Shown here in pieces: positions 1 to 64,000 of a stretch of DNA of 64,000 bases (positions are counted from its first letter, which is position 1; every line of letters starts with the position of its first letter). The translations under genes and the position numbers were made by a program. Where the stretch lies: NCBI GenBank assembly GCA_964603945.1, contig CAZRWP010000002.1, positions 123,880-187,879 of the forward strand. The letters are read 5' to 3'. The notes beneath the pieces were generated by a model, which had not been told where the DNA came from, did no database searches, and saw nothing but the letters and a program-made list of their open reading frames with translations. The DNA is from an uncultured Pseudomonadales bacterium (GTDB taxonomy: Bacteria > Patescibacteriota > Microgenomatia > UBA1400 > UBA1396).

Positions 1-240
1 CCAATGCCAATTGTTGGCGCGAAAATTGCATAGGTTAATTGGGCAGCCTGAGCCCGCACCGTTGCCTCTCGTTCATCGACCGTAATTTTAGCTTTTGATC
101 TTACCAAAGCCATAAAGACCATACCCGTTAAGACACCCGCCCCGGCTAATAAATAACTATCCCGAGAAATGGCCAGGCCGACCATCGTGCCGACAAATAC
201 CGCTACGGCCACTCTTAACTGACGATATTTCTTGTTAGTC
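1..240 (-). CDS. hypothetical membrane protein, N-terminal part (continues past window start)
   Basis: ATG is the reverse complement of cat at 238-240. Translation MTNKKYRQLRVAVAVFVGTMVGLAISRDSYLLAGAGVLTGMV... is hydrophobic and the frame stays open to position 1. Confidence 0.4.
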
Positions 241-490
241 ATATATTTAGTGTAAGGCATTTCAGACAAAATGTCAAATATATATTACATTTAAATCAAT
301 TAGGTTATTAAGCTCACCATTTAATTAATTACTGAAAATGCAATCTGGATACCGCCCGCAACACTAATTATGATGGCAAATAGTTTGAAAACTATCGTTA
401 GAATAAGTATTTTCTTACCAGAACATTACGCCTTTATTAATAGTGGTTGATAAATAGTAGTCATGATGTTCTCATAGCGAAAGGAAATAT

Positions 491-637
491 ATGGGAATTA
501 TCGAACTGATTATCGGAATAATCATCTTTTTACTGCTGGCCAACGTCTTCTTGTCCTTAGTACCGATCCCGCGTGGCATTGCCGGCACCCTAATTACGCT
601 ACTTATTCTCTACTTAGTCTGGACGCTGGTATTTTGA
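491..637 (+). CDS. small hydrophobic membrane peptide (48 aa)
   Basis: ATG preceded by GAAAGGAAAT. Translation MGIIELIIGIIIFLLLANVFLSLVPIPRGIAGTLITLLILYLVWTLVF. Below the 60-aa ORF-track cutoff. Confidence 0.4.
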   Translation: MGIIELIIGIIIFLLLANVFLSLVPIPRGIAGTLITLLILYLVWTLVF

Positions 638-813
638 TCAACTAAGCTGAACTGAGTAGTTGATACCACAAATGGACCATCACTAAACTCATGACTAAAC
701 CCTGAGTAAAATTGACCAGATTAATCTTATCGTCTTGTTACTTGTTTTTGACTTAACTCATAAGGCGTCACATTAAACTTGTCTTAATATAAAACACGCC
801 AAAGGAGGTGTTT

Positions 814-981
814 ATGGCAAGAAAAGATCAGATAGATAGAGATAATATTGGGAATACCCCTGATGATATGAGACAGGATCCGGCCGAAACGGACATTGAC
901 ACCGATATGGATCCAATGGACAGCCCCAATATGGATCGACCGATGGATGATGACGATGAGATGGATGACATGAATCGATAG
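814..981 (+). CDS. small highly acidic protein (55 aa; D/M-rich)
   Basis: Strong SD AAAGGAGGTG lies 4 nt upstream of the ATG. Translation MARKDQIDRDNIGNTPDDMRQDPAETDIDTDMDPMDSPNMDRPMDDDDEMDDMNR, followed by a stem-loop. The listed minus-strand ORF 784..984 is judged an antisense artefact. Confidence 0.55.
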   Translation: MARKDQIDRDNIGNTPDDMRQDPAETDIDTDMDPMDSPNMDRPMDDDDEMDDMNR

Positions 982-1006
982 CATCTAGGTCTGACGCTAA
1001 ACCTTC

Positions 1007-1033
1007 AAGGCCTCCCTTCGGGGAGGCTTTGGA
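1007..1033 (+). terminator. stem-loop (CCTCCC-TTCG-GGGAGG), weak U tract
   Basis: aaggcctcccttcggggaggcttt lies immediately after the acidic small ORF and is also adjacent to the 3' end of pip on the other strand. Confidence 0.35.
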
Positions 1034-1106
1034 TTTGTGCGATAAATTGAAATTTCAAGTTTTATGGTTGAGATTAGTTGATAGTTTGCAAGGTTGAAGT
1101 GCCTAT

Positions 1107-2057
1107 TTAAGCGTAGCGCTTTAGGAAAGACTTGTAAGCAATGAACCTGGCCACTTCGCCGTCAGCGGTGAGTTTGTGGTTGCTGGTTGGCAGCATATAG
1201 GTTTCTACGTTATCTAAGCCTTTTTGTACCGCCCACATGGCCTCAGCCGGACAGAGGACATCGTAACGGCCATGCAGCAGAATCGCCGGAATTGACTTGA
1301 TCTTAGGCAGGTCGCGCAAAAGTTGATCAGGTTCCAAGAAGAAATTGTTAACCTGATAGTGCAGAAAAATTTTGACGCCAATAATATCCTCTTCGTCAAC
1401 CTCGTCGGGATGCAGATAGCTGATATCCGACTGAGCATTCATCAAGTTGTTTTCCCAGTTGGCGACGCCCGCCGTGATCTGGCGTTGAACTTCCAGTGAG
1501 CCTGTTAGGAGTTTGGCTAAGAGTTGTTTAGAAGCCTGGGCTGGTTCAATGGCCAATTGTTCTAGGAATGCCTGCCGTTTTTCCCAGACATCTGGAAATA
1601 AGCGCTCTACTCCACTGCCTGTGTTGGTGGAAAATGCCCAGGCGTCGTCGCGCGGCCTGGCGAGGAAGATACTGCTAAGCAGAAAGCCTTTGACTTTGTC
1701 TGGGTGAGCTTGGGCGTAAGCTAAAGCCAGGCCGCCGCCCCAACTACTGCCTGCGACAAACCAGCTGTCCAGTTTTAGCTCCGTTCTCAGCCGCTCCATG
1801 TCGGAAATAAGTGTGGGTAAAGTGTTATTGGCAAGTTCGCCGGCCGGTTCACTAAGACCGCAACCGCGCTGATCAAAGGTAATCACGTGGTATTTAGACA
1901 AATCAAACTCAGCCGCGTGTTTGGGCTTAGATTTAGAACCAGGACCGCCGTGCAGTCTGACCACGGCTGGGCCATCAGGATTGCCGTACTGAGAATAAAA
2001 TACTTTATGTCCGTCCTCTTCAGGTAAGTATCCGGTCTTAAATGATTGGGGATTCAT
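1107..2057 (-). CDS. pip: proline iminopeptidase (prolyl aminopeptidase, alpha/beta hydrolase S33)
   Basis: HGGPGS oxyanion motif and nucleophile elbow GSSWGG; length 316 aa; overall similarity to the Pip family. Confidence 0.85.
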   Translation of the reverse strand: MNPQSFKTGYLPEEDGHKVFYSQYGNPDGPAVVRLHGGPGSKSKPKHAAEFDLSKYHVITFDQRGCGLSEPAGELANNTLPTLISDMERLRTELKLDSWFVAGSSWGGGLALAYAQAHPDKVKGFLLSSIFLARPRDDAWAFSTNTGSGVERLFPDVWEKRQAFLEQLAIEPAQASKQLLAKLLTGSLEVQRQITAGVANWENNLMNAQSDISYLHPDEVDEEDIIGVKIFLHYQVNNFFLEPDQLLRDLPKIKSIPAILLHGRYDVLCPAEAMWAVQKGLDNVETYMLPTSNHKLTADGEVARFIAYKSFLKRYA

Positions 2058-2088
2058 GCCTGTAGTTTAGCAATTTCTAGAATTATGG

Positions 2089-2265
2089 CTAGATTTGCAG
2101 GCGCGACAAGATCTCGTAAACTACAAACCCAGGCCAAAAAATTGACTTAAAGATCCCCCAGAGAATCTCTGAAGCTCCGTTGGCGTACTGAAAGTTGTAG
2201 ACCAAGGCTCCCAAAAAGCCCATTCCATAAACCGGGTTTGGTGAACACGCGTTGATTTTAGACAT
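2089..2265 (-). CDS. small hydrophobic protein (58 aa), hypothetical
   Basis: ATG..TAG ORF MSKINACSPNPVYGMGFLGALVYNFQYANGASEILWGIFKSIFWPGFVVYEILSRLQI in the pip-guaA intergenic region. No strong SD, so speculative. Confidence 0.25.
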   Translation of the reverse strand: MSKINACSPNPVYGMGFLGALVYNFQYANGASEILWGIFKSIFWPGFVVYEILSRLQI

Positions 2266-2343
2266 AGATTTAGTATAGCAAAAATGGCTTTGGTGGCAAT
2301 AAAAAATACGTTAATGAAAATTTATATTACCATCGCAATTATT

Positions 2344-4215
2344 CTACTCCCACTCAGTTGTAGCTGGCGGCTTGCCAGTGAGGTCATAAGCAACTCGGCT
2401 AATACCAGGGACTTCCGCTAAGATCCGATCAACCATTTTATTAACAACATTTATTGAGATCTGTTTGCCTGGAGTAGCTGGAATTCCGGTCATAAAGTCA
2501 TTGGTGATAATGGTGCGGATCACGATAGTTCTTGAGCCAGGTTGATCAAAGCCGACCGGAATTAAAATGACAGGAGCTTGACTAATCTGGCGAATTTCGC
2601 CAGATTTAAGTAACTCTTGGGTGACAATATCATCCGCCCGTCTAAGTTGTTCAATTACTGGTGGTTGAAGTTTAGTTGGCGTGATCTCGGTAACTGGTTG
2701 AGTCAGAGTCGGACCAAACAAGTAGACCACGCGATTAAGCTGATGAATAGTTTTAGGCAATTTCTTGGCTAGTTCCATTAAGATAGGCCAGTCTGGTTTG
2801 CCGGAAATGGCGGCGGCGTAACTGTAGGTACGGCCGTCGCCTTGGACACCAACCGAACGGACCGGTAATAAGGAAATTTGATTATTATTGGTAGCAAATT
2901 TTTTCAATTCTTGATCAATCTTGTCAAAATCTGGGGTGATATAAGGTTCATCAGCACACAGAATTCGGATGGCTAAGCCGGGTCCTGGAAATGGATGGCG
3001 CCAAACAATTTCAGCGGGCAAACCAAGTTGCTCGCCTAGAATGCGCACCTCGTCTTTATGATAATCCGCTAAAGGTTCAATAATTTTTCCTTGACTTCGC
3101 AGTTGGCGGACAGTTGAGGTATCGTTGTGGTGAGTTTTGATTACTTCTGCCTTGCTGGTTACACCGCTTGACGCACTCTCGATCAAATCCGGACGCAAAG
3201 TACCTTGAACCAAAAAAGTATTGTCAGTTGGAAGGTTGAGCCTTTTGACTTCCCGCTCAGTAATTTTCATAAAGGTGTCGCCAATGATGTTGCGCTTCTC
3301 TTCTGGGTTAATAGTCTGATCTAAGCGGGCGGTTTGTTTTCCGTTTAAAGTGGTTTGAGCAGACAGAAAATCTTGAGTGGCATCCACAACCGTTAGCTTT
3401 AAGCCAAATTGCTTGAGTGATTTGCTAACAGCTGAGCTTTCATTTTGGCGCATGAAGCCAGTATCAATATGCAAAGCAAACACTCGGTCGGCACCAATTG
3501 CTTTAGTCACTAATGCTGCCGCTACCGTTGAGTCCACGCCTCCGCTTACTAAAACTAAGGCAGTACCGTCACCAACCTTGGATTTAATTTCCTTGATTGC
3601 CTGTTGAACGCGGTCTTCCATGGTGTAATTGGGTTGAAGCTTAGCAACTTTAAATAGGAAGTTTGACAGTATCTCTTTTCCGTACTTAGTTAAGTCAACT
3701 TCTGGATGAAATTGGACTCCATACCATGGGTATATATTGTGTTCAATACCGGAAATAAGATCGTTAGACATCGCAATAACTCTAAAATTATAGGCTACTT
3801 TATTTACTGTGTCACCATGCGTTAATAAAACTTCTTGGGTTGGTGGCAGTGAGTCAAATATTAATGAGTCAGCAGTAGTTTTAATTTGAAAAACGCCATC
3901 TTCTCTCTGCTCTTTCCGCTCCACCGTTCCGCCATGAACATAATTCATCAGTTGCATACCAAAACAAATACCCAGAATTGGTTTATCCAGTTTTAATAAC
4001 TCCGGATCATATTTGGGAACGCTGGCACTGTAGACACTTTCCGGACCACCAGAAATAATAATTGCTCCAAATTTGATGAGTTCAGTTATTGGAGTATCTA
4101 GGGGCAAGATTACTGATTCCACCGCTAAATCTCTTATCCGGCGGTCAATTACTTTGGCATACTGAGCACCGGCATCCAAAATAGCTACTTGGAATTGTTT
4201 ATTCGAATCAGACAT
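2344..4215 (-). CDS. guaA: GMP synthase (glutamine-hydrolysing), long eukaryote-type form
   Basis: N-terminal class-I GATase (GICFGMQ, HPE). ATP-PPase P-loop SGGVDS. C-terminal bipartite dimerisation domain (GDGRTYSY...NRVVYLFGP...IRTIITNDFMTGIPATPG...GISRVAYDLTGKPPATTEWE). Length 623 aa versus about 515 for typical bacterial GuaA. Confidence 0.9.
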   Translation of the reverse strand: MSDSNKQFQVAILDAGAQYAKVIDRRIRDLAVESVILPLDTPITELIKFGAIIISGGPESVYSASVPKYDPELLKLDKPILGICFGMQLMNYVHGGTVERKEQREDGVFQIKTTADSLIFDSLPPTQEVLLTHGDTVNKVAYNFRVIAMSNDLISGIEHNIYPWYGVQFHPEVDLTKYGKEILSNFLFKVAKLQPNYTMEDRVQQAIKEIKSKVGDGTALVLVSGGVDSTVAAALVTKAIGADRVFALHIDTGFMRQNESSAVSKSLKQFGLKLTVVDATQDFLSAQTTLNGKQTARLDQTINPEEKRNIIGDTFMKITEREVKRLNLPTDNTFLVQGTLRPDLIESASSGVTSKAEVIKTHHNDTSTVRQLRSQGKIIEPLADYHKDEVRILGEQLGLPAEIVWRHPFPGPGLAIRILCADEPYITPDFDKIDQELKKFATNNNQISLLPVRSVGVQGDGRTYSYAAAISGKPDWPILMELAKKLPKTIHQLNRVVYLFGPTLTQPVTEITPTKLQPPVIEQLRRADDIVTQELLKSGEIRQISQAPVILIPVGFDQPGSRTIVIRTIITNDFMTGIPATPGKQISINVVNKMVDRILAEVPGISRVAYDLTGKPPATTEWE

Positions 4216-4870
4216 CTGCGCTTATTCCTTGTACTGTTCCTTGGTTGTAACGTTCAGATTTAACTTGCTCCTGCAAGATGATCTCACCTGTTTTGGAGAT
4301 TGATTCTATTCTCATTAAAGAAAAGACCGGAACACCGGTTTCTTGTTGAATTTGCTCTACCCCTTTTTGCCAAACTTTGTCGAATATAATTGCCAAGCCA
4401 ACAATTTCCGCTTTTTTAGCTTGCAAAGCCTTAATGGCGGCAATTGCTGTTGTGCCATGCGCCACGACGTCGTCAACTAAAAGCAGTCTCATACCAGGTT
4501 TAACAAAGCCAATTTGGCTCACCACTTCGTCCTGGTCAGTTGTAAAGGAACTATTTTTAAAAGTAACAACTGATTCCCAAGATCCGGGAGCGGTGATAGT
4601 TCTTTTGGATGGCAGTATTTTTTTAACCCGAAGCATGTCGGCTACCATCGACACTAAGCGTGAGCCGGCGTCCGGCAGACCGACAATTGCCTCGATGCGT
4701 GGTTCTTCAATATAATGCTCAGCCCAACAGCGTGAAACTAGTGATAGTAGATCAGGATCTAGCGCCAAATTGAAAGGCGTAGCCTTGATATAACCTTTCT
4801 CAATGTCTTGAACTTGTGACAAATTTTTAAACTCGCGTCGTAAAATGGAAAGGGAATTAGATGCATTCAT
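4208..4870 (-). CDS. type I phosphoribosyltransferase (purine/adenine PRTase-like)
   Basis: PRPP-binding motif LLLVDDVVAHGTTAIAAI. The ORF overlaps guaA by 8 nt, suggesting an operon. Confidence 0.6.
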   Translation of the reverse strand: MNASNSLSILRREFKNLSQVQDIEKGYIKATPFNLALDPDLLSLVSRCWAEHYIEEPRIEAIVGLPDAGSRLVSMVADMLRVKKILPSKRTITAPGSWESVVTFKNSSFTTDQDEVVSQIGFVKPGMRLLLVDDVVAHGTTAIAAIKALQAKKAEIVGLAIIFDKVWQKGVEQIQQETGVPVFSLMRIESISKTGEIILQEQVKSERYNQGTVQGISADV

Positions 4871-5124
4871 AAAAATATCTTTCTGATTTTTTCCTTAATG
4901 AAACACTGCTTGAGGCCGAGACCTAGATCGAGACTGGAGCTGATGATTTATAGTTTGGCTAATGTTAGAGGTCGCGCCGTGAGAAAACTGAGTTGTAAAA
5001 TCTAAAATTTGGCTGAATGCGAGCTCAGCTAATGACATGGTTAGAGAGATCATAAAGAGAATCCGACCAAGAAGCAAGCAATTGCTAAGAGGTAGGTGAT
5101 GACTATTAAAACTTAAGCGGATAT

Positions 5125-5715
5125 CTACACTTTAAGCGCGCCACGCCAGCCCCGGGAGCTGTAGTAAGAGTCAGCTCCGTTATGGTAGACAAAGACGTGG
5201 TCATAGCGACGATCGGCAAAGAGCGCACCACCGAGCTTCCGAATTTCTGGCGGCGTAATTATCCAGGTGGATGTTTTAAGATCAAATTCACCTAATGTTT
5301 GTAGGTGGCGGTATTCGGACTCATTTAAAAGAGTTATGCCCATGGCCGCCGCCATGTCCAGCGCATTATTTTTGGGTGGATATTTTTTGCGTCCTGCTTG
5401 CGCTTCACGGTCATAACAAACGTTGCGGCGGCCGGCCGGAGTTTCAGCACTGCAATCATAAAAAATTAAATCTTTGGTTTTTTTATCCTGCCCCACCACA
5501 TCCGGCTCGCCGCCGGTATTTTCCATTTCATTAAGTGACCAAAGTTTTTGGGGATTAGTCTCAAGTTTTGCCCGAACTTTATCCCAGGACAGATTGGGGT
5601 GCCGATTTGGATTATCATCAAAGCGCGTTTGCAGTGTACTCAAAAGTTCTTCTTGCTCAGTCGATGACAACTTATTTTTAGATCCGGTTTGGGGTGAGGA
5701 TTTTTTGTCTGCCAT
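5125..5715 (-). CDS. DUF4256 family protein
   Basis: Conserved blocks LWSLNEMENTGGEPDVVG, FYDCSAE.P.GRR.VCYDREA, IRKLGGA.F.DRRYDHVFVYHNGA.SYY are recognised from the DUF4256 family. Confidence 0.55.
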   Translation of the reverse strand: MADKKSSPQTGSKNKLSSTEQEELLSTLQTRFDDNPNRHPNLSWDKVRAKLETNPQKLWSLNEMENTGGEPDVVGQDKKTKDLIFYDCSAETPAGRRNVCYDREAQAGRKKYPPKNNALDMAAAMGITLLNESEYRHLQTLGEFDLKTSTWIITPPEIRKLGGALFADRRYDHVFVYHNGADSYYSSRGWRGALKV

Positions 5716-5773
5716 ATAAGTGGTTAAGCATTATAGCGGGCGAATGTTTGGGTTAATGGAAGAAATTTGTAAG

Positions 5774-6205
5774 TTAAACTAGATTCCTCTTTCGATCCGA
5801 CTCTAAAATTAACTCAGCCACTAGCGGTGATATCACTAGTGACAGCAACACAAAAATCCATGTTTCGCCTTGCCAAAAATAGTAAGTCTTTAAAACTTCC
5901 TCAAAACTTAACTGCCGGACAAACATATTCATAAAGGTTTCAAACATAACGGTAAGCAGGATCCAGATGAGTCCGGCATTTACCAAGTCTTGGCGAGTAT
6001 ATTCACTCATCGTCCGCTTCAAAAAGATATATATGGCTGAAAAGAAAAGCAATATGGCCGTAACCGAGCTGATCTGGTGTGCCCAGTTGCCTATATAAGG
6101 AGTCAGCCAAGGCTTGTAGGTCAGTTCCCTAGTAATGGCATTGATAAAAGCTAGCACCAGTAAGACAAGCCAAAACAAGATCGCTTGTTTGTAAAAAGGT
6201 TTCAT
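5774..6205 (-). CDS. hypothetical integral membrane protein (about 4 TM)
   Basis: Hydrophobic segments throughout; no recognisable motif. Confidence 0.45.
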   Translation of the reverse strand: MKPFYKQAILFWLVLLVLAFINAITRELTYKPWLTPYIGNWAHQISSVTAILLFFSAIYIFLKRTMSEYTRQDLVNAGLIWILLTVMFETFMNMFVRQLSFEEVLKTYYFWQGETWIFVLLSLVISPLVAELILESDRKRNLV

Positions 6206-6243
6206 TTTATGACTAAATTATAACGCTTTTAGTTGGAAGAAAA

Positions 6244-6777
6244 TCAATTTATCTTTTTACTTTTCCGCCACCCGTAACCAAAAACAACAGCAAACGCCAG
6301 ACTCACCACGGGATACCAATAACTTAAGGCTCCTACCGCAAATCCAAATAGAAAAGCAAAAGATAATATGACCGATGTTATTAGCATCACATGATAGGAG
6401 CGGTGTGCGGTATCACGATCAACCTCTTGCCAATCCGGAGTGAGATCCGGACCTACTCGTGATTCAGGCACATGCCCAATTACTTCATATTTGGTAATAA
6501 TTAACAAAATCGGTGACCAGCGTGCCCGAATGATGTCGCCACGTCTTACAGGTGTATGCACTTGGCTATCTGGAATGGAAAGTGAGCGATCCCAACGCTC
6601 GGGCGTGAGATAGGTTTGGCTGTAATCTTCCTGGCTATAGTCCAGCAACCCCAGCTTGGCCGGTTCAGGATCGTCCACACCGGCAATCGTAAATTCATCG
6701 GTAAATTGATACATCATGATCAGTGCCCGGATGATTTTGGCGGCAATTCGGAGAGCTAGTTCTTGGGCGATAGTCAT
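6244..6777 (-). CDS. hypothetical protein with C-terminal TM segments
   Basis: ORF with hydrophobic C-terminus (VILSFAFLFGFAVGALSYWYPVVSLAFAVVFGYGW); no recognisable motif. Confidence 0.4.
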   Translation of the reverse strand: MTIAQELALRIAAKIIRALIMMYQFTDEFTIAGVDDPEPAKLGLLDYSQEDYSQTYLTPERWDRSLSIPDSQVHTPVRRGDIIRARWSPILLIITKYEVIGHVPESRVGPDLTPDWQEVDRDTAHRSYHVMLITSVILSFAFLFGFAVGALSYWYPVVSLAFAVVFGYGWRKSKKIN

Positions 6778-6787
6778 GGGATTATAT

Positions 6788-7768
6788 TTATAAACTTTTT
6801 GCCAGATCCAAGAGACTTTCAGATTGTTGATGCCAATCTTTAGTTTCTTGACTATTATCTCCCTGGGATATCAACTGAGAAGTTTTTAAATAATAGGCGG
6901 CGTAAGATGCTCGAATTAGCACGGGGAGTGAATCAATTTCAGCGGAAGAAAGCGGATGAAAATCCAGATAAACGTCAATAACCTCCGTCATTATTTGTGA
7001 ACGGTTGTGCCAATTATCTTCACTTAAACAAAACCAAGCTAAATAGGTAGATAAATCAACGACTTTTAAATCATGACTCATGCAACCAAAATCTAAAATA
7101 CAATACTGTCCCGCTAAATTACGCAAAACATGTTTGCGTTGCATATCGCCGTGAATGACACTTTTAGAAAAATTGCTGGTGTCAAGGTTGCGTAATTCGT
7201 TATCCACGATAGCCACTTTTTCTTTAACTATGAGGGATATATCTGCCGAGGAAGCATCAAATTCTTTAGCAAGATTTTTGTTCCCCCAATCATCGTAAGC
7301 TTCTGTCACCGGAAAAGTTAGGGTATTTAAACGGGCTAAGTACTCAGAAATTTCTTTCATTTCTTCAAGCTGAGGGGTGCGGTATTTATAATCTTCTCCA
7401 TTCCAAAAACGTGTTAAGTAATAAGGGATGGCGGTTAAATCATGATACTGACTGAAGTAGTCACCATGAGAATTAGGAATTAACTCAAGCACCGGCACAC
7501 CTACCTTAGGAGCTTCAACTAGGATCTTAATCAAGTCGGATATGTTTTCTTTTTGCCGATTTGATTCAAAAATCTTGAGTACATAATTGCCGTTTTCACA
7601 AATGAGGACAAAGTTAGCTGCTTCGTACCCTTCAACAATTGGCTTGACCGATTGAATAGCTCCAATCTTTGAGTAAGTGCTAATTAGCGAATTTAAAAAG
7701 TCGGAAAATGATGCCGTTAGCGCGGTTCGGCGTAGGAGCTGATCAACTTCTTTGCTATTAGCAAACAT
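6788..7768 (-). CDS. phosphotransferase family protein (APH/choline-kinase-like protein kinase fold)
   Basis: Catalytic loop HGDMQRKHVLRN (HGD..N) and ILDFGCMSHD (DFG-like); about 326 aa. Confidence 0.6.
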   Translation of the reverse strand: MFANSKEVDQLLRRTALTASFSDFLNSLISTYSKIGAIQSVKPIVEGYEAANFVLICENGNYVLKIFESNRQKENISDLIKILVEAPKVGVPVLELIPNSHGDYFSQYHDLTAIPYYLTRFWNGEDYKYRTPQLEEMKEISEYLARLNTLTFPVTEAYDDWGNKNLAKEFDASSADISLIVKEKVAIVDNELRNLDTSNFSKSVIHGDMQRKHVLRNLAGQYCILDFGCMSHDLKVVDLSTYLAWFCLSEDNWHNRSQIMTEVIDVYLDFHPLSSAEIDSLPVLIRASYAAYYLKTSQLISQGDNSQETKDWHQQSESLLDLAKSL

Positions 7769-7974
7769 AATTGAAGTTTAGCATTAACTTTTCAATAATT
7801 ATCGTTATGTTATCAATAATAATAAAATATAAGAATAATAATCCAAAGAATTTTGATTGATAATTTATATTGCATCGTTTTTATAGTATTGATAGTATAT
7901 CCCCTATTTATCATCTAAATCTATACTAATTGTTCTCAGCAAGATATAATTACGAAAATAATTAACGGATATAT

Positions 7975-8823
7975 ATGAGCAAAAAGGTAAAAACATCCGA
8001 AGCTAAGAATTATGAATCCAAAAAGTTAAGAAATGTTCCTGATGATGAAAATTCTATGGGCAAACCTTTCTTCAAAAGTCTTTATTCACTTTGGCTAATA
8101 TCTATTGTTATTTTTTTTGTATCTTTATTGATTGTGCAAACTGATAAACAAACAAATATTTGGTGGCAATTAATAGCACTTTCAGTAATAAGCGGCTTCT
8201 TATTTTTCATCGCATTAATAAGGCAACTTGATCGAAACTCTAGAAGTGAGAGTTGCTCACGCTTTAGGTATCTTTCTGTAGCTACTTTTATAGCCTTTTT
8301 TGTATTGCTCTTTAATTTTTCAGATGTGGCGGCAATGTTGGGATTTACAAACTCTAGCAACATTGAAAGCACAAGCCAAAATAAGCAAGTTGTCCCGTCA
8401 TCAAAACCATCTCCCAAGTCAACTTATAAGCCGATATCATCCACCCTTCCTAAGCCTGTGCCAAAAGTTTCGCAACCAGTTAATACAAATAGCAGTTCAT
8501 CAAGTCAAATTGACTGTACGGGACCTGATGGCAAGGTGTTTAAGACATCGCAAAAAGAATGTGATGACTTTAATAAGGCTTGGGGAAATGCACCACCTCC
8601 AGATCCGAATGAGGTCATTAAATGCGGTATCCATACTAATTGTGGAGGCGGATATAAAGAGATGAGAAGAGCTGATTGTGAAAAAATATTATGCTGCTCC
8701 TTGTCGAGTGGAAATATTATGACTTCAAAAAAAGATTGTAATGATAAACAAGAGCAAGAATGTATCGAAACTTCTATGGATTATGGTCTCTCCATAAGTG
8801 ATGCCATCGATGTGTGTGACTAG
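7975..8823 (+). CDS. secreted/membrane-anchored Cys-rich protein (paralog of 27259..27957)
   Basis: N-terminal TM segments, S/P-rich linker, then a Cys-rich domain. The shared module QIDCTGPDGKVFKTSQKECDDFNKAW matches QITCTGPDGKQFQTTQKVCDEFNAAW in 27259..27957. Confidence 0.5.
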   Translation: MSKKVKTSEAKNYESKKLRNVPDDENSMGKPFFKSLYSLWLISIVIFFVSLLIVQTDKQTNIWWQLIALSVISGFLFFIALIRQLDRNSRSESCSRFRYLSVATFIAFFVLLFNFSDVAAMLGFTNSSNIESTSQNKQVVPSSKPSPKSTYKPISSTLPKPVPKVSQPVNTNSSSSSQIDCTGPDGKVFKTSQKECDDFNKAWGNAPPPDPNEVIKCGIHTNCGGGYKEMRRADCEKILCCSLSSGNIMTSKKDCNDKQEQECIETSMDYGLSISDAIDVCD

Positions 8824-8958
8824 TAGGTTGCCAAGTTAGATATTAATCAAAATAAAATGTACCCTCAATCCATTGCCATTGTCTCCTTCTTTGACAATTT
8901 GATGTAGTAGCGTATAGTAAGTAAAGCGAGGAAAGAACCTCGCTTAATTTAGGAGCTT

Positions 8959-9315
8959 ATGGCAAAACTAAAGTTTGTGACTTTGCAAAAAATAGCCGCT
9001 CTGGCAATCAATCTAAGCTTCCTACTGCAAAATATCCTATCCCCCCTTGCGTTTTTAAGTCTGGCCAAGCCAGTTATGGCTGGGAAACTTTCAGACGTAG
9101 AAGTATCTCTCAAGCTTGATCAGAAAAAACATGAATTTGAGCTGGAATTAATTAATATTACTTCAGCTGAATATGATTTGAATTATCACTATGTTGAAGG
9201 CGATGTTATTGAAAATATTCATGACGAGCAAACCAGTGACGCTGATAAGAAAATTAGGAAAAATACTATGCTGGTGCTGAAAGTGGTGACTCAAAAATTC
9301 CATTTACCGTTTTAG
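8959..9315 (+). CDS. probable N-terminal (signal-peptide) fragment of the giant surface protein, split by an apparent frameshift
   Basis: Hydrophobic N-terminus IAALAINLSFLLQNILSPLAFLSLAKPVMA. The downstream giant ORF frame is open from 9258 and overlaps this ORF. An A5 run at 9259-9263 is the junction. Confidence 0.45.
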   Translation: MAKLKFVTLQKIAALAINLSFLLQNILSPLAFLSLAKPVMAGKLSDVEVSLKLDQKKHEFELELINITSAEYDLNYHYVEGDVIENIHDEQTSDADKKIRKNTMLVLKVVTQKFHLPF

Positions 9316-9362
9316 ATGGTGAACTCATAATTAAAGCAATTTCTTTAGATAACCAAACCTGG

Positions 9363-12300
9363 TTGTACCAAGAAAGTTTTGAAATTATCGATGATCAATT
9401 GGTTTTCCAATCAGAAAAAGAATTGCCAGGCTCTGATCTTGGCGCCATTCAATCACTTTCTGCTCCCATGATGATGACTTTGGCAGTGAGTAATGCAACT
9501 CCAAGTACAAACGATGCCAATAGAACTAACGGTTGGGCTCATGTGGACCAAGTCACACAAGGTGTTGGCAGTACAGAATTAGAGTTTATTAGTACAAGAA
9601 ATTTTTATAGTTGTTTTGAATATCGGACAGACGGTGATACGAGTCAAAAAATAAGTGACACAAACTTTAATGCAGAAATACTTGACGGTTTATATCCATA
9701 TCATTGTCAAATTAACAACTCCAGACCGAAAACCATAACCGCTAATGAGTATGTTGAGGTTCGAATGGTCTTTGGAGCGGAAAAAGATGAGCGCTTCGAT
9801 TGGACCCGTTTTGATGTGTATAAATTGGATGTACCCGAACAACTTGGTTACAACCTAAAAGATACAAATACTCCCCCAGGGCAAACTCCTCCTAACCTGA
9901 GTTGCAATAACAGCGTTACTAATATCAATGGTGCTTCTGTGGTTTGGACGGATGAAAATACCGATTCCAATATTAAGTATCAGAGACAGTATTCACTTAA
10001 TGGTGGCCAATCATGGTCAGGCAATGAAATCTATACCAGTAAATTTACAAACTTTAGACCTTTTGGTAATAGTGCTGGTATGGATATGAAAGTTAGTTCC
10101 AGAGTCCGTGCTTTCTATGACTTAAATACAGATGGAAAATTAAATAATGACGAACCTGCATCAGATTGGAGCAACGTCTGTGATATTACATTTGATGCAA
10201 CGACTCCAACTATTGAACTTACCAATCCTTCAAGCGGATTTGTAAATAATGTAGTTGATATTAGAGCTTCTGTTCAGGATGCTAACCCTCACCATTATTG
10301 GTTAGCTGCGTATAAGAAAAACGGGTCAGAAATATTCTCAAAAGTTCAAAATCATAGCGAGTCATTCTCTGATACTTCTATATATTCTTGGGATACAACT
10401 CTCGTAGAAGATGGCGAATACATAATTAAATTTGCTGAACGAGATGCTGCTGGAAATCGTACCTCTGACATTAGCGTTGAGGTTACAGTCGACAACCATG
10501 GTCCAGACGCACCAATAATTTCGTTCCCAGGAAATGAGCAATACTTCAAAGCTGCTCCCATTTTAAATCAATGGTCTTCAGTTACTGATCCTGCCGGTAT
10601 AAAAGAGTATCGAGTTGAATATGTCTATGATGATCTACACGATTTTTCCGATGCTCCATACCGCATTGTGACTGGCACTTCACGAAATCACAGTCCAGGC
10701 AATTCTGAACAGGGTGGTGTGACCATTCGTGTCCAAGCTTTTGACAATCTAGGAAACGAAGGTGCTTGGAGTGAGGCAGTTCACTATTATTATGATTCGG
10801 TAGCACCTGACGCACCAACACTAAAGAGTCCTGAAGATGGTTTTATTACCCAAGGTGTAAAGTTCGTCCAAACCTGGGAAGCAGTTGCTGGTGCAGTCAA
10901 GTATAACTATCGCAGCTGCCAAAACGATCCTACAACCGAGACCTGCCAGTTGAAATATAGTGATTCCTACACAAATCCAGTTAAAACCGTGAGTGCAGGT
11001 CAACCTGACAGTCACTTCTGGTGGCAAGTCCAGGCCATTGACGCGGCTGGAAATATTTCACCCTGGAGTGATGCATGGGAAATGACAATCGATAATACTG
11101 CGCCAGAAGGTACTATCGATTCAGTCAAGTACTCCAATGGCAAAGTGTCTGACAAATTCGTAACGAACTTTAACACTCCAGTGATTGTTGGAACTTTCCT
11201 TAGCGATGATGTTGAATCTGCCGTTCTAAGTGTCAATGGTCATGATTATTCAGTTAGCATTAATTCTTCTGACTGGGAAGCAACGATCACTGATGCCATT
11301 CCAGATGGGGATAATGAACTCACGCTGACCGTGACTGACAAAGCTGGCAATTCAAAGTCATTCGACAAAAACATCTTTATAGACACCAAAGCGCCGTCAG
11401 CTACGCATACATATTACAAAAATGGTGAGGCTGTTACTGATTCGATTGCCTACGCTAATAATATCTCTGAGCTAACTTTTACCGGCAATTATGAAGATCA
11501 AACACCTTCAGCCGGTTTATATTGGGATTCATTTGTAATCTTCCAGGCTCAAGATGATGGATCTTTCCGATTCGCTGCTAATGGCAAGAAATCATATTGT
11601 GGCTGGAGAAGCTCACCAAACTTGATCAACCTATCCGGATCAAGTTTCTCTCTTGCGACTCCTGCTCCGTTTTCGGACTGTGTCTCAAGTCTGGAAAATG
11701 GTGAGTATTATTTAGCCCACCAGATTTTCGACAATGCGACCAGAAAAGATATTCCTTCAATTAATCAATTTAGGGATGTTTTAGGGCTGCATTTTGTCAT
11801 CGACAACACCATCCCCACCAGCGCCATAACCGCTCCCATTACCTCGACTACAAATGAAACCTATATCACTAATGACTGGAACGGCTATCTCGCTGGCACA
11901 GCCGCTGATGTCGGTAGTCATGTGACTGAGGTTAAACTCTCAATTAAGCGCAATAATGGCGACTATTGGGATAAAGATAGCGCGAGCTGGATCTCCGATC
12001 CTGGCAATGAAGTTCTCTTCAACGCCGATGGCACGAATAACTGGACCTACACCCTTCCTAGTCACGACCCTGACACCTACACCGTTAGGTCGCACGCGGT
12101 GGATGCCGCCGGTAATCAGGAAAACACAGCCGAGTTGGTCATCATTTATGACCAGACCATTCCTGAAGTAAAGTTAACCATTAATCCAGATCAGGCGGAT
12201 GGACAAAACAATTGGTATGTGACTAAACCTACGGTTACTTTAGATCCTTCTGATGAGAATGGTATTAAATTAATCGAATACCAATGGGATAACACCTCGA

Positions 12301-13442
12301 ATTGGACTCAATACACTCAGCCAATTCAACCTCCAAGTGAAGGTTCTCATCTGCTGACTTATCGAGCCTTTGATCAGGCGAGTAACCCAAGCAAAGAAGG
12401 TGTTAGAACTATTCTCTACGACTCTACCGCACCTGGTCAGCCAGACATCAGCTTCAACCAGAACCCCACCAAGAAAAAAGAGGTGATGGTTATGTGGTCA
12501 GCCTCCCAGGATAACGTCGGCATTGTCCGCTACGATATCAGCTGGTCTGAGAAAGATGGCGACCGCTCATTTAGTAAATCCGTTGGCGGTGATGTCCTGG
12601 AAACCGAAATTGACGAACTGCGCGAAGGCAAGTGGACCGTTAAAGTCAAAGCTTATGATGACGCTGGTCACTCGACAGAATCAACCAGGACTCTGACCGT
12701 CGACACTTCTGCCCCACATGCTCCAGATTTAAAACTGGATAGCTATGTTGGTGGCACCGTTGAACTCAGCTGGGATAAAGTTGAGGATGGCGATGACTAT
12801 GTTGTGCTCTACGGCACCAGTTCTGGCGACTATCCTTTCGCCAAGCGGGTCGGTAATGTTGACTCCGTCACAATCAAAGATCTTAATGCCGGTCCCTACT
12901 ACTTTGTGGTCAAAGCTGAGGACAAGGCCAACAATGTTAGTAAAGCCTCTAATGAAGTCACCACTGCCCCAGATACGGCTGTTTTAGGCACGTCTGAGGT
13001 TGGCGGAGCTGATATTGCCTTAGTTCCGGCGGCTGGTTTTGCACCAACCGAGGAAGTGCTTGGTGACGATACCCAAGATGAAAAAGCTGGCAATATTTTG
13101 TCTGGCTCAGATGAATCAGAAACTCCAGGTGAAGTCTTGGGCGCGACGGACACCAACTCCTTTAACTGGTGGTGGTTGTCCTTGATCATCTACGTCATCA
13201 TGATGCTAATTACCTATGTCATGGCAGCGGAAAGCCGATCACTGCGCATTGTCGGTAACGTTATCGCTACCGCCATTGCCAGTTACTTGCTCTACCGCTG
13301 GCTGCCCCAGCCGCTAGTTTGGATTGGCGGATTGGTGGTCTTAAGCGCGATTATCGAAACATTGGTCTGGCTAAAATTTCCTGGCCAGGCAGTAATTAGC
13401 GTAACCAATAAGCCGACTGGCAGGTTCAAGCAAAATAGCTGA
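9363..13442 (+). CDS. giant surface protein, multi Ig/FN3-like beta-sandwich domains, C-terminal TM anchor (1359 aa as listed; frame open from 9258)
   Basis: Recurrent domain-boundary motifs about every 100 aa (VDNHGPDAP, YDSVAPDAP, IDNTAPEG, IDTKAPSA, IDNTIPTS, YDQTIPEV, YDSTAPGQP, VDTSAPHAP). C-terminal hydrophobic helices WWWLSLIIYVIMMLITYV.., VWIGGLVVLSAIIETLVWL. TTG is the first in-frame start, with no signal peptide of its own. Confidence 0.7.
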   Translation: MYQESFEIIDDQLVFQSEKELPGSDLGAIQSLSAPMMMTLAVSNATPSTNDANRTNGWAHVDQVTQGVGSTELEFISTRNFYSCFEYRTDGDTSQKISDTNFNAEILDGLYPYHCQINNSRPKTITANEYVEVRMVFGAEKDERFDWTRFDVYKLDVPEQLGYNLKDTNTPPGQTPPNLSCNNSVTNINGASVVWTDENTDSNIKYQRQYSLNGGQSWSGNEIYTSKFTNFRPFGNSAGMDMKVSSRVRAFYDLNTDGKLNNDEPASDWSNVCDITFDATTPTIELTNPSSGFVNNVVDIRASVQDANPHHYWLAAYKKNGSEIFSKVQNHSESFSDTSIYSWDTTLVEDGEYIIKFAERDAAGNRTSDISVEVTVDNHGPDAPIISFPGNEQYFKAAPILNQWSSVTDPAGIKEYRVEYVYDDLHDFSDAPYRIVTGTSRNHSPGNSEQGGVTIRVQAFDNLGNEGAWSEAVHYYYDSVAPDAPTLKSPEDGFITQGVKFVQTWEAVAGAVKYNYRSCQNDPTTETCQLKYSDSYTNPVKTVSAGQPDSHFWWQVQAIDAAGNISPWSDAWEMTIDNTAPEGTIDSVKYSNGKVSDKFVTNFNTPVIVGTFLSDDVESAVLSVNGHDYSVSINSSDWEATITDAIPDGDNELTLTVTDKAGNSKSFDKNIFIDTKAPSATHTYYKNGEAVTDSIAYANNISELTFTGNYEDQTPSAGLYWDSFVIFQAQDDGSFRFAANGKKSYCGWRSSPNLINLSGSSFSLATPAPFSDCVSSLENGEYYLAHQIFDNATRKDIPSINQFRDVLGLHFVIDNTIPTSAITAPITSTTNETYITNDWNGYLAGTAADVGSHVTEVKLSIKRNNGDYWDKDSASWISDPGNEVLFNADGTNNWTYTLPSHDPDTYTVRSHAVDAAGNQENTAELVIIYDQTIPEVKLTINPDQADGQNNWYVTKPTVTLDPSDENGIKLIEYQWDNTSNWTQYTQPIQPPSEGSHLLTYRAFDQASNPSKEGVRTILYDSTAPGQPDISFNQNPTKKKEVMVMWSASQDNVGIVRYDISWSEKDGDRSFSKSVGGDVLETEIDELREGKWTVKVKAYDDAGHSTESTRTLTVDTSAPHAPDLKLDSYVGGTVELSWDKVEDGDDYVVLYGTSSGDYPFAKRVGNVDSVTIKDLNAGPYYFVVKAEDKANNVSKASNEVTTAPDTAVLGTSEVGGADIALVPAAGFAPTEEVLGDDTQDEKAGNILSGSDESETPGEVLGATDTNSFNWWWLSLIIYVIMMLITYVMAAESRSLRIVGNVIATAIASYLLYRWLPQPLVWIGGLVVLSAIIETLVWLKFPGQAVISVTNKPTGRFKQNS

Positions 13443-13484
13443 TACTACAACTACCTTAAATGACCTTTATTTGGAGGGATTTGT

Positions 13485-14426
13485 ATGCAGAGGATACTTG
13501 TAACTGGAGCGTTTGGATTAGTTGGCAGTGAGCTGGTGCCTGCCCTACAAGCTATTTATGGTCAAGACAATGTGATTGCCCTCGCCCGCCAGACGGCGGA
13601 TGACAACTTTGTCGGTATTTTAGAGCGTGGCGATGTCAGTGATTTTCTAACTCTTAAAAATTTGATCAAAAAGTATGAAATTACGCAGGTTTACCATCTG
13701 GCCGGCCTTCTCTCTGCTGGTGGCGAGAAAAATCCGGACTTAGCCTGGAATGTAAATATTAACGGTTTGCGCAATGTCCTGGAACTTGCCCGTGAATTCA
13801 AGTTAAAGGTCTTTTGGCCCAGCTCGATTGCTGTTTTTGGTTCATCTACGCCTAAGCAAAACGTACCTCAGCACACTGTGCTTGAGCCGAGCACTATGTA
13901 TGGCGTGACCAAGGTGGCGGGAGAACTTTTGTGCCAATACTATGCTCAGCGTTATCACGTGGATGTGCGAAGTTTGCGCTATCCCGGCTTAAATGGCTGG
14001 AAGGCCGCGCCTGGCGATGGCACCACCGAGTACGCCATTCACATTTTTTACGGTGCCTTGCGTGATAACGCTTACACTTGCTTTTTAAAGCCTGACGCCC
14101 GCTTGCCCATGATGTATCTGGATGACGCCATTCGTGGCACCATTGAATTGATGGAAGCTGACGAGAGCCAAATTTCCATCCGTACCAGTTACAATTTTGG
14201 CGCTATTTCCTTTACCCCCGCTGAACTGGTGGCGGAAATAACTAAACTTTCCCCTGGTTTTACAGTTAAGTATGAGCCGGATTTTAGACAGGCTATTGCC
14301 GAGTCCTGGCCGCAAAGCATTGATGACTCGACTGCCCGCCATGACTGGGGTTGGCAGCCAAAATATGAACTAGCAGAAATGGCTAAGGATTTGTATCAGA
14401 ATATTGGAAAAAAGCTGGCAGAATAA
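13485..14426 (+). CDS. NAD-dependent epimerase/dehydratase family (GalE-like L-threonine 3-dehydrogenase-like)
   Basis: Rossmann motif VTGAFGLVGSEL, catalytic YGVTKVAGE (YxxxK), about 313 aa. Blocks PSSIAVFG, RYPGL, DDSTARHDWGW are recalled from the short-chain TDH family. Confidence 0.6.
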   Translation: MQRILVTGAFGLVGSELVPALQAIYGQDNVIALARQTADDNFVGILERGDVSDFLTLKNLIKKYEITQVYHLAGLLSAGGEKNPDLAWNVNINGLRNVLELAREFKLKVFWPSSIAVFGSSTPKQNVPQHTVLEPSTMYGVTKVAGELLCQYYAQRYHVDVRSLRYPGLNGWKAAPGDGTTEYAIHIFYGALRDNAYTCFLKPDARLPMMYLDDAIRGTIELMEADESQISIRTSYNFGAISFTPAELVAEITKLSPGFTVKYEPDFRQAIAESWPQSIDDSTARHDWGWQPKYELAEMAKDLYQNIGKKLAE

Positions 14427-14523
14427 GTATAAAGTTAGCAGAATAAGTATAAGATTAATATTTTTTTCCCCAAGAGTTGAGTTAAGTTTCATTCTATGCT
14501 TATAATGGCACTATAAATAGTTA

Positions 14524-17500
14524 ATGTTTGGTGTTGCCAGGGGTGTCATCTATCAAAAGACTGAATTCATGATTAGTAAATTAAACATTCTAAACCATAC
14601 AATTAATCGACTGCCTAAAATTGGTAAAGTTTTCTCGATAACGCTACTTGCCTTAACTTTAGGAGTCTTATTTTCAAGTTCAATTTCACAAGTAAAAGCC
14701 GAGCCATTAGTAGGTGAACTATCTTTTGACTCTACCGCTATAAATGTGACCGAAGGTGCGAATAACACCTATAGTATAGTCTTATTAAGCCAGCCAGTTA
14801 GTGATGTAGTTGTAACCTTAAGTCATGATGGCGAAATTTCGGTAGACAAAGACTCTGTGACCTTTACTGATTCTAATTGGGGAACGCCACAGATCATAAC
14901 GGTCACAGGTACTACTGATAATAAAGTTGAAGGGTCACACGATAGCACTATCACTCATTCTATTGCCACCGATACCGAAGTGGCCGAAGTCGTGGTTACA
15001 ATTGCAGATGCTACAGAAGCTGGTTATACGATACCAACCTCCAACTTTGAATTGGCCGAAAATAATCAAAGTGTCACTCGTGAAGTTGTATTGACCGCAC
15101 AACCAATTAATGACGTGGTATTTTCACTTACCTCTACCAATCCAGATAGGGTTATTGTAACGCCAGCAACTCTAACCTTTACAAATGCTAATTGGAGCAT
15201 CCAGCAAGAAATTTCTATTGCTTCTGTGGATGATTATATTCAGCAAACTTCTCCCGTAACAGCTGATATAAGTATTGGAATTGACGATGATAATAGTGAT
15301 CCACTTTGGGCGGATTTAACAGATAGTTCTTTTACCGTAACTCTCACCGATAACGATACCGCCGGCGTGACCGTTTCACCCACCTCCGTAAGTACCACTG
15401 AAGGTGGCGACACCGACGAGTACACAGTTAAACTGGACTCCCAGCCAACTGGCAACGTGGTAATTAACGTCATCCCAGACGGCCAAAGCTCCACCGATAA
15501 GTCAACGCTAACCTTTACCGCTGGCAATTGGGACTCCGACCAGACGGTTACGGTAACTGCGGTGGATGACACTTTAATTGAAGGCAACCACGCCTCCACC
15601 ATTACCCATGAAATTAACACCGCCTCTACCGATGACGCTCTTTATGACTCTTTAGACTCTCTAACGATTGTGACTAATAATATTTCAGATAACGACAATC
15701 CTGGCTTTTCTTTAAGCACGAAAAATTTGTCCGTAGAGGAAAATGGTGGCACCAATACTTTCTCCGTAGTTTTGTCCGCCCAGCCACAAGGCACCGTTAA
15801 CTTTGCTTTAGTTAGCAGTAGTACTGATGAGGCGACCGTTTCTCCGACCTCCATAACTTTTACTAACGCTAACTGGGATGAGGCGCAAGTTGTGACCGTG
15901 ACCGGCGTAGATGATGACCACCTCGGTAATGACACTGCCCAAATTAGCGTTAGCGTTGACAGTTCTGGATCTGACGCTAACTGGGACTCACTACCCACAG
16001 ACTCAGTTGATATTTTGCTCCTAAATAATGACGAGGCCGGCGTGACCGTTTCACCCACCTCCGTAAGTACCACTGAAGGTGGCGACACCGACGAGTACAC
16101 CTTGGTCTTAACTGCCCAACCCTCGTCGGAGGTAATAATTGATATCTCCCCAGACGACCAAAGCTTAGTAGATCCTAACCAAGTTACCTTTACTACTGGC
16201 AACTGGAACATAGCCCAAACCATTACCGTATCTGCAAATGATGACACGCTTCTGGAGCCGACTCACTCTAGTACTATTTCTCACAGTCTAAGTGGTGACA
16301 CTGACTTTAGTGAAGTTTCCATTAGTAGCGTTACTAACACCATTACAGACAATGACCAAGGTGCCATTGAAGTAGAAAGCACGTCTTTAGTTGTTGGTGA
16401 AAATGGTGGTGAAGGCTCGATTGCAGTTCGTCTAACTCAGCCTCCCACCGCTAGCGTGGTCGTCCAAGCGGTTTCTACTGACACTAGTGAGGCAACTGTT
16501 TCTCCTAGTGAACTCACCTTTACCACGGACAATTGGCAAGATTACCAGAACTTTTTAGTTGTGGGTGTAGATGACAATATTGACCGCAACGACAGCACCA
16601 CTATTTCCTTAAACATTGATGAAACCCGTTCTCCAGAAGAGTGGCAAGGCACGGACAGTGTCCAAGTAGAGATCTCTCTCACCGATAACGATACCGCCGG
16701 CGTGACCGTTTCACCCACCTCCGTAAGTACCACTGAAGGTGGCGACACCGACGAGTACACAGTTAAACTGGACTCCCAGCCAACTGGCAACGTGGTAATT
16801 AACGTCATCCCAGACGGCCAAAGCTCCACCGATAAGTCAACGCTAACCTTTACCGCTGGCAATTGGGACTCCGACCAGACGGTTACGGTAACTGCGGTGG
16901 ATGATGTAACGGTAGAAGGCACACATAGTAGTACTATCAATCACGAAATTAATACCAGCGACACTGAAGATTCTGTCTATTTAGAACTAGGTTCGTTATC
17001 TCAAGTAGCCAATAACATTACGGATAATGATAGTCCTGCTTACACTCTGTCAGATGAATCTACTTCAATTACTGAAGGGAGTTCTCAAGTTATAAGTATT
17101 AATTTGCAAACCCGCCCAACTTCAACTGATTCACCAATAAAACTAGAAATAAATTCTTCAGATACTAATGAAGCAAGTGTTGACCCCTCATTTGTTGAGT
17201 TTACCTATGACAATTGGAACACGCCAAAAAACTTTACGATTTATAGTATCGAAGACTACGTAGTACGTAGTGATACGGCTACTATTTCCATCTCACCAGC
17301 TGAGACTAATCCGACTAGCTGGAAAGGGGATCAGCTAGCTGATAAACAAATTAATGTCAGTTTTATTGACAATGACGTGCCTGCTTTTAGCGTTAGCCAG
17401 TTAGATGTGGGTATAGCTGAAGGAGATTCAGATACGGTTGAAGTTATGCTTGATGTAGCTCCGGAAAACCAAGTTGCATTGACTGTAGCTAGCAGTAATC

Positions 17501-18789
17501 CTTCATTAGCTACGGTATCACCGAACTCACTTATATTTACCAACGCTAATTGGGACACGCCACAAGTAGTTACCTTAGAGGCCGTAGAAAATGATGTTGT
17601 AGGAAATAGTACTTCGGAAATTTCTCTTTCCATTGACACTTCTAATTCTGATGCAGCCTGGCATGGATTAATGGTAGAAACTGTATCGCTCATGATTCAA
17701 GACAATGATTCTCCTCAAGTATTATTGTCTCCGACTGATATCGAACTTGAAGAAGGTAGTTCAGGCGCAGTCAGCTTGAGATTAGGTTCCCAACCCCAGA
17801 CAGACTCTGTTGTGGTAATTGAGCTAATTCCAAACACGACTGAGTTGGATTTAGGTAATGGATTTGCTTCCAATATGACAGTTAGTTTTGATAGCACCAA
17901 TTGGAATGTAAATCAACAAGTGCCAATTATGGTTCAGGATAACTCTTTAGTCGATGACAATCGGATGGCTGAAATAAGAGCCAATATAAGCGTTATTGAA
18001 ACTACTGATCCAGATTATCTTGACCTAGTCTGGGATGAAATTATTTATGTACAAATTCTTAATAATGATGATCCAGAAATTCCTGTGCCAGAAGAACCAA
18101 CGCCAGAAGAGCCAACACCGCCCAAGAAAAGCAGTAAAAAACCCAAGAGCGAGTCAGAAAACAGAAGCAAAGCTTGCACTAACAGCAGCCCAACCGGAAA
18201 GCCATATTTGTTTCAAATTAAGATGCAGGGATCTTCAGCAGAACTATTCTTTGCTCCTACCCAAAACACAACTGACTACTTAGTTATGTATAACGTTGTC
18301 AATAATGATCAACAACACTCAATGAAGTTTGCCCATAAAGATAATTCGGGAGTTGTGTCAACGACCATCAATGATCTGGCTACAAATACGCAGTATAGTT
18401 TTAGTGTGCGCTCATTCAATGAGTGCCAACCAGGTGAGTGGAGCAATGAAATGGTTGTCAAAACCAGTGCAAGCACCACGGCTACCCTATTTTATGCCGG
18501 TGGCGAATCCGAAGCGGCGGGCGGATCATCGGCGAATACTGACCTTGTCGGATCTGAACTTTCAACTGTGGATAATAATGAATCTGTATTACTTGAAGCT
18601 TCACCTGATGATTTTGTAGCCGATAAAGCAAATAACGACCCAACTAGCAATGATCGTGACGATGGTGAAAATGCGGACAATTCTCATCAACTTAGTGGAG
18701 CAACTAATTCAGTCGGCAATAATGAACAACCAAACAAATCTTGGTTAAGACGAGTTTGGGATACATTTACCAATATATTTTCCAGGTAA
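14524..18789 (+). CDS. giant secreted repeat protein (1421 aa): signal peptide, at least 10 tandem roughly 100-aa beta-sandwich (Calx-beta/cadherin-like) repeats, FN3-like domain, acidic low-complexity C-terminus
   Basis: Signal-like KIGKVFSITLLALTLGVLFSSSISQVKA (the true start may be the Met at about 14569). Repeat consensus ...VTVSPTS..T.EGG.T..Y.V.L..QP...V......TF...NW...Q.V.V.AVDD...EG.H..TI.H.... PEEPTPEEPTPPKK linker. Confidence 0.8.
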   Translation: MFGVARGVIYQKTEFMISKLNILNHTINRLPKIGKVFSITLLALTLGVLFSSSISQVKAEPLVGELSFDSTAINVTEGANNTYSIVLLSQPVSDVVVTLSHDGEISVDKDSVTFTDSNWGTPQIITVTGTTDNKVEGSHDSTITHSIATDTEVAEVVVTIADATEAGYTIPTSNFELAENNQSVTREVVLTAQPINDVVFSLTSTNPDRVIVTPATLTFTNANWSIQQEISIASVDDYIQQTSPVTADISIGIDDDNSDPLWADLTDSSFTVTLTDNDTAGVTVSPTSVSTTEGGDTDEYTVKLDSQPTGNVVINVIPDGQSSTDKSTLTFTAGNWDSDQTVTVTAVDDTLIEGNHASTITHEINTASTDDALYDSLDSLTIVTNNISDNDNPGFSLSTKNLSVEENGGTNTFSVVLSAQPQGTVNFALVSSSTDEATVSPTSITFTNANWDEAQVVTVTGVDDDHLGNDTAQISVSVDSSGSDANWDSLPTDSVDILLLNNDEAGVTVSPTSVSTTEGGDTDEYTLVLTAQPSSEVIIDISPDDQSLVDPNQVTFTTGNWNIAQTITVSANDDTLLEPTHSSTISHSLSGDTDFSEVSISSVTNTITDNDQGAIEVESTSLVVGENGGEGSIAVRLTQPPTASVVVQAVSTDTSEATVSPSELTFTTDNWQDYQNFLVVGVDDNIDRNDSTTISLNIDETRSPEEWQGTDSVQVEISLTDNDTAGVTVSPTSVSTTEGGDTDEYTVKLDSQPTGNVVINVIPDGQSSTDKSTLTFTAGNWDSDQTVTVTAVDDVTVEGTHSSTINHEINTSDTEDSVYLELGSLSQVANNITDNDSPAYTLSDESTSITEGSSQVISINLQTRPTSTDSPIKLEINSSDTNEASVDPSFVEFTYDNWNTPKNFTIYSIEDYVVRSDTATISISPAETNPTSWKGDQLADKQINVSFIDNDVPAFSVSQLDVGIAEGDSDTVEVMLDVAPENQVALTVASSNPSLATVSPNSLIFTNANWDTPQVVTLEAVENDVVGNSTSEISLSIDTSNSDAAWHGLMVETVSLMIQDNDSPQVLLSPTDIELEEGSSGAVSLRLGSQPQTDSVVVIELIPNTTELDLGNGFASNMTVSFDSTNWNVNQQVPIMVQDNSLVDDNRMAEIRANISVIETTDPDYLDLVWDEIIYVQILNNDDPEIPVPEEPTPEEPTPPKKSSKKPKSESENRSKACTNSSPTGKPYLFQIKMQGSSAELFFAPTQNTTDYLVMYNVVNNDQQHSMKFAHKDNSGVVSTTINDLATNTQYSFSVRSFNECQPGEWSNEMVVKTSASTTATLFYAGGESEAAGGSSANTDLVGSELSTVDNNESVLLEASPDDFVADKANNDPTSNDRDDGENADNSHQLSGATNSVGNNEQPNKSWLRRVWDTFTNIFSR
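15346..15579 (+). repeat. exact 234-nt intragenic direct repeat, copy 1 (copy 2 at 16681..16914; partial third copy 16036..16100)
   Basis: Base-by-base comparison of the two stretches shows 234/234 identity. The third copy shares the first 65 nt. Confidence 0.85.
16681..16914 (+). repeat. exact 234-nt intragenic direct repeat, copy 2
   Basis: Identical to 15346..15579. Confidence 0.85.
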
Positions 18790-19036
18790 GAATTGATTGA
18801 GCAATTAACCGGTTGACCGGAGATAAAGTTAAAATATATCGTTAGGCATAAGGAGACGCAATTATATAGATAGGTCGCGAAACACATACGACCCATACAA
18901 TGGTAGTGAAAATCATTTATATCGTGCTACAATTCATCTAATGCAAAACTTAAACCTGCACCACCATGCTTGGTATTTTAACCTTTCTGGGAGAGGCGCG
19001 TTTTTGGCATAACAAAAAATAAATTAAAACAGCACA

Positions 19037-19064
19037 ACCTCCCAGACGGGAGGTTTTTTGTTTT
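19037..19064 (+). terminator. rho-independent terminator (ACCTCCC-AGAC-GGGAGGT + TTTTTTGTTTT)
   Basis: Perfect 7-bp GC-rich stem plus a U tract; it lies 250 nt after the giant gene and 20 nt before the next RBS. Confidence 0.7.
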
Positions 19065-19083
19065 AGTAAAGAAAGAGGTGAAT

Positions 19084-20187
19084 ATGCTTACTCAAAAGCA
19101 GTTTATACAACAGTTAACTAAATTAGTCGAGTTTCCGTCTTTGACCGGAGACGTTGAGGTGAATGGTCAGGCCTTGGATTATATTGAATCTTTGATTTCC
19201 CCAATGGCTAAAGTTCAGCGTCTGACCAATGGGCAAGCTGAGATATTGCTAGCCAGTAATACCGATAGCTTGGAGCCTGAATTTGGTTATATGGTGCACG
19301 TAGATGTAGTGGCTGGTTCGGATAGTATGTTTAAGTTAAGACAGGACGGCGATCTTGTTTTTGGCCGCGGCGTGAGCGACATGAAGTTTTCCATTCCGAT
19401 CGGTATTGCCTTGCTCAATGAGTTATTGGAAGCCAAGAGTACAACCAGCTTCACCTTGGCCATTACTACAGATGAAGAAGTGGGCGGTTTTGAGGGTGCG
19501 GCCTTTTTGGCCAAGAGTATTAACTGGAGGCCAAAAGCTTTAATTGTGCCGGATGGCGGTGATAATTTACAGTTTGTTGAAAAGGCTAAAGGCGTTGCGC
19601 AGTTTGAGATTACGTCTAAAGGGACTTCAGCGCACGCCTCTAGGCCATGGATGGGCAAAAATGCCCTCCCCTCTTTGGGCAAACTAGTCGCCAAGTTAGA
19701 TGAGCGGTACGGACAAAATAATCTAGCAGAAAGTTGGGAGACGACCCTTAACTTTGGCCAATTAGTTGGTGGGATTTCTACTAACCAAGTTTGTGACTCG
19801 GCGGTGCTTAGGATTGATTTCCGTTATCCGGAAACTAACTCACTTGAACGCATTGAGAACGAAGTTAGGAATTTGATTGAGGAAATTGACCCAGCCCTGG
19901 AATCACTGACAATGAAGAAGTTGTCGACTGGTCTGCCGACTTTTACGGATGTGCGTTTGCCAGTCGTTAAGCGTTTTTTAAGCACTTTGGAAGCTGAGTA
20001 TGGTCAGTCGATCAAGATTGCGCCAACGTTTGGCGCGTCAGATGCTCGTCACTTTGCAGCCTTCAACATTCCAGTTTTAATGATCAAACCGCTTGGCGGT
20101 GATATCCACATGGAAAGCGAATACTTAGATGTGCCATCGACCATGACATTTTATGAGGCGTTGAGGAAGTTTGTGCAGGCGAGGTAA
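19084..20187 (+). CDS. M20 family metallopeptidase (ArgE/DapE-like deacylase)
   Basis: HVDVV metal-binding motif and GRGVSDMK. ATG at 19084 is preceded by AAAGAGGTG. The ORF track starts 6 nt earlier at GTG. Confidence 0.75.
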   Translation: MLTQKQFIQQLTKLVEFPSLTGDVEVNGQALDYIESLISPMAKVQRLTNGQAEILLASNTDSLEPEFGYMVHVDVVAGSDSMFKLRQDGDLVFGRGVSDMKFSIPIGIALLNELLEAKSTTSFTLAITTDEEVGGFEGAAFLAKSINWRPKALIVPDGGDNLQFVEKAKGVAQFEITSKGTSAHASRPWMGKNALPSLGKLVAKLDERYGQNNLAESWETTLNFGQLVGGISTNQVCDSAVLRIDFRYPETNSLERIENEVRNLIEEIDPALESLTMKKLSTGLPTFTDVRLPVVKRFLSTLEAEYGQSIKIAPTFGASDARHFAAFNIPVLMIKPLGGDIHMESEYLDVPSTMTFYEALRKFVQAR

Positions 20188-20229
20188 TATTAATGATTTC
20201 AATATCAAGCTAACAAAGGACTGTGCCCT

Positions 20230-20535
20230 CTAAATCAATCCCGCCAGAAGTAGAATCCACACGGCGGCCGTGAAAACGGCAAAAACGCCAACGGTACGGA
20301 TAAATAGGTTAACAGCCTGCTTTTTCTGCCCCTCAATAAAAAGTAGTAATGGCTGATAAAAAAACAGGTACGCCATAACGGCCGCTGACAAGGTAAAAAG
20401 GGACAAAAAGGCGACCGGCGCAAAAGCGGTGTCCGGTTTATCGCTTTGTGTCTGCGACACAAAATTTAACAGGCTAACAACCAGCGCAATATAACCTGAG
20501 GCGCCAAGGGCGTTGAGAATAGGGTTTTTGGACAT
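20230..20535 (-). CDS. hypothetical small membrane protein (3 TM)
   Basis: Hydrophobic 101-aa ORF. The overlapping alternative frame 20235..20462 is rejected. Confidence 0.4.
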   Translation of the reverse strand: MSKNPILNALGASGYIALVVSLLNFVSQTQSDKPDTAFAPVAFLSLFTLSAAVMAYLFFYQPLLLFIEGQKKQAVNLFIRTVGVFAVFTAAVWILLLAGLI

Positions 20536-20577
20536 AGGTTGATTATATATCAGTCTAAATTAACTCGATATATCCTT

Positions 20578-21660
20578 TTAGATCAGTAGAATAAATTCCT
20601 GGATCACCTGCTTAACATCAATAATACTTGCCAAGTCTACCCATTCTTTATCCTCATGTAGTTGCCCACCAATCGGCCCAAAAACTACAGCGGGAATTTT
20701 GCGATTAGTAAAGTGCCTGGCATCAGAGCTACCAAATTCTCTGCCAAAAATTGGTTCGATAGCTTGAGTTTCGACTGCATGGGCTAATTTTTGTAGATGT
20801 TGATCATCTTGTATAGTAAAAATTGGTGATTCGTTGCGGACGACCTCCACTTGAGAACCCTTAAATAATGATTTCATATTTACCACAATCTTTGCCGGTT
20901 CATCACTAGGCTCATAGCGCACATCGCACCACAATTCACACTTGTCAGGCACCTGGTTTATAGCATTTCCTCCCTGTATTTGCGACCAGTTGTAGGTAGT
21001 AGACCAAGTCTCATTGACAGGATCTGGATGTTTGCTTAGAAACTTATTCAATTGTTTTGTCTGCTTAATAATAGCGTTGTCTCCTTGCCAAAGCCGTGAA
21101 CCATGAGCATTGGAACCATTAGTAGTTATTTTAATTTGCATAATACCTTTAGCTAAATGTTTAAGTTCCAGGTTAGTTGGCTCACCAAATAGACCAAACT
21201 CAATTTTAGGTAATTTTTCAACCATCACCTTGGTTGTGTCACCACCAATTTCTTCATCACTAACCAATACAAATCTGATGCCTTTTTTAGTGGCTTGTTC
21301 GACTTCAGTTTTAGAAAGTGACAAAAAAACAGCGCACATTGCTTTAGTGTCGGCTGTACCCCTACCGAGTAGTTTGCCATCAATCTCCTTCGGCACAAAG
21401 CAGAAGTCAGGAGCCGGAACGACGTCGATATGAGTATTGAACAACACCTTAGCAGATTGTGATGTTGCTCCCCACTCTAGTGATGGGTGATCGGTATGCC
21501 AGTGGATTTTGGATTTGATGCCTTTAGCCTTCAGATAATACTGACAAAATTGCAGAGCTTTAAGATTACCGGGTATATCGGTAGATAGGTTTTTCATTTT
21601 TACCAAATCTATTAGCAAAGATTTCATCTCCATATCTGACTTGATTTTATTGACTGTCAT
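20578..21660 (-). CDS. M20 family metallopeptidase (ArgE/DapE-like), second paralog
   Basis: HIDVVPA, GRGTADTK, SDEEIGG motifs; convergent with the first M20 gene. Confidence 0.75.
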   Translation of the reverse strand: MTVNKIKSDMEMKSLLIDLVKMKNLSTDIPGNLKALQFCQYYLKAKGIKSKIHWHTDHPSLEWGATSQSAKVLFNTHIDVVPAPDFCFVPKEIDGKLLGRGTADTKAMCAVFLSLSKTEVEQATKKGIRFVLVSDEEIGGDTTKVMVEKLPKIEFGLFGEPTNLELKHLAKGIMQIKITTNGSNAHGSRLWQGDNAIIKQTKQLNKFLSKHPDPVNETWSTTYNWSQIQGGNAINQVPDKCELWCDVRYEPSDEPAKIVVNMKSLFKGSQVEVVRNESPIFTIQDDQHLQKLAHAVETQAIEPIFGREFGSSDARHFTNRKIPAVVFGPIGGQLHEDKEWVDLASIIDVKQVIQEFILLI

Positions 21661-21662
21661 AC

Positions 21663-22706
21663 TTATTTCCTTCCTTTCTTTCTAAAACTCCGGTCAATCT
21701 CACGCAAGGCTTGATGGGTTGGTTTACTAAAAGCACCATCTAAAAATCTAGTTGGTGCCAGCAGGACCTGAGAACGCAATCGACCTAAAAGCAAGACTGG
21801 ATGGCCAGTTGGTCCAGGGTTACGGTCAACTCCACATGGCAACCAATTATCAGACAAGCATTTAAGAATTAAACCAGCATTATCAGAAGTCATCTCAATC
21901 GGGAGCAAAATAAAGCGACTTTTTTCTAGCCCCTCTGTCGTCACCTTTTCTAAAGACGACCCCTTTATTTCAGGAACAGCCAAGGCAAATGGCTCTGTTT
22001 GGACTAGTTCAAAACCCTCATTATTTAAGCCTTGTTCATTTTTTGATTTTGCCTTGATTTGGTTGTCAAACAAATTGTTACTTAAAACTAAAGCAGGCCT
22101 AATGATTTTTTTAGCTGATTTGTTGTCCGGAATGAACGCCTGTTCCGTATTTTGTTTTGGTTGTGAACTAGCTAAAGCAAACATTTCCTGACGTACCGGC
22201 TCGCCATGACTGAACATTGGAGCTAAAGCGTGAGGAGTTAAGCCAATCTGATTAAATGAAATGTTTTGAGTAGCCATTCCGGATGGTACTCCGGCAAAAT
22301 TATCAGCTACTCTAACTTCCGCTACGATTGGATTACTGTTCTCATCCATATGATCTATACAAGCGCGCATAATAGCGATGCTGCCTAAACCCAGACCAGG
22401 ATTAAGAGCTACAGCTCGGCCTATTTCCACTGAACCATCGGCTTGTTTGATTAAGGCGGCCATCGCTACTGGTTTACCTTCTTCCAATACAAACCAACAA
22501 CGGCATTGACCAGAGGCAATACTTTCGACAACTGCAGAAGGATTCTTAGCGATTCCATGCTGAGAGTAGACTTGACTTAACAGGTCTATCATCCAGTTGG
22601 CCTGTTGGTTGGCAGGAACGCCATCAATTGGCGTGACCAGTTTAGTAGTTCCATTTAAGCCTTGTTCTTTTTGTTGTATTTTTTGTTTAATTATTTCTTT
22701 ATTCAT
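21663..22706 (-). CDS. hypothetical protein, possible N-terminal GNAT-like acyltransferase fold
   Basis: Probable start at the internal Met MNKEIIKQ. The ORF-track start at 22787 would overlap the terminator. Segment VALNPGLGLGSIAIMRACI loosely resembles GNAT motif A. Weak call. Confidence 0.35.
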   Translation of the reverse strand: MNKEIIKQKIQQKEQGLNGTTKLVTPIDGVPANQQANWMIDLLSQVYSQHGIAKNPSAVVESIASGQCRCWFVLEEGKPVAMAALIKQADGSVEIGRAVALNPGLGLGSIAIMRACIDHMDENSNPIVAEVRVADNFAGVPSGMATQNISFNQIGLTPHALAPMFSHGEPVRQEMFALASSQPKQNTEQAFIPDNKSAKKIIRPALVLSNNLFDNQIKAKSKNEQGLNNEGFELVQTEPFALAVPEIKGSSLEKVTTEGLEKSRFILLPIEMTSDNAGLILKCLSDNWLPCGVDRNPGPTGHPVLLLGRLRSQVLLAPTRFLDGAFSKPTHQALREIDRSFRKKGRK

Positions 22707-22786
22707 AATTTCTTTCTTGATTTTTTTTGTAAATTTGCCAATCAGGTTGATTCTTAATAAGACCTCTCGGCCAGCTCCTGACGGCA

Positions 22787-22809
22787 TAAAAAAACCTCCG
22801 GCGGAGGTT
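22787..22809 (-). terminator. rho-independent terminator for the 22974..24833 gene (palindrome ACCTCCG-G-CGGAGGT flanked by an A7 tract, read as U tract on minus strand)
   Basis: aaaaaaacctccggcggaggt; potentially bidirectional. Confidence 0.6.
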
Positions 22810-22973
22810 GAAATGTAGTTGTTTTTTATTTGTGAAAATTTAGCAATACATAGCCACCTCCGCCTTGGTATAGGAGGCGTAATATACGCTGGCGAAGATA
22901 GATTTGGCTATCATGTTGGAGTGATTATACACCAATTTAGAAATTGACAAGGATTGATTAGAAATTAATAATC

Positions 22974-24833
22974 CTATTTCCCATACTGCTTTTTTAACGA
23001 GTCGCCGGACACGGTCTGGCTGGTAGCGCGGATACCACCGCCGGATGAGTCCCAGTTTTCCTGGTTAGATTCCCAACTGCCACCCATGCCGGTAACATAT
23101 TTTTTGTAATCATCTTCATTATAAAAAGCCATTTTGACACTGCCCAAATTGCCGCTGTCATATTTAACAATATCAAAATAAACATAGACAATTCGGCCTT
23201 TGTCGTCAGTGGTTTTAACATCCGGTTCGCCCAGGTATTTTTCGACATTGGTGATATCTTTCAGTTCTCCGCTCTCATCTAGTTCGTTGTACTCGCTAAT
23301 GTGCATGGCTGAACCAGACTCACCAGAGTTAGCTTGATCAGCGTTAGCCTGTTTGCGTAATGAACCAGATGGCGCAAAGCCACCCATGTATTCTTGGCCT
23401 GGCTCAATTACTTCTTCACCAATGACCATTTTAGTTAAAACTAATGAACTACTATTTACCTTAAACTCATAGTGACCGAGTGCTTCATCCTCACCAAAGA
23501 GTTTGACCACGTCGCCTTCCTGCTTCCAATTTTTGAAGTTATTGCCACTAACGGTGCCGTCACTATTTAAGACAAATTCAAACTCAGTGCTTTGTTCTTC
23601 GTTGTTGCCACCAGACACACTCTGCAATGAACCTTTCCAGGTTATGCCAGTAAAGTTATTTTCCGGAGAATCGCCATCATTTTTTCCGTCAGCCTGATTG
23701 TTTGACTCATTTTTGTTTTGGTCTGCCGACTTTTTTTGCTCTTCTTGCTGAGGTGCTTCAACTGGTTCGGTAGAGGCTAAAAATTCTTTTATTTCTGCCT
23801 CAGTCATGGGGACATATTTTTTATTAAGGCTGGCTAACCAGGCCTCAACTTCTGCCTTTTCCATTTCAGCCGCTGAGACTGCTCCCGGATATTTGGCTTG
23901 GCGGATTCTTTGGAATGGTTTTTGATATTCAAAATTAGTTAAATCAACACCGACTACTTTGCCTTCTTGGGCGGATTCTCTAAAACTCTCCAAACCAACC
24001 ATGACGGAGTCAAATTTTCCAAAGCCCGTTCCCAGGCTGGCCGGTATATTGGTAATTGTCATGACATTGGCAATTGGCTCTGTTACGGTTCTGACATCGC
24101 CTACAAAAGAAGAGATTTTATTTTTATCGCCTAAGGCGATTTGCGCGCCATCTTCGGTGACCTCTAAAGCCAAATCAACGCCGGTAACCACGATGGTTGC
24201 TTTGGTCAATACACCAGCTGTAGCAATGCCAGCTGTGCCACCAGTTAAAACCACGCCACCTACAAAACCAACCACCTTGCAACCATCCTTAACGACGATA
24301 GCTTGATGCTCTAAATTTTCAAATGCATCGCCTTCTTCAATAAATATATCAGCTGAAGTCTCATCCTGAACTTGATTCAGAATTAGCTGAGCCCTTTTGG
24401 CATCCACTCCCAAATGTTTAGCCAAAGTGGCAATACCTTTGAATTTCGGCGCTTTGTCATAGATATCATTAATTTCCTTGGCCGTATACGCATTGGCCGT
24501 GTCCACTAAATTAAAATTTAAGGCGGTCGACTCGGATTCTTGAGCCGCCTCCTCTTCTAATGACTTGACCTTATTTTCATACTCGTTCCAAGCCTTAATA
24601 AGCTCCGACATGTCCTTGTCCCAACTGGCATGGTCTGGATAGCTTTCAGCATTTATCAAAATGTTATCAGTTTGCTGACGCAGTAGCAGATATTCCTTGG
24701 AGAGATAATAGGTAGACTCCAGAACCTGTTCTTCAGAACGGTCCCGCGACATGAAAAGACTAATCCCTAAGATTCCGATGGCGATGATGAACGCAATAAC
24801 GATTAAGGGTTTAATTTTCATGAACCTTTTCAT
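22974..24833 (-). CDS. hypothetical membrane-anchored protein (N-terminal TM, Gly-rich central domain, acidic low-complexity region)
   Basis: TM KIKPLIVIAFIIAIGILGISLFM. VGFVGGVVLTGGTAGIATAGVL segment. No recognisable catalytic motif. Confidence 0.45.
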   Translation of the reverse strand: MKRFMKIKPLIVIAFIIAIGILGISLFMSRDRSEEQVLESTYYLSKEYLLLRQQTDNILINAESYPDHASWDKDMSELIKAWNEYENKVKSLEEEAAQESESTALNFNLVDTANAYTAKEINDIYDKAPKFKGIATLAKHLGVDAKRAQLILNQVQDETSADIFIEEGDAFENLEHQAIVVKDGCKVVGFVGGVVLTGGTAGIATAGVLTKATIVVTGVDLALEVTEDGAQIALGDKNKISSFVGDVRTVTEPIANVMTITNIPASLGTGFGKFDSVMVGLESFRESAQEGKVVGVDLTNFEYQKPFQRIRQAKYPGAVSAAEMEKAEVEAWLASLNKKYVPMTEAEIKEFLASTEPVEAPQQEEQKKSADQNKNESNNQADGKNDGDSPENNFTGITWKGSLQSVSGGNNEEQSTEFEFVLNSDGTVSGNNFKNWKQEGDVVKLFGEDEALGHYEFKVNSSSLVLTKMVIGEEVIEPGQEYMGGFAPSGSLRKQANADQANSGESGSAMHISEYNELDESGELKDITNVEKYLGEPDVKTTDDKGRIVYVYFDIVKYDSGNLGSVKMAFYNEDDYKKYVTGMGGSWESNQENWDSSGGGIRATSQTVSGDSLKKQYGK

Positions 24834-24953
24834 GAGCTGATCATACTCAAAAATGGCTTATATAACAAGAAGAAGTATTGTTATTTAATAGTTGATTAGC
24901 ATAATCATAATTTTCCTGTAACTTTTTATTCAAAGCTATCGTGACAACACCAA

Positions 24954-25718
24954 CTACCTAAAATAACCCACCACCTCGTCATGCATCAGGCCGTTAGTGG
25001 CAATAATTGAATGCGAGCTTTTGGTGATGGTATTTCCTTGCAAGTCTGTAACTATTCCGCCGGCTTCTTCCACAATTATTGAAGCAGCCGCTATGTCCCA
25101 AATTTTGGTTGCGGCCTCAACCATAACCTCGATTTTTCCTTCGGCCAGTAGATGGTAGCTCCAAAAATCACCAATACCGCGGTGGCCTTGTGTGGAAGCT
25201 TCAAGATTGATTAAGTTATCCAGAAGATTATTTCGCTTAAAATAACCAAGACCGCCATAACTCAGATAGGCTTGGTCAAGTTTTAAAACATCAGAAACCG
25301 TTATTCTTTTGTCATTTAGGAAAGCGCCCTCCCCTTTTTCAGCCCAGATCAGTTCATTTATAGCCGGAGCGTTAGAGACACCTAGAATTATTTCGTCGCC
25401 TCTCATGAGGGCCAGCTGAGTGGCGAACAAGGGAATTTGGCGCAGATAATGTTTGGTGCCATCAATGGGGTCAATGATCCAAGTGTATTCTGAGCCAGTC
25501 GTGGTACTGCCTGACTCCTCGCCTAAAAAGGCGTGATCTGGAAAAGCAGTAGAAATGATGTTTTTAATGGCCTCTTCCGCTTCTTGGTCAGCGATAGTAA
25601 CTGGGGACTGATCTTGTTTCAGGGTTGCCCGGACGCCTGACTGATAATATTTATTGATTATTCCCTGGGCAGCCGAGACAGCTTGAAGCGCGATTTGCAA
25701 AAAAAGAGATTTATTCAT
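24954..25718 (-). CDS. inositol monophosphatase family protein (SuhB/IMPase-like)
   Basis: Motifs FLGEESG, WIIDPIDGTK, WDIAAASIIVEEAGG. Confidence 0.8.
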   Translation of the reverse strand: MNKSLFLQIALQAVSAAQGIINKYYQSGVRATLKQDQSPVTIADQEAEEAIKNIISTAFPDHAFLGEESGSTTTGSEYTWIIDPIDGTKHYLRQIPLFATQLALMRGDEIILGVSNAPAINELIWAEKGEGAFLNDKRITVSDVLKLDQAYLSYGGLGYFKRNNLLDNLINLEASTQGHRGIGDFWSYHLLAEGKIEVMVEAATKIWDIAAASIIVEEAGGIVTDLQGNTITKSSHSIIATNGLMHDEVVGYFR

Positions 25719-25824
25719 GCTGTTGATAATTTAGCATGAAAGCGTGAGGTGGGTGGTGGTTCGGACATGCGAATTGGGTATGATTATGGCACAATTGGAA
25801 CTTAAAACTAGGGAATAGGATGTC

Positions 25825-26445
25825 TTAATATGAACAAAAATTATTCAAATCTCTTACTTCCTGGATATGTTCCGATCGAACTTCATCATTATTGCAATTG
25901 AGATTAATTAAGGCATTATAGATATTGTCTCGTTGTTCAAATGTGTAGATATACTGCTTAAATTTGAGCATGGTGTCTAATAGCTGCTTAATGTTGCCAG
26001 CCTGAGAAGGATCTGTTCCCACGATTTTGTTAGCATTGGGAAAAACGACATAAGGAATGATGGGGGATTTTAATTGTGATCTTAAAGCAAGTTCCAAAGC
26101 TTGAGTGTGGGCATAGTTCTGTCTCATTGGATTGTAAAAACTGTTTCGGTATTTATAGATAATCTGAACCCATTTATCTTGTTTAGAATTTCCATAGATC
26201 CATCCCTTATTAGCTTTTGTTTCAATACAAAAAATTCCATAATTAGAAACAACAACATGGTCTATTTGAGTGTATTTAGTCTTACCATGAGAAGGTATCA
26301 TTAGATTGTTTATGACCTTATAAACTGCATTTGGAAGTTTCAGCAGATGACTTGATACCTGTAGCTCGGCAATTTCTCCAATATAAGTAGGAGATCTTCT
26401 ATTTGTTAAGTTGGGTAGAGAAAAGAAAAATTCCAAAAATGACAT
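25825..26445 (-). CDS. NERD (nuclease-related domain) protein
   Basis: GE.AE..V...L..L....YKV.NN..IP..GKT.YTQIDHVVVSNYGIFCIETKANKGWIYG...QDKW.QI.YKY...F.NP..QN..H..AL matches the NERD consensus. Confidence 0.6.
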   Translation of the reverse strand: MSFLEFFFSLPNLTNRRSPTYIGEIAELQVSSHLLKLPNAVYKVINNLMIPSHGKTKYTQIDHVVVSNYGIFCIETKANKGWIYGNSKQDKWVQIIYKYRNSFYNPMRQNYAHTQALELALRSQLKSPIIPYVVFPNANKIVGTDPSQAGNIKQLLDTMLKFKQYIYTFEQRDNIYNALINLNCNNDEVRSEHIQEVRDLNNFCSY

Positions 26446-26501
26446 ACTATCCCTAGAAGTTAAAGATGTTTAGTATCAAAGCGAAAATCATATATACCTA
26501 A

Positions 26502-27230
26502 CTATTCCGGATAACATCCCCAATTTTCGTACCAATTGTACCCTTCTAAGTTTTGGGTACAGCAATCTACGTCGTTACCAGCTGAACACTCGGTTGGGCA
26601 TATTCCATCAGATTCAGCACTACAGCTGGCCATTGATTTGGGATAACATCCCCAGTTTTCAAACCAATGGTAATCGGAAAGTTTTTGGTCACAGCAATCA
26701 GCATCGTTACCGGCTGAACAATACCAGTGGCAAATTCCGTCTGCTTGAGCAGAGCATAATAGCTCCTTGGGATAGCACCCCCAATTTTCATACCATTTAT
26801 AGTCTGATCTGTTTGAGCAACAATCATTATCGTTTCCAGCGGTGCAGTTGCTAGGACAAATGCCATCACTAACAGCTGAGCACTTTTGTATAGGTGTTGG
26901 AATGACTACTGGCTTTGATGTTGGTTTGCGAGTCGGTTCTGAGACAGGAACAAGTGGTGCTGAGTATGGTTTTTGAGTAGTTGCGGGTTTTGGTTCCGGT
27001 GCGGCTGGTTTAGGTGCGGTTGGAGTATTTCCTCCCCCATGACAATGTCGTTCATTCCAAGGTACGCCCCATTCGTCACAATTTGTCCGACAGTAGTGAC
27101 AGCCATCCGAGGCCGTCCTGCCAGGATGGGCCAAAGTAGATGTTGAAAACGTAAACAAGAAAGCTAAAACTGCAAGATATATAAGGATAATCTTAGTCAC
27201 TATGGTTTTAGTATAACCTGAAATACCCAA
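26502..27230 (-). CDS. secreted Cys-rich protein with triplicated 7-Cys roughly 40-aa module
   Basis: Signal peptide. PT-rich linker. Three tandem repeats CSA.SDGICP.NC.AGND.DCC.......Y.WYENWGCYP[KE]. Confidence 0.6.
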   Translation of the reverse strand: MGISGYTKTIVTKIILIYLAVLAFLFTFSTSTLAHPGRTASDGCHYCRTNCDEWGVPWNERHCHGGGNTPTAPKPAAPEPKPATTQKPYSAPLVPVSEPTRKPTSKPVVIPTPIQKCSAVSDGICPSNCTAGNDNDCCSNRSDYKWYENWGCYPKELLCSAQADGICHWYCSAGNDADCCDQKLSDYHWFENWGCYPKSMASCSAESDGICPTECSAGNDVDCCTQNLEGYNWYENWGCYPE

Positions 27231-27258
27231 GTCACAAGGATTTGATGGAAAGATGGGG

Positions 27259-27957
27259 TTAATTTATTGGGTAGCGTTGCTCACAAATAGAAATTTCCTG
27301 GCTCAGATTTCTTTCAATAATTTTCATGGAAGTCTCATATGCGCTACTATCTAAGGCACCGAGACTTCTTAGCTTATTCCTAATAGCAAGACTTTCTTGT
27401 CTATAATCATCTCTTGCGTCTTGTATACATTTTGAATTTTCGTAAGTGTAATCTATTTGCTCTTGTATGTTTAATTCATTTGCTTCGTAAAGTTCTGCAA
27501 AGAATTGTTGACTCTCTAGGTCTCTTTTTTTACTTGACTCACAGTTTTGTGGAGAAAGCTTATAAGTACCATAACTCAGCTCACAATCAACTGTTTCGTA
27601 CTTTGGTGCAGTGAAGTTGTAATATGCGTCGTCTGGTTTTTTAGTTGGAGTGAAAGTTGCTACTGGTTTTTTCTCCCAAGCTGCATTAAATTCATCACAC
27701 ACTTTTTGTGTAGTCTGAAATTGTTTTCCGTCAGGTCCAGTACAAGTTATTTGGGATGAGGTATTTGCTTTGGGAGCTGGCGCCTGGGGTGTAGACTTAG
27801 CTGAGGGTTTTGGCGTGGATTTAAAATTACGATTGATTACTTTTTCAACAGCAGGGCTTGGTGAAGGCTGTGCTTGAGGTGAAGTATTATCTAGTCCACT
27901 AGTGATAATAATACTAGAAGCTATTGCGACAATGAATGTAATTATTAATCCAGGCAT
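27259..27957 (-). CDS. secreted protein, paralog of 7975..8823 (shared CTGPDGK..F.T.QK.CD.FN.AW module)
   Basis: N-terminal TM/signal, S/P/K-rich linker, shared module, C-terminal helical region. Confidence 0.5.
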   Translation of the reverse strand: MPGLIITFIVAIASSIIITSGLDNTSPQAQPSPSPAVEKVINRNFKSTPKPSAKSTPQAPAPKANTSSQITCTGPDGKQFQTTQKVCDEFNAAWEKKPVATFTPTKKPDDAYYNFTAPKYETVDCELSYGTYKLSPQNCESSKKRDLESQQFFAELYEANELNIQEQIDYTYENSKCIQDARDDYRQESLAIRNKLRSLGALDSSAYETSMKIIERNLSQEISICEQRYPIN

Positions 27958-28044
27958 TATTCCTTTTTGTTATTATATCAAACAAATTCTGGCATACATA
28001 AGATCGTTAATTGATAAGGGGGAGTATCTATCAAGACCAACGTC

Positions 28045-28848
28045 CTATTTTACGTATTGAGCTAAAAACTGGATTTCTTCTTTGTACACTTGTTGAGCAA
28101 CGTCAAATTCCCAAGGGCTATGATCTTGTCCGGGTAAAATCATGTAAGGCTGCCCTTTTGCTTTGACTTGCTCAATTGTTTTCTCTCTTAGCTCTTTTGA
28201 AATATATCTATCATTTTCTCCATAAACTAAATGAATACCGCCATTATATTTTTCCATCGCGCCCAAGAAATCAGCGGCGCTCGCTTCAGTCCAAAACTTA
28301 CCCTTATATATTTGCCCGCCCTCTTCGTATGTCTGTTCAGGATTCACGCTTGTATTACTCTTGGCATCGGGCACCCACAGAATGACGCACGGAACTCGAT
28401 TTTTTAGATGATCTTTCCCAGCCACCACCATTGTAGTTGTAGCTCCCATGCTCTGACCAAGCAGAGCCACCTGATAACCCAGGTCTAGATACTTCTCAGC
28501 CAGATATGAAGTCGTTTCTAGCCACTCATTAAAAGAAGAATCAATATAATTGCCTTCGGAGTTGCCGCCGCAAGGCTGGTCAAATCGTAAAACCGAGAAC
28601 CCTTCCTTGAGGAGTAATTTCTCAAAAACAACAAAAGATCTAGCCGGTCCAATGGAACTTCCACGAAAACCATGGCTCATGATCACCATTTTCTTTTGGC
28701 TAGGTTCTGGCTCAGTCAGAATGCAGAAAACCTGTTTGTTATTTATGGTTTCAAAAAAAGTTGATTTCATATCATTTATTCTCTCATACTTATTGCCATG
28801 GTCGGTTAGGGAGTGGCTTATAACATATTTCTTAAATAATTTTCTCAC
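28045..28848 (-). CDS. alpha/beta hydrolase (esterase/dienelactone-hydrolase-like)
   Basis: VIMSHGFRGSS and the nucleophile elbow GQSMG. Confidence 0.65.
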   Translation of the reverse strand: MRKLFKKYVISHSLTDHGNKYERINDMKSTFFETINNKQVFCILTEPEPSQKKMVIMSHGFRGSSIGPARSFVVFEKLLLKEGFSVLRFDQPCGGNSEGNYIDSSFNEWLETTSYLAEKYLDLGYQVALLGQSMGATTTMVVAGKDHLKNRVPCVILWVPDAKSNTSVNPEQTYEEGGQIYKGKFWTEASAADFLGAMEKYNGGIHLVYGENDRYISKELREKTIEQVKAKGQPYMILPGQDHSPWEFDVAQQVYKEEIQFLAQYVK

Positions 28849-28892
28849 CCGTGATCATATCTAGTTGATTTCTCTCTCGCAACAATAGTAGT

Positions 28893-29153
28893 ATGAATTA
28901 TATGTTAGAGATTTTATCCATTTTGCTCGAATGCATAATTGTAATTTTGGCTCTGCTGATTGCCTACAAACATAAACGCCCCTACGGCTGCACGCTGGCT
29001 CTTACTTTTGGCTTATATGTCGCTTTTGACGCGGCCCGTAGGTTCCAGTTAGGTGTCTCAGCTGAGCTACTGAACTTGTTATTCTTTGTGGCTTCGCTGT
29101 CGGCTTTGTGGTCGGTGTGGAGCATTTATCAAGAAGGAAAGGGAAAAAGATAA
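28893..29153 (+). CDS. small membrane protein (86 aa); may be fused with the following ORF
   Basis: Two TM helices. Stop TAA overlaps the ATG of the next ORF (TAATG). An A5 run at 29144-29148 is the junction; one extra A would fuse the two ORFs. Confidence 0.4.
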   Translation: MNYMLEILSILLECIIVILALLIAYKHKRPYGCTLALTFGLYVAFDAARRFQLGVSAELLNLLFFVASLSALWSVWSIYQEGKGKR

Positions 29154-29371
29154 TGACACTTGTCGGACTTGCCCTGATAGTATTAGCCTGGATAATTCAG
29201 CTAAAGGGCAAAAAGCCCGCCGTGCTGGTCAAGGAGTTTCTACTGCTGTATGCCACCGGTGCTTTATTGCTGGCTGTGGATGGCGCCAATAGTAGCTTGT
29301 GGGCGATGTCACTACTTAATGCAACCACTGCTATGTTGGTGCTGTTGGTATTGAAGAGGCAGAAGAAGTAG
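29153..29371 (+). CDS. small membrane protein (72 aa)
   Basis: MTLVGLALIVLAWIIQLKGKK...; the ORF-track frame starts earlier at 29108. Confidence 0.4.
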   Translation: MTLVGLALIVLAWIIQLKGKKPAVLVKEFLLLYATGALLLAVDGANSSLWAMSLLNATTAMLVLLVLKRQKK

Positions 29372-29407
29372 AAGAAGTAGTAGTAGGTAAATCGCCTAGT
29401 TGAATTT

Positions 29408-29800
29408 TTACGCTCTGTTCTCCCCTTCAACTTCAACTTGAAAGCCACCGTAAGCCATCCGTTTCATGTCAAAAGGCATTGCCATGTCTTTATATTTATC
29501 TGCCTGATTATTCATTTCTGCCATGACTTTTGCATTAACCTCGTCTCGATGAGCTTTTGATTTAAAGACAATAAAAGAAAACCAAACTGTTTCATCAAGT
29601 GTGGCGCCAGCCATTTCAGGGAATGCCCGAGCTTTTTCGCCACCCATTTCCTGAGGGATCAGATCATCACCACGGCATTCATAGTATTCAAGCGCACCAT
29701 TTTTCAGCCACGTATCACGGCCGTCTTCTGCCATTTTCTTATATGCTTCAGCTTTGTCATTGGGAACTACTAAAACAAATCCATCTACATATTTGGTCAT
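29408..29800 (-). CDS. DUF1428 family protein
   Basis: MTKYVDGFVLVVPNDKAEAYKKMAEDG... matches the recalled DUF1428 family. Start placed at the internal Met, which has a GGAGGT RBS 6 nt upstream. Confidence 0.5.
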   Translation of the reverse strand: MTKYVDGFVLVVPNDKAEAYKKMAEDGRDTWLKNGALEYYECRGDDLIPQEMGGEKARAFPEMAGATLDETVWFSFIVFKSKAHRDEVNAKVMAEMNNQADKYKDMAMPFDMKRMAYGGFQVEVEGENRA

Positions 29801-29887
29801 ACAAACCTCCGCCTCATAAGTGTCTTCTAAATTCAGCATAGGTTATTAAAGAGAAAGAATAATAAGAATCAGCTAAGAAATGAGTAA

Positions 29888-30253
29888 GTAGAGTCAGACC
29901 GTACATGCACAACAATAATATGGCGAATTACTGAGGACGACTATGACAAATATGACAGTCAGTTCCGTGATGAGCTGGCTGATATAGACGCACGACTCAG
30001 AATGTTACAAGAAGCTGACGATCAGTTCTTTGTCTCGGCTAAATACATTCTTGAGCTTTCCAAAAGAGCGAAAGAATTATTCGAAAGTTCGAAAATCGAG
30101 CAAAGACGCCAAATTATCAAACTGGTACTTTCGAACCTAACATTAGAGGGTAAAAAATTGCGATATGAAGCCGTTAAACCATTCGACACAATCTTAAATT
30201 GTGCTGATGGTCAACGATGGCTCCCCCGCGAGGATTCGAACCTCGAACCTTGA
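29888..30253 (+). pseudogene. remnant of a recombinase C-terminal region (likely large serine recombinase tail), no start codon, reading into the tRNA-Asn 3' end
   Basis: Frame open from 29888 with the first ATG at 30002. Translation ...ITEDDYDKYDSQFRDELADIDARLRMLQEADDQFFVSAKYILELSKRAKELFESSKIEQRRQIIKLVLSNLTLEGKKLRYEAVKPFDTI... is coiled-coil/recombinase-tail-like. The last 12 codons are encoded by the tRNA. Confidence 0.35.
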
Positions 30254-30292
30254 AGTTAACAGCTTCCTGCTCTACCATTGAGCTACAGGGGA
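30218..30292 (-). tRNA. tRNA-Asn (GTT)
   Basis: Hand fold: acceptor UCCCCUG/CGGGGGA, D-arm GCUCAAUGGUAGAGC, anticodon loop CUGUUAA, T-arm CGAGGUUCGAAUCCUCG, CCA encoded. 5' U1 as in E. coli tRNA-Asn. Confidence 0.85.
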
Positions 30293-30454
30293 TCGGTTGT
30301 TAATGAACAGGCCTAATTATACCCAATTTAGTCAGGTTTCCAAATGGGGATTTGTTTCTTCAAAGTTTGAATTAATTTTGTCTATCAATTATCTTTCTCC
30401 ACTTCTTCTCTAAAAAATTACTGACCTCCAACTCCGCCAGCAGGCGGCGCACAA

Positions 30455-31504
30455 TTATCTTCCCCCATCCTCTAGCCCCGCTAGCAGGCGGCGCAAGCCT
30501 TCAGCACTATTGGAGGTCAGATCACCTGACTGCATCGGCAAATATTCCCGATATGCCGTAATGACCATGCTCACCCAATAGCCGCCGGTATGCTGGTTTA
30601 GGTATTTGGCCAGGTTGGGATTGCTCAGATCAATGCCCTGCCGCTGAGCCATGAATTCAACTTGGTCATTGGCGCTATTTAGAATAGCCAGAGGATGATA
30701 CTGCATGGCAAAGTAGGCGGAGCGCAAGGCTAACATTTGTTTAGAACTGCCCCAAACCGGGTGCTGGGCGATTAATTCGTGAATGTGCTCTTGTTTTTCT
30801 GGCACAACAGTTAGGCGCCCCTCAGCTGACAATAGTTCTTGGTACAAATACTCAAAAAAACTATGATCATTGACACGATTATTGCCAATTCGGACGTAGC
30901 GATTTCTGGTTGGCAAGATGGTGTCCTGGAGATTACCCTTTTGCAAGACCTGAATGGTGTCATCTTTGGTCAATCCAGCATAAAAACCGGCTAAGATGGC
31001 AAATCCCGCCCCATAATCCCGGGCAACCTGACGTAAGGTTCGTTCCCGATGTTTCCTATCCAGCTGAGCTAACTCTTGGCCAAAGACCGGCCAAATGGCT
31101 TGTTTTTGGTGAGTATTTAGAGGCTGCTGAGTAGTAATTGCCAGACGTCTGGATGGCAGTTGGCGGCTTTCACGCACGACATCCGAAAACTCGGCTGTTA
31201 TATTGAGAGGATTTTGCCTTAGTTCACGAATCAGGTCGCCAAGCACATCTTCATACACTCGATGCTGAGCGCCATGGGCGGAATAAGTTCGCGGATCCTG
31301 AATATCCTTGGCATTTTCAAATATCTGAATAAGTAAAGGGTTAAGCAGCTGCCGCTTGGAAAACCTAACGTGAGGAATTTCACGGTTTTGGTACTTAGCC
31401 AGAATGGTTCTATTTAACAACGGAAACATCTGCTCTAACTGCTCCATAATTGGCAGAATCAGCTCCTGAAATCTAGTTTCCTCTTCCGTGGGACGTGGTC
31501 TCAT
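30455..31504 (-). CDS. hypothetical protein (350 aa), uncharacterised
   Basis: Start placed at MRPRPTEEETRF; the ORF-track upstream extension is hydrophobic junk. No recognisable motif. Confidence 0.45.
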   Translation of the reverse strand: MRPRPTEEETRFQELILPIMEQLEQMFPLLNRTILAKYQNREIPHVRFSKRQLLNPLLIQIFENAKDIQDPRTYSAHGAQHRVYEDVLGDLIRELRQNPLNITAEFSDVVRESRQLPSRRLAITTQQPLNTHQKQAIWPVFGQELAQLDRKHRERTLRQVARDYGAGFAILAGFYAGLTKDDTIQVLQKGNLQDTILPTRNRYVRIGNNRVNDHSFFEYLYQELLSAEGRLTVVPEKQEHIHELIAQHPVWGSSKQMLALRSAYFAMQYHPLAILNSANDQVEFMAQRQGIDLSNPNLAKYLNQHTGGYWVSMVITAYREYLPMQSGDLTSNSAEGLRRLLAGLEDGGR

Positions 31505-31570
31505 GCAAAAATTTTGCAACCAGAGTGTAAAAGTTGGGTAAAAGTATTTTTTGTCGTATATACTGAAATT

Positions 31571-32238
31571 ATGAAGAATGCAAAAGCTGAACACCAATCC
31601 CCTATTGATGTGGATGACATAGAAACCAAAGGTTTCGATAGCCCAGAAACACAAAGAGATCATGCCTTAACAAGGCCCATGATTGATGTAAGGGGCAATC
31701 TTGCTCTTCCTAGTAGGCAAGAGGTTCACAGACTTTCGGTTCGGCAAATTGTAAAAAAATATCTGATAATAAAGAAGAAATTAAGAAGGCGTTTAAAAGT
31801 AAAAAGGAATTTCAACAAGCCATTGCAGAACTTTGGAGAAAACGCGGATTGGTTTTAAAGGATCTTGAGCCTCTTATTGATGCCTGGGATGAAGAAGTTA
31901 AAGAGGCAGAAGTATTTGACATACATATTGAGAGCCCACTGAGATTGGCTCATGAAATTAGACCAATACTCGATAAAATTAAATCTAGATCCGAAGTAAT
32001 CCATCTCGATAAATCAAAATATCGTGGATCTAACGATGAAAAACAAGAATTAATTTTACGATTAGATGAAGTAATTAAACAAATTAAGCCTGACAAATTT
32101 TCGCCTAAACAACTTGATAGGTTGAAAGATGCGGTGGAAATATTAAGACTTGAAGGTAGCTATGAGCCTCTAGAAAATTTTGTAAATAATTTAGTAAATC
32201 CTATAGAGGCAAAAGCCAGGCAAGCTCGCAATAATTAA
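31571..32238 (+). pseudogene. hypothetical protein split by a -1 frame change at an A7 run (ORFs 31514..31858 and 31849..32238)
   Basis: Frame A reads MKNAKAEHQSPID...RQIVKK. Frame B is protein-like from ...ISDNKEEIKKAFKSKKEFQQAIAELWRKRGLVLKDLE... Adding one A to the A7 run (about 31753-31760) joins them into one protein of about 220 aa. Confidence 0.45.
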
Positions 32239-32822
32239 TCAGAGAAAAATTCTTCTCCATTATCGCCTGCGGTTGCCTTAAAAGCCTGCTCGTTTTCTAG
32301 CCAAAAAATCTCGGCCTCTTGGGGGTCGTCTTGGCGCAAGGTCCAGCGGGCAATTAAATCCAGATAAGTGCGGGCGACTCCTAACTCATGGGCCAAGCGA
32401 AACTCGGCCAACAAGGCCTGACTGTGGCCAAAGTCACGGGCTGACCGGTCTTTGTGGCGGCGGGACCTCAGACCATATTGACTGATGTCGCTCCAGGCTT
32501 CAGCAATTTCATGCTCCTGCGTGATGCAGATGAGATCAGTATTGTCTTTACCATCAAGTTGAAAAACTGCCTGGTTGATGAAAAGTTGTGGATCTTTAAT
32601 AAAAATACGGCCGTTTTTGGTTTCAATATCGTAATTAACCCAGGCAATCGAAAATTCACCGGAAGTGTCAAATAAATCTAAATCTTCTGGTGGAATGACA
32701 ATCGTGTGATTGCGGAAAAACTCGTAAAACTTGGCTTTGCTGGCAGCTGAAAAATCAGTCAGCACCAGCGTAGTGGTCTGATCACTTAGTGTTTCCGAAT
32801 TGGTCTGGGCGGCTAAAGACAT
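32235..32822 (-). CDS. hypothetical protein (195 aa)
   Basis: ORF with no recognisable motif. Its stop overlaps the stop of the upstream convergent gene. Confidence 0.45.
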   Translation of the reverse strand: MSLAAQTNSETLSDQTTTLVLTDFSAASKAKFYEFFRNHTIVIPPEDLDLFDTSGEFSIAWVNYDIETKNGRIFIKDPQLFINQAVFQLDGKDNTDLICITQEHEIAEAWSDISQYGLRSRRHKDRSARDFGHSQALLAEFRLAHELGVARTYLDLIARWTLRQDDPQEAEIFWLENEQAFKATAGDNGEEFFSD

Positions 32823-32909
32823 GAAGGGTATTTAACCACACTAAATCGTAATAGTTGGGCTAATTTAAATAGATAGGAAAAGACTTATGCTAGATCGAAA
32901 TATTTCGTC

Positions 32910-34004
32910 TTACTCTAAAAAGTCTTGCAGGCGTTTGCGCATGCTGGGGTGGCGGAGTTTGCGCAAGGCCTTGGCCTCAATTTGACGAATTCGTTCACGA
33001 GTGACGCCAAACTTTTTGCCAACTTCTTCTAAGGTCATCGGGCGGGAGCTGTTTAAGCCAAACCTCATCCGCACCACCTTGGCTTCGCGGTCGGTCAGGG
33101 TTTGCAAAACGCGTTCAATGTCTTCTTTGAGCATGCGATTGGCCGTTGAGTCATAAGGCGAGAGCTGAGTTTCATCAGCTATAAAGTCACCTAGATAACT
33201 GTCGCCATCTTCACCGATTGGGGTTTCCAATGAAGTGGTCTTTTGGGAGATCTTGAGGATTTCACGGACGCGATCAGGCTCGATCTCCATGGCTGAGGCA
33301 ATCTCTTCCGGTAATGGCTCGCGGCCAAGTTCCTGCATCAGCTGACGCGAAATCCGCATCAGCTTATTAATGGTTTCAACCATGTGTACCGGAATACGAA
33401 TCGTACGGGCTTGGTCAGCAATAGCGCGGGTAATCGCCTGACGAATCCACCAGGTAGCGTAGGTACTGAACTTGAAGCCTTTGCGCCAATTGTATTTTTC
33501 AACCGCGCGGATTAAACCTTTATTGCCCTCCTGAATCAGATCCAGGAAAGTCATGCCGCGGCCAATATACTTTTTAGCAATGGACACAACCAAGCGCAAG
33601 TTAGCGTCAATCAGATGTTGTTTAGCCTTGGCATCAGCGGCTTCATTGCGCTGAGCCAGGTCAATTTCTTCCGTCCGGTTAAGTAGAGGAATCCGACCAA
33701 TTTCTTTAAGATACATTCGGACCGGGTCAGAAATATTGCTGCTCTCCAAAGAGGCGAGCACTTCCAGTTCCTGCTCCATGTCGGTGAGCTCTTTGTCTTC
33801 ATCAGCTTTGCCACTAGTGGAAACACTTTCAAAAACGTCGATACTTTCTTGGTCCAGGGTGTGGTAAAAATCGTCAAGTTTATCCAAACTATTTTCAGGC
33901 TCAGTAAAAACAGCCAGCACATCTTCCTGGGCAATAAAGCCCTGTTTACGGGCTTTTTCTAATAATTGCTGAACCAGCTTATCAGCGGTTGTGAGTGAGG
34001 GCAT
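32910..34004 (-). CDS. rpoD: RNA polymerase primary sigma factor (sigma-70)
   Basis: Region 2 [55 protein letters not shown]. Region 4 [15 protein letters not shown]...[30 protein letters not shown]. Confidence 0.92.
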
Positions 34005-34064
34005 TAGGCTGATCCTTTCGCGTAGTGAAGAGCTTTTGTGTTCATTTCAAATTCAGAAGTATAA

Positions 34065-35930
34065 TTATACTTGGTCAATCTGGTTTTGCAATGATTTGGT
34101 CAGTTTCATGTGCTCAGCGAAGAGAGTCTGCTGTTGTGTTTCCTGCTCCTGACTTAGTGTTTCCAGCTGATCGAACTCCTTTAGTTTTTGACTAATCTCC
34201 TGAAGGCGCTGGCGATACTGGCGTATTTGAATCTGCCCCAACGTGTCCTGCCAAATTTTGGCGATTTGATCTTCTGGAAAATCTTTATTGATGACATAAA
34301 GTCTGGTGACGATGTCGGTTAGTTCGCCTGGAATTGACTTGGCAAAATCAGACATGGCAAATTGTTTGTGATTTTTTAGGAATTTTTGAAGTTCATTTTG
34401 TAGTTTAGTGAGTAGCGGATCGGTGAAATTTAGCTTGGTTAGTTCCTGGACGGTTTGATTGGGATCTGGATGCTGCCAGGCTAATTGCCAGATGGTTTCT
34501 TCAAGTTTGTCGGTGGGAGTGGCGGTTTCTTCTTGATCTGAGTTGTTGTTTGTATTTGGCGAGTCATTTAGCGACTTGGCTGACTGATTTCCAGCTTGGG
34601 CTGACTGGCCATGGCTAGCGTAGCGGGCACGCTTACCAGTAGAAATTTCCTGTTTACGCTGCAGGCGATTTAGCTGATCTTCCAACACGTGGACTGGCGT
34701 GCTTAGGGTCTCACCCAATTTTTGCAAGTAGAAATTGCGCTCCACCGGATGCTCCACTTTTAAAACCAACCCCAACAATTCATCCGACACCGCGCGCTGG
34801 CCGGCGGCAGATTTTAGATCATGCTGTTTGCTGACCTGTACCAGGAGGTAATCAAAGGCGGCCTGGTGTTGCTTGACCAGTTCGCGCCACTGGGCGGGGT
34901 TTTGCCGGGCTAGGTCGTCTGGGTCCTTGCCGCCGGCCACGGGGATGACCCGCAAGGCAATCTCAAAGCCTTGGACGGCCTCAATCGCCCGTTTGGTGGC
35001 TTCGATACCGGCTGAGTCAGCGTCCAGCGACAGATAAATAGTTTTAGCCACTCGGCTTAACAAGCGGATTTGTTCAGTCGCCAAAGCTGAGCCTTTAACG
35101 GCCACCACGTTTTTGACATGCGCTTGCATGGAACTGAGCACATCAAACTCTCCCTCAACGACAATAGCGGCTTCCTTTTCCCGAATGGCGTTTAGGTTTT
35201 GCGTGTAGCCAAACAGCAAGTTGCGTTTGTGATATACCATGGTTTCCGGCGAATTAATGTACTTGGCTTCCTTGACGTCGGCGGCCAGCGTCCGTCCGCT
35301 AAAGCCCACCACCCTACCCCGATGGTCATGCAACGGGAACATCACGCGGTTACGAAAGCGGTCATAAACTCGGTTGTTTTTGCCCTCAATGACCAGGCCG
35401 GCCGCGATTAATTCCTCTGTGGTGAACTTTTTCTTTTTGGTGAGATAAGTGGTGAGGTGATCCCAGCCGTCGGCGGCAAATCCCAGGCCAAAATTCTTAA
35501 TGGTGGAGGCGGTAGTTTGGCGGTTTTTAAGATAAGCGCGGCCGGCCTCGCCCACTTTATGTTCATTTAGCAGATAGGCAAAATACTTCTGAGCCGCATC
35601 TAGAGCAGCCAGGACCCGCTGACGCATTTGCTCCTGCGGATCAAAGGTATCATTAATTAGTTCGATACCGACTTTCTTAGCCAGTAACTCCAAGCCCTCA
35701 CGGAAAGTCAGTCGCTCATATTCTTCCAAAAAGGTGAAAACGTCGCCCTGCTTGCCGCAGCCAAAACATTTAAAGGTCTGCAAATCTGGCGAGACAAAAA
35801 ATGACGGCGACTTTTCACTGTGAAATGGACAGAGACCACGATAATTTTTGCCACTGCGTTGCAGTTTCACCCGCTCGCCGACAATCTCAACTAGATCAAC
35901 TCGTTCTTTTATTTCTTGTATTTGGGACAT
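34065..35930 (-). CDS. dnaG: DNA primase
   Basis: Zinc-binding motif CPFHSEKSPSFFVSP...FKCFGCGKQGDVFTF. TOPRIM EGEFDVLS...DADSAG. Conserved dnaG-rpoD gene order. Confidence 0.92.
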   Translation of the reverse strand: MSQIQEIKERVDLVEIVGERVKLQRSGKNYRGLCPFHSEKSPSFFVSPDLQTFKCFGCGKQGDVFTFLEEYERLTFREGLELLAKKVGIELINDTFDPQEQMRQRVLAALDAAQKYFAYLLNEHKVGEAGRAYLKNRQTTASTIKNFGLGFAADGWDHLTTYLTKKKKFTTEELIAAGLVIEGKNNRVYDRFRNRVMFPLHDHRGRVVGFSGRTLAADVKEAKYINSPETMVYHKRNLLFGYTQNLNAIREKEAAIVVEGEFDVLSSMQAHVKNVVAVKGSALATEQIRLLSRVAKTIYLSLDADSAGIEATKRAIEAVQGFEIALRVIPVAGGKDPDDLARQNPAQWRELVKQHQAAFDYLLVQVSKQHDLKSAAGQRAVSDELLGLVLKVEHPVERNFYLQKLGETLSTPVHVLEDQLNRLQRKQEISTGKRARYASHGQSAQAGNQSAKSLNDSPNTNNNSDQEETATPTDKLEETIWQLAWQHPDPNQTVQELTKLNFTDPLLTKLQNELQKFLKNHKQFAMSDFAKSIPGELTDIVTRLYVINKDFPEDQIAKIWQDTLGQIQIRQYRQRLQEISQKLKEFDQLETLSQEQETQQQTLFAEHMKLTKSLQNQIDQV

Positions 35931-35970
35931 GTTCGGTTTAAGGCTAGTATAACGTAAAAAATGCAGGGTG

Positions 35971-36056
35971 AAGGATCATCCTTGCCCCTTCTCTTGCCTG
36001 GAAGGATCATCCTAGGATGATCCTTCTTGAGGAAACTAACCGCAAGGATGATCCTT
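35971..36056. promoter_or_regulatory. four copies of a 13-bp motif AAGGATCATCCTT / AAGGATGATCCTT (including one perfect 24-bp palindrome) in the dnaG upstream region
   Basis: Copies at about 35971-35983, 36002-36014, 36013-36025 (inverted, forming AAGGATCATCCTAGGATGATCCTT) and 36044-36056. The dnaG start is at 35930. Confidence 0.45.
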
Positions 36057-36138
36057 CTATAGCAAAAATAGCATAAGTCTTATTAAAAAAGAGTTAAGAA
36101 ACAACTTCAACAAATTTAAACAAGATTAGTCAGGCTGT

Positions 36139-37293
36139 CTATTTAAATCGCCCGAACACATTACGTCTCAAAGTATTTAAAGTCTGCCTGCAATCGGCTT
36201 CAGCTAAACGCACCTGTTGAACCAGGTGAATCATTATCCCACCAACTAAATAAAGTTCCGCCAGTTCTTCCCAGGCGACATATTTCCAGGGACCATGATT
36301 GCGTCTCAACCAGACATAAAGCACGATCATGGCAAAATTTATAAACAGATACCCACTTGGAATAAATAATTTTACTCGGTTGGCAATGATGCCCTTTTTG
36401 GGCAGTAATTCAGTCGCCAACCACTTGGGAATCCAGGCCAGCATGCCATATAGTCCAATCAGCAAATAGCCAGTGTAAACATACGGCCAGACGATTTCCG
36501 AATTATGTAAATTAATTTCACTTTGCCGATTTTGTTCTGCGATAATGGCGGGAGTTTGAAACTCAAAAATCCGTTGTCCCCAGGAAATTTCTTCACCTCC
36601 CACAACAAAAAAAGCTATTCCGGCCAATAAAAACAAATATTGAAACAAGTACTTTTCCCACTTTTTAGTACCCCATTTTTCCGCGTAACGGCTGAGCCAA
36701 ACAGACAAGCCAGCACTGGCAAAATAACCAAGAGCGGTTAAGTTTTCAATTAATCCATCTTCAGCTCTGATAGTTTTAAATAATTGAGGATTCTGCAGAT
36801 GAAGGTAACCTGCCCAGAGCAAGAGTCCGAGTAAGCCGTAGAAATAAAACATTTTTAGGCGTTTTTTTAGCCAGTTCGCAGGCGCATGGCTTAAGCCAAA
36901 CATGATGATGATTAAAGTTAAGGGAAAAAGTCCGGCGTAATGAAATCTAAAATTCACAAAAAAGTAGTTTGGGAACATGGGGCCATATTCTTCCAGGCAA
37001 AATAGCAAGGCCGGTAGGATGCCTAAGACCGGTGCCACAAAGGACAAGCTCACTTTGGCAAAACTTTTAGGTAAGTGATAATGATGCGTTAAACGAATAA
37101 GTAGATGAATCACCGCCGCCACTGCGCCCAGCATCAAAGGAGAAAATTTCAAGTGATTTTGAACTACACCGTTATAAACAATAATGTCAACCAAAGCTAA
37201 AGCAATAACACCCAGATAAGAAAGTTTGATGGCCAAGGGAAACCATTTGGGAAGAGGTTTTTTGGGAGATTTGCCAATAAAGGGTGCGTCCAT
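36139..37293 (-). CDS. polytopic membrane protein (about 10 TM), paralog of 40540..41655
   Basis: Shared blocks RAEDGL[IF]E..TA.G[YF]F and EEISWGQRIF.FQTP..IA..N.Q.EI..HN.E...PYVY.GY...LYG. Confidence 0.5.
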   Translation of the reverse strand: MDAPFIGKSPKKPLPKWFPLAIKLSYLGVIALALVDIIVYNGVVQNHLKFSPLMLGAVAAVIHLLIRLTHHYHLPKSFAKVSLSFVAPVLGILPALLFCLEEYGPMFPNYFFVNFRFHYAGLFPLTLIIIMFGLSHAPANWLKKRLKMFYFYGLLGLLLWAGYLHLQNPQLFKTIRAEDGLIENLTALGYFASAGLSVWLSRYAEKWGTKKWEKYLFQYLFLLAGIAFFVVGGEEISWGQRIFEFQTPAIIAEQNRQSEINLHNSEIVWPYVYTGYLLIGLYGMLAWIPKWLATELLPKKGIIANRVKLFIPSGYLFINFAMIVLYVWLRRNHGPWKYVAWEELAELYLVGGIMIHLVQQVRLAEADCRQTLNTLRRNVFGRFK

Positions 37294-37295
37294 AA

Positions 37296-37985
37296 TTACA
37301 CCAGAGGTTGATATTGAAGCAGTGTCAGTCTTACGGTTTTATCCATTTTGGTCAATGTTTGACGCAATTTTTCTAAATCGGTATTTGACTTGGGTTTAAC
37401 CAGAAACATCATAACTTGTTCCTTTTCCTGAGATAGACGAATAAGTTTAATTTGATGGCAGTGACTTTCTAACACCTTAAGGACTTCTGGAAGTGGTTGT
37501 GGCTGCGCAAAGACAATCTCCAGGTGAAGTGAGTCCTTGTCAGTAAATAAGCGGCTCAGTTGTCGTCTCAGCAGGGCTTGTCCTAAAATTACCGTCATAA
37601 TTACCCCAAAAAAGATCAGCGTAATTATTGGTTGATTGGCACCAAAACCTAGGCCCAAAGCAATTGTCAGGAAAATATAAGCCAGTTCTTCCGGATCCTT
37701 GATGGCGGAACGGAAACGCACGATCGACAAAGCACCAACGAGGCCTAGTGACAAAGCCAAAGAAGATTGAATAATCGAAATAATCAACATGGTAGTCAAG
37801 GACATCAGCGGCAAGATGACAGCTAACCGGCTACGGTTGGATAAGGAATTGCCCAAATAATAATAGGTGATGGCGACCAGGCTGGATAAAGCAATTAAAA
37901 TCAAAGAATAGATAAAAGTTTGACCTGGGTCAAAAGTTCCGCTAACTGAAAAATATTCGCGAAGTAAATCTAGCTGCATAACCAA
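37296..37985 (-). CDS. DUF4956 family membrane protein (Vtc1-like)
   Basis: Signature LVGALSIVRFRSAIKDPEELAYIFLTIALGLGFGA plus multiple TM helices. Recalled co-occurrence with CotH and VTC-domain genes. Confidence 0.55.
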   Translation of the reverse strand: MVMQLDLLREYFSVSGTFDPGQTFIYSLILIALSSLVAITYYYLGNSLSNRSRLAVILPLMSLTTMLIISIIQSSLALSLGLVGALSIVRFRSAIKDPEELAYIFLTIALGLGFGANQPIITLIFFGVIMTVILGQALLRRQLSRLFTDKDSLHLEIVFAQPQPLPEVLKVLESHCHQIKLIRLSQEKEQVMMFLVKPKSNTDLEKLRQTLTKMDKTVRLTLLQYQPLV

Positions 37986-38010
37986 ATAAGTATAGCATTG
38001 GTTATCTTAA

Positions 38011-39771
38011 TTATTGAGTAACGGTATTAGCTTGAGTGAAGAAATCTTGCGAGTGCTGTGTGAAGGCGGCCGGCCTGGCCCTGAGGTAGTCCTTTAACAG
38101 TTCTACTCGCCTCTCCCACTCTTCCACCGAAGCCACGCTTGGCACCGGCGCAGAGTAGCTACCCAGATGGCTGAGCGCTTCTTGATCTACTAATTCCGAT
38201 TGACCGTTCTGGCCGGCCGCCGATTCTTGATCCATTCCAGCCTGGCTGGCAAGATCCGCCGACTCACTGGCCTTTACTCCGCCCCAGCGTTCCACTTGAC
38301 GCGGCATTTCTGGTCTAATTTCTTCAGCCAAGCGGTCAACCGTAGCCGTCATATTATCGCCGCTCAAAGTAGTTTGAGTTAGCTCGGCCAGTCGCTCAGT
38401 CCACTGTTTTTGGAATGGCCGGTTAAAAAACAAGTTGCGGAATGGAAATTCATGATCCTCAAAATTAGTAAAAGGATTGCCATTGGCTGACTTGATCATT
38501 CTTTCGGTTGAGTCGTTACTGCCACCCATTGATACGTCTAGATCAAACAATAGCCAGCGCCAGCGGCCATCTAATTCCGGCACCATTTGGGATTCAACGG
38601 GCGCGGCAATTTCTGTCCGGTAACGCCAAGCCTTGGTGTTGTTATAAGGCCAGTCAATGTTGGCAAAAAAGAATTCAAAAAGCAGATAGTCTAGCAAATT
38701 ATTGATATCACTCAGGCTATTAACATGACTGTAACTTGCACAATGGGTACAAGCTCTGATATCAGATAAAAGACGGTTATAAAGTGCCGCCTCCCCTTCC
38801 ATTTGCTTGGTGTCGCCAACAGCCCGACCACGGTTCACGCCATTGTCTAAAGGTATATCAACTACCGCCAAGGCTTCCGGATCTACTCGATATTTTTCCT
38901 CAAAGTAAGTTTCGTCAAAGCGCTCGCGGACATAATAAAGTCCCCAGTACTCACCATTCAGATACAGGACGACTGGCCTGGCTGCTTGGGCGTCCAACGT
39001 AGAATCACTTTGTTCAACTAACTCCGCCGCCAAGCGATCACGCATAAAGGCGTTTTGGGCATCACCGCCACCATTTCTTAAAATTAATGAAGAATGTTGT
39101 CGGTTGCCCTCCTCGCCAAAAATTGGATAAGTAAGTTTTTCTTCTCGGCCATTTTCATCCTGAATGTAAATGCGAAATGATTTCTGAGCCATGCCACGCA
39201 TGGCATTTCCATGTAATCTCAGGCCAATGGTATGCTCAAAACCAATCTTCTGATCTGGTTCATACCAACGCATCATGGCCGGCCGTTCCCACTTATCGCC
39301 ACTTTGACGATGATTGTTGTTGTTGCCTTCGATGTAAATACCAATCTCTGGATCCCAGAGTGAAGCCGGCGGCAAATTAATCGAAATAATCGGTAGAGTG
39401 TGTTCAGTACCGATAAAGAAATCCTGACGCTGGGGTTTGGTCAGTACTTGCCCATTTTGATCGGTAATCGTAGTTTGCAACACCACAGTTTTATTAATCT
39501 CAACTGGCTCTCTATAAATTAGTGAATCCGATCCAGGTGACGACCCATCAAGAGTGTAGCGAATATCACCATTAATCGGTGAGCTCAAACTAACGGAAAT
39601 TGGCTCCTTAAAAAATTGACCGCGCGGTGAGATCGCCACCGGCTCAGACAGTAAATTTCTAAGCAAAAAATTGGACTGCCAAAACGCTAAAACCACGAGT
39701 AATAAAACTCCAAAAACCAGCCCAAACAGCCGACTATTTTGAGAAATTGGACTAACACGATAAAGCTGCAT
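38011..39771 (-). CDS. CotH kinase family protein (N-terminal TM anchor)
   Basis: CotH-like blocks LILRNGGGD, RD.LAAEL, LYLNGEYWGLYYVRERFDETYFEEKY. N-terminal TM. Confidence 0.65.
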   Translation of the reverse strand: MQLYRVSPISQNSRLFGLVFGVLLLVVLAFWQSNFLLRNLLSEPVAISPRGQFFKEPISVSLSSPINGDIRYTLDGSSPGSDSLIYREPVEINKTVVLQTTITDQNGQVLTKPQRQDFFIGTEHTLPIISINLPPASLWDPEIGIYIEGNNNNHRQSGDKWERPAMMRWYEPDQKIGFEHTIGLRLHGNAMRGMAQKSFRIYIQDENGREEKLTYPIFGEEGNRQHSSLILRNGGGDAQNAFMRDRLAAELVEQSDSTLDAQAARPVVLYLNGEYWGLYYVRERFDETYFEEKYRVDPEALAVVDIPLDNGVNRGRAVGDTKQMEGEAALYNRLLSDIRACTHCASYSHVNSLSDINNLLDYLLFEFFFANIDWPYNNTKAWRYRTEIAAPVESQMVPELDGRWRWLLFDLDVSMGGSNDSTERMIKSANGNPFTNFEDHEFPFRNLFFNRPFQKQWTERLAELTQTTLSGDNMTATVDRLAEEIRPEMPRQVERWGGVKASESADLASQAGMDQESAAGQNGQSELVDQEALSHLGSYSAPVPSVASVEEWERRVELLKDYLRARPAAFTQHSQDFFTQANTVTQ

Positions 39772-39772
39772 G

Positions 39773-40504
39773 CTAATGGTAGTATACGTCGTTGGGATGA
39801 CACTGTTGCATCCCCATCACGAATTTTGATGACTTGCTGACCCTTAAGGGCAGTCCCTGAGCCAAGCTTGGTAGTTTTGTATCGTCTGAGATGGGATATT
39901 TGGCTTCCAATATGGTAATCGGGAGTTGTCGGGTGGTCAGATTATTTTCCCAATCGGTAATAGTGGAAAAGTGCAGATCACTATCAATGGTTATCCTTAA
40001 ATCATTTTGCGCCGAGGTGAAATAGCGGCGTTGGTAGTGATTTAATAGGGCGGGTTGCAAAATTCCACTCTCTTCTAAATGAGTCTCAAGCTGTTGTCGG
40101 ACCAAGTCAGTTAGCTCAGCTAAGGAAAGATCTTTTATAGTGGTTTGAAACGGATAAGTAAGTTTGAGCATGACCTCGCCATCGCGACGTTTTAACTCAA
40201 TTTGAAGCTTATCCAACTTATTGTCTTTGTCTGAATACCATCTGACACGCGCCTTGACCCGTTGCGGTTGGCCTAAAAGATTTTGCTGATAATACTCATA
40301 TTCTGGCGTATCAAAGTACAGAGTCCAAATTTGACGCGGTACAAAAGCCGGCCGGAAAATATCCGGGTGCATTAAAAGACGCTGTTCCAACTGGTCGGGA
40401 TCGTAAACGTCACTCAAATATTTGCGCTCATAGCGGTAGACGGTCAAAGGAGCTGTAGATGATGTGCCAGAGCCTGAATTCATAAAAGAAGGCATAACTT
40501 CCAT
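39773..40504 (-). CDS. VTC-domain (CYTH-like polyphosphate-polymerase-type) protein
   Basis: N-terminal YRYERKYL and about 240 aa, consistent with bacterial VTC-domain proteins. One nt from the CotH start. Confidence 0.5.
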   Translation of the reverse strand: MEVMPSFMNSGSGTSSTAPLTVYRYERKYLSDVYDPDQLEQRLLMHPDIFRPAFVPRQIWTLYFDTPEYEYYQQNLLGQPQRVKARVRWYSDKDNKLDKLQIELKRRDGEVMLKLTYPFQTTIKDLSLAELTDLVRQQLETHLEESGILQPALLNHYQRRYFTSAQNDLRITIDSDLHFSTITDWENNLTTRQLPITILEAKYPISDDTKLPSLAQGLPLRVSKSSKFVMGMQQCHPNDVYYH

Positions 40505-40539
40505 AGTATACGTAAGTTTAAGCTAAAATAAGTTATACT

Positions 40540-41655
40540 TTGGCTATGCAATTACCAATCAAGAATTCCGCCCATCCCCGACTTATTAATATTCTTTATG
40601 GTTCTTTGGTTGGCGGCGGATTAGCTATTTTTGGACTTTATCTCTTGGAAGCCATATTTTACCCTGGCGCCGTAGCAGCTCGTTTGGGAATTAGTCTCCT
40701 GCCAGTCACGATTTTGTATCTATTATTTCTAGCGATGGTTAAGTTTATTGAACCGCCTAATTTAATAAAACAAGCAGCGACCAGCACACTGCTCTATTTT
40801 TCGCCAGCGCTCGCCATGAGTTCCTTATTTTTAGATTTTGCCAATGACGTTTTATTTGATAATTTTAGTTTCAGCACATTTCATCTTCATCCGGTTCAGC
40901 TGCATTTAGCCGGAATGTTTTTAGCTCTTTTTTGCTTATTTTTAGCTGATTGGCGCCGGCTTTTGGCTAATTGGCAGCGTTGGTTATTTGGTTCTAGTTT
41001 AATTGTGTTTACCTTGGTTGCTTATCTTAAACGAGTTTATTTGGCCACTTGGTTTCATACTTTGAGGGCAGAGGACGGATTGTTTGAATATTTTACCGCC
41101 ATTGGATTTTTTATTGGCGGTGTAATCATGTTAAGAATTGCTCGTCATCTTTGGCAAACAAAAAACTATAACTGGAGAAATGTTCTACTGCCTTTTTGCG
41201 TCTTGGTGGGTTTGGCATTATGCGTAATTGCGATGGAAGAAATATCCTGGGGTCAAAGAATATTCAACTTCCAGACTCCACAATTTATTGCTGATAGTAA
41301 TACTCAAGATGAAATTACGATTCACAATAACGAGGCTATTTTGCCCTATGTTTATTATGGTTACTTCATTGTGTCTTTATATGGATTCATATCACCGCTC
41401 ATTAAGCTGGTGATTAAACGCTATAAATTATTAGCTGATAAATTTAAAATCTGGCTGGAATTCATCATGCCCGACTGGTATTCCATTCCTTTATTTTTGC
41501 CGACTTTATATTACACATCTTATCGCCTGACCATTGGTTGGGAATATTATGAGATCGGCCAATGGGAAGAAACGACCGAAATGTTTTTAGGAGCGGCCGC
41601 CGCCGTTTTTGCTTTAGGTTTATACAACAAGGTTGTCAGGCAGATTAGAAGCTGA
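40540..41655 (+). CDS. polytopic membrane protein, paralog of 36139..37293
   Basis: Shared EEISWGQRIFNFQTPQFIADSNTQDEITIHNNEAILPYVYYGY block; about 10 TM. Confidence 0.5.
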   Translation: MAMQLPIKNSAHPRLINILYGSLVGGGLAIFGLYLLEAIFYPGAVAARLGISLLPVTILYLLFLAMVKFIEPPNLIKQAATSTLLYFSPALAMSSLFLDFANDVLFDNFSFSTFHLHPVQLHLAGMFLALFCLFLADWRRLLANWQRWLFGSSLIVFTLVAYLKRVYLATWFHTLRAEDGLFEYFTAIGFFIGGVIMLRIARHLWQTKNYNWRNVLLPFCVLVGLALCVIAMEEISWGQRIFNFQTPQFIADSNTQDEITIHNNEAILPYVYYGYFIVSLYGFISPLIKLVIKRYKLLADKFKIWLEFIMPDWYSIPLFLPTLYYTSYRLTIGWEYYEIGQWEETTEMFLGAAAAVFALGLYNKVVRQIRS

Positions 41656-41718
41656 AATAACTATATTCACCAAAATTTCTTCTCACCTAAACTCAGCTAA
41701 AGCCATTACTCATAAAGA

Positions 41719-43492
41719 TTGATACACTTATTAAATATGAATTTTCTAAATTGGAATGAATTTTCTCGATATGCTACTTATTTTGTGCTGATATTTGTCT
41801 TATTACTAACCTTGATATTTAGATTTTGGCAGCTTGAGTTGATACCCAGCGGCTTAAATTGGGATGAAGCAGCTTATGGTTATAACTCTTATAGTTTGCT
41901 TTTAACCGGAAATGACGAATGGGGTGTTAGCTGGCCAATTTTTCTTAGGTCATTTGGTGATTTCAAACCGGCTCTACTAAGCTATCTGCAAATACCTCTG
42001 ATTTATTTTAATGGTTTAACAACAAATTCATTGCGTATTCCAGTTGCCCTATTGGGAGTGATTAGCTTGATAAGCTGGTGGACGATCCAAAATAAGTTGG
42101 AGCTATTTTCAACCAAAAATATTCCAAATTAATGCCGCTAATTGGTTTGTTACTATTAGCTACCTCTCCTTGGCATATTCATTACAGCCGGTCAGCCATG
42201 GACCCGATTGTTTCATTTGCTTTTTTAATGATGGGATACGCTTTATTTATTCAAAAACAGGCAGCGCTTAGATGGTTTGGCGTAGCCTCCCTAATTTTAT
42301 CCATGTATACCTACAATTCAGCTCGCCTGTTTGTACCCATATTACTTTTACTGCACTTAATAATTTTTGAATTGCCCATTATCCAAAAATATAGGAAGAA
42401 CCTATATCGGCTTTGGCAATTCGTTGTCATCTGGCTTAGTTGTTTATTAATTTTAGCTGCGACTTTATTTACTGAGGTGGGGTCACGCGCCCAATCTGTC
42501 TTTATTTTGAATAAACCGCAAATCCAGGATCAAACTAATGAGTCTATTTATCGTTCAACTGCCCTGGGAATGAAAGGCTTAAGGTTTTACAGCAACAAGG
42601 CCATAACCGCCACTTATGAAGTCACAAAAAATTACATTTCGCACTTTGATCCGCTCTTTTTATACTTTGATCACAATTTAAGTGCCCGCCACGGATTTAG
42701 TCGGCATGGCAATCTTTTACTTATTACTTTACCGTTTTTAGTTTGGGGATTATTTTCCGCCAATGTAAAAAATCCAAGCGAAATTTGTTTTTTTTGTTAT
42801 GGCTGATTTTGGCACCAATTCCTTCAGCTTTAAGCGATGATGTACCCCACTCCGGACGAACCTTAATTATGCTGCCAGCAATAATTTATTTTATCTCAAT
42901 GGGCATGGAAAAGTTTTTCCTAATGGCTGACAGCGTAAAATTACGACTTCATAAAAAGTTGCCTAATTATCTTCTACCAATGTTGGTTGTTGTCGGATTG
43001 TCATTAAATGCTGGTCTATACTTTGTAGATTTGTACCGTTACTTTCCTGAAGATTCCTACTTTGATTGGCAAGGTGATGCCCACACAATTGTTGAATTAA
43101 TTAAGGAAATAGATACCGAGGAAGATGAATCAATTGTTGTCACTAATGAACTCCTGGAATCCTATATTTTCTATGCCTTTTATACTCAGCTTGATCCTAA
43201 AGTGTTGCAGGCTCAGCATAATGCGGTTGATTTAAACACATATGGAGAAGTATCTATTGATGATGTAGATGTTTGCACCTTACTTAAACCAAATACCTTG
43301 GTTATAACCACGCAAGACTACACTTTGAGTTTGCCAAAAGCTGTATTAGATGAAAATGAAAAATTATACTCAGAAACAATCTGGCCCTTTAACCGATTCT
43401 CACAGGGGAAACCCTTAGGTTATGTGTATAGATCAAACCTCATAACTCCGAAAGCGCAGGCGGCAATTGAGGGATTGTGCGAGGTAGATTAA
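41719..43492 (+). pseudogene. GT39-family (PMT/ArnT-like, undecaprenyl/dolichyl-phosphate-dependent) glycosyltransferase split into three ORFs by two -1 frame changes at homopolymers
   Basis: ORF1 41719..42132 (WDEAAYGYNSY...FKPALLSYL). ORF2 42132..42806 (LLLATSPWHIHYSRSAMDP). ORF3 42743..43492. Junction 1 at an A5 run (about 42115-42119). Junction 2 at a T8 run (42788-42795). In each case +1 nt restores a continuous protein of about 590 aa. Confidence 0.6.
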
Positions 43493-43502
43493 TAGGGTGC
43501 GG

Positions 43503-43563
43503 AGGGAGTGGTCACTCGTCAGGCATGACTCGTGACATTAGCCACGCTCGCCTACGGCATGAG
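43503..43563. repeat. conserved roughly 60-nt element (copy A), immediately 3' of tRNA-Ser and flanked by 13-bp direct repeats of the tRNA 3' end (GCGGAGGGAGTGG)
   Basis: cactcgtcaggcatgactcgtgacattagccacgctcgcctacggcatgagc aligns at about 85% with 49411..49460. Flank repeats at 43498-43510 and 43568-43580. Confidence 0.5.
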
Positions 43564-43565
43564 CT

Positions 43566-43653
43566 TGGCGGAGGGAGTGGGATTCGGACCCACGGTATCT
43601 TGCGATACGGCGGTTTAGTAAACCGCTGCACTAGACCACTATGCGATCCCTCC
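43566..43653 (-). tRNA. tRNA-Ser (class II, long variable arm); anticodon reads ACT in the hand fold
   Basis: Acceptor GGAGGGA/UCCCUCC, G73, CCA encoded, D-arm GCA-UAGUGGUCUAG-UGC, anticodon stem GCGGU/ACCGC with loop UUACUAA, 17-nt variable arm, T-arm GUGGG-UCCGAAU-CCCAC. Anticodon needs tRNAscan confirmation. Confidence 0.7.
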
Positions 43654-43783
43654 AAATATATGCGAGTTGATTTCTTAAATACCCATATCAGGATGTTTAA
43701 ATATCAAACGTAAAGATATTATAAGTCAGTCTAAGCCAAAACTAGTCACAAAAAACTAATCAAATCTATTTTAAATATCTTAA

Positions 43784-44413
43784 CTAGAATCCCAAGTCTT
43801 CTTCAACCAATATAATATGAACTTTTCTACCAGAGTAAGGATTCTCATTTTTAAATATTACGATTTTATTGAGTGAAGTATCAGAACCATAAGCTGATTG
43901 ACTACGTGTGTTTTCCAACGGGACTACGTGTTTTTCTAAGCGATCAAAACCGGCATCCATGGTTGCAACAATCTTTTTGGTGCTGACAACTAAAATTAAG
44001 TTTTTGGCATTGTAGACCAAGCTAGGCAGTTGATTACCGGTGTTGGAAGCGACAATAAATTCACCATTCGTGATAAGCGCGTGCACACTGCCTAAATAGT
44101 AATCTGCCAAACTAGCCTGCCGACGCAGATTTCTTTGTTTTTCGATATCTTTCTCTGCCAAAATTTCAGCTTGCAGGTTTCTCCATTCATGTTGACCTGA
44201 CTTTAAAAGATCCGTAAATCCGATTTGTTTTAAGGAGTATGAAGTGCCGCTAATCACTGAAGCATCAGTTGGAACTATCTCTTTTATTTTGGCAAGAGCA
44301 CCGGCACCATTAGGAACTTTATGTACCTGATATTGCTTTTTAGTCAGAGCTTTAATGGTAACTTCCAGATTGGTTGGTGAGGCAAGTGCGTTGTAGTCCA
44401 TGTGTTTCATCAT
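43784..44413 (-). CDS. LUD-domain protein (LutC/YkgG-like)
   Basis: Block EFIVASNTGNQLPSLVYNAKNLILVVSTKKIV resembles the LUD-domain core; about 209 aa. Confidence 0.4.
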   Translation of the reverse strand: MMKHMDYNALASPTNLEVTIKALTKKQYQVHKVPNGAGALAKIKEIVPTDASVISGTSYSLKQIGFTDLLKSGQHEWRNLQAEILAEKDIEKQRNLRRQASLADYYLGSVHALITNGEFIVASNTGNQLPSLVYNAKNLILVVSTKKIVATMDAGFDRLEKHVVPLENTRSQSAYGSDTSLNKIVIFKNENPYSGRKVHIILVEEDLGF

Positions 44414-44476
44414 ACCTAATTTAAAATTAAGATGCCAGTCAATGGGAAAAGTGATACAGTCGAATTATGAGCCTAG

Positions 44477-45229
44477 TTGATGCAGAAGAAGCAAATAATT
44501 CGGTTGAATCCACAACTCCCAGTAATAATCGGTGGGAAAAGGCTAATAGATTTTCTATTTAATAGCACTAGTCTGATGGAATTACTAGCAATGCTATATG
44601 ACTCTTTTCCTGATCAGATATCAAATTGGCCAATCCCTGAGGCGAAACTAGATGATGACGATCTTAATACTTCTTTTCCATTTGAGATCGCCCAAAATCT
44701 AAATTTATTATTACAAAAAATTAATTCATCAGATGAAGCTAAAGAATTTCCATTTTCGATTCTATCTGTTCTAAGTGGTGGTGAATTAAATCTAAATGAA
44801 TTACGTAATTTATATAAAGCAGATGAGGCCGACTTACTTAAATCAAGAGTGGTTGAATTTGATCCGACTTTAGCTCAAATGGCAATCAATGAAGTTGCTG
44901 CAGATGATGTTCTAAATGCTTTTGTACTTTGTCACACTCATCCAGGCTTGCCAGCCGAAGAAACTCAGGACACTATCGCCGCTCAACTTGGTGACGAAAT
45001 CAAACAAACATATAAAATTAAGCCACCCGGTCTAAACTTATCTGCTCAAGATTTGTATCAGTTGGTCACTGTACATGAGCAACTCAAAGACAAAATGACC
45101 GTTTATTTAGGTGTGTTGATGTTTGATGGAAAATTGGTTTTAGTCAGGATTAAAGATAACAAATTTGTTAAAACAGAGATTAAAATTCCAGTAAATAATG
45201 ACACCTCTGTTCAAGCTGACAGTAATTAA
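44477..45229 (+). CDS. hypothetical protein, possible divergent JAB/MPN-like motif
   Basis: AFVLCHTHPGLPAEETQD resembles the JAMM motif H.H.(7).S..D but is one residue short. Start uncertain (possibly an internal Met). Confidence 0.35.
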   Translation: MMQKKQIIRLNPQLPVIIGGKRLIDFLFNSTSLMELLAMLYDSFPDQISNWPIPEAKLDDDDLNTSFPFEIAQNLNLLLQKINSSDEAKEFPFSILSVLSGGELNLNELRNLYKADEADLLKSRVVEFDPTLAQMAINEVAADDVLNAFVLCHTHPGLPAEETQDTIAAQLGDEIKQTYKIKPPGLNLSAQDLYQLVTVHEQLKDKMTVYLGVLMFDGKLVLVRIKDNKFVKTEIKIPVNNDTSVQADSN

Positions 45230-45541
45230 TTAACTCTCCTTAATCATCACAAGCATCATCTTAAAAGCTTGATTAGCCTTTAAAGCGTGGGGCTTGCCAG
45301 CCGGCATCATCAGCATCTCGCCAGTCTTGACCAAATGTTTGTCGCCAGCAACCGTAATTTCCGCTGTGCCATCAATGATTATCGCCAGGGCAGAAAAAGG
45401 CGCGGTGTGCTCACTCAAACCTTGATCCTGATCAAAGGCAAACAACGTCACCGTGCCACCGGATTGTTTAACAATTTCCTTACTAACCACTGCTCCATTT
45501 TGATAATTTATAGCTTGGTTGAGATTTTGGACTTCGGTCAT
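45230..45541 (-). CDS. cupin-domain protein
   Basis: G.T..LFAFD....SEH.A....L..II.G.A.I....K......GE...MPAGKPHAL cupin motifs; 103 aa. Confidence 0.6.
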   Translation of the reverse strand: MTEVQNLNQAINYQNGAVVSKEIVKQSGGTVTLFAFDQDQGLSEHTAPFSALAIIIDGTAEITVAGDKHLVKTGEMLMMPAGKPHALKANQAFKMMLVMIKES

Positions 45542-45667
45542 AATAGATTGAGTTTAGCAGATCATCGCGACTGGGTTGAAAAATCCAATCTATGGCGAGT
45601 TAAATATATTTATCCAGCAAAGCAAATGCTAGAATGTCTTTCTATGACGCAAAAATATGGTTGAGTT

Positions 45668-46645
45668 ATGAGCCAAAGCATTATTGCCAGTGATTTAAAG
45701 CTAGACTTTACTATTACACGCAAACAACCTGGTTTGCAGGGGGCGGTGCGCAACATTTTTTCTCCACTTAAGACAACCTATACGGCGGTTGATGAAGTGA
45801 ATTTCTCCATTGGTTCAGGTGAACTGGTTGGTTTTATTGGTCCAAACGGAGCTGGCAAGACTACAACGCTTAAAATGCTGTCCGGTTTATTGGCGCCAAC
45901 AAGCGGTTCAGTCAGCGTACTTGGCTATAAGCCGTTTGATCGTCACTATGACTTTTTAAAACAAATATCTCTAGTGATGGGTCAAAAAAATCAACTGATG
46001 TGGGATCTGCCCGCCACCGATACTTTTCTGCTAAATAAAGCGATCTATGATTTGCCAGATAAAGAATATAAGCAAATGTTTGATGATTTAGTTGATCTAA
46101 TGGGTGTGAGTGAGCAATTGCAGATCCCAGCACGCAAGCTGTCGCTTGGTCAGCGGATGAAAATGGAGTTGATTGCCGCCCTGCTCCACCGGCCCAAAAT
46201 ATTATATTTGGATGAACCGACCATTGGGCTAGATGTGGTGGTACAGCGCAATCTGCGTGATTTTATCCGTGAATACAACCGAAGCCAGGAAGCAACGGTT
46301 TTACTTACTAGTCACTATATGGGCGATGTTCAGGAACTTTGTTCACGAGTGATTATTATCTCGCATGGCAAAATTATGTTTGATGGACGCCTGCAGGCCT
46401 TGATTAACCGTTATTCTCCCAATCGGGTGATTCGGTTCACCATACGCAAAGATTTAAATCGGGCCAAGCTGGCCAAATTAGGTGAAATTCAGGACTGGAA
46501 TCCGCCCAATATTTCCTTGTTGGTTAAGCGAGATCAGGCTACCAAACAGGCGGCTAAACTTTTGCAAGTTTTTGACTTGACTGATCTGACCATTGAGGAA
46601 ACGCCGATTGAAGACACGATTCGGGCGATTTTCCATGAGGACTAA
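45668..46645 (+). CDS. ABC transporter ATP-binding protein
   Basis: Walker A GPNGAGKTTTLKM, signature LSLGQRMK, Walker B ILYLDEPT. Confidence 0.88.
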   Translation: MSQSIIASDLKLDFTITRKQPGLQGAVRNIFSPLKTTYTAVDEVNFSIGSGELVGFIGPNGAGKTTTLKMLSGLLAPTSGSVSVLGYKPFDRHYDFLKQISLVMGQKNQLMWDLPATDTFLLNKAIYDLPDKEYKQMFDDLVDLMGVSEQLQIPARKLSLGQRMKMELIAALLHRPKILYLDEPTIGLDVVVQRNLRDFIREYNRSQEATVLLTSHYMGDVQELCSRVIIISHGKIMFDGRLQALINRYSPNRVIRFTIRKDLNRAKLAKLGEIQDWNPPNISLLVKRDQATKQAAKLLQVFDLTDLTIEETPIEDTIRAIFHED

Positions 46646-46655
46646 GAGGACTAAT

Positions 46656-47510
46656 ATGAGTTTTCCCAGGTCAACCTTCCAGAATATCGGAGTTAAATTT
46701 CCCCGATTCAGTCGCCACTTGGATATCTTTAAAATTCGCATGATTGAGGTTTTTAATTATCGTCTGCGCGCTTTGGTTTGGTTCGCAGTTGGGCTAGTTA
46801 ATACTTTAGTGTTACTGTTTTTCTGGTGGGCGGCCTTGTCCGGCGGTGATTCAGCTAACACCAACACCACGCTTACTATTCCGGCTATCACGACCTACTA
46901 CCTATTAATGACTTCACTAGCTACGACCACAATCTGTCATCAGGAAGAGGATATTTCCAACCGAGATATTTATAAAGGCAATCTGTATGGCTATTTACTT
47001 CAGCCTTACCCCTATTTATTAGCAAAGTTTCAAGAAGAAATAGTTTGGCGCTTATTAGGTGGTTTTTGGGCACTGCTGACCATAATTATTGTTTCAGCTT
47101 TAGGTTTTAATTTGACTATCTCTGCCTCTCCGTTTGTCTGGCTGCTGACTTTTTTAAGTGCCTCCATGGGCATAATGGTTTCCTACTTTTGGAAATCAAT
47201 TCTGGGATTATTGGCAATTTGGCTGACTAATTTACAGGGCTTGCTGGATTTGGAAGGCATCTTTCAAATAATTCTGGCTGGTTTTATTTTGCCACTTAAT
47301 TTACTGCCTCAACCATTACAAAATATTGCCTTATTTTCACCCTGGGCGGCTCCAGTCTATTACCCAATCGCCATCTTAACGCAGTCATTGCCAATGGGCA
47401 CAATAATAACTTTTTTTGCCATGCAGTTATTTTGGATGATTGTTTTTGGCGCCACTTCTAAGCTGGTTTTCAAAAAGGGTCTTATAGCTTACACCGGAGT
47501 CAGCCAATGA
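46656..47510 (+). CDS. ABC-2 type transporter permease
   Basis: Six TM segments. Start placed at MSFPRSTF 11 nt after the ATPase stop; the ORF-track start at 46593 overlaps the ATPase gene. Confidence 0.55.
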   Translation: MSFPRSTFQNIGVKFPRFSRHLDIFKIRMIEVFNYRLRALVWFAVGLVNTLVLLFFWWAALSGGDSANTNTTLTIPAITTYYLLMTSLATTTICHQEEDISNRDIYKGNLYGYLLQPYPYLLAKFQEEIVWRLLGGFWALLTIIIVSALGFNLTISASPFVWLLTFLSASMGIMVSYFWKSILGLLAIWLTNLQGLLDLEGIFQIILAGFILPLNLLPQPLQNIALFSPWAAPVYYPIAILTQSLPMGTIITFFAMQLFWMIVFGATSKLVFKKGLIAYTGVSQ

Positions 47511-48295
47511 AACGCAATTTTGTAGTCTTGCGCCAGCTGTTAATTTCATATTTGGCCATAGCCCTAACCTACCGTGCCGATTTTATTCAGAGCGTGTTGG
47601 CTAGTGTGCTTTGGAGTGCCTTTAGCTTTTTATCTGCCTATTTAGTCACCAGTCAAACTCCAGCTATTTTTGGACTAACCAGGGCGGATCTCTTGCTGTT
47701 AGCGTCCACTTATGGCATCATTGTCGGAATTCATCATTGGTTATTTACCAGAGGTTTTCATGGAGTTTGGCACGTTATTCATCGGGGTGAATTAGATGGT
47801 TATCTGTTGAGACCTTTTAATACGCTGACATTTTTATCTTTAAGAAGCATTGCCTGGGGAAGTGTGTTCAGAGTCGCCGGATCGGTTCTGACCACTGCCT
47901 GGATAATTAATCACTACGGCATAATAGTTGAGTGGTGGCAAGTGGTTTTATTTAGTGCACTGACCATTCCGGCCATCTTAGCGATTTATGCATTTTATTC
48001 CATCAGTGTCACGGTGCTTATCTGGCATCCATACTTATCCAACTTGTTAGATTTGATGGGCGTGACGGTGAGTACGGCGCGTTATCCACTGGATATAGTC
48101 AGGTATACACCAATTTGGTTTGTTGGTTGGATTGTGCCGTTTTTAGCGGTGGTAAATATGCCTACCAGAGCCTTGACTAATCGCTTGGGCGTGGCTGATG
48201 GCCTGGTTTTTGTTGGATTTTGCGTTGGCTTATGGTTATTTTCCCGCTGGTTTTGGCGCTACGCCTTAAAGTTTTACACCAGTGCGAGTGGGTAG
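47507..48295 (+). CDS. ABC-2 type transporter permease (second subunit)
   Basis: ATGA overlap with the previous permease; multi-TM. Confidence 0.55.
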   Translation: MKRNFVVLRQLLISYLAIALTYRADFIQSVLASVLWSAFSFLSAYLVTSQTPAIFGLTRADLLLLASTYGIIVGIHHWLFTRGFHGVWHVIHRGELDGYLLRPFNTLTFLSLRSIAWGSVFRVAGSVLTTAWIINHYGIIVEWWQVVLFSALTIPAILAIYAFYSISVTVLIWHPYLSNLLDLMGVTVSTARYPLDIVRYTPIWFVGWIVPFLAVVNMPTRALTNRLGVADGLVFVGFCVGLWLFSRWFWRYALKFYTSASG

Positions 48296-49378
48296 AGGCT
48301 CCTCAACGGAATCCTGCTCAATTTCCTTAGGCAGTAAATCAATGACACTCGTTAATATTTGCAATTGAGCCGATACTTCAACTGTAGTTGGTAAGATATT
48401 CTGTAATATTGATGGAACTTCTCTAAACAATTCCAGATTTCCTGGCCAATGGCGATGATGAGTAGTAGTAGCGGCTATGTCAGCGTATCTAAACTGAAAC
48501 AGGAGGGTGAAAAATCTCACGATAAGATCAGGTCTATTTTCCGGTAATGTTGGTAGTAGAACATTAGCAATTTCCGTTTTAAGCCAGTTGGTTAAAGAAC
48601 CATTTTTATCAGAACCTTTAAAAATAAAGTCGTGATGATGCATAATGACATTTAGTAATAGATGTGACTGATCCTCAGTGAGTTGCTGGGTTGAATTGTT
48701 TTGCTTGATGTAATCTAAAAGTTTTTTTGTAATAACTGTGCCGATTAAAGAATGACTTGGATGGGTATGTTTGCCATCGTTTTTATACTCCTCTTGCAAT
48801 TTGCTTCTGAGATCTAGGTCATAGACGGCGTCAGTCGGCAAGAAATTTACCCCTGCCATTTTGCCGATATCATGTAGCCATGGTAATATTTGGGCTACAA
48901 TTATGTCTTCGTAATATATTGGTAATTCAATATAATTGTTCGCCACACGGCTAATATGATCAAAGGGTGTGACCTTATTTCCTGGCTGTGACAACTGTTC
49001 TTTTGAGACAATTATTGAAGTGGAACCTAAAGCTTGAAAAAGTGGGGACTGACTCAATATTTTAGTAATATTCCCTATTTCTGAGTCAGAAAGTTTTGTG
49101 CTGGATTTTGTTCTTAAGTATTTTAATAGATAAGCAAGAGTTTCGCTGTCTTGTTCTAAACTTTCCCAATCTAAGTTTATAGTTTGCTCACCGTTTTCTA
49201 GGTCACAGTTAAATTTGAAGAAAGCAGGTTGACCTTGTTTTTCGGCAACCAGCATATCAAGGGCGGCCTTTTGTTTTTCGACCAAAATACGCATGATGAT
49301 CCAAGTTAAATCAGTCTCAGTTAAAGGTCTCGATGGATAAAATTCAGAAATTTCTACATCTGGCATAAATGGGATCAT
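48266..49378 (-). CDS. HD-domain phosphohydrolase-like protein
   Basis: LPWLHDIGKMAG (HD motif), HTHPSHSLIG, IMHHHDFIF. Confidence 0.55.
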   Translation of the reverse strand: MIPFMPDVEISEFYPSRPLTETDLTWIIMRILVEKQKAALDMLVAEKQGQPAFFKFNCDLENGEQTINLDWESLEQDSETLAYLLKYLRTKSSTKLSDSEIGNITKILSQSPLFQALGSTSIIVSKEQLSQPGNKVTPFDHISRVANNYIELPIYYEDIIVAQILPWLHDIGKMAGVNFLPTDAVYDLDLRSKLQEEYKNDGKHTHPSHSLIGTVITKKLLDYIKQNNSTQQLTEDQSHLLLNVIMHHHDFIFKGSDKNGSLTNWLKTEIANVLLPTLPENRPDLIVRFFTLLFQFRYADIAATTTHHRHWPGNLELFREVPSILQNILPTTVEVSAQLQILTSVIDLLPKEIEQDSVEEPLPTRTGVKL

Positions 49379-49403
49379 AACATGTCAAAAATGAAAATAG
49401 GAG

Positions 49404-49460
49404 AGGGTGGACACTCGTAAGGTATAACTCGTGACATTAGTCACGCTCGCCTACGGCATG
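49404..49460. repeat. conserved roughly 60-nt element (copy B), flanked by partial tRNA-Ser 3'-end-like repeats (GGAGAGGGTGG ... GGTGGTGGGATTC), about 170 nt from tRNA-Ser(GGA)
   Basis: gacactcgtaaggtataactcgtgacattagtcacgctcgcctacggcatgggttt aligns with copy A at 43503..43563. Confidence 0.5.
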
Positions 49461-49591
49461 GGTTTGGTGGTGGGATTCCCCGACTCGACCTGATTTCATC
49501 AGGGCTCGCTGGACTAGTCAATTGTTCGCAATAAATTGCTCACCTTTGCCGTCGGAACATAGGCTTCGCTCCGTTACACCATCAGTATACC

Positions 49592-49619
49592 AAAAAAGAC
49601 GTATGTATACGTCTTTTTT
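49592..49619. terminator. bidirectional rho-independent terminator (A6-GACGTAT-GT-ATACGTC-T6)
   Basis: Perfect palindrome flanked by A and T tracts, directly downstream of the tRNA-Ser(GGA) 3' end. Confidence 0.65.
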
Positions 49620-49625
49620 AGTATG

Positions 49626-49708
49626 CGGAGGTGGTGGGATTCGAACCCACGGAGCCCGAAGGCTCACGCTTTCCAGGCGTGTGCAATTGACCACTATGCG
49701 ACACCTCC
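49626..49708 (-). tRNA. tRNA-Ser (GGA), class II; CCA not encoded
   Basis: Acceptor GGAGGUG/CACCUCC, G73, anticodon stem CACGC/GCGUG with loop CUGGAAA, variable arm AGCCUUCGGGCUCC, T-arm GUGGG-UUCGAAU-CCCAC. Confidence 0.8.
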
Positions 49709-49824
49709 TTATTTTCGCGTCCCCTAAAACGCCAAATAAACAGCCGCGAACTCAATAATTATACAAGGCTTGGCTATTATTCTCAGGAGGAGTTGCACGT
49801 GGCTAAAAATTATTCAGTTAGAAA

Positions 49825-50142
49825 TTATTTCTTGTAATCAAAAGCTTTTTTAATTTCGTCAAATTCAGCCATAAGAGATGAAAATCTAGCTTCAAGCATG
49901 CCAGCTTTTTCGCCGGTGAAGGCGCCAATCGGCATGTCGGTGGCGGCAGAAATAGCCTGCATTTGCGTGATCGATGGTTCTACGCGCCCAACTTCTAGTG
50001 CTGAGACGCTTTTATCGGATATACCAATAATCTCAGCTAATTCACTTTGGGTAAGTCCCCTAGCCTGTCTAGCCTCGCGAATTCGTTTGCCGACATTTGG
50101 TAGATTTTGTTTGAAATACTCAACAGTTTTGTTATCTGCCAT
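49825..50142 (-). CDS. XRE-family helix-turn-helix transcriptional regulator
   Basis: RQARGLTQSELAEIIGISDKSVSALEVGRVEPSITQMQAI is a classic XRE HTH. Confidence 0.75.
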   Translation of the reverse strand: MADNKTVEYFKQNLPNVGKRIREARQARGLTQSELAEIIGISDKSVSALEVGRVEPSITQMQAISAATDMPIGAFTGEKAGMLEARFSSLMAEFDEIKKAFDYKK

Positions 50143-50252
50143 ATAGCCTACCTTCCTTTATCATTGTACTGATAGAGTCTATCTAATCAAGCCCACTTAT
50201 ATCATTATAAGTTTGTAAGAATATAGTAAGTATTAACTGTTAGTCTGCAGAG

Positions 50253-50921
50253 GTGAGAAACATTAAATCTCAGGCTCGTGCGGCTCAGCCTAGGGAAAAA
50301 TTGATGCATTTTGGTGCTGGACAGTTAAGCTTGGCAGAGTTATGGATGTGCGTTTTGGGACATGGTACATCTGGAAAACCGGTGCAAGTGTTGGCACAGG
50401 AGCTTACTGCCATTTTACAGCAGGCAAATATTAAAACTTTGAAACCGGAGACATTACACATGCTTAGTCGTCTGCTAAGCCGGGCACAGTTAGTCAGAGT
50501 TCTTGCGGTACTTGAGTTGTGGCAAAGGTGGACTCAGCATGAACAGCGGGTATTTCGCTCTCCCAAGGATGCTTTGCTACTTTTGCATGATCTGGCTACA
50601 GCGGCTCAGGAGCGAGTAGTGTGTTTGTACTTGTCGGCTAGTGCACAAATACTTCTGCAGGAGACGTTGGCGATTGGTAGTTGGAACACAGCTCTCTTAC
50701 AGCCCAGGGAGATATTTTTTCCGATCCGTTACTTGCCGGTAGATGCTTTGGTTTTGTGCCACAACCATCCGTCTGGAAAATTATTGCCATCTGATCAGGA
50801 TAAGCGGTTTACCAAGCGCGTTCAGGCGGCGGCAAACATATTAGGAATTCAGTTTTATGACCATCTAATTTTGGCCGAAACAGGATATTTCTCATTCAGA
50901 GAAGCGAATCTGCTTAACTAA
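50253..50921 (+). CDS. RadC-like JAB/MPN domain protein (UPF0758)
   Basis: JAMM motif HNHPSGKLLPSDQD (H.H.(7).S..D); about 222 aa; GTG start. Confidence 0.75.
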   Translation: MRNIKSQARAAQPREKLMHFGAGQLSLAELWMCVLGHGTSGKPVQVLAQELTAILQQANIKTLKPETLHMLSRLLSRAQLVRVLAVLELWQRWTQHEQRVFRSPKDALLLLHDLATAAQERVVCLYLSASAQILLQETLAIGSWNTALLQPREIFFPIRYLPVDALVLCHNHPSGKLLPSDQDKRFTKRVQAAANILGIQFYDHLILAETGYFSFREANLLN

Positions 50922-50964
50922 GAAACAATTAAAATCAAAAACAAAACACCTGACATACCGGATA

Positions 50965-51681
50965 TTATTCCGATTGAGGCGGGTAAATTGACTGGCGATG
51001 TTCACCGTTATTTTCAGCTAAACCAGAATAGGGAGAACTTTGAATAGTAGTTTCTTCTTTAACTAAAACTTTATCCTTGCCCTGAGAATCTACAGCCCGA
51101 ACCTCTGACAATAAAAAGCCCTCACAATTAATACCTTTATCTTTGAAATATTGAGACAGATCCTGCTGAACTCTTTGCTCAATCTCGGTGCGATGTGAAG
51201 TAATCTCATCAATTGTCAGCTTGGAAAAAGCGGCCGAAATCCGTGAGCGTGAAACTGGGCGAACAACTTTAGAGACAAATCTCTCGCCGATATTTTCCCA
51301 GAGCTCAGGCGCATTATGCCGATCTATTCTGAATAAAACGGAACCTTCAATGGAAATTGTCTGATTGTCAGAAGTTTGGGTAATGATTGGCTCGTCACCT
51401 AGATTTTCACGATTATGAGTTGATTCAAAGCCGCGGCGAATAGCGTATTCCAGAATTTGAGCGTTAAAAAGCTTTGCCACCTGCCAAAAAGGGATCTTAA
51501 GATGCAGGCCAGGTCCCCAGGTTTTATTGAGGACTCCCCTGCCCCGGTCATAAACACAGGCTATGTGTCCCGGAGGTACGGAGATAAAAAATCCACCCAC
51601 AATTTCATCAACTAAAAAGCCCACAACGAGGCGATCGAATTCCATTCTTTCAATTATAGCAATGAATGAGGTTATAATCAC
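50965..51681 (-). CDS. SPFH/band-7 domain protein (stomatin/prohibitin-like)
   Basis: Block VPPGHIACVYDRGRGVLNKTWGPGLHLKIPFWQ is typical of the SPFH N-terminal region. Start may be the internal Met MEFDRL. Confidence 0.6.
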   Translation of the reverse strand: MIITSFIAIIERMEFDRLVVGFLVDEIVGGFFISVPPGHIACVYDRGRGVLNKTWGPGLHLKIPFWQVAKLFNAQILEYAIRRGFESTHNRENLGDEPIITQTSDNQTISIEGSVLFRIDRHNAPELWENIGERFVSKVVRPVSRSRISAAFSKLTIDEITSHRTEIEQRVQQDLSQYFKDKGINCEGFLLSEVRAVDSQGKDKVLVKEETTIQSSPYSGLAENNGEHRQSIYPPQSE

Positions 51682-51684
51682 CTA

Positions 51685-52062
51685 ATGGCTGTTCATACTA
51701 ATAATTTACGTCGACTAGCGATTCTCTATTGGCGTCATTCTAAGGATGACAAGGAGAATTCCTGGACCAAGGAGCTCTATGAGGCTCTGATTTATGATGA
51801 TGAGTTGCGGATTCGCCAAAGATATGACACTGAATTTATCTTTGCCAATGTTAATCGCCGGACTGAAAGCTACATTCAAAACAAGGATGTTGTGGAAGCA
51901 CTTCGGCGCCACAAGGAGCGTTATCATCCCTTGGTTTATATGGATCTAGTTTTCCCCAACGAGCGCGGTAGCCGTGAAGAAATCAGAATTATTTATAGCC
52001 AGAATGATATCCGCGAAGTTATTAAACGGATAAAGTACTACATTATTGAGTACGAAAAGTAA
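51685..52062 (+). CDS. hypothetical protein (125 aa)
   Basis: ORF only. Confidence 0.35.
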   Translation: MAVHTNNLRRLAILYWRHSKDDKENSWTKELYEALIYDDELRIRQRYDTEFIFANVNRRTESYIQNKDVVEALRRHKERYHPLVYMDLVFPNERGSREEIRIIYSQNDIREVIKRIKYYIIEYEK

Positions 52063-52083
52063 TTTTTAAGAGCCTTTTTAGAT

Positions 52084-54564
52084 TTAGTTGCCGAAAGTTG
52101 GCGGTTTTGGTGGCTGAAGCCCGGCTGGTGCGGCTGGCTGGATGTCTTGTCCAGTGGTTGGTTGGGCAGGAAGTTGTTCAGAGGTTGGCTGAGTAGGAGG
52201 CTGTTCGTCTGCCTGAGGTCCGACTGGCGAATTAACTGTTGGCTGGGTTACATCCTGTGAATCAACTGGTGGTTGTGTTGTTGTTGATTCAACCGATTGA
52301 GGCATATTTGGCGGTGTCAAAGCTGAGTCTGTTGATAAAGTCTCATTAAAAGAAACATTTGAGGGATAGGTGGGGGCGGATGAAGGCATAGCTGATGGTG
52401 CTGGCGTACCGGTAACCGGCGCATCTGAGCTGGATCCGGTCTCAGTAGATGGTACTGTTTGAACTGCCTCGGCTCCTTGGCTGGAGTCCTCTAATGGAGA
52501 CATTTCATCATCTGAAAGAACCACTGGAATGTCTTGAACCATTTGTACTAGTTCATTCAAGCTATCTTGAACCTCATCTGCATTGTCAGGGATTTCAAGG
52601 GTTTCAGGGGACTGGGTTGGTGCAGGTGTAGGACTGGATGTTGGCGCGGGAGTTGTTTCATCTGCTCCCATTTTGCTTAATTCTTGATTCCCTGGCTGTT
52701 CTGGCTCAGAAAATACTTCAGCTGGCGTAAAATCTGTCCCCTGATCTGAAGATTCGTTATTTTCGATTGACAAATCAAGAGTTGGAGTTGAGGTTTGAGC
52801 AGGCGTTGATGCCTGGGCAGGAGCAGGTGTAGGTGTTGGTGCGGAAGTTCGCATAGGTGCTGGTGCCGAAGCAGGTTCTTGCGTTGGCGTTGGCACTGAA
52901 TCTGCTGTCGGTGTTTGTGATAAATCTGGCACTGGCTTAATAGATGGCATTGCATTTGGCATAGCCGATGTTGGCGTTGAAATTGGTGCCTCTGCCGGCA
53001 GAGGAGTTGGTTCTGATGAAGGTGAACTATTTACCTCAGCATTGGGCTGTGGTTGAGCATTGGGCTGTGGTTCAACATTTGGTGGGGTTTGAGCTACCTG
53101 ATCTGTTGGCGTTGTATCTGACATAGCAATACTTTCTAAGTTTGTTGGGTCTTGAGACATTGGGCTAGGTTGAGGTGTGGAAATAGGTGCTTGAGCAGGA
53201 ACTGGCTCAGTTGCCGGAGCTGGCATTTGGGCTGTTTGATTAGAAGGCTCAGGCTGAGAAGCAGGATAAGTCGGAGAAGTTGGAGCAGTTTGCATAGCAG
53301 GTTGTGTGGAAGCCATCAGAATTTCTTCAATTCTTAAAAGCCGATTATATTTAACGACTCTTTCACCTCTGGATGGGGCGCCAAATTTAACGTAATCAGT
53401 TCCAATGCCGACGGCAATATCTGCTAAAACGTCATCAGTAGTTTCGCTAGAACGGTGCGACATGATGGTGTGCCAGCCGGCTTGCTTGGCAATACTGGCT
53501 ACTTCAATAGCTTCCGTAATAGTTCCAATCCGGTTAGGCTTAATGACCAAAGCATTGCAGGCCTTTTCTTCAATTGCTTTCATGAGTAACGTTTTGTTGG
53601 TGGCGATCAGGTCATCAGCGATAATCATTGCTGTCTCGCCCATCTCACCAGTAATAAATTTCCAATCACTCCAGGCTTCCGGTACTAATGGATCCTCAAA
53701 AGCGAAAACCCGATATTGTTCATGCAGTTTTTTAAGATACTTGGCAAAATCCTTGCCACTCATTGGCTGAGATTGATCTTTAATGGTGTATTTGCCGCTT
53801 TTATGGAAGTTATCTGAGCCGACATCAATTCCTAAAAAGGCATCCTTAGAAATGGTGTAGTTAGCGGCTTTAGCGGCTTCGGCAAAAATTTCCAAGGCAT
53901 CTGTATTGGTAGCCAGGTTAGGTGCAAAACCACCCTCCAGACCAACATTGGTTAGAGCACCCTTTTGTTTGAGCACTTCCTCAATTGACATGAACATCTC
54001 CACACCAATTTTTAGAGCTTGGTTGTATGGTAGATGGCTGGCAGGAACAAGTTGGAACTCCTGGAAATCCAAGGTGCCGCCACCATGGCGGCCGCCATTA
54101 ATTAAATTAAAAATGGGTGAAGGAATGCGGAAAGCATCGATTAATTGGTATTTTTCTTTAACATAGACAAACAGCGGCAAACGCAAGGAAGCCGCGGCCG
54201 CCTTCATCACTGCCTGGGAAACCGCCAGAATCGTATTAGAGCCTAAGCGTGATTTATTTTTGGTACCGTCTAGATCCACCAGCAGCTGGTCAATCTTAGT
54301 CTGGTAAAGTGGATCTTGCCCGGCTAGTTTTTGGTTGATTTCCACATTTATCAAAGCGACTGCTTTTGAGACGCCCAGGCCAAAATACTCAGTTGGCACA
54401 TGATCGCGCAGCTCAACCGCCTCCACTTGCTCATTGCTTATGTTACCTGAGGGAACCGATGAAGTCGCAATGGTGCCATCGGACAGGGTGACGGTAGCCT
54501 CAACCGTTGGGCGTCCTCTGGAATCAAGTATTTGACGGGCGGTGATAAGTTGAATATTTGACAT
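52084..54564 (-). CDS. eno: enolase fused to a roughly 390-aa Pro/Thr/Ser/Ala/Gln-rich low-complexity C-terminal extension
   Basis: Enolase blocks SRGRPTVEATV, SHRSSETTDDVLADIAVG, KFGAPSRGERVVKYNRLLRIEEIL. After the enolase domain at about 430 aa the frame continues into ...TAPTSPTYPASQPEPSNQTAQMPAPATEPVPAQ... through ...PPKPPTFGN. Confidence 0.85.
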   Translation of the reverse strand: MSNIQLITARQILDSRGRPTVEATVTLSDGTIATSSVPSGNISNEQVEAVELRDHVPTEYFGLGVSKAVALINVEINQKLAGQDPLYQTKIDQLLVDLDGTKNKSRLGSNTILAVSQAVMKAAAASLRLPLFVYVKEKYQLIDAFRIPSPIFNLINGGRHGGGTLDFQEFQLVPASHLPYNQALKIGVEMFMSIEEVLKQKGALTNVGLEGGFAPNLATNTDALEIFAEAAKAANYTISKDAFLGIDVGSDNFHKSGKYTIKDQSQPMSGKDFAKYLKKLHEQYRVFAFEDPLVPEAWSDWKFITGEMGETAMIIADDLIATNKTLLMKAIEEKACNALVIKPNRIGTITEAIEVASIAKQAGWHTIMSHRSSETTDDVLADIAVGIGTDYVKFGAPSRGERVVKYNRLLRIEEILMASTQPAMQTAPTSPTYPASQPEPSNQTAQMPAPATEPVPAQAPISTPQPSPMSQDPTNLESIAMSDTTPTDQVAQTPPNVEPQPNAQPQPNAEVNSSPSSEPTPLPAEAPISTPTSAMPNAMPSIKPVPDLSQTPTADSVPTPTQEPASAPAPMRTSAPTPTPAPAQASTPAQTSTPTLDLSIENNESSDQGTDFTPAEVFSEPEQPGNQELSKMGADETTPAPTSSPTPAPTQSPETLEIPDNADEVQDSLNELVQMVQDIPVVLSDDEMSPLEDSSQGAEAVQTVPSTETGSSSDAPVTGTPAPSAMPSSAPTYPSNVSFNETLSTDSALTPPNMPQSVESTTTQPPVDSQDVTQPTVNSPVGPQADEQPPTQPTSEQLPAQPTTGQDIQPAAPAGLQPPKPPTFGN

Positions 54565-54576
54565 GGCAAGTTATTA

Positions 54577-56856
54577 TTACTTTTTAATTCTGGCTTCGGT
54601 GTCGGCAATTAACTGCCTGGCAGTATAAATGGCGTCCGGTGTAACCGAAACCGAGGTCACTCCCCACTCTACCAATTTTTCCAGCATGGTGTGATGGGTA
54701 GTTGGTGCTTGTCCACAAACTGAGATAGTAACATTGTGCTGTCTGGCTTTACGCACCAGGCGTTCCAAAGCCCACATTACTGATGGATGTGTTTCATCAT
54801 AAGCGGGTGCGACATTTTCATTATCGCGGTCGGTTCCCAACATCAGCATGGTTAAGTCATTAGTACCCACTGAAATGCCGTCAATACCGGCTTTGATGTA
54901 GTCTTCGATCATCAGCACATTTTCCGGGATTTCCGCCATCATCCAGAGCTTAAAGGTGGAGCTTCGGCGAATACCAGCTTTATAAATTAGTTCCTTAGCC
55001 GCTTCCAGTTCCTGGACGGAGCGGATAAAGGGAATCATCATCCACAGGTTTTTGTGTTTTTCTCTGACTTTTTTGATCGCCTCGAGTTCCAAATTGAATA
55101 CCTTGGCGTCATGAATATAGCGGAAACAACCCCGGTAACCAATCATGGGATTTTCCTCATGAGGCTCATACTCTTCACCGCCAATTAAGTGACGATATTC
55201 ATTAGTTTTGAAATCAGTTGCCCGGTAAACCACGGGTCGGTCACCAAAAGCTTCACAAAACGTAGATATACCAGCCGCCAGTTCTTTAACAAAAACTTTT
55301 TCACGCTTTTTAGCCAGTAAGGCGCGGGGGTGGTGGCCTAATTCGGCAATCATAAACTCTGCGCGTAAAAGTCCAACTCCATCAACATGTAAACCAGCTA
55401 CTTTTTCTGATAAATCTGGTTCGGCTAAATTAACATAAACTTTAGTTTTGGTTTTCAGTTTTTCTGAGGTATCTTGAGCGGTGGCCGCCTCAAATTCAGC
55501 CAAAACTTCTTCCGCAATTTCACCCTCATAGACTTCACCGGTTTGACCATTAAGAGTCACTAACTGACCATTTTTTAATTTCTTAGAGGCACTGCCAGTA
55601 CCGACCACACAGGGCAAACCAAGTTCACGCGACACAATAGCGGCATGAGAGGTTTGTCCACCTTTATCGGTTACCAAGCCGCCGGCTTTTTTCATGGCTG
55701 GGACAAAATCTGGCGTGGTCATGGCCGTGACCATAATTTCGCCGACTTCCAGCTTATGAATCTCACTAGGTGTTTTAATGTGCTTAACTTTGCCGGAAAT
55801 GATACCTGGCGATGCTGGCTCACCATCCAGAATTTTAGTCATTTTACTAAGCATTGACTGCATCTGGTCATTAACTTCAGCTTTATCATTAATAGTTTTT
55901 ATGGTGGTAATTGGGCGGGTTTGGACGATATAAATTTTGTCGTCTTCAATTGCCCACTCAATATCTTGCGGATGATTGTAATGCTCCTGAAGTTTGACAG
56001 CTAATTTGGCCAAATCGGCGGCTTGTTTATCGGTGAGCTTACGCTTTTCCTGACGTGATTTAGGAACTTTGTAATTTTTAGTACGGCCAAGTTTACGAAC
56101 CATCTCAATATTTTGTTTAACCTTTTGCGCTTTGGTAACTTCCCAGTCTTTCTTTCTGACTACGTAATGATCTGGCGTAACTGTTCCCTGGACAATATTT
56201 TCACCCAGACCCCAAATTGCTTCAACAATGACAAAATCATCATTATTATTGATTGGATTAATTGAAAACATGATGCCGGAAACATCAGACTGCACCATTT
56301 TTTGGACTGGCACGGCAATTCCCACTTTAAAATGGTCAAAACCCTGATTTACCCGATAAAAAATTGCTCTAGCTTCAAACAGTGAAGCCCAAGCGGCTTG
56401 GGTATATTTGAGTACTTTTTTATCTTTATGAATATTAAGAAAAGTAGCCTGCTGTCCCGCAAAAGACGCTTCCGGCAGATCCTCTGCCGTGGCTGATGAA
56501 CGGATGGCTACATTTACATTTTTACCCAGCTTGTGATAAGCCGTAATAATATTGGTTGCCAGCTCATCTGGCATTTTGGCCTTAAGAATAATTTCCTGAA
56601 CCTGCTTAGCGGCCTTTTGGAGTTTTTGGGAATTATTAACATCCAACGGTTCCAAAATCGCACGAACTTTGTCTTCGAGATTATTAGCCTTGATAAAACG
56701 AAAATATGCCTGGGCAGTAATAACAAAACCGTCCGGCACCGGAAAACCGGATTGGACCATTTCTCCCAAGTTGGCACCTTTGCCACCAACTTCGGCACCG
56801 CTCTTTCGGTCTATTTCTTTGAACCACAAAACATCGGTCGGGGCAGATTTCGACAT
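54577..56856 (-). CDS. ppsA: phosphoenolpyruvate synthase (pyruvate, water dikinase)
   Basis: N-terminal ATP-grasp GGKGANLGEM. Phospho-His domain GGQTSHAAIVSRELGLPCVVG. C-terminal PEP-utilising domain. 759 aa. Confidence 0.8.
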   Translation of the reverse strand: MSKSAPTDVLWFKEIDRKSGAEVGGKGANLGEMVQSGFPVPDGFVITAQAYFRFIKANNLEDKVRAILEPLDVNNSQKLQKAAKQVQEIILKAKMPDELATNIITAYHKLGKNVNVAIRSSATAEDLPEASFAGQQATFLNIHKDKKVLKYTQAAWASLFEARAIFYRVNQGFDHFKVGIAVPVQKMVQSDVSGIMFSINPINNNDDFVIVEAIWGLGENIVQGTVTPDHYVVRKKDWEVTKAQKVKQNIEMVRKLGRTKNYKVPKSRQEKRKLTDKQAADLAKLAVKLQEHYNHPQDIEWAIEDDKIYIVQTRPITTIKTINDKAEVNDQMQSMLSKMTKILDGEPASPGIISGKVKHIKTPSEIHKLEVGEIMVTAMTTPDFVPAMKKAGGLVTDKGGQTSHAAIVSRELGLPCVVGTGSASKKLKNGQLVTLNGQTGEVYEGEIAEEVLAEFEAATAQDTSEKLKTKTKVYVNLAEPDLSEKVAGLHVDGVGLLRAEFMIAELGHHPRALLAKKREKVFVKELAAGISTFCEAFGDRPVVYRATDFKTNEYRHLIGGEEYEPHEENPMIGYRGCFRYIHDAKVFNLELEAIKKVREKHKNLWMMIPFIRSVQELEAAKELIYKAGIRRSSTFKLWMMAEIPENVLMIEDYIKAGIDGISVGTNDLTMLMLGTDRDNENVAPAYDETHPSVMWALERLVRKARQHNVTISVCGQAPTTHHTMLEKLVEWGVTSVSVTPDAIYTARQLIADTEARIKK

Positions 56857-57130
56857 ATACTTTAGTATGCAGATTTAAGCGTAGAAACGCAACCCACTTA
56901 ACTTGACTGAGGGATGGATATACTGGCAAATATTGCAATTGTCGTCAGTTTATTGCCAACTTTGGTTAAGTTTTATTAATAGATCAAATGGTGAAAAAAG
57001 TTGAAAAAGGCAGCAAGCCAATTTTCACAAGGCTGGAATTTAAATAAGCGAAAAAGCCAATCTGCCGTTACAATACACTTACTGCGCTAGCCGAGTCTAA
57101 GTTAAATATACTGACTAAGTAGCGTTTAAT

Positions 57131-57212
57131 GCCCAGGTGGCGGAATTGGTATACGCGCACGGCTTAGAACCGTGTGGAGCAATCCTTGGAGGTTCGAGTC
57201 CTCTCCTGGGCA
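57131..57212 (+). tRNA. tRNA-Leu (TAG), class II; CCA not encoded
   Basis: Acceptor GCCCAGG/CCUGGGC, A73, anticodon stem CACGG/CCGUG with loop CUUAGAA, long variable arm, T-loop UUCGAGU. Confidence 0.8.
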
Positions 57213-57274
57213 CAAATATGTTCTGGCATTTATCTTGCGCAATTATGCCAAGCTCATATTTCTTAAATGAATGC

Positions 57275-57604
57275 TTAGGTTAAATCTTCTATTGAGTATG
57301 GAAAAAGATCTTGACGCCTCTTTATCAAGGTACTTTTTTCATAGCCTTCAGGTAAATCATCTATTACTATTTGCATATAACGGTAAATTTCTTGATTTTC
57401 AGGCATGATTGAATGGGCGTCTGCAAGTAAATTGAATGATTCAGTATGATTCATGATTTCTCCACCTATGGCTTGATTAATTAACCACTTAACCTCTCGT
57501 TGTTTGCGTAATTCTTTGTCTTTAGGATCGGGCTGCTGATAATTAGGTGGTGGCTCGACGAAAGTTATGGGAGTTGCTTCAACAGGACTGTCTTGACCAT
57601 CCAA
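57275..57604 (-). CDS. hypothetical acidic protein; possibly the C-terminal continuation of 57737..60028 (same frame, separated by one TAA)
   Basis: TTG start as listed. The 44 in-frame codons upstream, back to the TAA at 57737-57739, are protein-like but contain no start codon. Confidence 0.35.
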   Translation of the reverse strand: MDGQDSPVEATPITFVEPPPNYQQPDPKDKELRKQREVKWLINQAIGGEIMNHTESFNLLADAHSIMPENQEIYRYMQIVIDDLPEGYEKSTLIKRRQDLFPYSIEDLT

Positions 57605-57736
57605 CTCTTCTAGATCGTCGGGCTCGTTAGCTAATTCATCAAAAGCATCCCAGTCATAAGGTGCATCATCAGGATTATCACCAGGGGGATTGGGTGGTAT
57701 TACCTCAGCAATTGGCGCAGACCTTGCCTGTTGTTC

Positions 57737-60028
57737 TTAAAAGTCTTCATCTACTTCGGCTTGATGCTCTTTTAAAGTTTTATCATAATCTTCATTATTT
57801 ACTTGAAGATCTTTAAGCCTTAATTTCAAAACATTGATCTTGTCTTGATTTGATATGCCTTTAACTAAGTAAAAATACTCAATATAACGTTTATCTTTTT
57901 TTGCATCATATTGAATAGCCGGCAAGACAATAGTGTCAAAATCAAGTTTTCCAGTGTTTAAGTCTGCAAGGATTTCTTCGTACAACGAAATGAGCTTGAT
58001 TTTGGCTGATAAGTAATTGGTTTTAAACAATTCTACGATTTCATCACCCTCATCAGCATAATGTTTTTGAAGAATTTTTAAATTCTCTTTCCTTTTCTGT
58101 GATTGATCATTTGATTCTGTGCGTCTTAACAAACGCTTCCACCATTTCTTTTTTGGTACATTATTGTCTGGTTCTTGATTATTGGGAAATATTGGCCGAG
58201 GATCGTTATTACCTTCACGAACTTCTTTATGGTCGCTTGTGCCGAGATGGGGCGTTTCTTCTGGTTTGTTCTTGAATAGAGATCTGTACTTAGGATCTGC
58301 AAAAACTCGTTGGACTGCATTCCAAAAACTAAAAGGCGTTGTTATGTCAAAATTATATATTTCAGCTAATATTTCAAGTGGAATATTGTTGGCTGTTAAT
58401 TCATTACCATTAGACAACCTTAATGTTATGCCTTTATCTTTATAGCTCTTAATTACTTGATTAAACGTATTGAGCGCATCTTCAGGAGAAATTTTATCGG
58501 CGTGCGACTGTAAAAATTCCTCTACTGTTTGAGGTTGTGGGGATTGATTGGGTTTTCGCTCTGAATTAATTGCACTAGTTGGTCTTGTGTCGTCATCTGA
58601 TATTGGTGGCTCGTCAATAGTAGGTTGGTTTACAGGGGTGATCGGAGTAGTAATCTCAGGAGATGAGTCAGCATTTACAACACCAGTACTTATAGGTTCA
58701 TCTGATGGTTGATCTTCATTTAACCATTCTTGAAGCCAATTCGGTGCACTTTCTTCCTTTGCGGGATCGGATATCGGTTCGGGATTCTGACTGTCAGTGA
58801 CGACAGTTGGGCTTGGCTCTACTGATTCAGGTTGAACAACTGACTCGATCGGGTTGACAAGGCTATCAAGCCTGCTTGAAGCATCATCAGAAGGTACAGA
58901 TTTAGTTGGAGCTTGCGATGTTGGTTGAGTTGTTGCAAGACTTTCAGGTTCACCAGCGCCTTCTGCTTCTAAGCTTGGGTTTGTATCTAGTGATACATGA
59001 AGCTCTTGACGTTTTTTAATCTCTTCCTTAGAAACTTCTGGTCCTGGACCAGTATCCACCCCTTTTGCCCTAAGCTGTTTTTGTAGCTTGGCTATCCTGG
59101 CCTCTGAATTATCAAGATAATTACTAACCAATGTTTTTTCTAAACTTGCAGCCTCATCTCGTAGCTGTTTAATTTGATCAAGATTATCATTTACCATCTT
59201 TAAAATCTCATCTTGTCTAGTTTGTGCCTCGGCAAATGCTTGCTGAGCTTCTTTTAGTAAAAACTCTGCTGTTTGGAAATCATTCATTTTTGCAACGTGT
59301 TCATCAGAAAGAATTTCCTCTTCTTCTGGATCGAATTCATTGTTGGATTTAAGTATTGTTTCCTGTTCGTCTCGGATCTGAAAAGCGGTTTTAATTTCGC
59401 TTGTAGCATGGGCTAGGGAGATATGCGCATCTCTGGCATCAGGAAATAAAGATTTATTAGCTTGGCTCAGTTCTTCAATTGCAGATCTTATTTGAGACAA
59501 TCTTTCATGGGAAGCTTGAAACTCAGCTTTTTTTCGTGCATTTTTAGCCTGTTGCTCACGGTAAGCTTGCTTGGCATCTTCGTATAGTTTGATAGTTTCA
59601 ATGTTTCTAGTCTCAAGACCTTGATACATTCCAAGCTCAATGGCCAGTGCCTCTCTCACTTTCTCATTACCCGCTTCCTCAATACGTTTTTCTAGATCAG
59701 CGATAATTGAGCTGAAATCAACTTTACTTCGATCTTTTATTTCTTTATCCAAATCTTTGACAAAAGCATGTCCGGTCTCTTCTAGAGCATCTTCACGGAC
59801 AGCAGTATTAGCAACTCTTAGATTTCGATCAAGATCATGCCCAAGTTGCTCAGAAAAATCGTGAGGAAGATCTTGTGAGCGCAAACCACTTGGAAATTCA
59901 GGGTTATTCTTTAATTTATCATCTAGCTGTTGTCTAAATTCTGCCTCTGAGGCAATGTGAAAGGGTTCATCTATTGTTTCATTAGGTTGAGTTGTTTGGT
60001 CAGATACTTCTTGTCGATTTGCAGTCAT
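57737..60028 (-). CDS. large hypothetical protein (763 aa), coiled-coil N-terminal half with a Pro/Ser-rich disordered centre
   Basis: Heptad-like charged segments. PESVEPSPTVVTDSQNPEPISDPAKEE low-complexity region. Confidence 0.5.
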   Translation of the reverse strand: MTANRQEVSDQTTQPNETIDEPFHIASEAEFRQQLDDKLKNNPEFPSGLRSQDLPHDFSEQLGHDLDRNLRVANTAVREDALEETGHAFVKDLDKEIKDRSKVDFSSIIADLEKRIEEAGNEKVREALAIELGMYQGLETRNIETIKLYEDAKQAYREQQAKNARKKAEFQASHERLSQIRSAIEELSQANKSLFPDARDAHISLAHATSEIKTAFQIRDEQETILKSNNEFDPEEEEILSDEHVAKMNDFQTAEFLLKEAQQAFAEAQTRQDEILKMVNDNLDQIKQLRDEAASLEKTLVSNYLDNSEARIAKLQKQLRAKGVDTGPGPEVSKEEIKKRQELHVSLDTNPSLEAEGAGEPESLATTQPTSQAPTKSVPSDDASSRLDSLVNPIESVVQPESVEPSPTVVTDSQNPEPISDPAKEESAPNWLQEWLNEDQPSDEPISTGVVNADSSPEITTPITPVNQPTIDEPPISDDDTRPTSAINSERKPNQSPQPQTVEEFLQSHADKISPEDALNTFNQVIKSYKDKGITLRLSNGNELTANNIPLEILAEIYNFDITTPFSFWNAVQRVFADPKYRSLFKNKPEETPHLGTSDHKEVREGNNDPRPIFPNNQEPDNNVPKKKWWKRLLRRTESNDQSQKRKENLKILQKHYADEGDEIVELFKTNYLSAKIKLISLYEEILADLNTGKLDFDTIVLPAIQYDAKKDKRYIEYFYLVKGISNQDKINVLKLRLKDLQVNNEDYDKTLKEHQAEVDEDF

Positions 60029-60085
60029 ATTTTCCTTAATCTTCCTTTATATTCTCTCAAAGTTTTTAATCCGTAACAACAGCTA

Positions 60086-61078
60086 TTATCCCAATCCTGG
60101 CAGATTTAATATTGTTACGCCAATATATTCTAGGATGATGATTGAAAAGATGATGAAAAGTAGTCCACTAATAGCCGCTGTTATTAACTCTTTAGCTTGT
60201 TTAACTTTACCTGATTCACCACGTGAGGTGGTGAAGATAAAGGAAGAGGCCAAAATTGATAGGAATGAAGCCATACCAGCGACCCCTAATAATATCTTGA
60301 TTAAACTGGCGGCAAAGACGTTAAATTTTCCATCTTGAGCTACCTGAATACACCCAACCGCGGTAAAGATATACTCGCCTTCTATTCCTTTATTAACACA
60401 AGCTTGACAAGCTCCTCTTTGAGTTGAAGGGTCATTAATATCTCCAGGAACTTGATTGCAGTAGTCGAATGGAATTCCCGCTGTTGATTGTTTTACTTCG
60501 CAAGCATAAGAACTTTCACAGCACCATCGACTGTCGTAAGATGATGTTTCTACATCTTGAGTACAAAAGGATCCTCCAGCTTTGGCGCAAAACTCTCGTG
60601 CTGATGTATCAGTTGGAAATTCAGTGTGAGATAAATCTAAGCATCCTTCAGTAACTCGACATACGCCATCTGACGCACAAGAACCTCTTAAGCATTCGGA
60701 GTCATTCTTGCACGCGCCTCCTAGGTCAGATAAGCGTCCGGCAGAGAAGCACTCGCAAACTGATAGACCACCGCCAGATACTGTCTTTTTTCCTTCAAAA
60801 CACCAAGCGGCTGACGGGAAATCACCAAGCTCTGAATCATAGCAACAATATTGTCCGTAGCCACCACAGTTGGGAAAAGCTGATCTATCACTAGGATCTT
60901 TGCAGATTCCACTAAAGCCTGAGCCAAGGTCATTTCTCTCACAAAATAATCCAGGAGCACATCCGCTATCTAGTTTGGTGTAATCACAGGATTCTCCAGC
61001 TGCTATTTGAGCTTTGACACTAGATTGGAAGAAAAAGAAATAAAATAATACTAATAATAGTAAAGTAATCCTTTTCAC
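60086..61078 (-). CDS. TrbC/VirB2-like pilin with a large N-terminal Cys-rich ectodomain
   Basis: Signal peptide. About 230-aa domain with more than 30 Cys. C-terminal LLGVAGMASFLSILASSFIFTTSRGESGKVKQAKELITAAISGLLFIIFSIIILEYIG resembles the VirB2/TrbC pilin core. Confidence 0.55.
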   Translation of the reverse strand: MKRITLLLLVLFYFFFFQSSVKAQIAAGESCDYTKLDSGCAPGLFCERNDLGSGFSGICKDPSDRSAFPNCGGYGQYCCYDSELGDFPSAAWCFEGKKTVSGGGLSVCECFSAGRLSDLGGACKNDSECLRGSCASDGVCRVTEGCLDLSHTEFPTDTSAREFCAKAGGSFCTQDVETSSYDSRWCCESSYACEVKQSTAGIPFDYCNQVPGDINDPSTQRGACQACVNKGIEGEYIFTAVGCIQVAQDGKFNVFAASLIKILLGVAGMASFLSILASSFIFTTSRGESGKVKQAKELITAAISGLLFIIFSIIILEYIGVTILNLPGLG

Positions 61079-61121
61079 CTGGTTATTCTATCATTTACCT
61101 TATTTGAAAAGGAATAATTCT

Positions 61122-61799
61122 CTACTCCCCCGTATATTCCAGTAAATCGTTGTTTTTGCGGTCTTCACGGGCGCGGTCGCGGTCGTTGTATTCCATTTCC
61201 ACAATCCACTGATTGACGGAAAATGCCCAGGAGCCATTGCTGGAGGGGGTGTATTTGGTCATGATCTCTTCTGGTGTAGTGAGGCCGATATCGATGTAGC
61301 GCTCCTTGATTTCCCGGGCGGCGCGGTCAAAGCCAGCTTCGTAGTTTTCAAAACCTAAGGTGCCACGAGCGTGCACACCAAAGCCTAAGCAATTATAAGA
61401 ACCAGGTGGAATTGATTTGCAGAGGTTGCTTTCCTGCATCATGATGGCTGGCAGTAAGCGGTAGTCAAGATCATAGCGGTCAGCTGTTTCTACTAAGACT
61501 CGGCCAAAGTGATCATAGGGTTCCAGGGGTGAGCTATGGCGTTCCAGGAAATTGGCCACAATAAAAGTTCGGGCATCAGCGGTTTGAACAGCAGTCTTTA
61601 AGCCGGTGTCGCTTAGAGGAATAGGGATCGTGCGTTCGGAGGTGGTGCCGTCTGAGGTGGCAATAGTCACACCTGTACCTGGTTCTGGCTTTAATTCAAT
61701 TGTTCGCATTCGCCAGGCGCTAATGCTTAGCAAACTAAACAACAACACTGGAGCCAAAGACAAAAATAATCCACTGACAATATAACGCCACGCTGACAT
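61122..61799 (-). CDS. putative lytic transglycosylase-like protein (SLT-like), N-terminal TM
   Basis: LLPAIMMQESNLCKSIPPGSYNCLGFG resembles the SLT catalytic Glu-Ser region. Adjacent to the VirB2-like gene, so a VirB1-like role is possible. Weak. Confidence 0.4.
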   Translation of the reverse strand: MSAWRYIVSGLFLSLAPVLLFSLLSISAWRMRTIELKPEPGTGVTIATSDGTTSERTIPIPLSDTGLKTAVQTADARTFIVANFLERHSSPLEPYDHFGRVLVETADRYDLDYRLLPAIMMQESNLCKSIPPGSYNCLGFGVHARGTLGFENYEAGFDRAAREIKERYIDIGLTTPEEIMTKYTPSSNGSWAFSVNQWIVEMEYNDRDRAREDRKNNDLLEYTGE

Positions 61800-61859
61800 C
61801 CTTTATCATCCTAGCGATTTTTTCACTTGGCTACAAGCTATAGTCAAGACACTGAAAAT

Positions 61860-63041
61860 TTACAGACGCCTGACGAGCTTTTTGGAACTACTTGATTGGG
61901 TTGACCTAGTCTTAAGGGCTGACTTGCGTTTCGGCATTGTTTGCTCACGAATCAACCGGAACAGTATTCCCAGGCCGGCTAGACTCGAGACATAAGCCGA
62001 GCCCCCATAAGAAACCAAAGGCAAGGGAATGCCAGTTAATGGCAGAAGGGCGACCATAGCCGCCAGATTAATTAATATCTGCATGGCAAACCAAGTCGTG
62101 ATGCCCGCCGCCACTAAAAATTGAAACGGTTCCTTTTGTGATTTAGCAACTTCTACCCCAGTGCCAAGTAATAAGACGTACAGACCAATCAAAAATAGAG
62201 AGCCAATAAAGCCGGTTTCTTCAGCGTAAACGGCAAAAATAGAGTCATTAGCGGCTTCAGGAATGTAGTGTTGTTTTTGTTTAGACAGACCTATACCCTG
62301 CCCCAACCAACCTCCCCGGCCTAAAGCAATGGTTATTTGTCTGATGTGGTAAGACTTGACCAAAGGGTCGCTGGCCGGATTTATAAACGTCATCAAGCGT
62401 TCGCGCCGGTATTCAGCCCCAAAAATTAAAGCAATTCCCGCCACCAAAGAAATAGCTAAAAACACAAAGAGTGGTTTAAGATTGCCGCCAGCCAAAAAAT
62501 ACATGACGGCGCCAATGGAAAATAAGATGACGGCCGTACTCATGTTGGGTTGTGCGAGGATCAGCGTGGAAATTAAGGCAGAAAAAAACAAAAAAGGTGC
62601 AAAACGTTGATGTCTGGAAAGCCAGGACGCAAAAAAGACTATTAGCGCCAGTTTAGTAATTTCAGCTGGCTGAATGGGAATATCGCCAAGCATAATCCAA
62701 CGTTGAGCGCCTTGTAGACGAACTCCCACGCCAGGGATCAAGACAATGAATAATAGAAGCACCGCCATTCCAAAAAGCCAGGGCGCGGCCTTTTGCCAAA
62801 ATTGAGACGGAATCGTGCCTAAAAATAAATAAACAGTTAAGCCTATCGCCAGCCAGACGCTATGTCGGGCGGCAAAATGCCAGGAATTTCCATATGTCCG
62901 CAGACTGTCGGGTACCGAGGCGTCAAAGATAAATAGCAATCCAAACAAGGAAAAAAAGATTACAAACCAGGTAAATGGCCAAGGATGATTCAGCCATTCC
63001 AAAATATTGCGATGGGTGGGCAGTTGGCGGGTTCTTTTCAT
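61860..63041 (-). CDS. ftsW: SEDS family peptidoglycan polymerase FtsW/RodA
   Basis: About 10 TM. Motifs PGVGVRLQGAQRWI, DIPIQPAEITKLALI. Immediately downstream of murD, which is the dcw order. Confidence 0.8.
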   Translation of the reverse strand: MKRTRQLPTHRNILEWLNHPWPFTWFVIFFSLFGLLFIFDASVPDSLRTYGNSWHFAARHSVWLAIGLTVYLFLGTIPSQFWQKAAPWLFGMAVLLLFIVLIPGVGVRLQGAQRWIMLGDIPIQPAEITKLALIVFFASWLSRHQRFAPFLFFSALISTLILAQPNMSTAVILFSIGAVMYFLAGGNLKPLFVFLAISLVAGIALIFGAEYRRERLMTFINPASDPLVKSYHIRQITIALGRGGWLGQGIGLSKQKQHYIPEAANDSIFAVYAEETGFIGSLFLIGLYVLLLGTGVEVAKSQKEPFQFLVAAGITTWFAMQILINLAAMVALLPLTGIPLPLVSYGGSAYVSSLAGLGILFRLIREQTMPKRKSALKTRSTQSSSSKKLVRRL

Positions 63042-63042
63042 G

Positions 63043-64000
63043 CTATTCCGGAAGCTGGCGGACTAGTTCGTTAAATTGTTCGCCACGGTCAAATTCATTC
63101 GTAAACATTTCAAATGAGGTAAAGCCAGGTGAAAGTAGCACGGCTTCAGCTTTAAAATCTTGAGCCAGTTGACTAGCTTTTTGCACAGCCTCGGCTAATG
63201 ATTCAGCCAAAAAAAGTTGAGTTGGCGCCAAGTTCTGTTGATTGAAAGCCGTTTGAATTTCCTGTTGTCCGCTACCGCGCAGAAGAATAAGGGCGGTTGG
63301 CTGATTAGCTAGCTGGTTAATTAATTCGGGTGAAAGCGGCAGGTGTTTGGTGGCACCGCCAGCAATTAGGATAATTTTCTGATTTTTATAGGCATCTAGC
63401 GCTTTTTCCAAGGCGGTTGGCGTGGTGGCGGTAGTATCGTTGATATAGGTTACGCCTTGCTTGACGGCAATTGTCTCCAAGCGAAATGGCACGCCGTTAA
63501 AAGTTGCCATAGCCGACTGAATTTGCTCATTAGTAAGACCAAAAGACTGTACAGCCTGAATCGCTAAGGCAATATTTTCCCAATTGTGATCGCCTGGCAA
63601 GTTTGTTTGATATTGCTGACGTAGATCAGTAATCATTTCTTGAGTTATCTGATAAATATTAACCTCATCAGCTAGAGCATCTTCTAGCCAGGGAGACCAA
63701 TCACGATCAGCTTGATAAATGGCAGTATCTCCAGGTTTTTGATAAGAAAATAAATCGGTTTTGGCTTGTAGATAAGCCGACCAGTCTTGGTAACGGTTGA
63801 GATGATCTGGATAAATACTGGTGATGACGGCAATTTGCGCTGATGTTTTTGTGTATCGCAATGACTCAATTTGGAATGAAGAAATCTCAACTACTGTCCA
63901 GGTTTGATCATCTAGATTTATTAGCTGAGGTAATAGTGGACTGCCTGGAATATTGCCGGCTAAGACATGAGGAATATTAGCTGTTTGCAGAAAGTGAGAA
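63043..64000 (-). CDS. murD: UDP-N-acetylmuramoylalanine--D-glutamate ligase, C-terminal part (continues past window end)
   Basis: Frame open to 64000 (...TWTVVEISSFQIESL = the MurD ELSSFQLE block). DHLNRY. Mur-ligase C-terminal domain. The ORF-track start at 63861 is an internal TTG. Confidence 0.75.
   Translation of the reverse strand, partial: SHFLQTANIPHVLAGNIPGSPLLPQLINLDDQTWTVVEISSFQIESLRYTKTSAQIAVITSIYPDHLNRYQDWSAYLQAKTDLFSYQKPGDTAIYQADRDWSPWLEDALADEVNIYQITQEMITDLRQQYQTNLPGDHNWENIALAIQAVQSFGLTNEQIQSAMATFNGVPFRLETIAVKQGVTYINDTTATTPTALEKALDAYKNQKIILIAGGATKHLPLSPELINQLANQPTALILLRGSGQQEIQTAFNQQNLAPTQLFLAESLAEAVQKASQLAQDFKAEAVLLSPGFTSFEMFTNEFDRGEQFNELVRQLPE

Follow-up and report, generated by a model that had tools for sequence, protein, structure and literature searches.

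A predicted-disordered, acidic C-terminal tail with short conserved motifs on the enolase of a Patescibacteria (CPR) clade

In the 64,000-nt stretch of DNA analysed here (the window), the reading frame of an enolase gene runs on well past the end of the enzyme, which raises the questions of whether this is a real fusion and, if so, what the added tail might do. To our knowledge, hardly anything has been learnt about how the cytoplasm of the ultra-small, uncultivated CPR/Patescibacteria is organised, or about how these cells make contact with hosts. The tail offers a concrete handle on this: a central glycolytic enzyme with a clade-wide, predicted-unfolded extension containing two motifs of 8-14 residues each.

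The enolase gene and its extension

The features considered in this section are:

52084..54564, minus strand: complete gene, enolase plus tail, 826 aa, from the open reading frame list; the TAA stop is at 52084-52086
53308..54564, minus strand: enolase catalytic module, aa 1-419, by Pfam and TIGR01060 matches above curated cutoffs
54427..54453, minus strand: remodelled active-site loop 1, aa 38-46 (PSGNISNEQ), by alignment to 3h8a
52087..53307, minus strand: acidic, Pro/Thr/Ser/Ala/Gln-rich, predicted-disordered C-terminal tail, aa 420-826, by composition, charge, AF2 and its being the sole open frame of six
54577..56856, minus strand: PEP synthase/PPDK-type (ppsA-like) gene, 759 aa, with Pfam PPDK_N, PEP-utilizers and PEP-utilizers_C domains, upstream of the enolase

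The protein belongs to the enolase (phosphopyruvate hydratase) family (TIGR01060; PF03952 plus PF00113), with both Pfam domains above their curated thresholds: Enolase_N (aa 4-135) scores 150.5 bits against a cutoff of 35, Enolase_C, the TIM barrel (aa 146-419), 274.5 bits against 21.5, and the NCBIfam model TIGR01060 (“eno”) 449 bits against 300. Residues 1-416 align with the top PDB match, the E. coli enolase 3h8a (E = 3e-104), and H160, Q168, E169, E210, D247, E290, D317, K342, H370, R371, S372, and K393 are all kept; their counterparts, in E. coli mature numbering, are the metal-I ligands D245, E289, and D316 and the catalytic or phosphate-binding K341, E208, H158, Q166, E167, H369, R370, S371, and K392. 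For comparison across the clade, a set of 39 sequences was used (the window protein and 38 relatives from ENA, JGI, NCBI, and Logan). The metal-I, acid/base, and phosphate-binding residues are all invariant or at least 90% conserved in it, and the enolase domain of one relative, P0035, is modelled by AF2 with a pLDDT of 95-99. Judged by its sequence, the encoded enolase looks catalytically competent.

Active-site loop 1 is remodelled. In E. coli, this loop contains Ser41, which closes over the substrate and is a ligand of the second, catalytic Mg2+ (PMC6863902). This canonical serine ligand aligns with Ile42 of the window protein, where a one-residue insertion puts Ser43 adjacent; the position holds serine in just one of the 39 clade members, and Ile, Val, or Met in the other 38. 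A canonical G-[A/T]-S start of the loop is found in about 70 of 78 other enolases, with G-A-S-T-G in 64. Loss of the serine may have altered catalysis in the clade, or its role may have passed to a backbone carbonyl or a neighbouring residue. This enolase lineage apparently works, or is regulated, in the absence of the usual loop-1 serine.

The ppsA-like gene ends 12 nt before the enolase start, and the same gene order is found at two further loci (L081 and L083); the two genes are probably co-transcribed. A scan for promoters and terminators around the enolase gene gave nothing above shuffled expectation. The ppsA-like enzyme uses PEP, the enolase product. The wider genome is that of a CPR organism of about 1 Mb, assigned from its RpoD matches, with giant Ig-like and fn3 surface proteins; a complete genome of the clade is represented by the 1,076,735-bp contig ERZ27297427:k119_32747, which encodes the relative P0017.

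The enolase domain ends with YNRLLRIEEIL (aa 406-416); after it, no stop interrupts the frame until the TAA that comes directly behind ...GLQPPKPPTFGN, so that the tail comprises aa 420-826. The long C-terminal extension noted in the preliminary description is thus present, at about 407 rather than about 390 aa, and the 1.2 kb of open frame reported there is hard to ascribe to chance: with a per-codon stop probability of 0.039, from the tail's own base composition, 410 codons would stay open with P = 7e-8. The remaining five frames over the same stretch have 9-28 stops each, and GC at codon positions 1, 2, and 3 is 0.61, 0.59, and 0.29, a strongly periodic coding signal.

A tail is present in all 39 recovered orthologues (157-408 aa), where its absence from every one had been named earlier as a sign of a chimeric assembly. 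Within the clade the enolase domains are 64-99% identical to each other, and at most 55% to any other enolase. The median C-terminal extension among enolases outside the clade is 16 aa, so the fusion is indeed as unusual as had been suggested. A contig search for tailed orthologues with generic enolase patterns gave only ordinary enolases, of 40-45% identity, and one with the single protein as query gave no match. The earlier concern about a frameshift or chimera is answered by independent assemblies from several samples, which have the same reading frame, and by a strain variant (P0123, 820 aa) that differs by an in-frame 6-aa indel, having one 18-nt repeat unit fewer (aa 499-504), and is otherwise 99% identical. 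The enolase-tail fusion is real; since all of the roughly 40 relatives keep the tail and the same two motifs, it is also a selected feature.

Composition, predicted disorder, and conserved motifs of the tail

The tail is 20% P, 13% T, 12% S, 10% A, 9% Q, and 7% E, and has 49 D/E against 4 K/R, for a net charge of -45. The term “mucin-like” used for it previously fits the composition (25% S+T, 20% P) but not the architecture: Tandem Repeats Finder (TRF) detects three small arrays with 2-4 copies each, which take up about 140 of some 1220 nt, and the tail is therefore not a repeat array. Its strong acidity and its conserved short motifs are additions to the earlier account. No Pfam family matches it; a PDB match to the Ala/Pro-rich N-terminus of a myosin light chain is composition-driven and was rejected.

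Disorder of the tail, assumed at the outset, is predicted by several measures. Over the 39 sequences, proline makes up 16-30% of the tails, and order-promoting residues account for 0.10-0.21 of the tail vs. 0.34-0.38 of the enolase domain. In the AF2 model of the window protein, the pLDDT of the tail stays below 50 everywhere but in one helix (aa 662-675, pLDDT about 55-62); in that of P0035, likewise, it is below 50 except for a helix at aa 559-571 (pLDDT about 80). Just 9 of 39 tails fall on the disordered side by the Uversky charge-hydropathy criterion, a plot that is non-discriminating for Ala/Pro-rich tails and was left out of the evidence, so the prediction of intrinsic disorder rests on proline content, few order-promoting residues, and AF2 confidence.

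Four short elements can be located in the window protein's tail:

53036..53079, minus strand: 18-nt tandem repeat (PQPNAQ/PQPNAE), TRF period 18, 2.4 copies, with strain-variable copy number
52711..52725, minus strand: Motif 1, P-A-E-V-F, aa 614-618, sub-lineage-specific
52537..52578, minus strand: Motif 2, a putative acidic amphipathic helix, D-E-V-Q-D-S-L-N-E-L-V-Q-M-V, aa 663-676, in 39 of 39 tails
52099..52122, minus strand: Motif 3, a polyproline peptide, G-L-Q-P-P-K-P-P, aa 815-822, ending 4 residues before the stop

Apart from short islands, the 39 tails cannot be aligned. The Motif 2 consensus, [DE]-h-Q-x-S-L-N-E-L-x-x-M, occurs exactly once in every one of them, some 20-210 residues from the C-terminal end, with Q666 and L672 at least 90% conserved; in hydrophobic moment it ranks at the 99th percentile among tail 12-mers, and in both modelled members, whose tails are otherwise wholly different, the AF2 helix sits exactly on it. 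Motif 3, as G-L-x-P-P-x-P-P, is present in 38 of 39 tails, with its last copy ending 0-18 aa from the C-terminus and with L816, P819, P821, and P822 at least 90% conserved. Non-proline tail columns with this degree of conservation are confined to these two motifs. Motif 1, an aromatic element upstream of the helix, occurs in one form or another (xEVF, FASIF, or EVHF) in 19 of 39 tails. This pattern is typical of short motifs inside disorder, and the clade provides a clean natural example of short-motif conservation within a hypervariable bacterial disordered region.

In a six-frame scan of 140 kb of clade DNA, Motifs 2 and 3 are confined to the enolase tail. A profile covering the helix, the linker, and the C-terminal peptide, searched against 1.84 billion representatives, found no other protein family, in a library that at 50% identity collapses the clade into representatives below threshold and so has poor sensitivity (in a local control, clade members, which are not themselves representatives there, gave E = 1e-11 to 1e-3). 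Five matches to this profile are large repetitive proteins with many helix-part matches, insignificant per-stretch scores, and no meaningful Pfam link, and were rejected. A DNA pattern for the helix motif matched 28 metagenome loci, one of them a true tail (L099); the remaining 27 lie within globular proteins and match by chance. A word-indexed motif search returned nothing, positive controls included, and is uninformative. Given the poor sensitivity of the global searches, the claim that the motifs are specific to enolase rests mainly on the 140 kb of local sequence.

Possible roles of the tail

The presence of conserved short motifs in an otherwise freely varying tail points to specific docking rather than to a passive stalk. 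A flexible tether with docking motifs, binding the enolase dimer to one or more partners inside the cell, is a reading to which we give an even chance; that the motifs bind partners, and that they do so in the cytoplasm, is what we infer from the features above. In the common ancestor of this CPR clade, the enzyme would have gained at its C-terminus a long tether, acidic, rich in proline, and never folded, most of which is free to evolve in sequence and length and probably acts as an extended, non-sticky spacer. The helix and polyproline peptide would then attach the enolase dimer to an intracellular partner protein, or to several, which could include other enolase dimers, fixing the enzyme's place or what it assembles with. 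The scaffold would in this case be part of the enolase itself, by the same logic as the FtsZ tail, the SSB tail, and the RNase E scaffold.

More tentatively, the enolase might be the hub of a lineage-specific assembly with a scaffold of its own, an “inverted degradosome,” recruiting or recruited through the helix and polyproline peptide and localising the production of PEP and ATP within an ultra-small cell. Candidate partners may include the adjacently encoded PEP-utilising enzyme, RNA-processing enzymes, and the division or host-contact apparatus. If this were true, remodelling of the Mg2+-binding lid loop would reflect regulation by this assembly. The motif peptides could be used as baits, or for in silico screening against the proteome of about 1,000 proteins, and finding out what they bind would bring to light a new assembly within the cell or else a new route of surface display.

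Surface display is a second, on balance unlikely, possibility. The enolase would be exported by a non-classical route, with the tail as a wall-spanning stalk or adhesin and the motifs binding an envelope component or, in an episymbiotic CPR bacterium, a host or partner cell. The function first proposed for the tail was likewise that of a stalk at the surface, serving in display or in binding to a host, and it finds no support in the sequence. The window protein has no signal peptide, since its N-terminus (MSNIQLITARQILDSRG) begins directly with the first enolase beta-strand; none of the 39 tails has a membrane-spanning segment (the highest 19-residue Kyte-Doolittle mean is 1.49), an LPXTG, or another sorting signal; and with respect to C-terminal anchors of the LPXTG/sortase or PEP-CTERM type, the proteins end 0-18 aa past the polyproline motif without a hydrophobic segment. 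Enolases are, however, well known at cell surfaces despite having no signal peptide, so that missing export signals are weak evidence for a cytoplasmic role. The streptococcal enzyme, for example, moonlights on the surface in this way (PMC4373793).

Other proteins encoded in the window do have Pro/Thr-rich segments following an N-terminal hydrophobic anchor, which makes them probably exported and lends display some plausibility. Their PT linkers are short (about 40-50 aa) and lysine-rich, however, while the enolase tail is long and has the acidic excess given above, and lacks the tandem-repeat architecture of mucins or stalks. For a CPR organism with giant surface proteins, contact with a host matters to its way of life, and the polyproline peptide at the terminus could conceivably be the ligand of an extracellular SH3-like domain; on the other side, the gene lies in an apparent operon with that for a cytoplasmic PEP-utilising enzyme.

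As a third possibility, which seems to us quite unlikely, the tail could be directed at the enolase itself, the helix and/or polyproline peptide binding the enolase domain in cis or in trans and so regulating the active-site lid, which is remodelled in this clade, or cross-linking dimers into higher-order assemblies or condensates. Such binding would fall within the docking model, as the case in which the partner is enolase. It would fit with the restriction of the motif module to enolase in the DNA scanned and with its co-occurrence with the clade-specific replacement of the Mg2+-binding serine in loop 1, and there is a precedent in E. coli, where enolase binds a short peptide from a scaffold that is unfolded (PMC4435900; PDB 3h8a). 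When P0035 is modelled by AF2 as a single chain, its helix has a pLDDT of about 80, a high value if the helix were free, but that of the window protein's helix is only about 55-62. The linkers between the motifs, at 20-210 residues, are also longer than a cis-regulatory element needs.

Finally, the tail might be a tolerated low-complexity expansion, at most an entropic bristle or solubility tag, with the “motifs” as remnants having no binding function. Its fast drift, with a length of 157-408 aa and an 18-nt repeat whose copy number varies among strains, is what this would predict, and CPR enolases outside the clade (e.g., P0041-P0048) have PT- or Q-rich tails that are shorter and lack the motifs, which hints that tails of this kind tend to arise more generally. 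Pure drift nevertheless fails to explain the single copy of the helix motif kept in all 39 members, and the polyproline motif right beside the stop codon in 38, with the frame held open while the enolase domain diverged to 64% identity, is equally awkward for it; we consider a largely non-specific tail quite unlikely. An artefact that joins enolase to unrelated sequence, through a stop that was missed, a shifted frame, or chimeric assembly, is effectively refuted by the recurrence of the same architecture in about 40 clusters drawn from four sources of data (contigs of 0.7-1.08 Mb among them), by near-identical copies that differ by an in-frame indel alone, by the occurrence of the organism in at least six independent samples (SRR30791824, JGI 3300001682, and SRR7082976 are examples of samples with the organism), by conservation of the motifs at the protein level, and by the strong codon-position signal in the tail.

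Comparison with known systems

Canonical bacterial enolases (E. coli Eno, PDB 3h8a and 1e9i) share with the window protein both Pfam domains, an end-to-end alignment, and the catalytic residues, but typically end 10-20 residues past the ...RIEE sequence, where the window protein adds 407 aa, and differ in the loop-1 ligand of the second Mg2+, replaced by Ile, Val, or Met in 38 of 39 clade members. A literature search on tailed enolases in CPR, or on disordered extensions of CPR proteins, found nothing relevant. Among other tailed or fused enolases, the low-complexity C-terminal extensions are 45-240 aa long, and four (P0041, P0043, P0044, and P0050) resemble those of the clade in being PT-rich; that of P0050 includes a helix-like segment, IDSTLQEIG. 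Two of these enolases (P0048 and P0050) are labelled Pacebacteria/Paceibacterota, and P0053 is an adenylate kinase-enolase fusion. Their enolase domains, however, are at most 55% identical to those of the clade, and they lack the G-L-x-P-P-x-P-P terminus.

The surface enolases of streptococci and other pathogens are the same enzyme, and provide a precedent for a non-glycolytic binding role (PMC4373793), but they lack an extension, and it is residues of the folded enzyme that do the binding. The resemblance to the acidic, proline-rich (APR) regions of the Mycoplasma pneumoniae terminal organelle is of another kind. TopJ, for example, consists of a J-domain, an APR region, and a C-terminal domain, and APR regions serve in localisation to a cellular structure (PMC12325244). 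Like the enolase tail, they are acidic and proline-rich and are joined to a domain of housekeeping type, in a bacterium with a minimal genome; unlike it, they are internal, and the likeness is one of composition, with no detectable homology and in unrelated organisms.

The C-terminal scaffold of RNase E in the E. coli degradosome is unfolded, with microdomains that include an enolase-binding site at residues 834-850 (PMC4435900). It shares with the enolase tail a long, fast-evolving disordered region containing short conserved recognition segments, and enolase is itself a degradosome component (PMC4435900). The E. coli scaffold, however, is carried by the ribonuclease and is arginine-rich, while here it is carried by the enolase and is acidic and proline-rich. 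No sequence similarity between the two was found, and no RNA-binding or membrane-targeting segment is apparent in the tail.

FtsZ, with its linker and C-terminal peptide, and SSB, with its linker and acidic tip, both consist of a globular domain, a variable linker, and a terminal peptide that docks to partners. They belong to unrelated families and have unrelated motifs, and the enolase tail differs in its additional internal helix and in being far more acidic and proline-rich; by analogy, though, the tailed enolase appears to share their architecture of a folded domain followed by a variable linker and a short conserved C-terminal peptide.

The reading frame and the enzyme

The features discussed here are as follows:

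52084-54564, minus strand: tailed enolase, a single open reading frame of 826 codons
54427-54453, minus strand (aa 38-46): remodelled active-site loop 1, in which Ile42 aligns with E. coli Ser41
52087-53307, minus strand (aa 420-826): C-terminal extension (tail), from the domain end to the stop
53036-53079, minus strand: 18-nt tandem repeat (PQPNAQ/PQPNAE) with a copy number that differs between strains (826-aa vs. 820-aa proteins)
aa 663-676: motif 2, acidic amphipathic helix, DEVQDSLNELVQMV
aa 815-822: motif 3, GLQPPKPP
51685-52062, plus strand: 125-aa open reading frame, convergent to the enolase gene, with no Pfam family

The two Pfam enolase domains are matched by residues 4-135 and 146-419, and the full-length protein reaches 449 bits with TIGR01060, the NCBIfam equivalog for eno (cutoff 300). 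Since the enolase part closes with ...KYNRLLRIEEIL (aa 405-416) and the frame runs on to ...AGLQPPKPPTFGN, followed by a TAA stop, the extension comprises aa 420-826. The preliminary description had the position and character of this fusion right (P 20 %, T 13 %, S 12 %, A 10 %, Q 9 %, E 7 % in the tail); two features can be added, a strongly acidic character, with 49 acidic residues vs. 4 basic, and the absence of a tandem-repeat build (three TRF arrays only, of 2-4 copies each). The open frame is not due to chance, given a probability of about 7e-8 that 410 codons would stay open at the tail's own base composition, the 9-28 stops in the other five frames, and GC of 0.61/0.59/0.29 at codon positions 1/2/3.

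Searching 5.8 billion proteins gave about 40 clusters (574-826 aa), each an enolase with a long low-complexity tail, from ENA, JGI, NCBI, and Logan assemblies; contigs 0.70 and 1.08 Mb long are among their sources. The organism itself, recognised by an identical RpoD, is present in assemblies of at least six independent samples. A stop or indel right after the enolase domain, or absence of the tail from all orthologues, had been named earlier as grounds for doubt: no such stop or indel occurs in the assembled sequences, and the tail is present in these ~40 clusters. The sole difference in a 99 % identical variant is one in-frame 6-aa indel, coinciding with the 18-nt repeat; because the copy number of this repeat varies between strains, slippage is one source of change in tail length. 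Beside these independent assemblies, an artefact is scarcely credible as the explanation of the tail.

By homology, the enzyme is an ordinary member of the enolase family, the novelty being its conserved tail module and a lost loop-1 serine. It aligns to E. coli enolase (PDB 3h8a) with E = 3e-104, keeping the metal-I ligands, the catalytic Lys/Glu pair, and the phosphate-binding His/Arg/Ser/Lys; catalytic, metal-I, and phosphate-binding residues are invariant or nearly so across the tailed clade (39 sequences: the window enolase and 38 relatives). In E. coli, the loop-1 serine (Ser41) folds over the substrate and serves as a ligand of the second Mg2+ (PMC6863902). This position is Ser in one of the 39 clade members and I, V, or M in the others; in other enolases, the canonical G-[A/T]-S start is found in ~70 of 78, with G-A-S-T-G in 64. 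As the serine is replaced in the tailed clade, the tail and the altered lid loop share their lineage of origin, and the two changes are possibly linked.

Distribution, neighbourhood, and location

The best named relatives of the window RpoD are from the Microgenomates group, Saccharimonadia, Woesebacteria, and Pacebacteria (71-75 % identity), and RpoD relatives at 80-100 % identity share large contigs with tailed enolases; together with the contig sizes of ~1 Mb and the gene content, these place the window within the Patescibacteria/CPR. Enolase-domain identity within the tailed group is 64-99 % (median 73 %), vs. at most 55 % to any of the remaining enolases in the top 120 matches, the sole exception being P0028, which belongs to the clade but has a tail without the terminal motif. 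The fusion was earlier called unusual, and is: the median extension after the enolase domain outside the group is 16 aa. A few of these other enolases do have a tail, which is shorter, PT- or Q-rich, and devoid of the motifs; the named cases (P0048 and P0050) are labelled Pacebacteria/Paceibacterota. No description of such proteins was found in the published literature on tailed enolases or disordered extensions in CPR.

Other architectures were met in metagenomes: an adenylate kinase-enolase fusion (P0053, 644 aa), an enolase preceded at its N-terminus by 295 aa rich in Asn, Ser, and Gln (P0056), and two enolase-like modules in tandem (P0052, 888 aa). The window also encodes a 623-aa GMP synthase homologue (2344-4215, minus strand), with ~240 residues between its ATP-pyrophosphatase match (205-292) and C-terminal dimerisation domain (535-622); the usual enzyme is ~100 residues shorter.

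The enolase start lies 12 nt downstream of the stop of a PEP synthase/PPDK-type (ppsA-like) gene, and PEP, the enolase product, is substrate or product of this neighbor. Since the gap before the ATG (54565-54576, minus strand, TAATAACTTGCC) is this short and has no obvious Shine-Dalgarno sequence, an operon with translational coupling or leaderless-like initiation is suggested. Two distant members keep the gene order of the window (MraY-MurD-FtsW ... PEP synthase/PPDK-like, tailed enolase, 125-aa ORF, Band7, RadC), and in three relatives' loci (L081, L082, and L083) the small ORF keeps its position, with 124-125 aa on the opposite strand, then Band7/SPFH and RadC.

The tail had been proposed to be a stalk displaying enolase at the cell surface, and enolases of other bacteria do get there without signals (PMC4373793). 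However, the sequence gives no sign of export: the protein begins directly with the first enolase strand rather than a signal peptide-like start, the tail has no membrane-spanning segment (maximum 19-residue Kyte-Doolittle mean 1.49), and no LPXTG-type signal was found in the tailed enolases. Three small window proteins have an N-terminal hydrophobic anchor, and are therefore probably exported, followed by a short lysine-rich PT linker that is unlike the long acidic tail on the leaderless enolase. The lack of export features, this difference from the anchored proteins, and the PEP-related neighbor favor a cytoplasmic role, as far as sequence can indicate, and surface display seems unlikely.

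Two small anchored proteins (27259-27957, minus strand; 7975-8823, plus strand) have a common lysine-rich PT linker preceding a near-identical Cys motif, I[TD]CTGPDGK.F.T.QK.CD.FN.AW; with no Pfam match or a weak sub-threshold one, they are probably exported and seem to form a family of paralogues. Two cysteine-rich proteins without a Pfam family, one with three CS/TAGND.DCC...Y.W.ENWGCYP repeats (26502-27230, minus strand) and one with hydrophobic segments at its end (60086-61078, minus strand), are probably secreted or membrane-bound. Two giant proteins of 1359 and 1421 aa (9363-13442 and 14524-18789, both plus strand) have Big_13 (bacterial Ig-like) and fibronectin-III domains, as is typical of CPR surface proteins.

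Conserved motifs of the tail

The 39 tails range from 157 to 408 aa (16-30 % P; 0-14 K+R; net charge -8 to -45) and can be aligned at short islands only. Motif 2, [D/E]-[I/V/L]-Q-x-S-L-N-E-L-[A/V]-x-M, occurs exactly once in every tail; motif 3, the C-terminal polyproline peptide G-L-x-P-P-x-P-P, in one or two copies in 38, the last copy 0-18 residues (usually 2-5) from the stop; and motif 1, aromatic (PAEVF, FASIF, EVHF), upstream of the helix in 19. The helix and the terminal peptide lie 19 to 212 residues apart. Prolines aside, just three tail columns of the full alignment, Q666, L672, and L816, reach 90 % conservation.

Two members whose tails have only the motifs in common, the window protein and P0035, were modelled with AlphaFold2 from the clade alignment. 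The enolase fold is predicted in both (pLDDT 95-99 in P0035), and both tails have pLDDT <50 throughout, consistent with the disorder suspected earlier, save for one helix exactly on motif 2 (aa 662-675 in the window protein; aa 559-571, pLDDT ~80, in P0035). This helix has the tail's highest amphipathicity (99th percentile of 12-mers). A Pfam search gave no family for the tail, and its sole PDB match was composition-driven.

Motifs 2 and 3 do not occur outside the enolase tail in six frames of 140 kb of clade DNA, and a profile of the helix-to-C-terminus segments, run against 1.84 billion representative proteins, found the module in no other family. Because the sensitivity of this search is limited (the clade collapses into below-threshold representatives, and E = 1e-3 would be reached by only about half of its known members), enolase specificity can be proposed provisionally; a word-indexed motif search and a metagenome DNA pattern scan added nothing on its distribution. 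Five profile matches were rejected: they are large repetitive proteins matching the helix part only, many times, with insignificant single-stretch scores. In very large repetitive proteins of unknown family (P0252, P0254, and P0255; 583-2927 aa), the helix-motif profile detects a recurring C.DVQ..ID.LVGIVT or TATDVQDAIDEVV unit, the likeness of which to the helix motif is probably coincidental.

A second acidic Pro/Ser/Thr-rich low-complexity segment near the enolase lies centrally (~aa 340-500) in a 763-aa protein without Pfam match (57737-60028, minus strand), between an N-terminal half that has many charged residues and is by eye coiled-coil-like, and a C-terminal region.

Possible functions and known parallels

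Hypervariable spacers alternate with invariant islands, one with helix propensity and one at the extreme C-terminus, which is the conservation pattern of a disordered tether with short linear motifs. For this reason the likeliest mechanism, at roughly even odds, is that the motifs would dock the enolase dimer onto one or more partners, while the acidic proline-rich spacer would give reach and prevent collapse. A self-directed tail, regulatory or cross-linking, is improbable; a largely non-specific bristle, set against the invariant islands, is a shade less probable again. If docking is correct, the motifs let a partner be sought directly and at little cost, in organisms about whose cell biology almost nothing is known.

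FtsZ, with its linker and C-terminal peptide, works in the way proposed here for docking by the enolase tail. In E. coli, the RNase E scaffold recruits enolase (PMC4435900); the arrangement would be similar, with the difference that here the scaffold belongs to the enolase. Terminal-organelle proteins of Mycoplasma, among them TopJ, have acidic proline-rich regions similar in composition to the tail (PMC12325244).

Follow-up and report, generated by a model that had tools for sequence, protein, structure and literature searches.

Two separate genes, probably transcribed together, that form the tail of a cell-wall/division (murD-ftsW) string in a CPR bacterium are, on balance, best explained as encoding a GH73-like cell-wall glycosidase and a modular VirB2-type (PF18895) pilin that carries an adhesin-like module. 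The host is a Microgenomatia/Woesebacteria-like CPR bacterium, and the nearest loci in GTDB belong to metagenome-assembled genomes (MAGs) of Woesebacteria, Microgenomates or unclassified Patescibacteria.

Organisation of the gene pair

The stretch of DNA analysed here, referred to as the window, is 64 kb in length. Positions 60086-61799 are filled by two open reading frames (ORFs) encoding proteins of 330 and 225 aa, both on the minus strand and both part of a minus-strand string that reads murD-ftsW-225aa-330aa:

63043..63861, minus strand: murD, listed ORF only (context; Mur-ligase Pfam domains in the matching genes of loci L001-L004; phmmer match)
61860..63041, minus strand: ftsW (context; PF01098, E 1.4e-93), directly upstream of the 225-aa gene across a 60-nt gap
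61122..61799, minus strand: 225-aa gene, putative membrane-anchored GH73-like peptidoglycan glycosidase
60086..61078 including the stop codon, minus strand: 330-aa modular pilin-like gene with a GTG start (ORF, identical to P0001; homologue searches)
57737..60028, minus strand: gene for a 763-aa acidic protein, directly downstream of the pilin-like gene across a 57-nt gap

Transcription of the minus strand thus reaches the hydrolase gene before the pilin-like gene, which lies downstream of it; this reverses the order given in the preliminary description of this DNA. The murD reading frame runs on upstream toward the end of the window and was scored as 63043-63999 (phmmer match). Same-strand gaps of 60, 43 and 57 nt separate ftsW, the 225-aa gene, the 330-aa gene and the 763-aa gene in turn, and a search of the minus strand of the string for a terminator-like site returned none; co-transcription of the 225-aa and 330-aa genes is probable. 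No T4SS gene was recognisable in the 64-kb window, either by Pfam scans or by a pilin HMM scan of all ORFs of at least 50 aa, as had been noted before, and the window contains neither a short pilin gene nor a SpoIID gene.

The 763-aa protein is free of cysteines and transmembrane (TM) segments, has no credible Pfam match and is found in near-identical strains only; it is probably lineage-specific and outside the conserved unit. A downstream protein of 913 aa shares 94% identity with the 763-aa ORF along the full length of the latter and has ~150 extra C-terminal residues, which may match a separate 109-aa ORF of the window. A near-identical 330-aa gene occurs together with an identical 225-aa gene on an NCBI contig of 245,596 bp. 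Strain-level hypervariability of the locus was suspected from a 282-aa gene located downstream of an identical 225-aa gene on another contig. This was rejected, as the 282-aa gene corresponds to the pilin-like gene of the window up to residue 275, beyond which it has a 46-nt deletion.

A probable membrane-anchored glycosidase of the GH73 type

The 225-aa protein had been described as an SLT-like lytic transglycosylase with a TM anchor and an MMQESN motif. Both of these features are upheld, with an N-terminal TM helix predicted at residues 3-32 and the motif located in a predicted catalytic domain:

61164..61583, minus strand: catalytic lysozyme-like domain, residues 73-212 of the 225-aa protein (52 invariant alignment columns; HMMER alignment)

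The landmarks of this domain are E123 within MMQESN (codon 61431-61433), E154 and a K-Y-T-P motif (residues 182-185). E123 is invariant in 36 homologues, as are E154 and Y183, and is likely to be the general acid. The SLT assignment, by contrast, found no support. PF01464 (SLT) does not match the protein at E<=1 in Pfam or NCBIfam, nor does PF01832 (Glucosaminidase) at E<=1, and no other model of Pfam or NCBIfam does so. The fold is the lysozyme-like one of GH73; it resembles GH73 glucosaminidases more than SLT, and its closest relatives are not SLT/Mlt enzymes. In both structure and sequence, the protein is best matched by the glucosaminidase domain of a phage endolysin (8yxk). The family profile matches this GH73 domain with an E-value of 3.3e-5 and LytB weakly (E 0.66-0.73), whilst identity to GH73 structures is 11-23%. 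The HMMER alignment pairs QESN with HETGN in 8yxk and with LESN in LytB, and KYTP with KYAP. These comparisons of sequence and model assign the protein to the lysozyme-like superfamily as a member of the GH73 (glucosaminidase/FlgJ/LytB) type, for which a glycosidase specificity is predicted.

With 1,739 homologues, the protein belongs to a tightly conserved, CPR-wide family of ~220-aa proteins. It would most likely act as a single-pass, membrane-anchored glycosidase that cleaves glycan strands in the peptidoglycan of its own cell as the cell grows and separates, and it may further serve in local loosening of the wall for envelope-spanning structures.

Architecture of the 330-aa protein

The pilin-like protein is composed of four parts and would be ~307 aa long when mature:

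61010..61078, minus strand: predicted signal peptide, residues 1-23 MKRITLLLLVLFYFFFFQSSVKA, with cleavage after VKA (sequence reading; AF2 helix 2-16; hydrophobic segment at residue 1)
60470..61009, minus strand: variable Cys-rich ectodomain, residues 24-203, with 20 of the 24 Cys (Cys positions; pairwise identity)
60323..60469, minus strand: conserved 'neck', residues 204-252, FDYC-x-QVP ... C-x-x-C ... IFTAVGCI (invariant or near-invariant alignment columns)
60089..60322, minus strand: PF18895-type pilin hairpin, residues 253-330, with TM helix 1, basic loop TTSRGESGKVKQAKE, TM helix 2 and a C-terminal PGLG (AF2, PF18895, hhalign)

The signal-peptide cleavage site was inferred from a reading of the sequence. 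Hydrophobic segments are found at residues 1, 252 and 295, and the last two correspond to the two-helix C-terminal hairpin (SRGESGKVKQAKE), whose helices AF2 predicts at residues 253-284 and 289-319, with a pLDDT of ~78-84 across the helix-loop-helix, and whose loop is basic (SRGESGKVKQAK). As in PF18895 pilins, a signal peptide is thus combined with two hydrophobic helices and a short basic loop. The fold of this hairpin is generic, as judged by fold comparison.

The whole outer part, residues 24-252, spans ~229 aa and contains 24 cysteines, so that the ~230 aa of the preliminary description hold, but not its more than 30 cysteines. Four of the cysteines (C207, C224, C227 and C243) lie in the neck, and a T-A-x-G-C element recurs 88-99 residues from the C-terminus in 147 of the 154 top family members; the cysteine count is even in 82% of 154 family members. 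The ectodomain has no Pfam match, and AF2 confidence is low for its residues 67-114. A Foldseek comparison of the model of the 330-aa protein with the PDB returned nothing at E<=0.001, and no PDB fold matched the ectodomain.

Relationship to the PF18895 pilins

On the evidence of sequence profiles, the hairpin is homologous to PF18895 pilins at the level of the family. The 330-aa protein itself scores 13.6 bits against PF18895 (E 0.074, residues 257-319), below the gathering score of 26.6, and this sub-threshold hit is its only direct annotation in Pfam and NCBIfam. It matches neither PF04956 nor any solved conjugative pilin directly, and a profile of the C-terminal module retrieved designed helical proteins only, and no pilin, from the sequences of the PDB. 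However, 19 of 22 homologues match PF18895 at E<=0.1 (best 3.2e-7), four of the 22 bearing a precomputed PF18895 flag, and a profile of 18 long-form C-terminal modules aligns with a profile of 30 short pilins at 98.5% in hhalign (E 1.8e-15, 73 columns). All 30 members of the short-pilin profile match PF18895 (best 5.8e-13), and two of these 30 neighbouring short pilins also match TrbC/VirB2 PF04956, at 1.7e-4. A loop motif, G-D/E-S-x-K...A-K/R, is common to the long form and the short pilins. The VirB2/TrbC signature previously read in the C-terminus is therefore retained through the family and not through the protein's own score; profile support, on which the earlier assignments of both proteins had been made to depend, was obtained for the pilin at this level and not for SLT.

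The 330-aa protein is larger than the ~100-160-aa precursor typical of a small pilin and than the short pilins of related loci (93-199 aa). It is ~2.5-3 times as long as the 98-160-aa short pilins of relatives, close to the threefold excess first estimated. A word-index search found 22 homologues and an exhaustive search 13,029 cluster representatives at E<=1e-3, and the long-form family comprises 1,584 50%-identity cluster representatives at E<=1e-30, with a median length of ~410 aa. Among the 22 homologues, pairwise identity is ~25% in the N-terminal domain and ~61% in the hairpin, and the ectodomain is essentially unalignable across species, being shared with one homologue only (P0002, 51%). 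Proteins at the orthologous position beside SpoIID or the GH73-like gene (GH73L) range from ~120 to 711 aa and from 2 to 47 cysteines, and in many species the orthologue at this locus is a plain short pilin of ~120-145 aa. Relatives carry long forms alongside short pilins and arrays of 6-11 short pilins, and proteins of ~960 aa with the same C-terminal hairpin end pilin arrays in loci L047, L052, L060 and L062.

Genomic context in related lineages

At 44 of the 58 species loci examined, all from related Microgenomatia-like lineages, the orthologous pilin gene adjoins one for a peptidoglycan-cleaving enzyme, which is GH73-like at six loci and SpoIID at 38. The pilin gene is found repeatedly among cell-wall genes, either MraY-MurD-FtsW-GH73L or SpoIID with uppS nearby, and the order VanW-MraY-MurD-FtsW-GH73L-pilin is repeated in loci L008-L010, L013, L014, L016, L017, L021 and L022. 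The VirB1-like arrangement proposed earlier is borne out in so far as a wall-cleaving gene so often adjoins the pilin gene, but the GH73-like gene has neither a pilin gene nor ftsW as a neighbour in any of the four distant lineages sampled, and here it belongs to the tail of the dcw string.

Orphan status appears normal for this pilin subfamily, with a VirB4-like ATPase located within 10 kb of the pilin gene in only two of the 58 loci. In relatives, four gaps between the first pilin pair and the arrays, inspected by ORF size for T4SS genes, contain small ORFs only; the genes called in the gap of locus L007 include UppS, an AA-kinase, a NUDIX protein and a sigma factor. Large ORFs near the arrays were identified by Pfam as SMC, Mg-chelatase, SBP and UvrB, with a VirB4-like ATPase in L058 only.

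Proposed mechanism and alternative explanations

Read from its sequence, the 330-aa protein would be exported by the Sec pathway and its signal peptide removed, after which the C-terminal helices would enter the membrane as a hairpin, leaving the basic loop on the cytoplasmic side and both termini outside, a topology suggested by the signal peptide and by four basic residues in the loop. The Cys-rich N-terminal module would then fold outside the cell with disulfides, atop the conserved four-Cys neck. The hairpin could serve as a mere anchor or as a route into a filament of short pilins, by way of T4SS-type machinery encoded elsewhere in the genome. Insertion into a filament appears slightly more likely than anchoring and would probably be sparse or confined to the tip; homopolymerisation is unlikely, since VirB2-type filaments would hardly accommodate a domain of ~25 kDa per subunit. 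The species-variable module may be an adhesin or serve to recognise a host cell or surface, and an adhesin role is plausible, although the placement of such genes among ftsW, GH73L, SpoIID and uppS could point instead to a role in envelope biogenesis. To our knowledge, no PF18895 pilus has been demonstrated by experiment in any CPR bacterium.

It is unlikely, in our estimation, that the 330-aa protein is instead a non-polymerising surface or envelope protein, in which a PF18895-like hairpin was co-opted as an anchor and the Cys-rich domain acts at the surface, or in the organisation of the wall or S-layer, independently of any T4SS. Such a protein would be in keeping with the cell-wall genes that repeatedly surround the pilin-like gene, the scarcity of VirB4-like ATPases nearby, the generic fold of the hairpin and the bulk of the N-terminal domain, which would be sterically awkward in a VirB2-type filament. 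Nevertheless, the conservation of the hairpin (61%, with its loop and PGLG motifs) far exceeds what a mere anchor needs, plain short pilins stand as orthologues at the same locus in many species, and long forms flank pilin arrays and are arranged in tandem with short pilins.

A second alternative, that the pair is an orphan T4SS mini-module in which a VirB2 pilin is served by a dedicated VirB1-like enzyme that mainly opens the wall for the pilin or pilus, is judged rather improbable. The 225-aa enzyme is not of the SLT/GH23 type, its conservation (52 invariant columns, 1,739 homologues) far exceeds that of the pilin, and it occurs without a pilin gene or ftsW beside it in the distant lineages, whilst in the window its gene begins 60 nt after ftsW, inside the dcw string. 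The filling of the same pilin-adjacent slot by two unrelated enzyme families, GH73-like and SpoIID, does look like functional coupling, and other glycosidases may stand in for VirB1 in Patescibacteria (PMC12102498). However, with every one of the 58 loci drawn from related Microgenomatia-like lineages, common descent and not function may underlie the shared synteny.

A prophage-derived lysis cassette, comprising a GH73 endolysin and a two-TM holin-like protein, would accord with the phage endolysin domain as best match of the enzyme and with the two-TM hairpin that ends the adjoining gene product, but was rejected as extremely improbable on gene context and protein architecture, as no phage genes lie nearby, the chromosomal dcw context of both genes is conserved in many species, and the extremely conserved enzyme is anchored by an N-terminal TM segment of its own; the 'holin' belongs to PF18895 and would bear, besides a signal peptide, a Cys-rich extracellular domain of 230 aa.

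Significance

Patescibacteria, which live attached to other cells, represent a large share of the diversity of bacteria. The T4SS and its pilin array are essential in the only patescibacterial species that is genetically tractable (PMC10633639). It is possible, if still doubtful, that the proteins described here represent a large undescribed CPR family of 'modular VirB2-type pilins' (at least ~1,600 clusters at 50% identity) whose fast-evolving, disulfide-rich binding modules of 0 to >600 residues, grafted N-terminally onto a T4SS pilin hairpin, supply the adhesin or tip function of this essential pilus, for which no equivalent of VirB5 or PrgB has been found, and set host range, with assembly through the wall coupled to the adjacent GH73-like or SpoIID enzyme. 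If true, a widespread pilin subfamily with hypervariable outer modules would readily suggest itself as a candidate for host recognition and as a marker of host-range evolution. The 225-aa protein is among the most conserved unnamed CPR proteins encountered here, and naming it GH73-like fills a gap in the annotation of the CPR cell wall. Should the adhesin reading prove wrong, a modest but correct re-annotation of two hypothetical proteins remains.

Comparison with known systems

GH73 enzymes, including LytB of S. pneumoniae, FlgJ, AtlA and the glucosaminidase domain of the C. difficile endolysin Ecd09610, share with the 225-aa protein a catalytic Glu in an E-S/T motif and a K-Y-A/T-P/T motif. 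LytB is a cell-separation enzyme, a role that fits the ftsW neighbourhood of the 225-aa gene. Unlike these enzymes, the 225-aa protein has a single N-terminal TM anchor, lacks cell-wall-binding repeats and constitutes its own CPR-wide family. VirB1/SLT enzymes (PF01464, GH23) resemble it in their lysozyme-like superfamily, in a catalytic Glu followed by Ser and in adjacency to a pilin gene, but the 225-aa protein has no PF01464 match and is not encoded in a T4SS cluster.

In solved conjugative pilus structures, the pilin forms a hairpin with a basic loop and both termini outside. The classical TrbC/VirB2/TraA pilins (PF04956; T-pilus, F-pilus) would resemble the 330-aa protein in its predicted hairpin, outer termini and basic loop, and are connected to it by a weak transitive link, through the two short pilins that match PF04956. 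In contrast to these pilins, the 330-aa protein has no VirB4, VirB5, VirB6 or relaxase gene nearby, is much larger when mature and belongs to a monoderm host.

VirB2-like pilins, ~40% of which are encoded away from virB4, are widespread in Patescibacteria according to a survey that detected no adhesin for this T4SS (PMC12102498, Quinonero-Coronel et al. 2025). In Ca. Southlakia epibionticum, an array of pilins was found to be essential (Wang et al. 2023, PMC10633639). These PF18895 pilins are the closest to the 330-aa protein, with which they share a CPR host, a signal peptide, two hydrophobic helices, a short basic G-D/E-S-x-K loop, profile homology and frequent encoding at a distance from virB4. 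The described members are small, whereas the 330-aa protein adds ~230 extracellular residues, with 24 cysteines and the four-Cys neck, between signal peptide and hairpin, and its gene lies in a dcw string beside a GH73-like gene, unlike those of T4SS clusters and arrays.

The PilB and PilC proteins of Streptococcus sanguinis carry an adhesive module grafted onto a type IV pilin polymerisation module and displayed by the filament (PMC8179133, PMC9934059). Their fold and machinery are unrelated (a type 4 filament, not a T4SS) and their extra module is C-terminal where that of the 330-aa protein is N-terminal, yet as a functional analogy they share the design logic proposed here for a modular pilin.

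Gene order in the window

The interval 60086-61799 comprises two ORFs, both on the minus strand, which belong to a string transcribed in the order murD, ftsW, 225-aa gene, 330-aa gene and 763-aa gene.

Genes of the string (window positions)
63043-63861 and beyond, minus strand: murD
61860-63041, minus strand: ftsW (PF01098, E 1.4e-93)
61122-61799, minus strand: ORF encoding the 225-aa protein
60086-61078, minus strand: ORF with a GTG start encoding the pilin-like 330-aa protein
57737-60028, minus strand: gene for a 763-aa acidic protein

The putative hydrolase gene, previously placed after the pilin gene, therefore lies upstream of it. Since the gaps are short (60 nt between ftsW and the 225-aa gene, 43 nt between the 225-aa and 330-aa genes, 57 nt between the 330-aa and 763-aa genes) and the minus strand of this stretch contains no terminator-like site, the four genes from ftsW to the 763-aa gene are likely to be co-transcribed. 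The remainder of the window is occupied by housekeeping genes (PPDK, enolase, DnaG, sigma-70, GuaA and ABC transporters) and by large Ig/fn3 surface proteins. As had been stated in the preliminary description, no recognisable T4SS component is found across the 64-kb window; nor are there other pilins, a pilin HMM run over all ORFs of at least 50 aa having matched the 330-aa protein alone.

The lineage-specific 763-aa protein lacks both TM segments and cysteines, and its ORF is followed by one of 109 aa (together 57275-60028, minus strand). A sister strain carries a single 913-aa homologous ORF (L001:11726-14467) whose extra C-terminal residues may match the 109-aa ORF, and the split in the window may reflect a frameshift or stop, or else real variation.

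A pilin hairpin bearing a cysteine-rich module

The 330-aa protein, which terminates in PGLG, is composed of three regions.

Regions of the 330-aa protein
Residues 1-23: typical Sec signal peptide, MKRITLLLLVLFYFFFFQSSVKA
Residues 24-252: region bearing all 24 cysteines (10.5% of residues)
Residues 253-330: hydrophobic hairpin, AF2 helices 253-284 and 289-319, with the basic loop TTSRGESGKVKQAKE

The cysteines thus number 24, not the more than 30 originally counted. Pfam, PDB-sequence and PDB-fold searches with the Cys-rich domain all returned no match, and confidence in its AF2 model is mixed, falling below 50 for residues 67-114. In the sister-strain contig (SAHD_10006293, JGI metagenome 3300001682), the 225-aa gene is identical and the pilin copy (L001:10722-11570) is altered: it matches the first 275 residues encoded by 60086-61078, after which 46 nt are deleted, so that the end of TM helix 1 is lost together with the loop and the frame is shifted, giving a 282-aa product. 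This copy could be a pseudogene that arose naturally, or it could result from misassembly.

The assignment as a VirB2-like pilin holds at the level of the family, although the protein's own match to PF18895, the Pfam family of CPR VirB2-like pilins, is sub-threshold (residues 257-319, E 0.074, scoring 13.6 bits where the cutoff is 26.6). PF18895 is matched by 19 of its 22 word-index homologues (best 3.2e-7). A profile built solely from 18 long-form C-terminal modules aligns with one built from 30 short pilins, members of the arrays of related genomes, over 73 columns spanning both helices and the loop (hhalign probability 98.5%, E 1.8e-15), and the loop motif G-D/E-S-x-K...A-K/R is common to both. 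The C-terminal module thus truly belongs, on these sequence comparisons, to the superfamily of CPR VirB2-like pilins. All 30 short pilins match PF18895 (best 5.8e-13) and two match TrbC/VirB2 PF04956, at 1.7e-4; the link from the CPR family to classical VirB2 is drawn through Pfam, the literature and weak transitive matches. Structure searches add nothing decisive: Foldseek comparison of the model with the PDB gave no match below E 0.9, an Aeropyrum conjugative pilin ranking eighth (E 3.5), and no solved pilin was matched by sequence profile.

Alignment of the 22 homologues reveals a hypervariable, unalignable N-terminal module, followed by a conserved neck (F-D-Y-C-x-Q-V-P ... C-x-x-C ... I-Y-T-A-V-G-C-I, with four near-invariant cysteines) and a strongly conserved hairpin. 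Pairwise identity is 61% in the hairpin against ~25% in the N-domain, the latter being what forced global alignments yield, and the window's N-domain is shared by one homologue only (P0002, 51%). Searched exhaustively with HMMER, 1.84 billion cluster representatives yielded 13,029 proteins at E<=1e-3, of which 6,229 pass E<=1e-10 and 1,584 pass E<=1e-30. The top 154 range from 146 to 694 aa (median 409) and have a median cysteine count of 14, with a T-A-x-G-C motif 88-99 residues before the C-terminus in 147; these decorated forms thus constitute a large unnamed family and are no one-off. Cysteine number is even in 82% of the 154, which suggests disulfide pairing.

The neighbouring predicted glycosidase

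The 225-aa protein has 1,739 homologues at E<=1e-3, every named one being annotated as hypothetical, and no Pfam or NCBIfam match, including to PF01464 (SLT) and PF01832. In an alignment of 36 diverse members, a TM helix at the N-terminus and a linker of variable sequence precede a ~150-residue core with 52 invariant columns, among them E123 (in MMQESN), E154 and K182-Y183-T184-P185. The family profile matches the glucosaminidase domain of the C. difficile endolysin Ecd09610 (8yxk, E 3.3e-5) and, weakly, LytB; QESN falls opposite HETGN (8yxk) and LESN (LytB), and KYTP opposite KYAP. Scores for the lytic transglycosylases MltF, Slt, Slt70, MltC and MltE reach only 5.7-7.7, and that for EtgA, a T3SS enzyme, is 6.1. 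The protein, whose GH73-like fold has a conserved Glu, is therefore a predicted membrane-anchored GH73-like glycosidase: the earlier proposal, drawn from the E-S motif, stands as to the lysozyme superfamily but not as to the SLT family, given the absence of a PF01464 match and the low Slt/Mlt scores.

The position of this gene varies among relatives, and neither ftsW nor a pilin lies near it in four distant homologues (~50-55% identity; L011, L012, L071, L072). In distant lineages it stands head-to-head with a ~325-350-aa gene of unknown function (L011:4916-5968, L012:4854-5888, L071:3956-4933, L072:3925-4938), which may be a second conserved partner; one of these partners weakly matches PF11790 (Glyco_hydro_cc). 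S. pneumoniae LytB, a GH73 enzyme, acts in wall remodelling or cell separation. As the 225-aa protein is extremely conserved and its gene follows ftsW in the window, a housekeeping role of this kind is the most economical reading, with a secondary part in opening the wall for the pilin being possible.

Conserved contexts of the pilin

The window belongs to a CPR/Patescibacteria genome: MAGs of Patescibacteria, among them Woesebacteria, Microgenomates, Pacebacteria and Shapirobacteria, are the source of all homologues and of all 58 related genome loci, and some of these bear obviously wrong 'Pseudomonadales' labels. Scanning these 58 GTDB species loci and 10 metagenome loci with HMMs for the pilin module and the GH73-like protein (GH73L), and with seeds for FtsW, MurD, MraY, VanW and SpoIID, revealed two conserved contexts, each beside a wall-cleaving enzyme. 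In context A, that of the window and of L008-L010, L013, L014, L016, L017, L021 and L022, the order is VanW-MraY-MurD-FtsW-GH73L-pilin, sometimes with a second long pilin. In context B (38 of the 58 GTDB loci), SpoIID is divergent from the pilin, which is followed by a second, shorter pilin and, in many loci, by 6-11 short pilins in an array lying a few kb beyond. The SpoIID-domain gene encodes ~570-650 aa (e.g. L031:7766-10715, L020:7798-10849), and uppS (Prenyltransf) lies close downstream in L005-L007. Gaps inspected between pilin pair and array contain nothing but small ORFs, those in L007 including UppS, AA-kinase, NUDIX and a sigma factor.

At the orthologous position, protein size runs from ~120 aa (2 cysteines) to 711 aa (47 cysteines, in L014); while the pilin core is conserved, the ectodomain thus behaves as cargo that is optional and can be exchanged. 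Several Microgenomatia-like genomes have arrays of 7-9 short PF18895 pilins closed by a ~880-960-aa protein with 22-26 cysteines (L047:12491-15373, L052:7382-10264, L060:7394-10264, L062:7625-10264) whose C-terminus matches the pilin hairpin HMM; that of L047 has no Pfam domain at E<=0.001.

The VirB1-like arrangement of the preliminary description, a dedicated pairing in which the wall enzyme serves the pilin, draws support from the 44 of 58 loci in which the orthologous pilin is flanked by one of two unrelated wall-cleaving enzymes, but is weakened by the independent conservation of the GH73-like enzyme and its place in a dcw string.

Other features of the window

A second secreted Cys-rich protein (26502-27230, minus strand; 242 aa, 22 cysteines), with no Pfam match, has an N-terminal hydrophobic segment, a Pro/Thr-rich linker and three ~45-aa repeats (S-D-G-I-C-P-x-x-C-x-A-G-N-D-x-D-C-C ... 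Y-x-W-x-E-N-W-G-C-Y-P). Predicted surface proteins of 1,359 aa (9363-13442, plus strand; Big_13, Big_3 and fn3 domains) and 1,421 aa (14524-18789, plus strand; fn3 domains), whose genes flank that of an NAD-dependent epimerase, are further host-interaction candidates. The enolase gene (52084-54564, minus strand) has an 826-aa product whose enolase domains stop near residue 419; the ~400 C-terminal residues have no Pfam match, and the same form occurs in strain contigs L001 and L002. A cluster at 37296-40504 (minus strand) encodes a 586-aa CotH kinase-like protein with chitobiase/Fn3-associated domains, a VTC-domain protein and a DUF4956 membrane protein. ARAGORN assigns 43566-43653 (minus strand) to a tRNA-Ser whose anticodon is ACT; bacterial tRNA-Ser seldom has an unmodified A at position 34.

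Proposed role and relation to known systems

Overall, the preliminary observation was confirmed in part and its interpretation partly supported: judged from sequence, the 330-aa protein is one of a large family, as yet unnamed, of CPR VirB2-like pilins onto which a hypervariable and predicted disulfide-rich ectodomain is grafted. The protein would be exported by Sec, its signal peptide cut after VKA23, with the hairpin inserting N-out/C-out, its four basic loop residues inside, and the 24-Cys module folding oxidatively outside the cell. The hairpin could then remain a plain membrane anchor or be extracted into a VirB2-type filament, which would consist mainly of short pilins encoded elsewhere, and the variable module would be displayed as an adhesin or recognition domain. 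A ~25-kDa domain on each subunit seems incompatible with a tightly packed VirB2 lattice, and minor or tip incorporation is therefore favoured.

That the protein is instead a non-polymerising envelope protein would suit the cell-wall gene neighbourhoods and the rarity of VirB4 nearby, a VirB4-like ATPase (PF19044/AAA_10) lying within 10 kb only in L058 and L046 of the 58 GTDB loci; this reading is, however, weakened by the strong conservation of the hairpin, the short-pilin orthologues occupying the same locus and the tandem or array association of pilins. A holin-endolysin remnant is discarded on the grounds of protein architecture and gene context.

The contexts in relatives agree with the published picture of patescibacterial VirB2-like pilins. 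These pilins are reported in 1,948 patescibacterial assemblies, close to virB4 in 1,135, with arrays of 2-11 pilins common and an adhesin not detected (PMC12102498), and in Ca. S. epibionticum the pilin array within the T4SS cluster is essential (PMC10633639; review PMC12857230). The passages searched in these papers describe neither long modular pilins nor pilin linkage to SpoIID, GH73-like genes or ftsW, and a full-text literature search found no paper combining SpoIID with Patescibacteria. The long-form family could credibly supply the adhesin so far missing from the patescibacterial T4SS pilus. Its favoured incorporation as a minor or tip subunit resembles the modular type IV pilins, e.g. 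S. sanguinis PilB (PMC8179133), in logic but not in ancestry.
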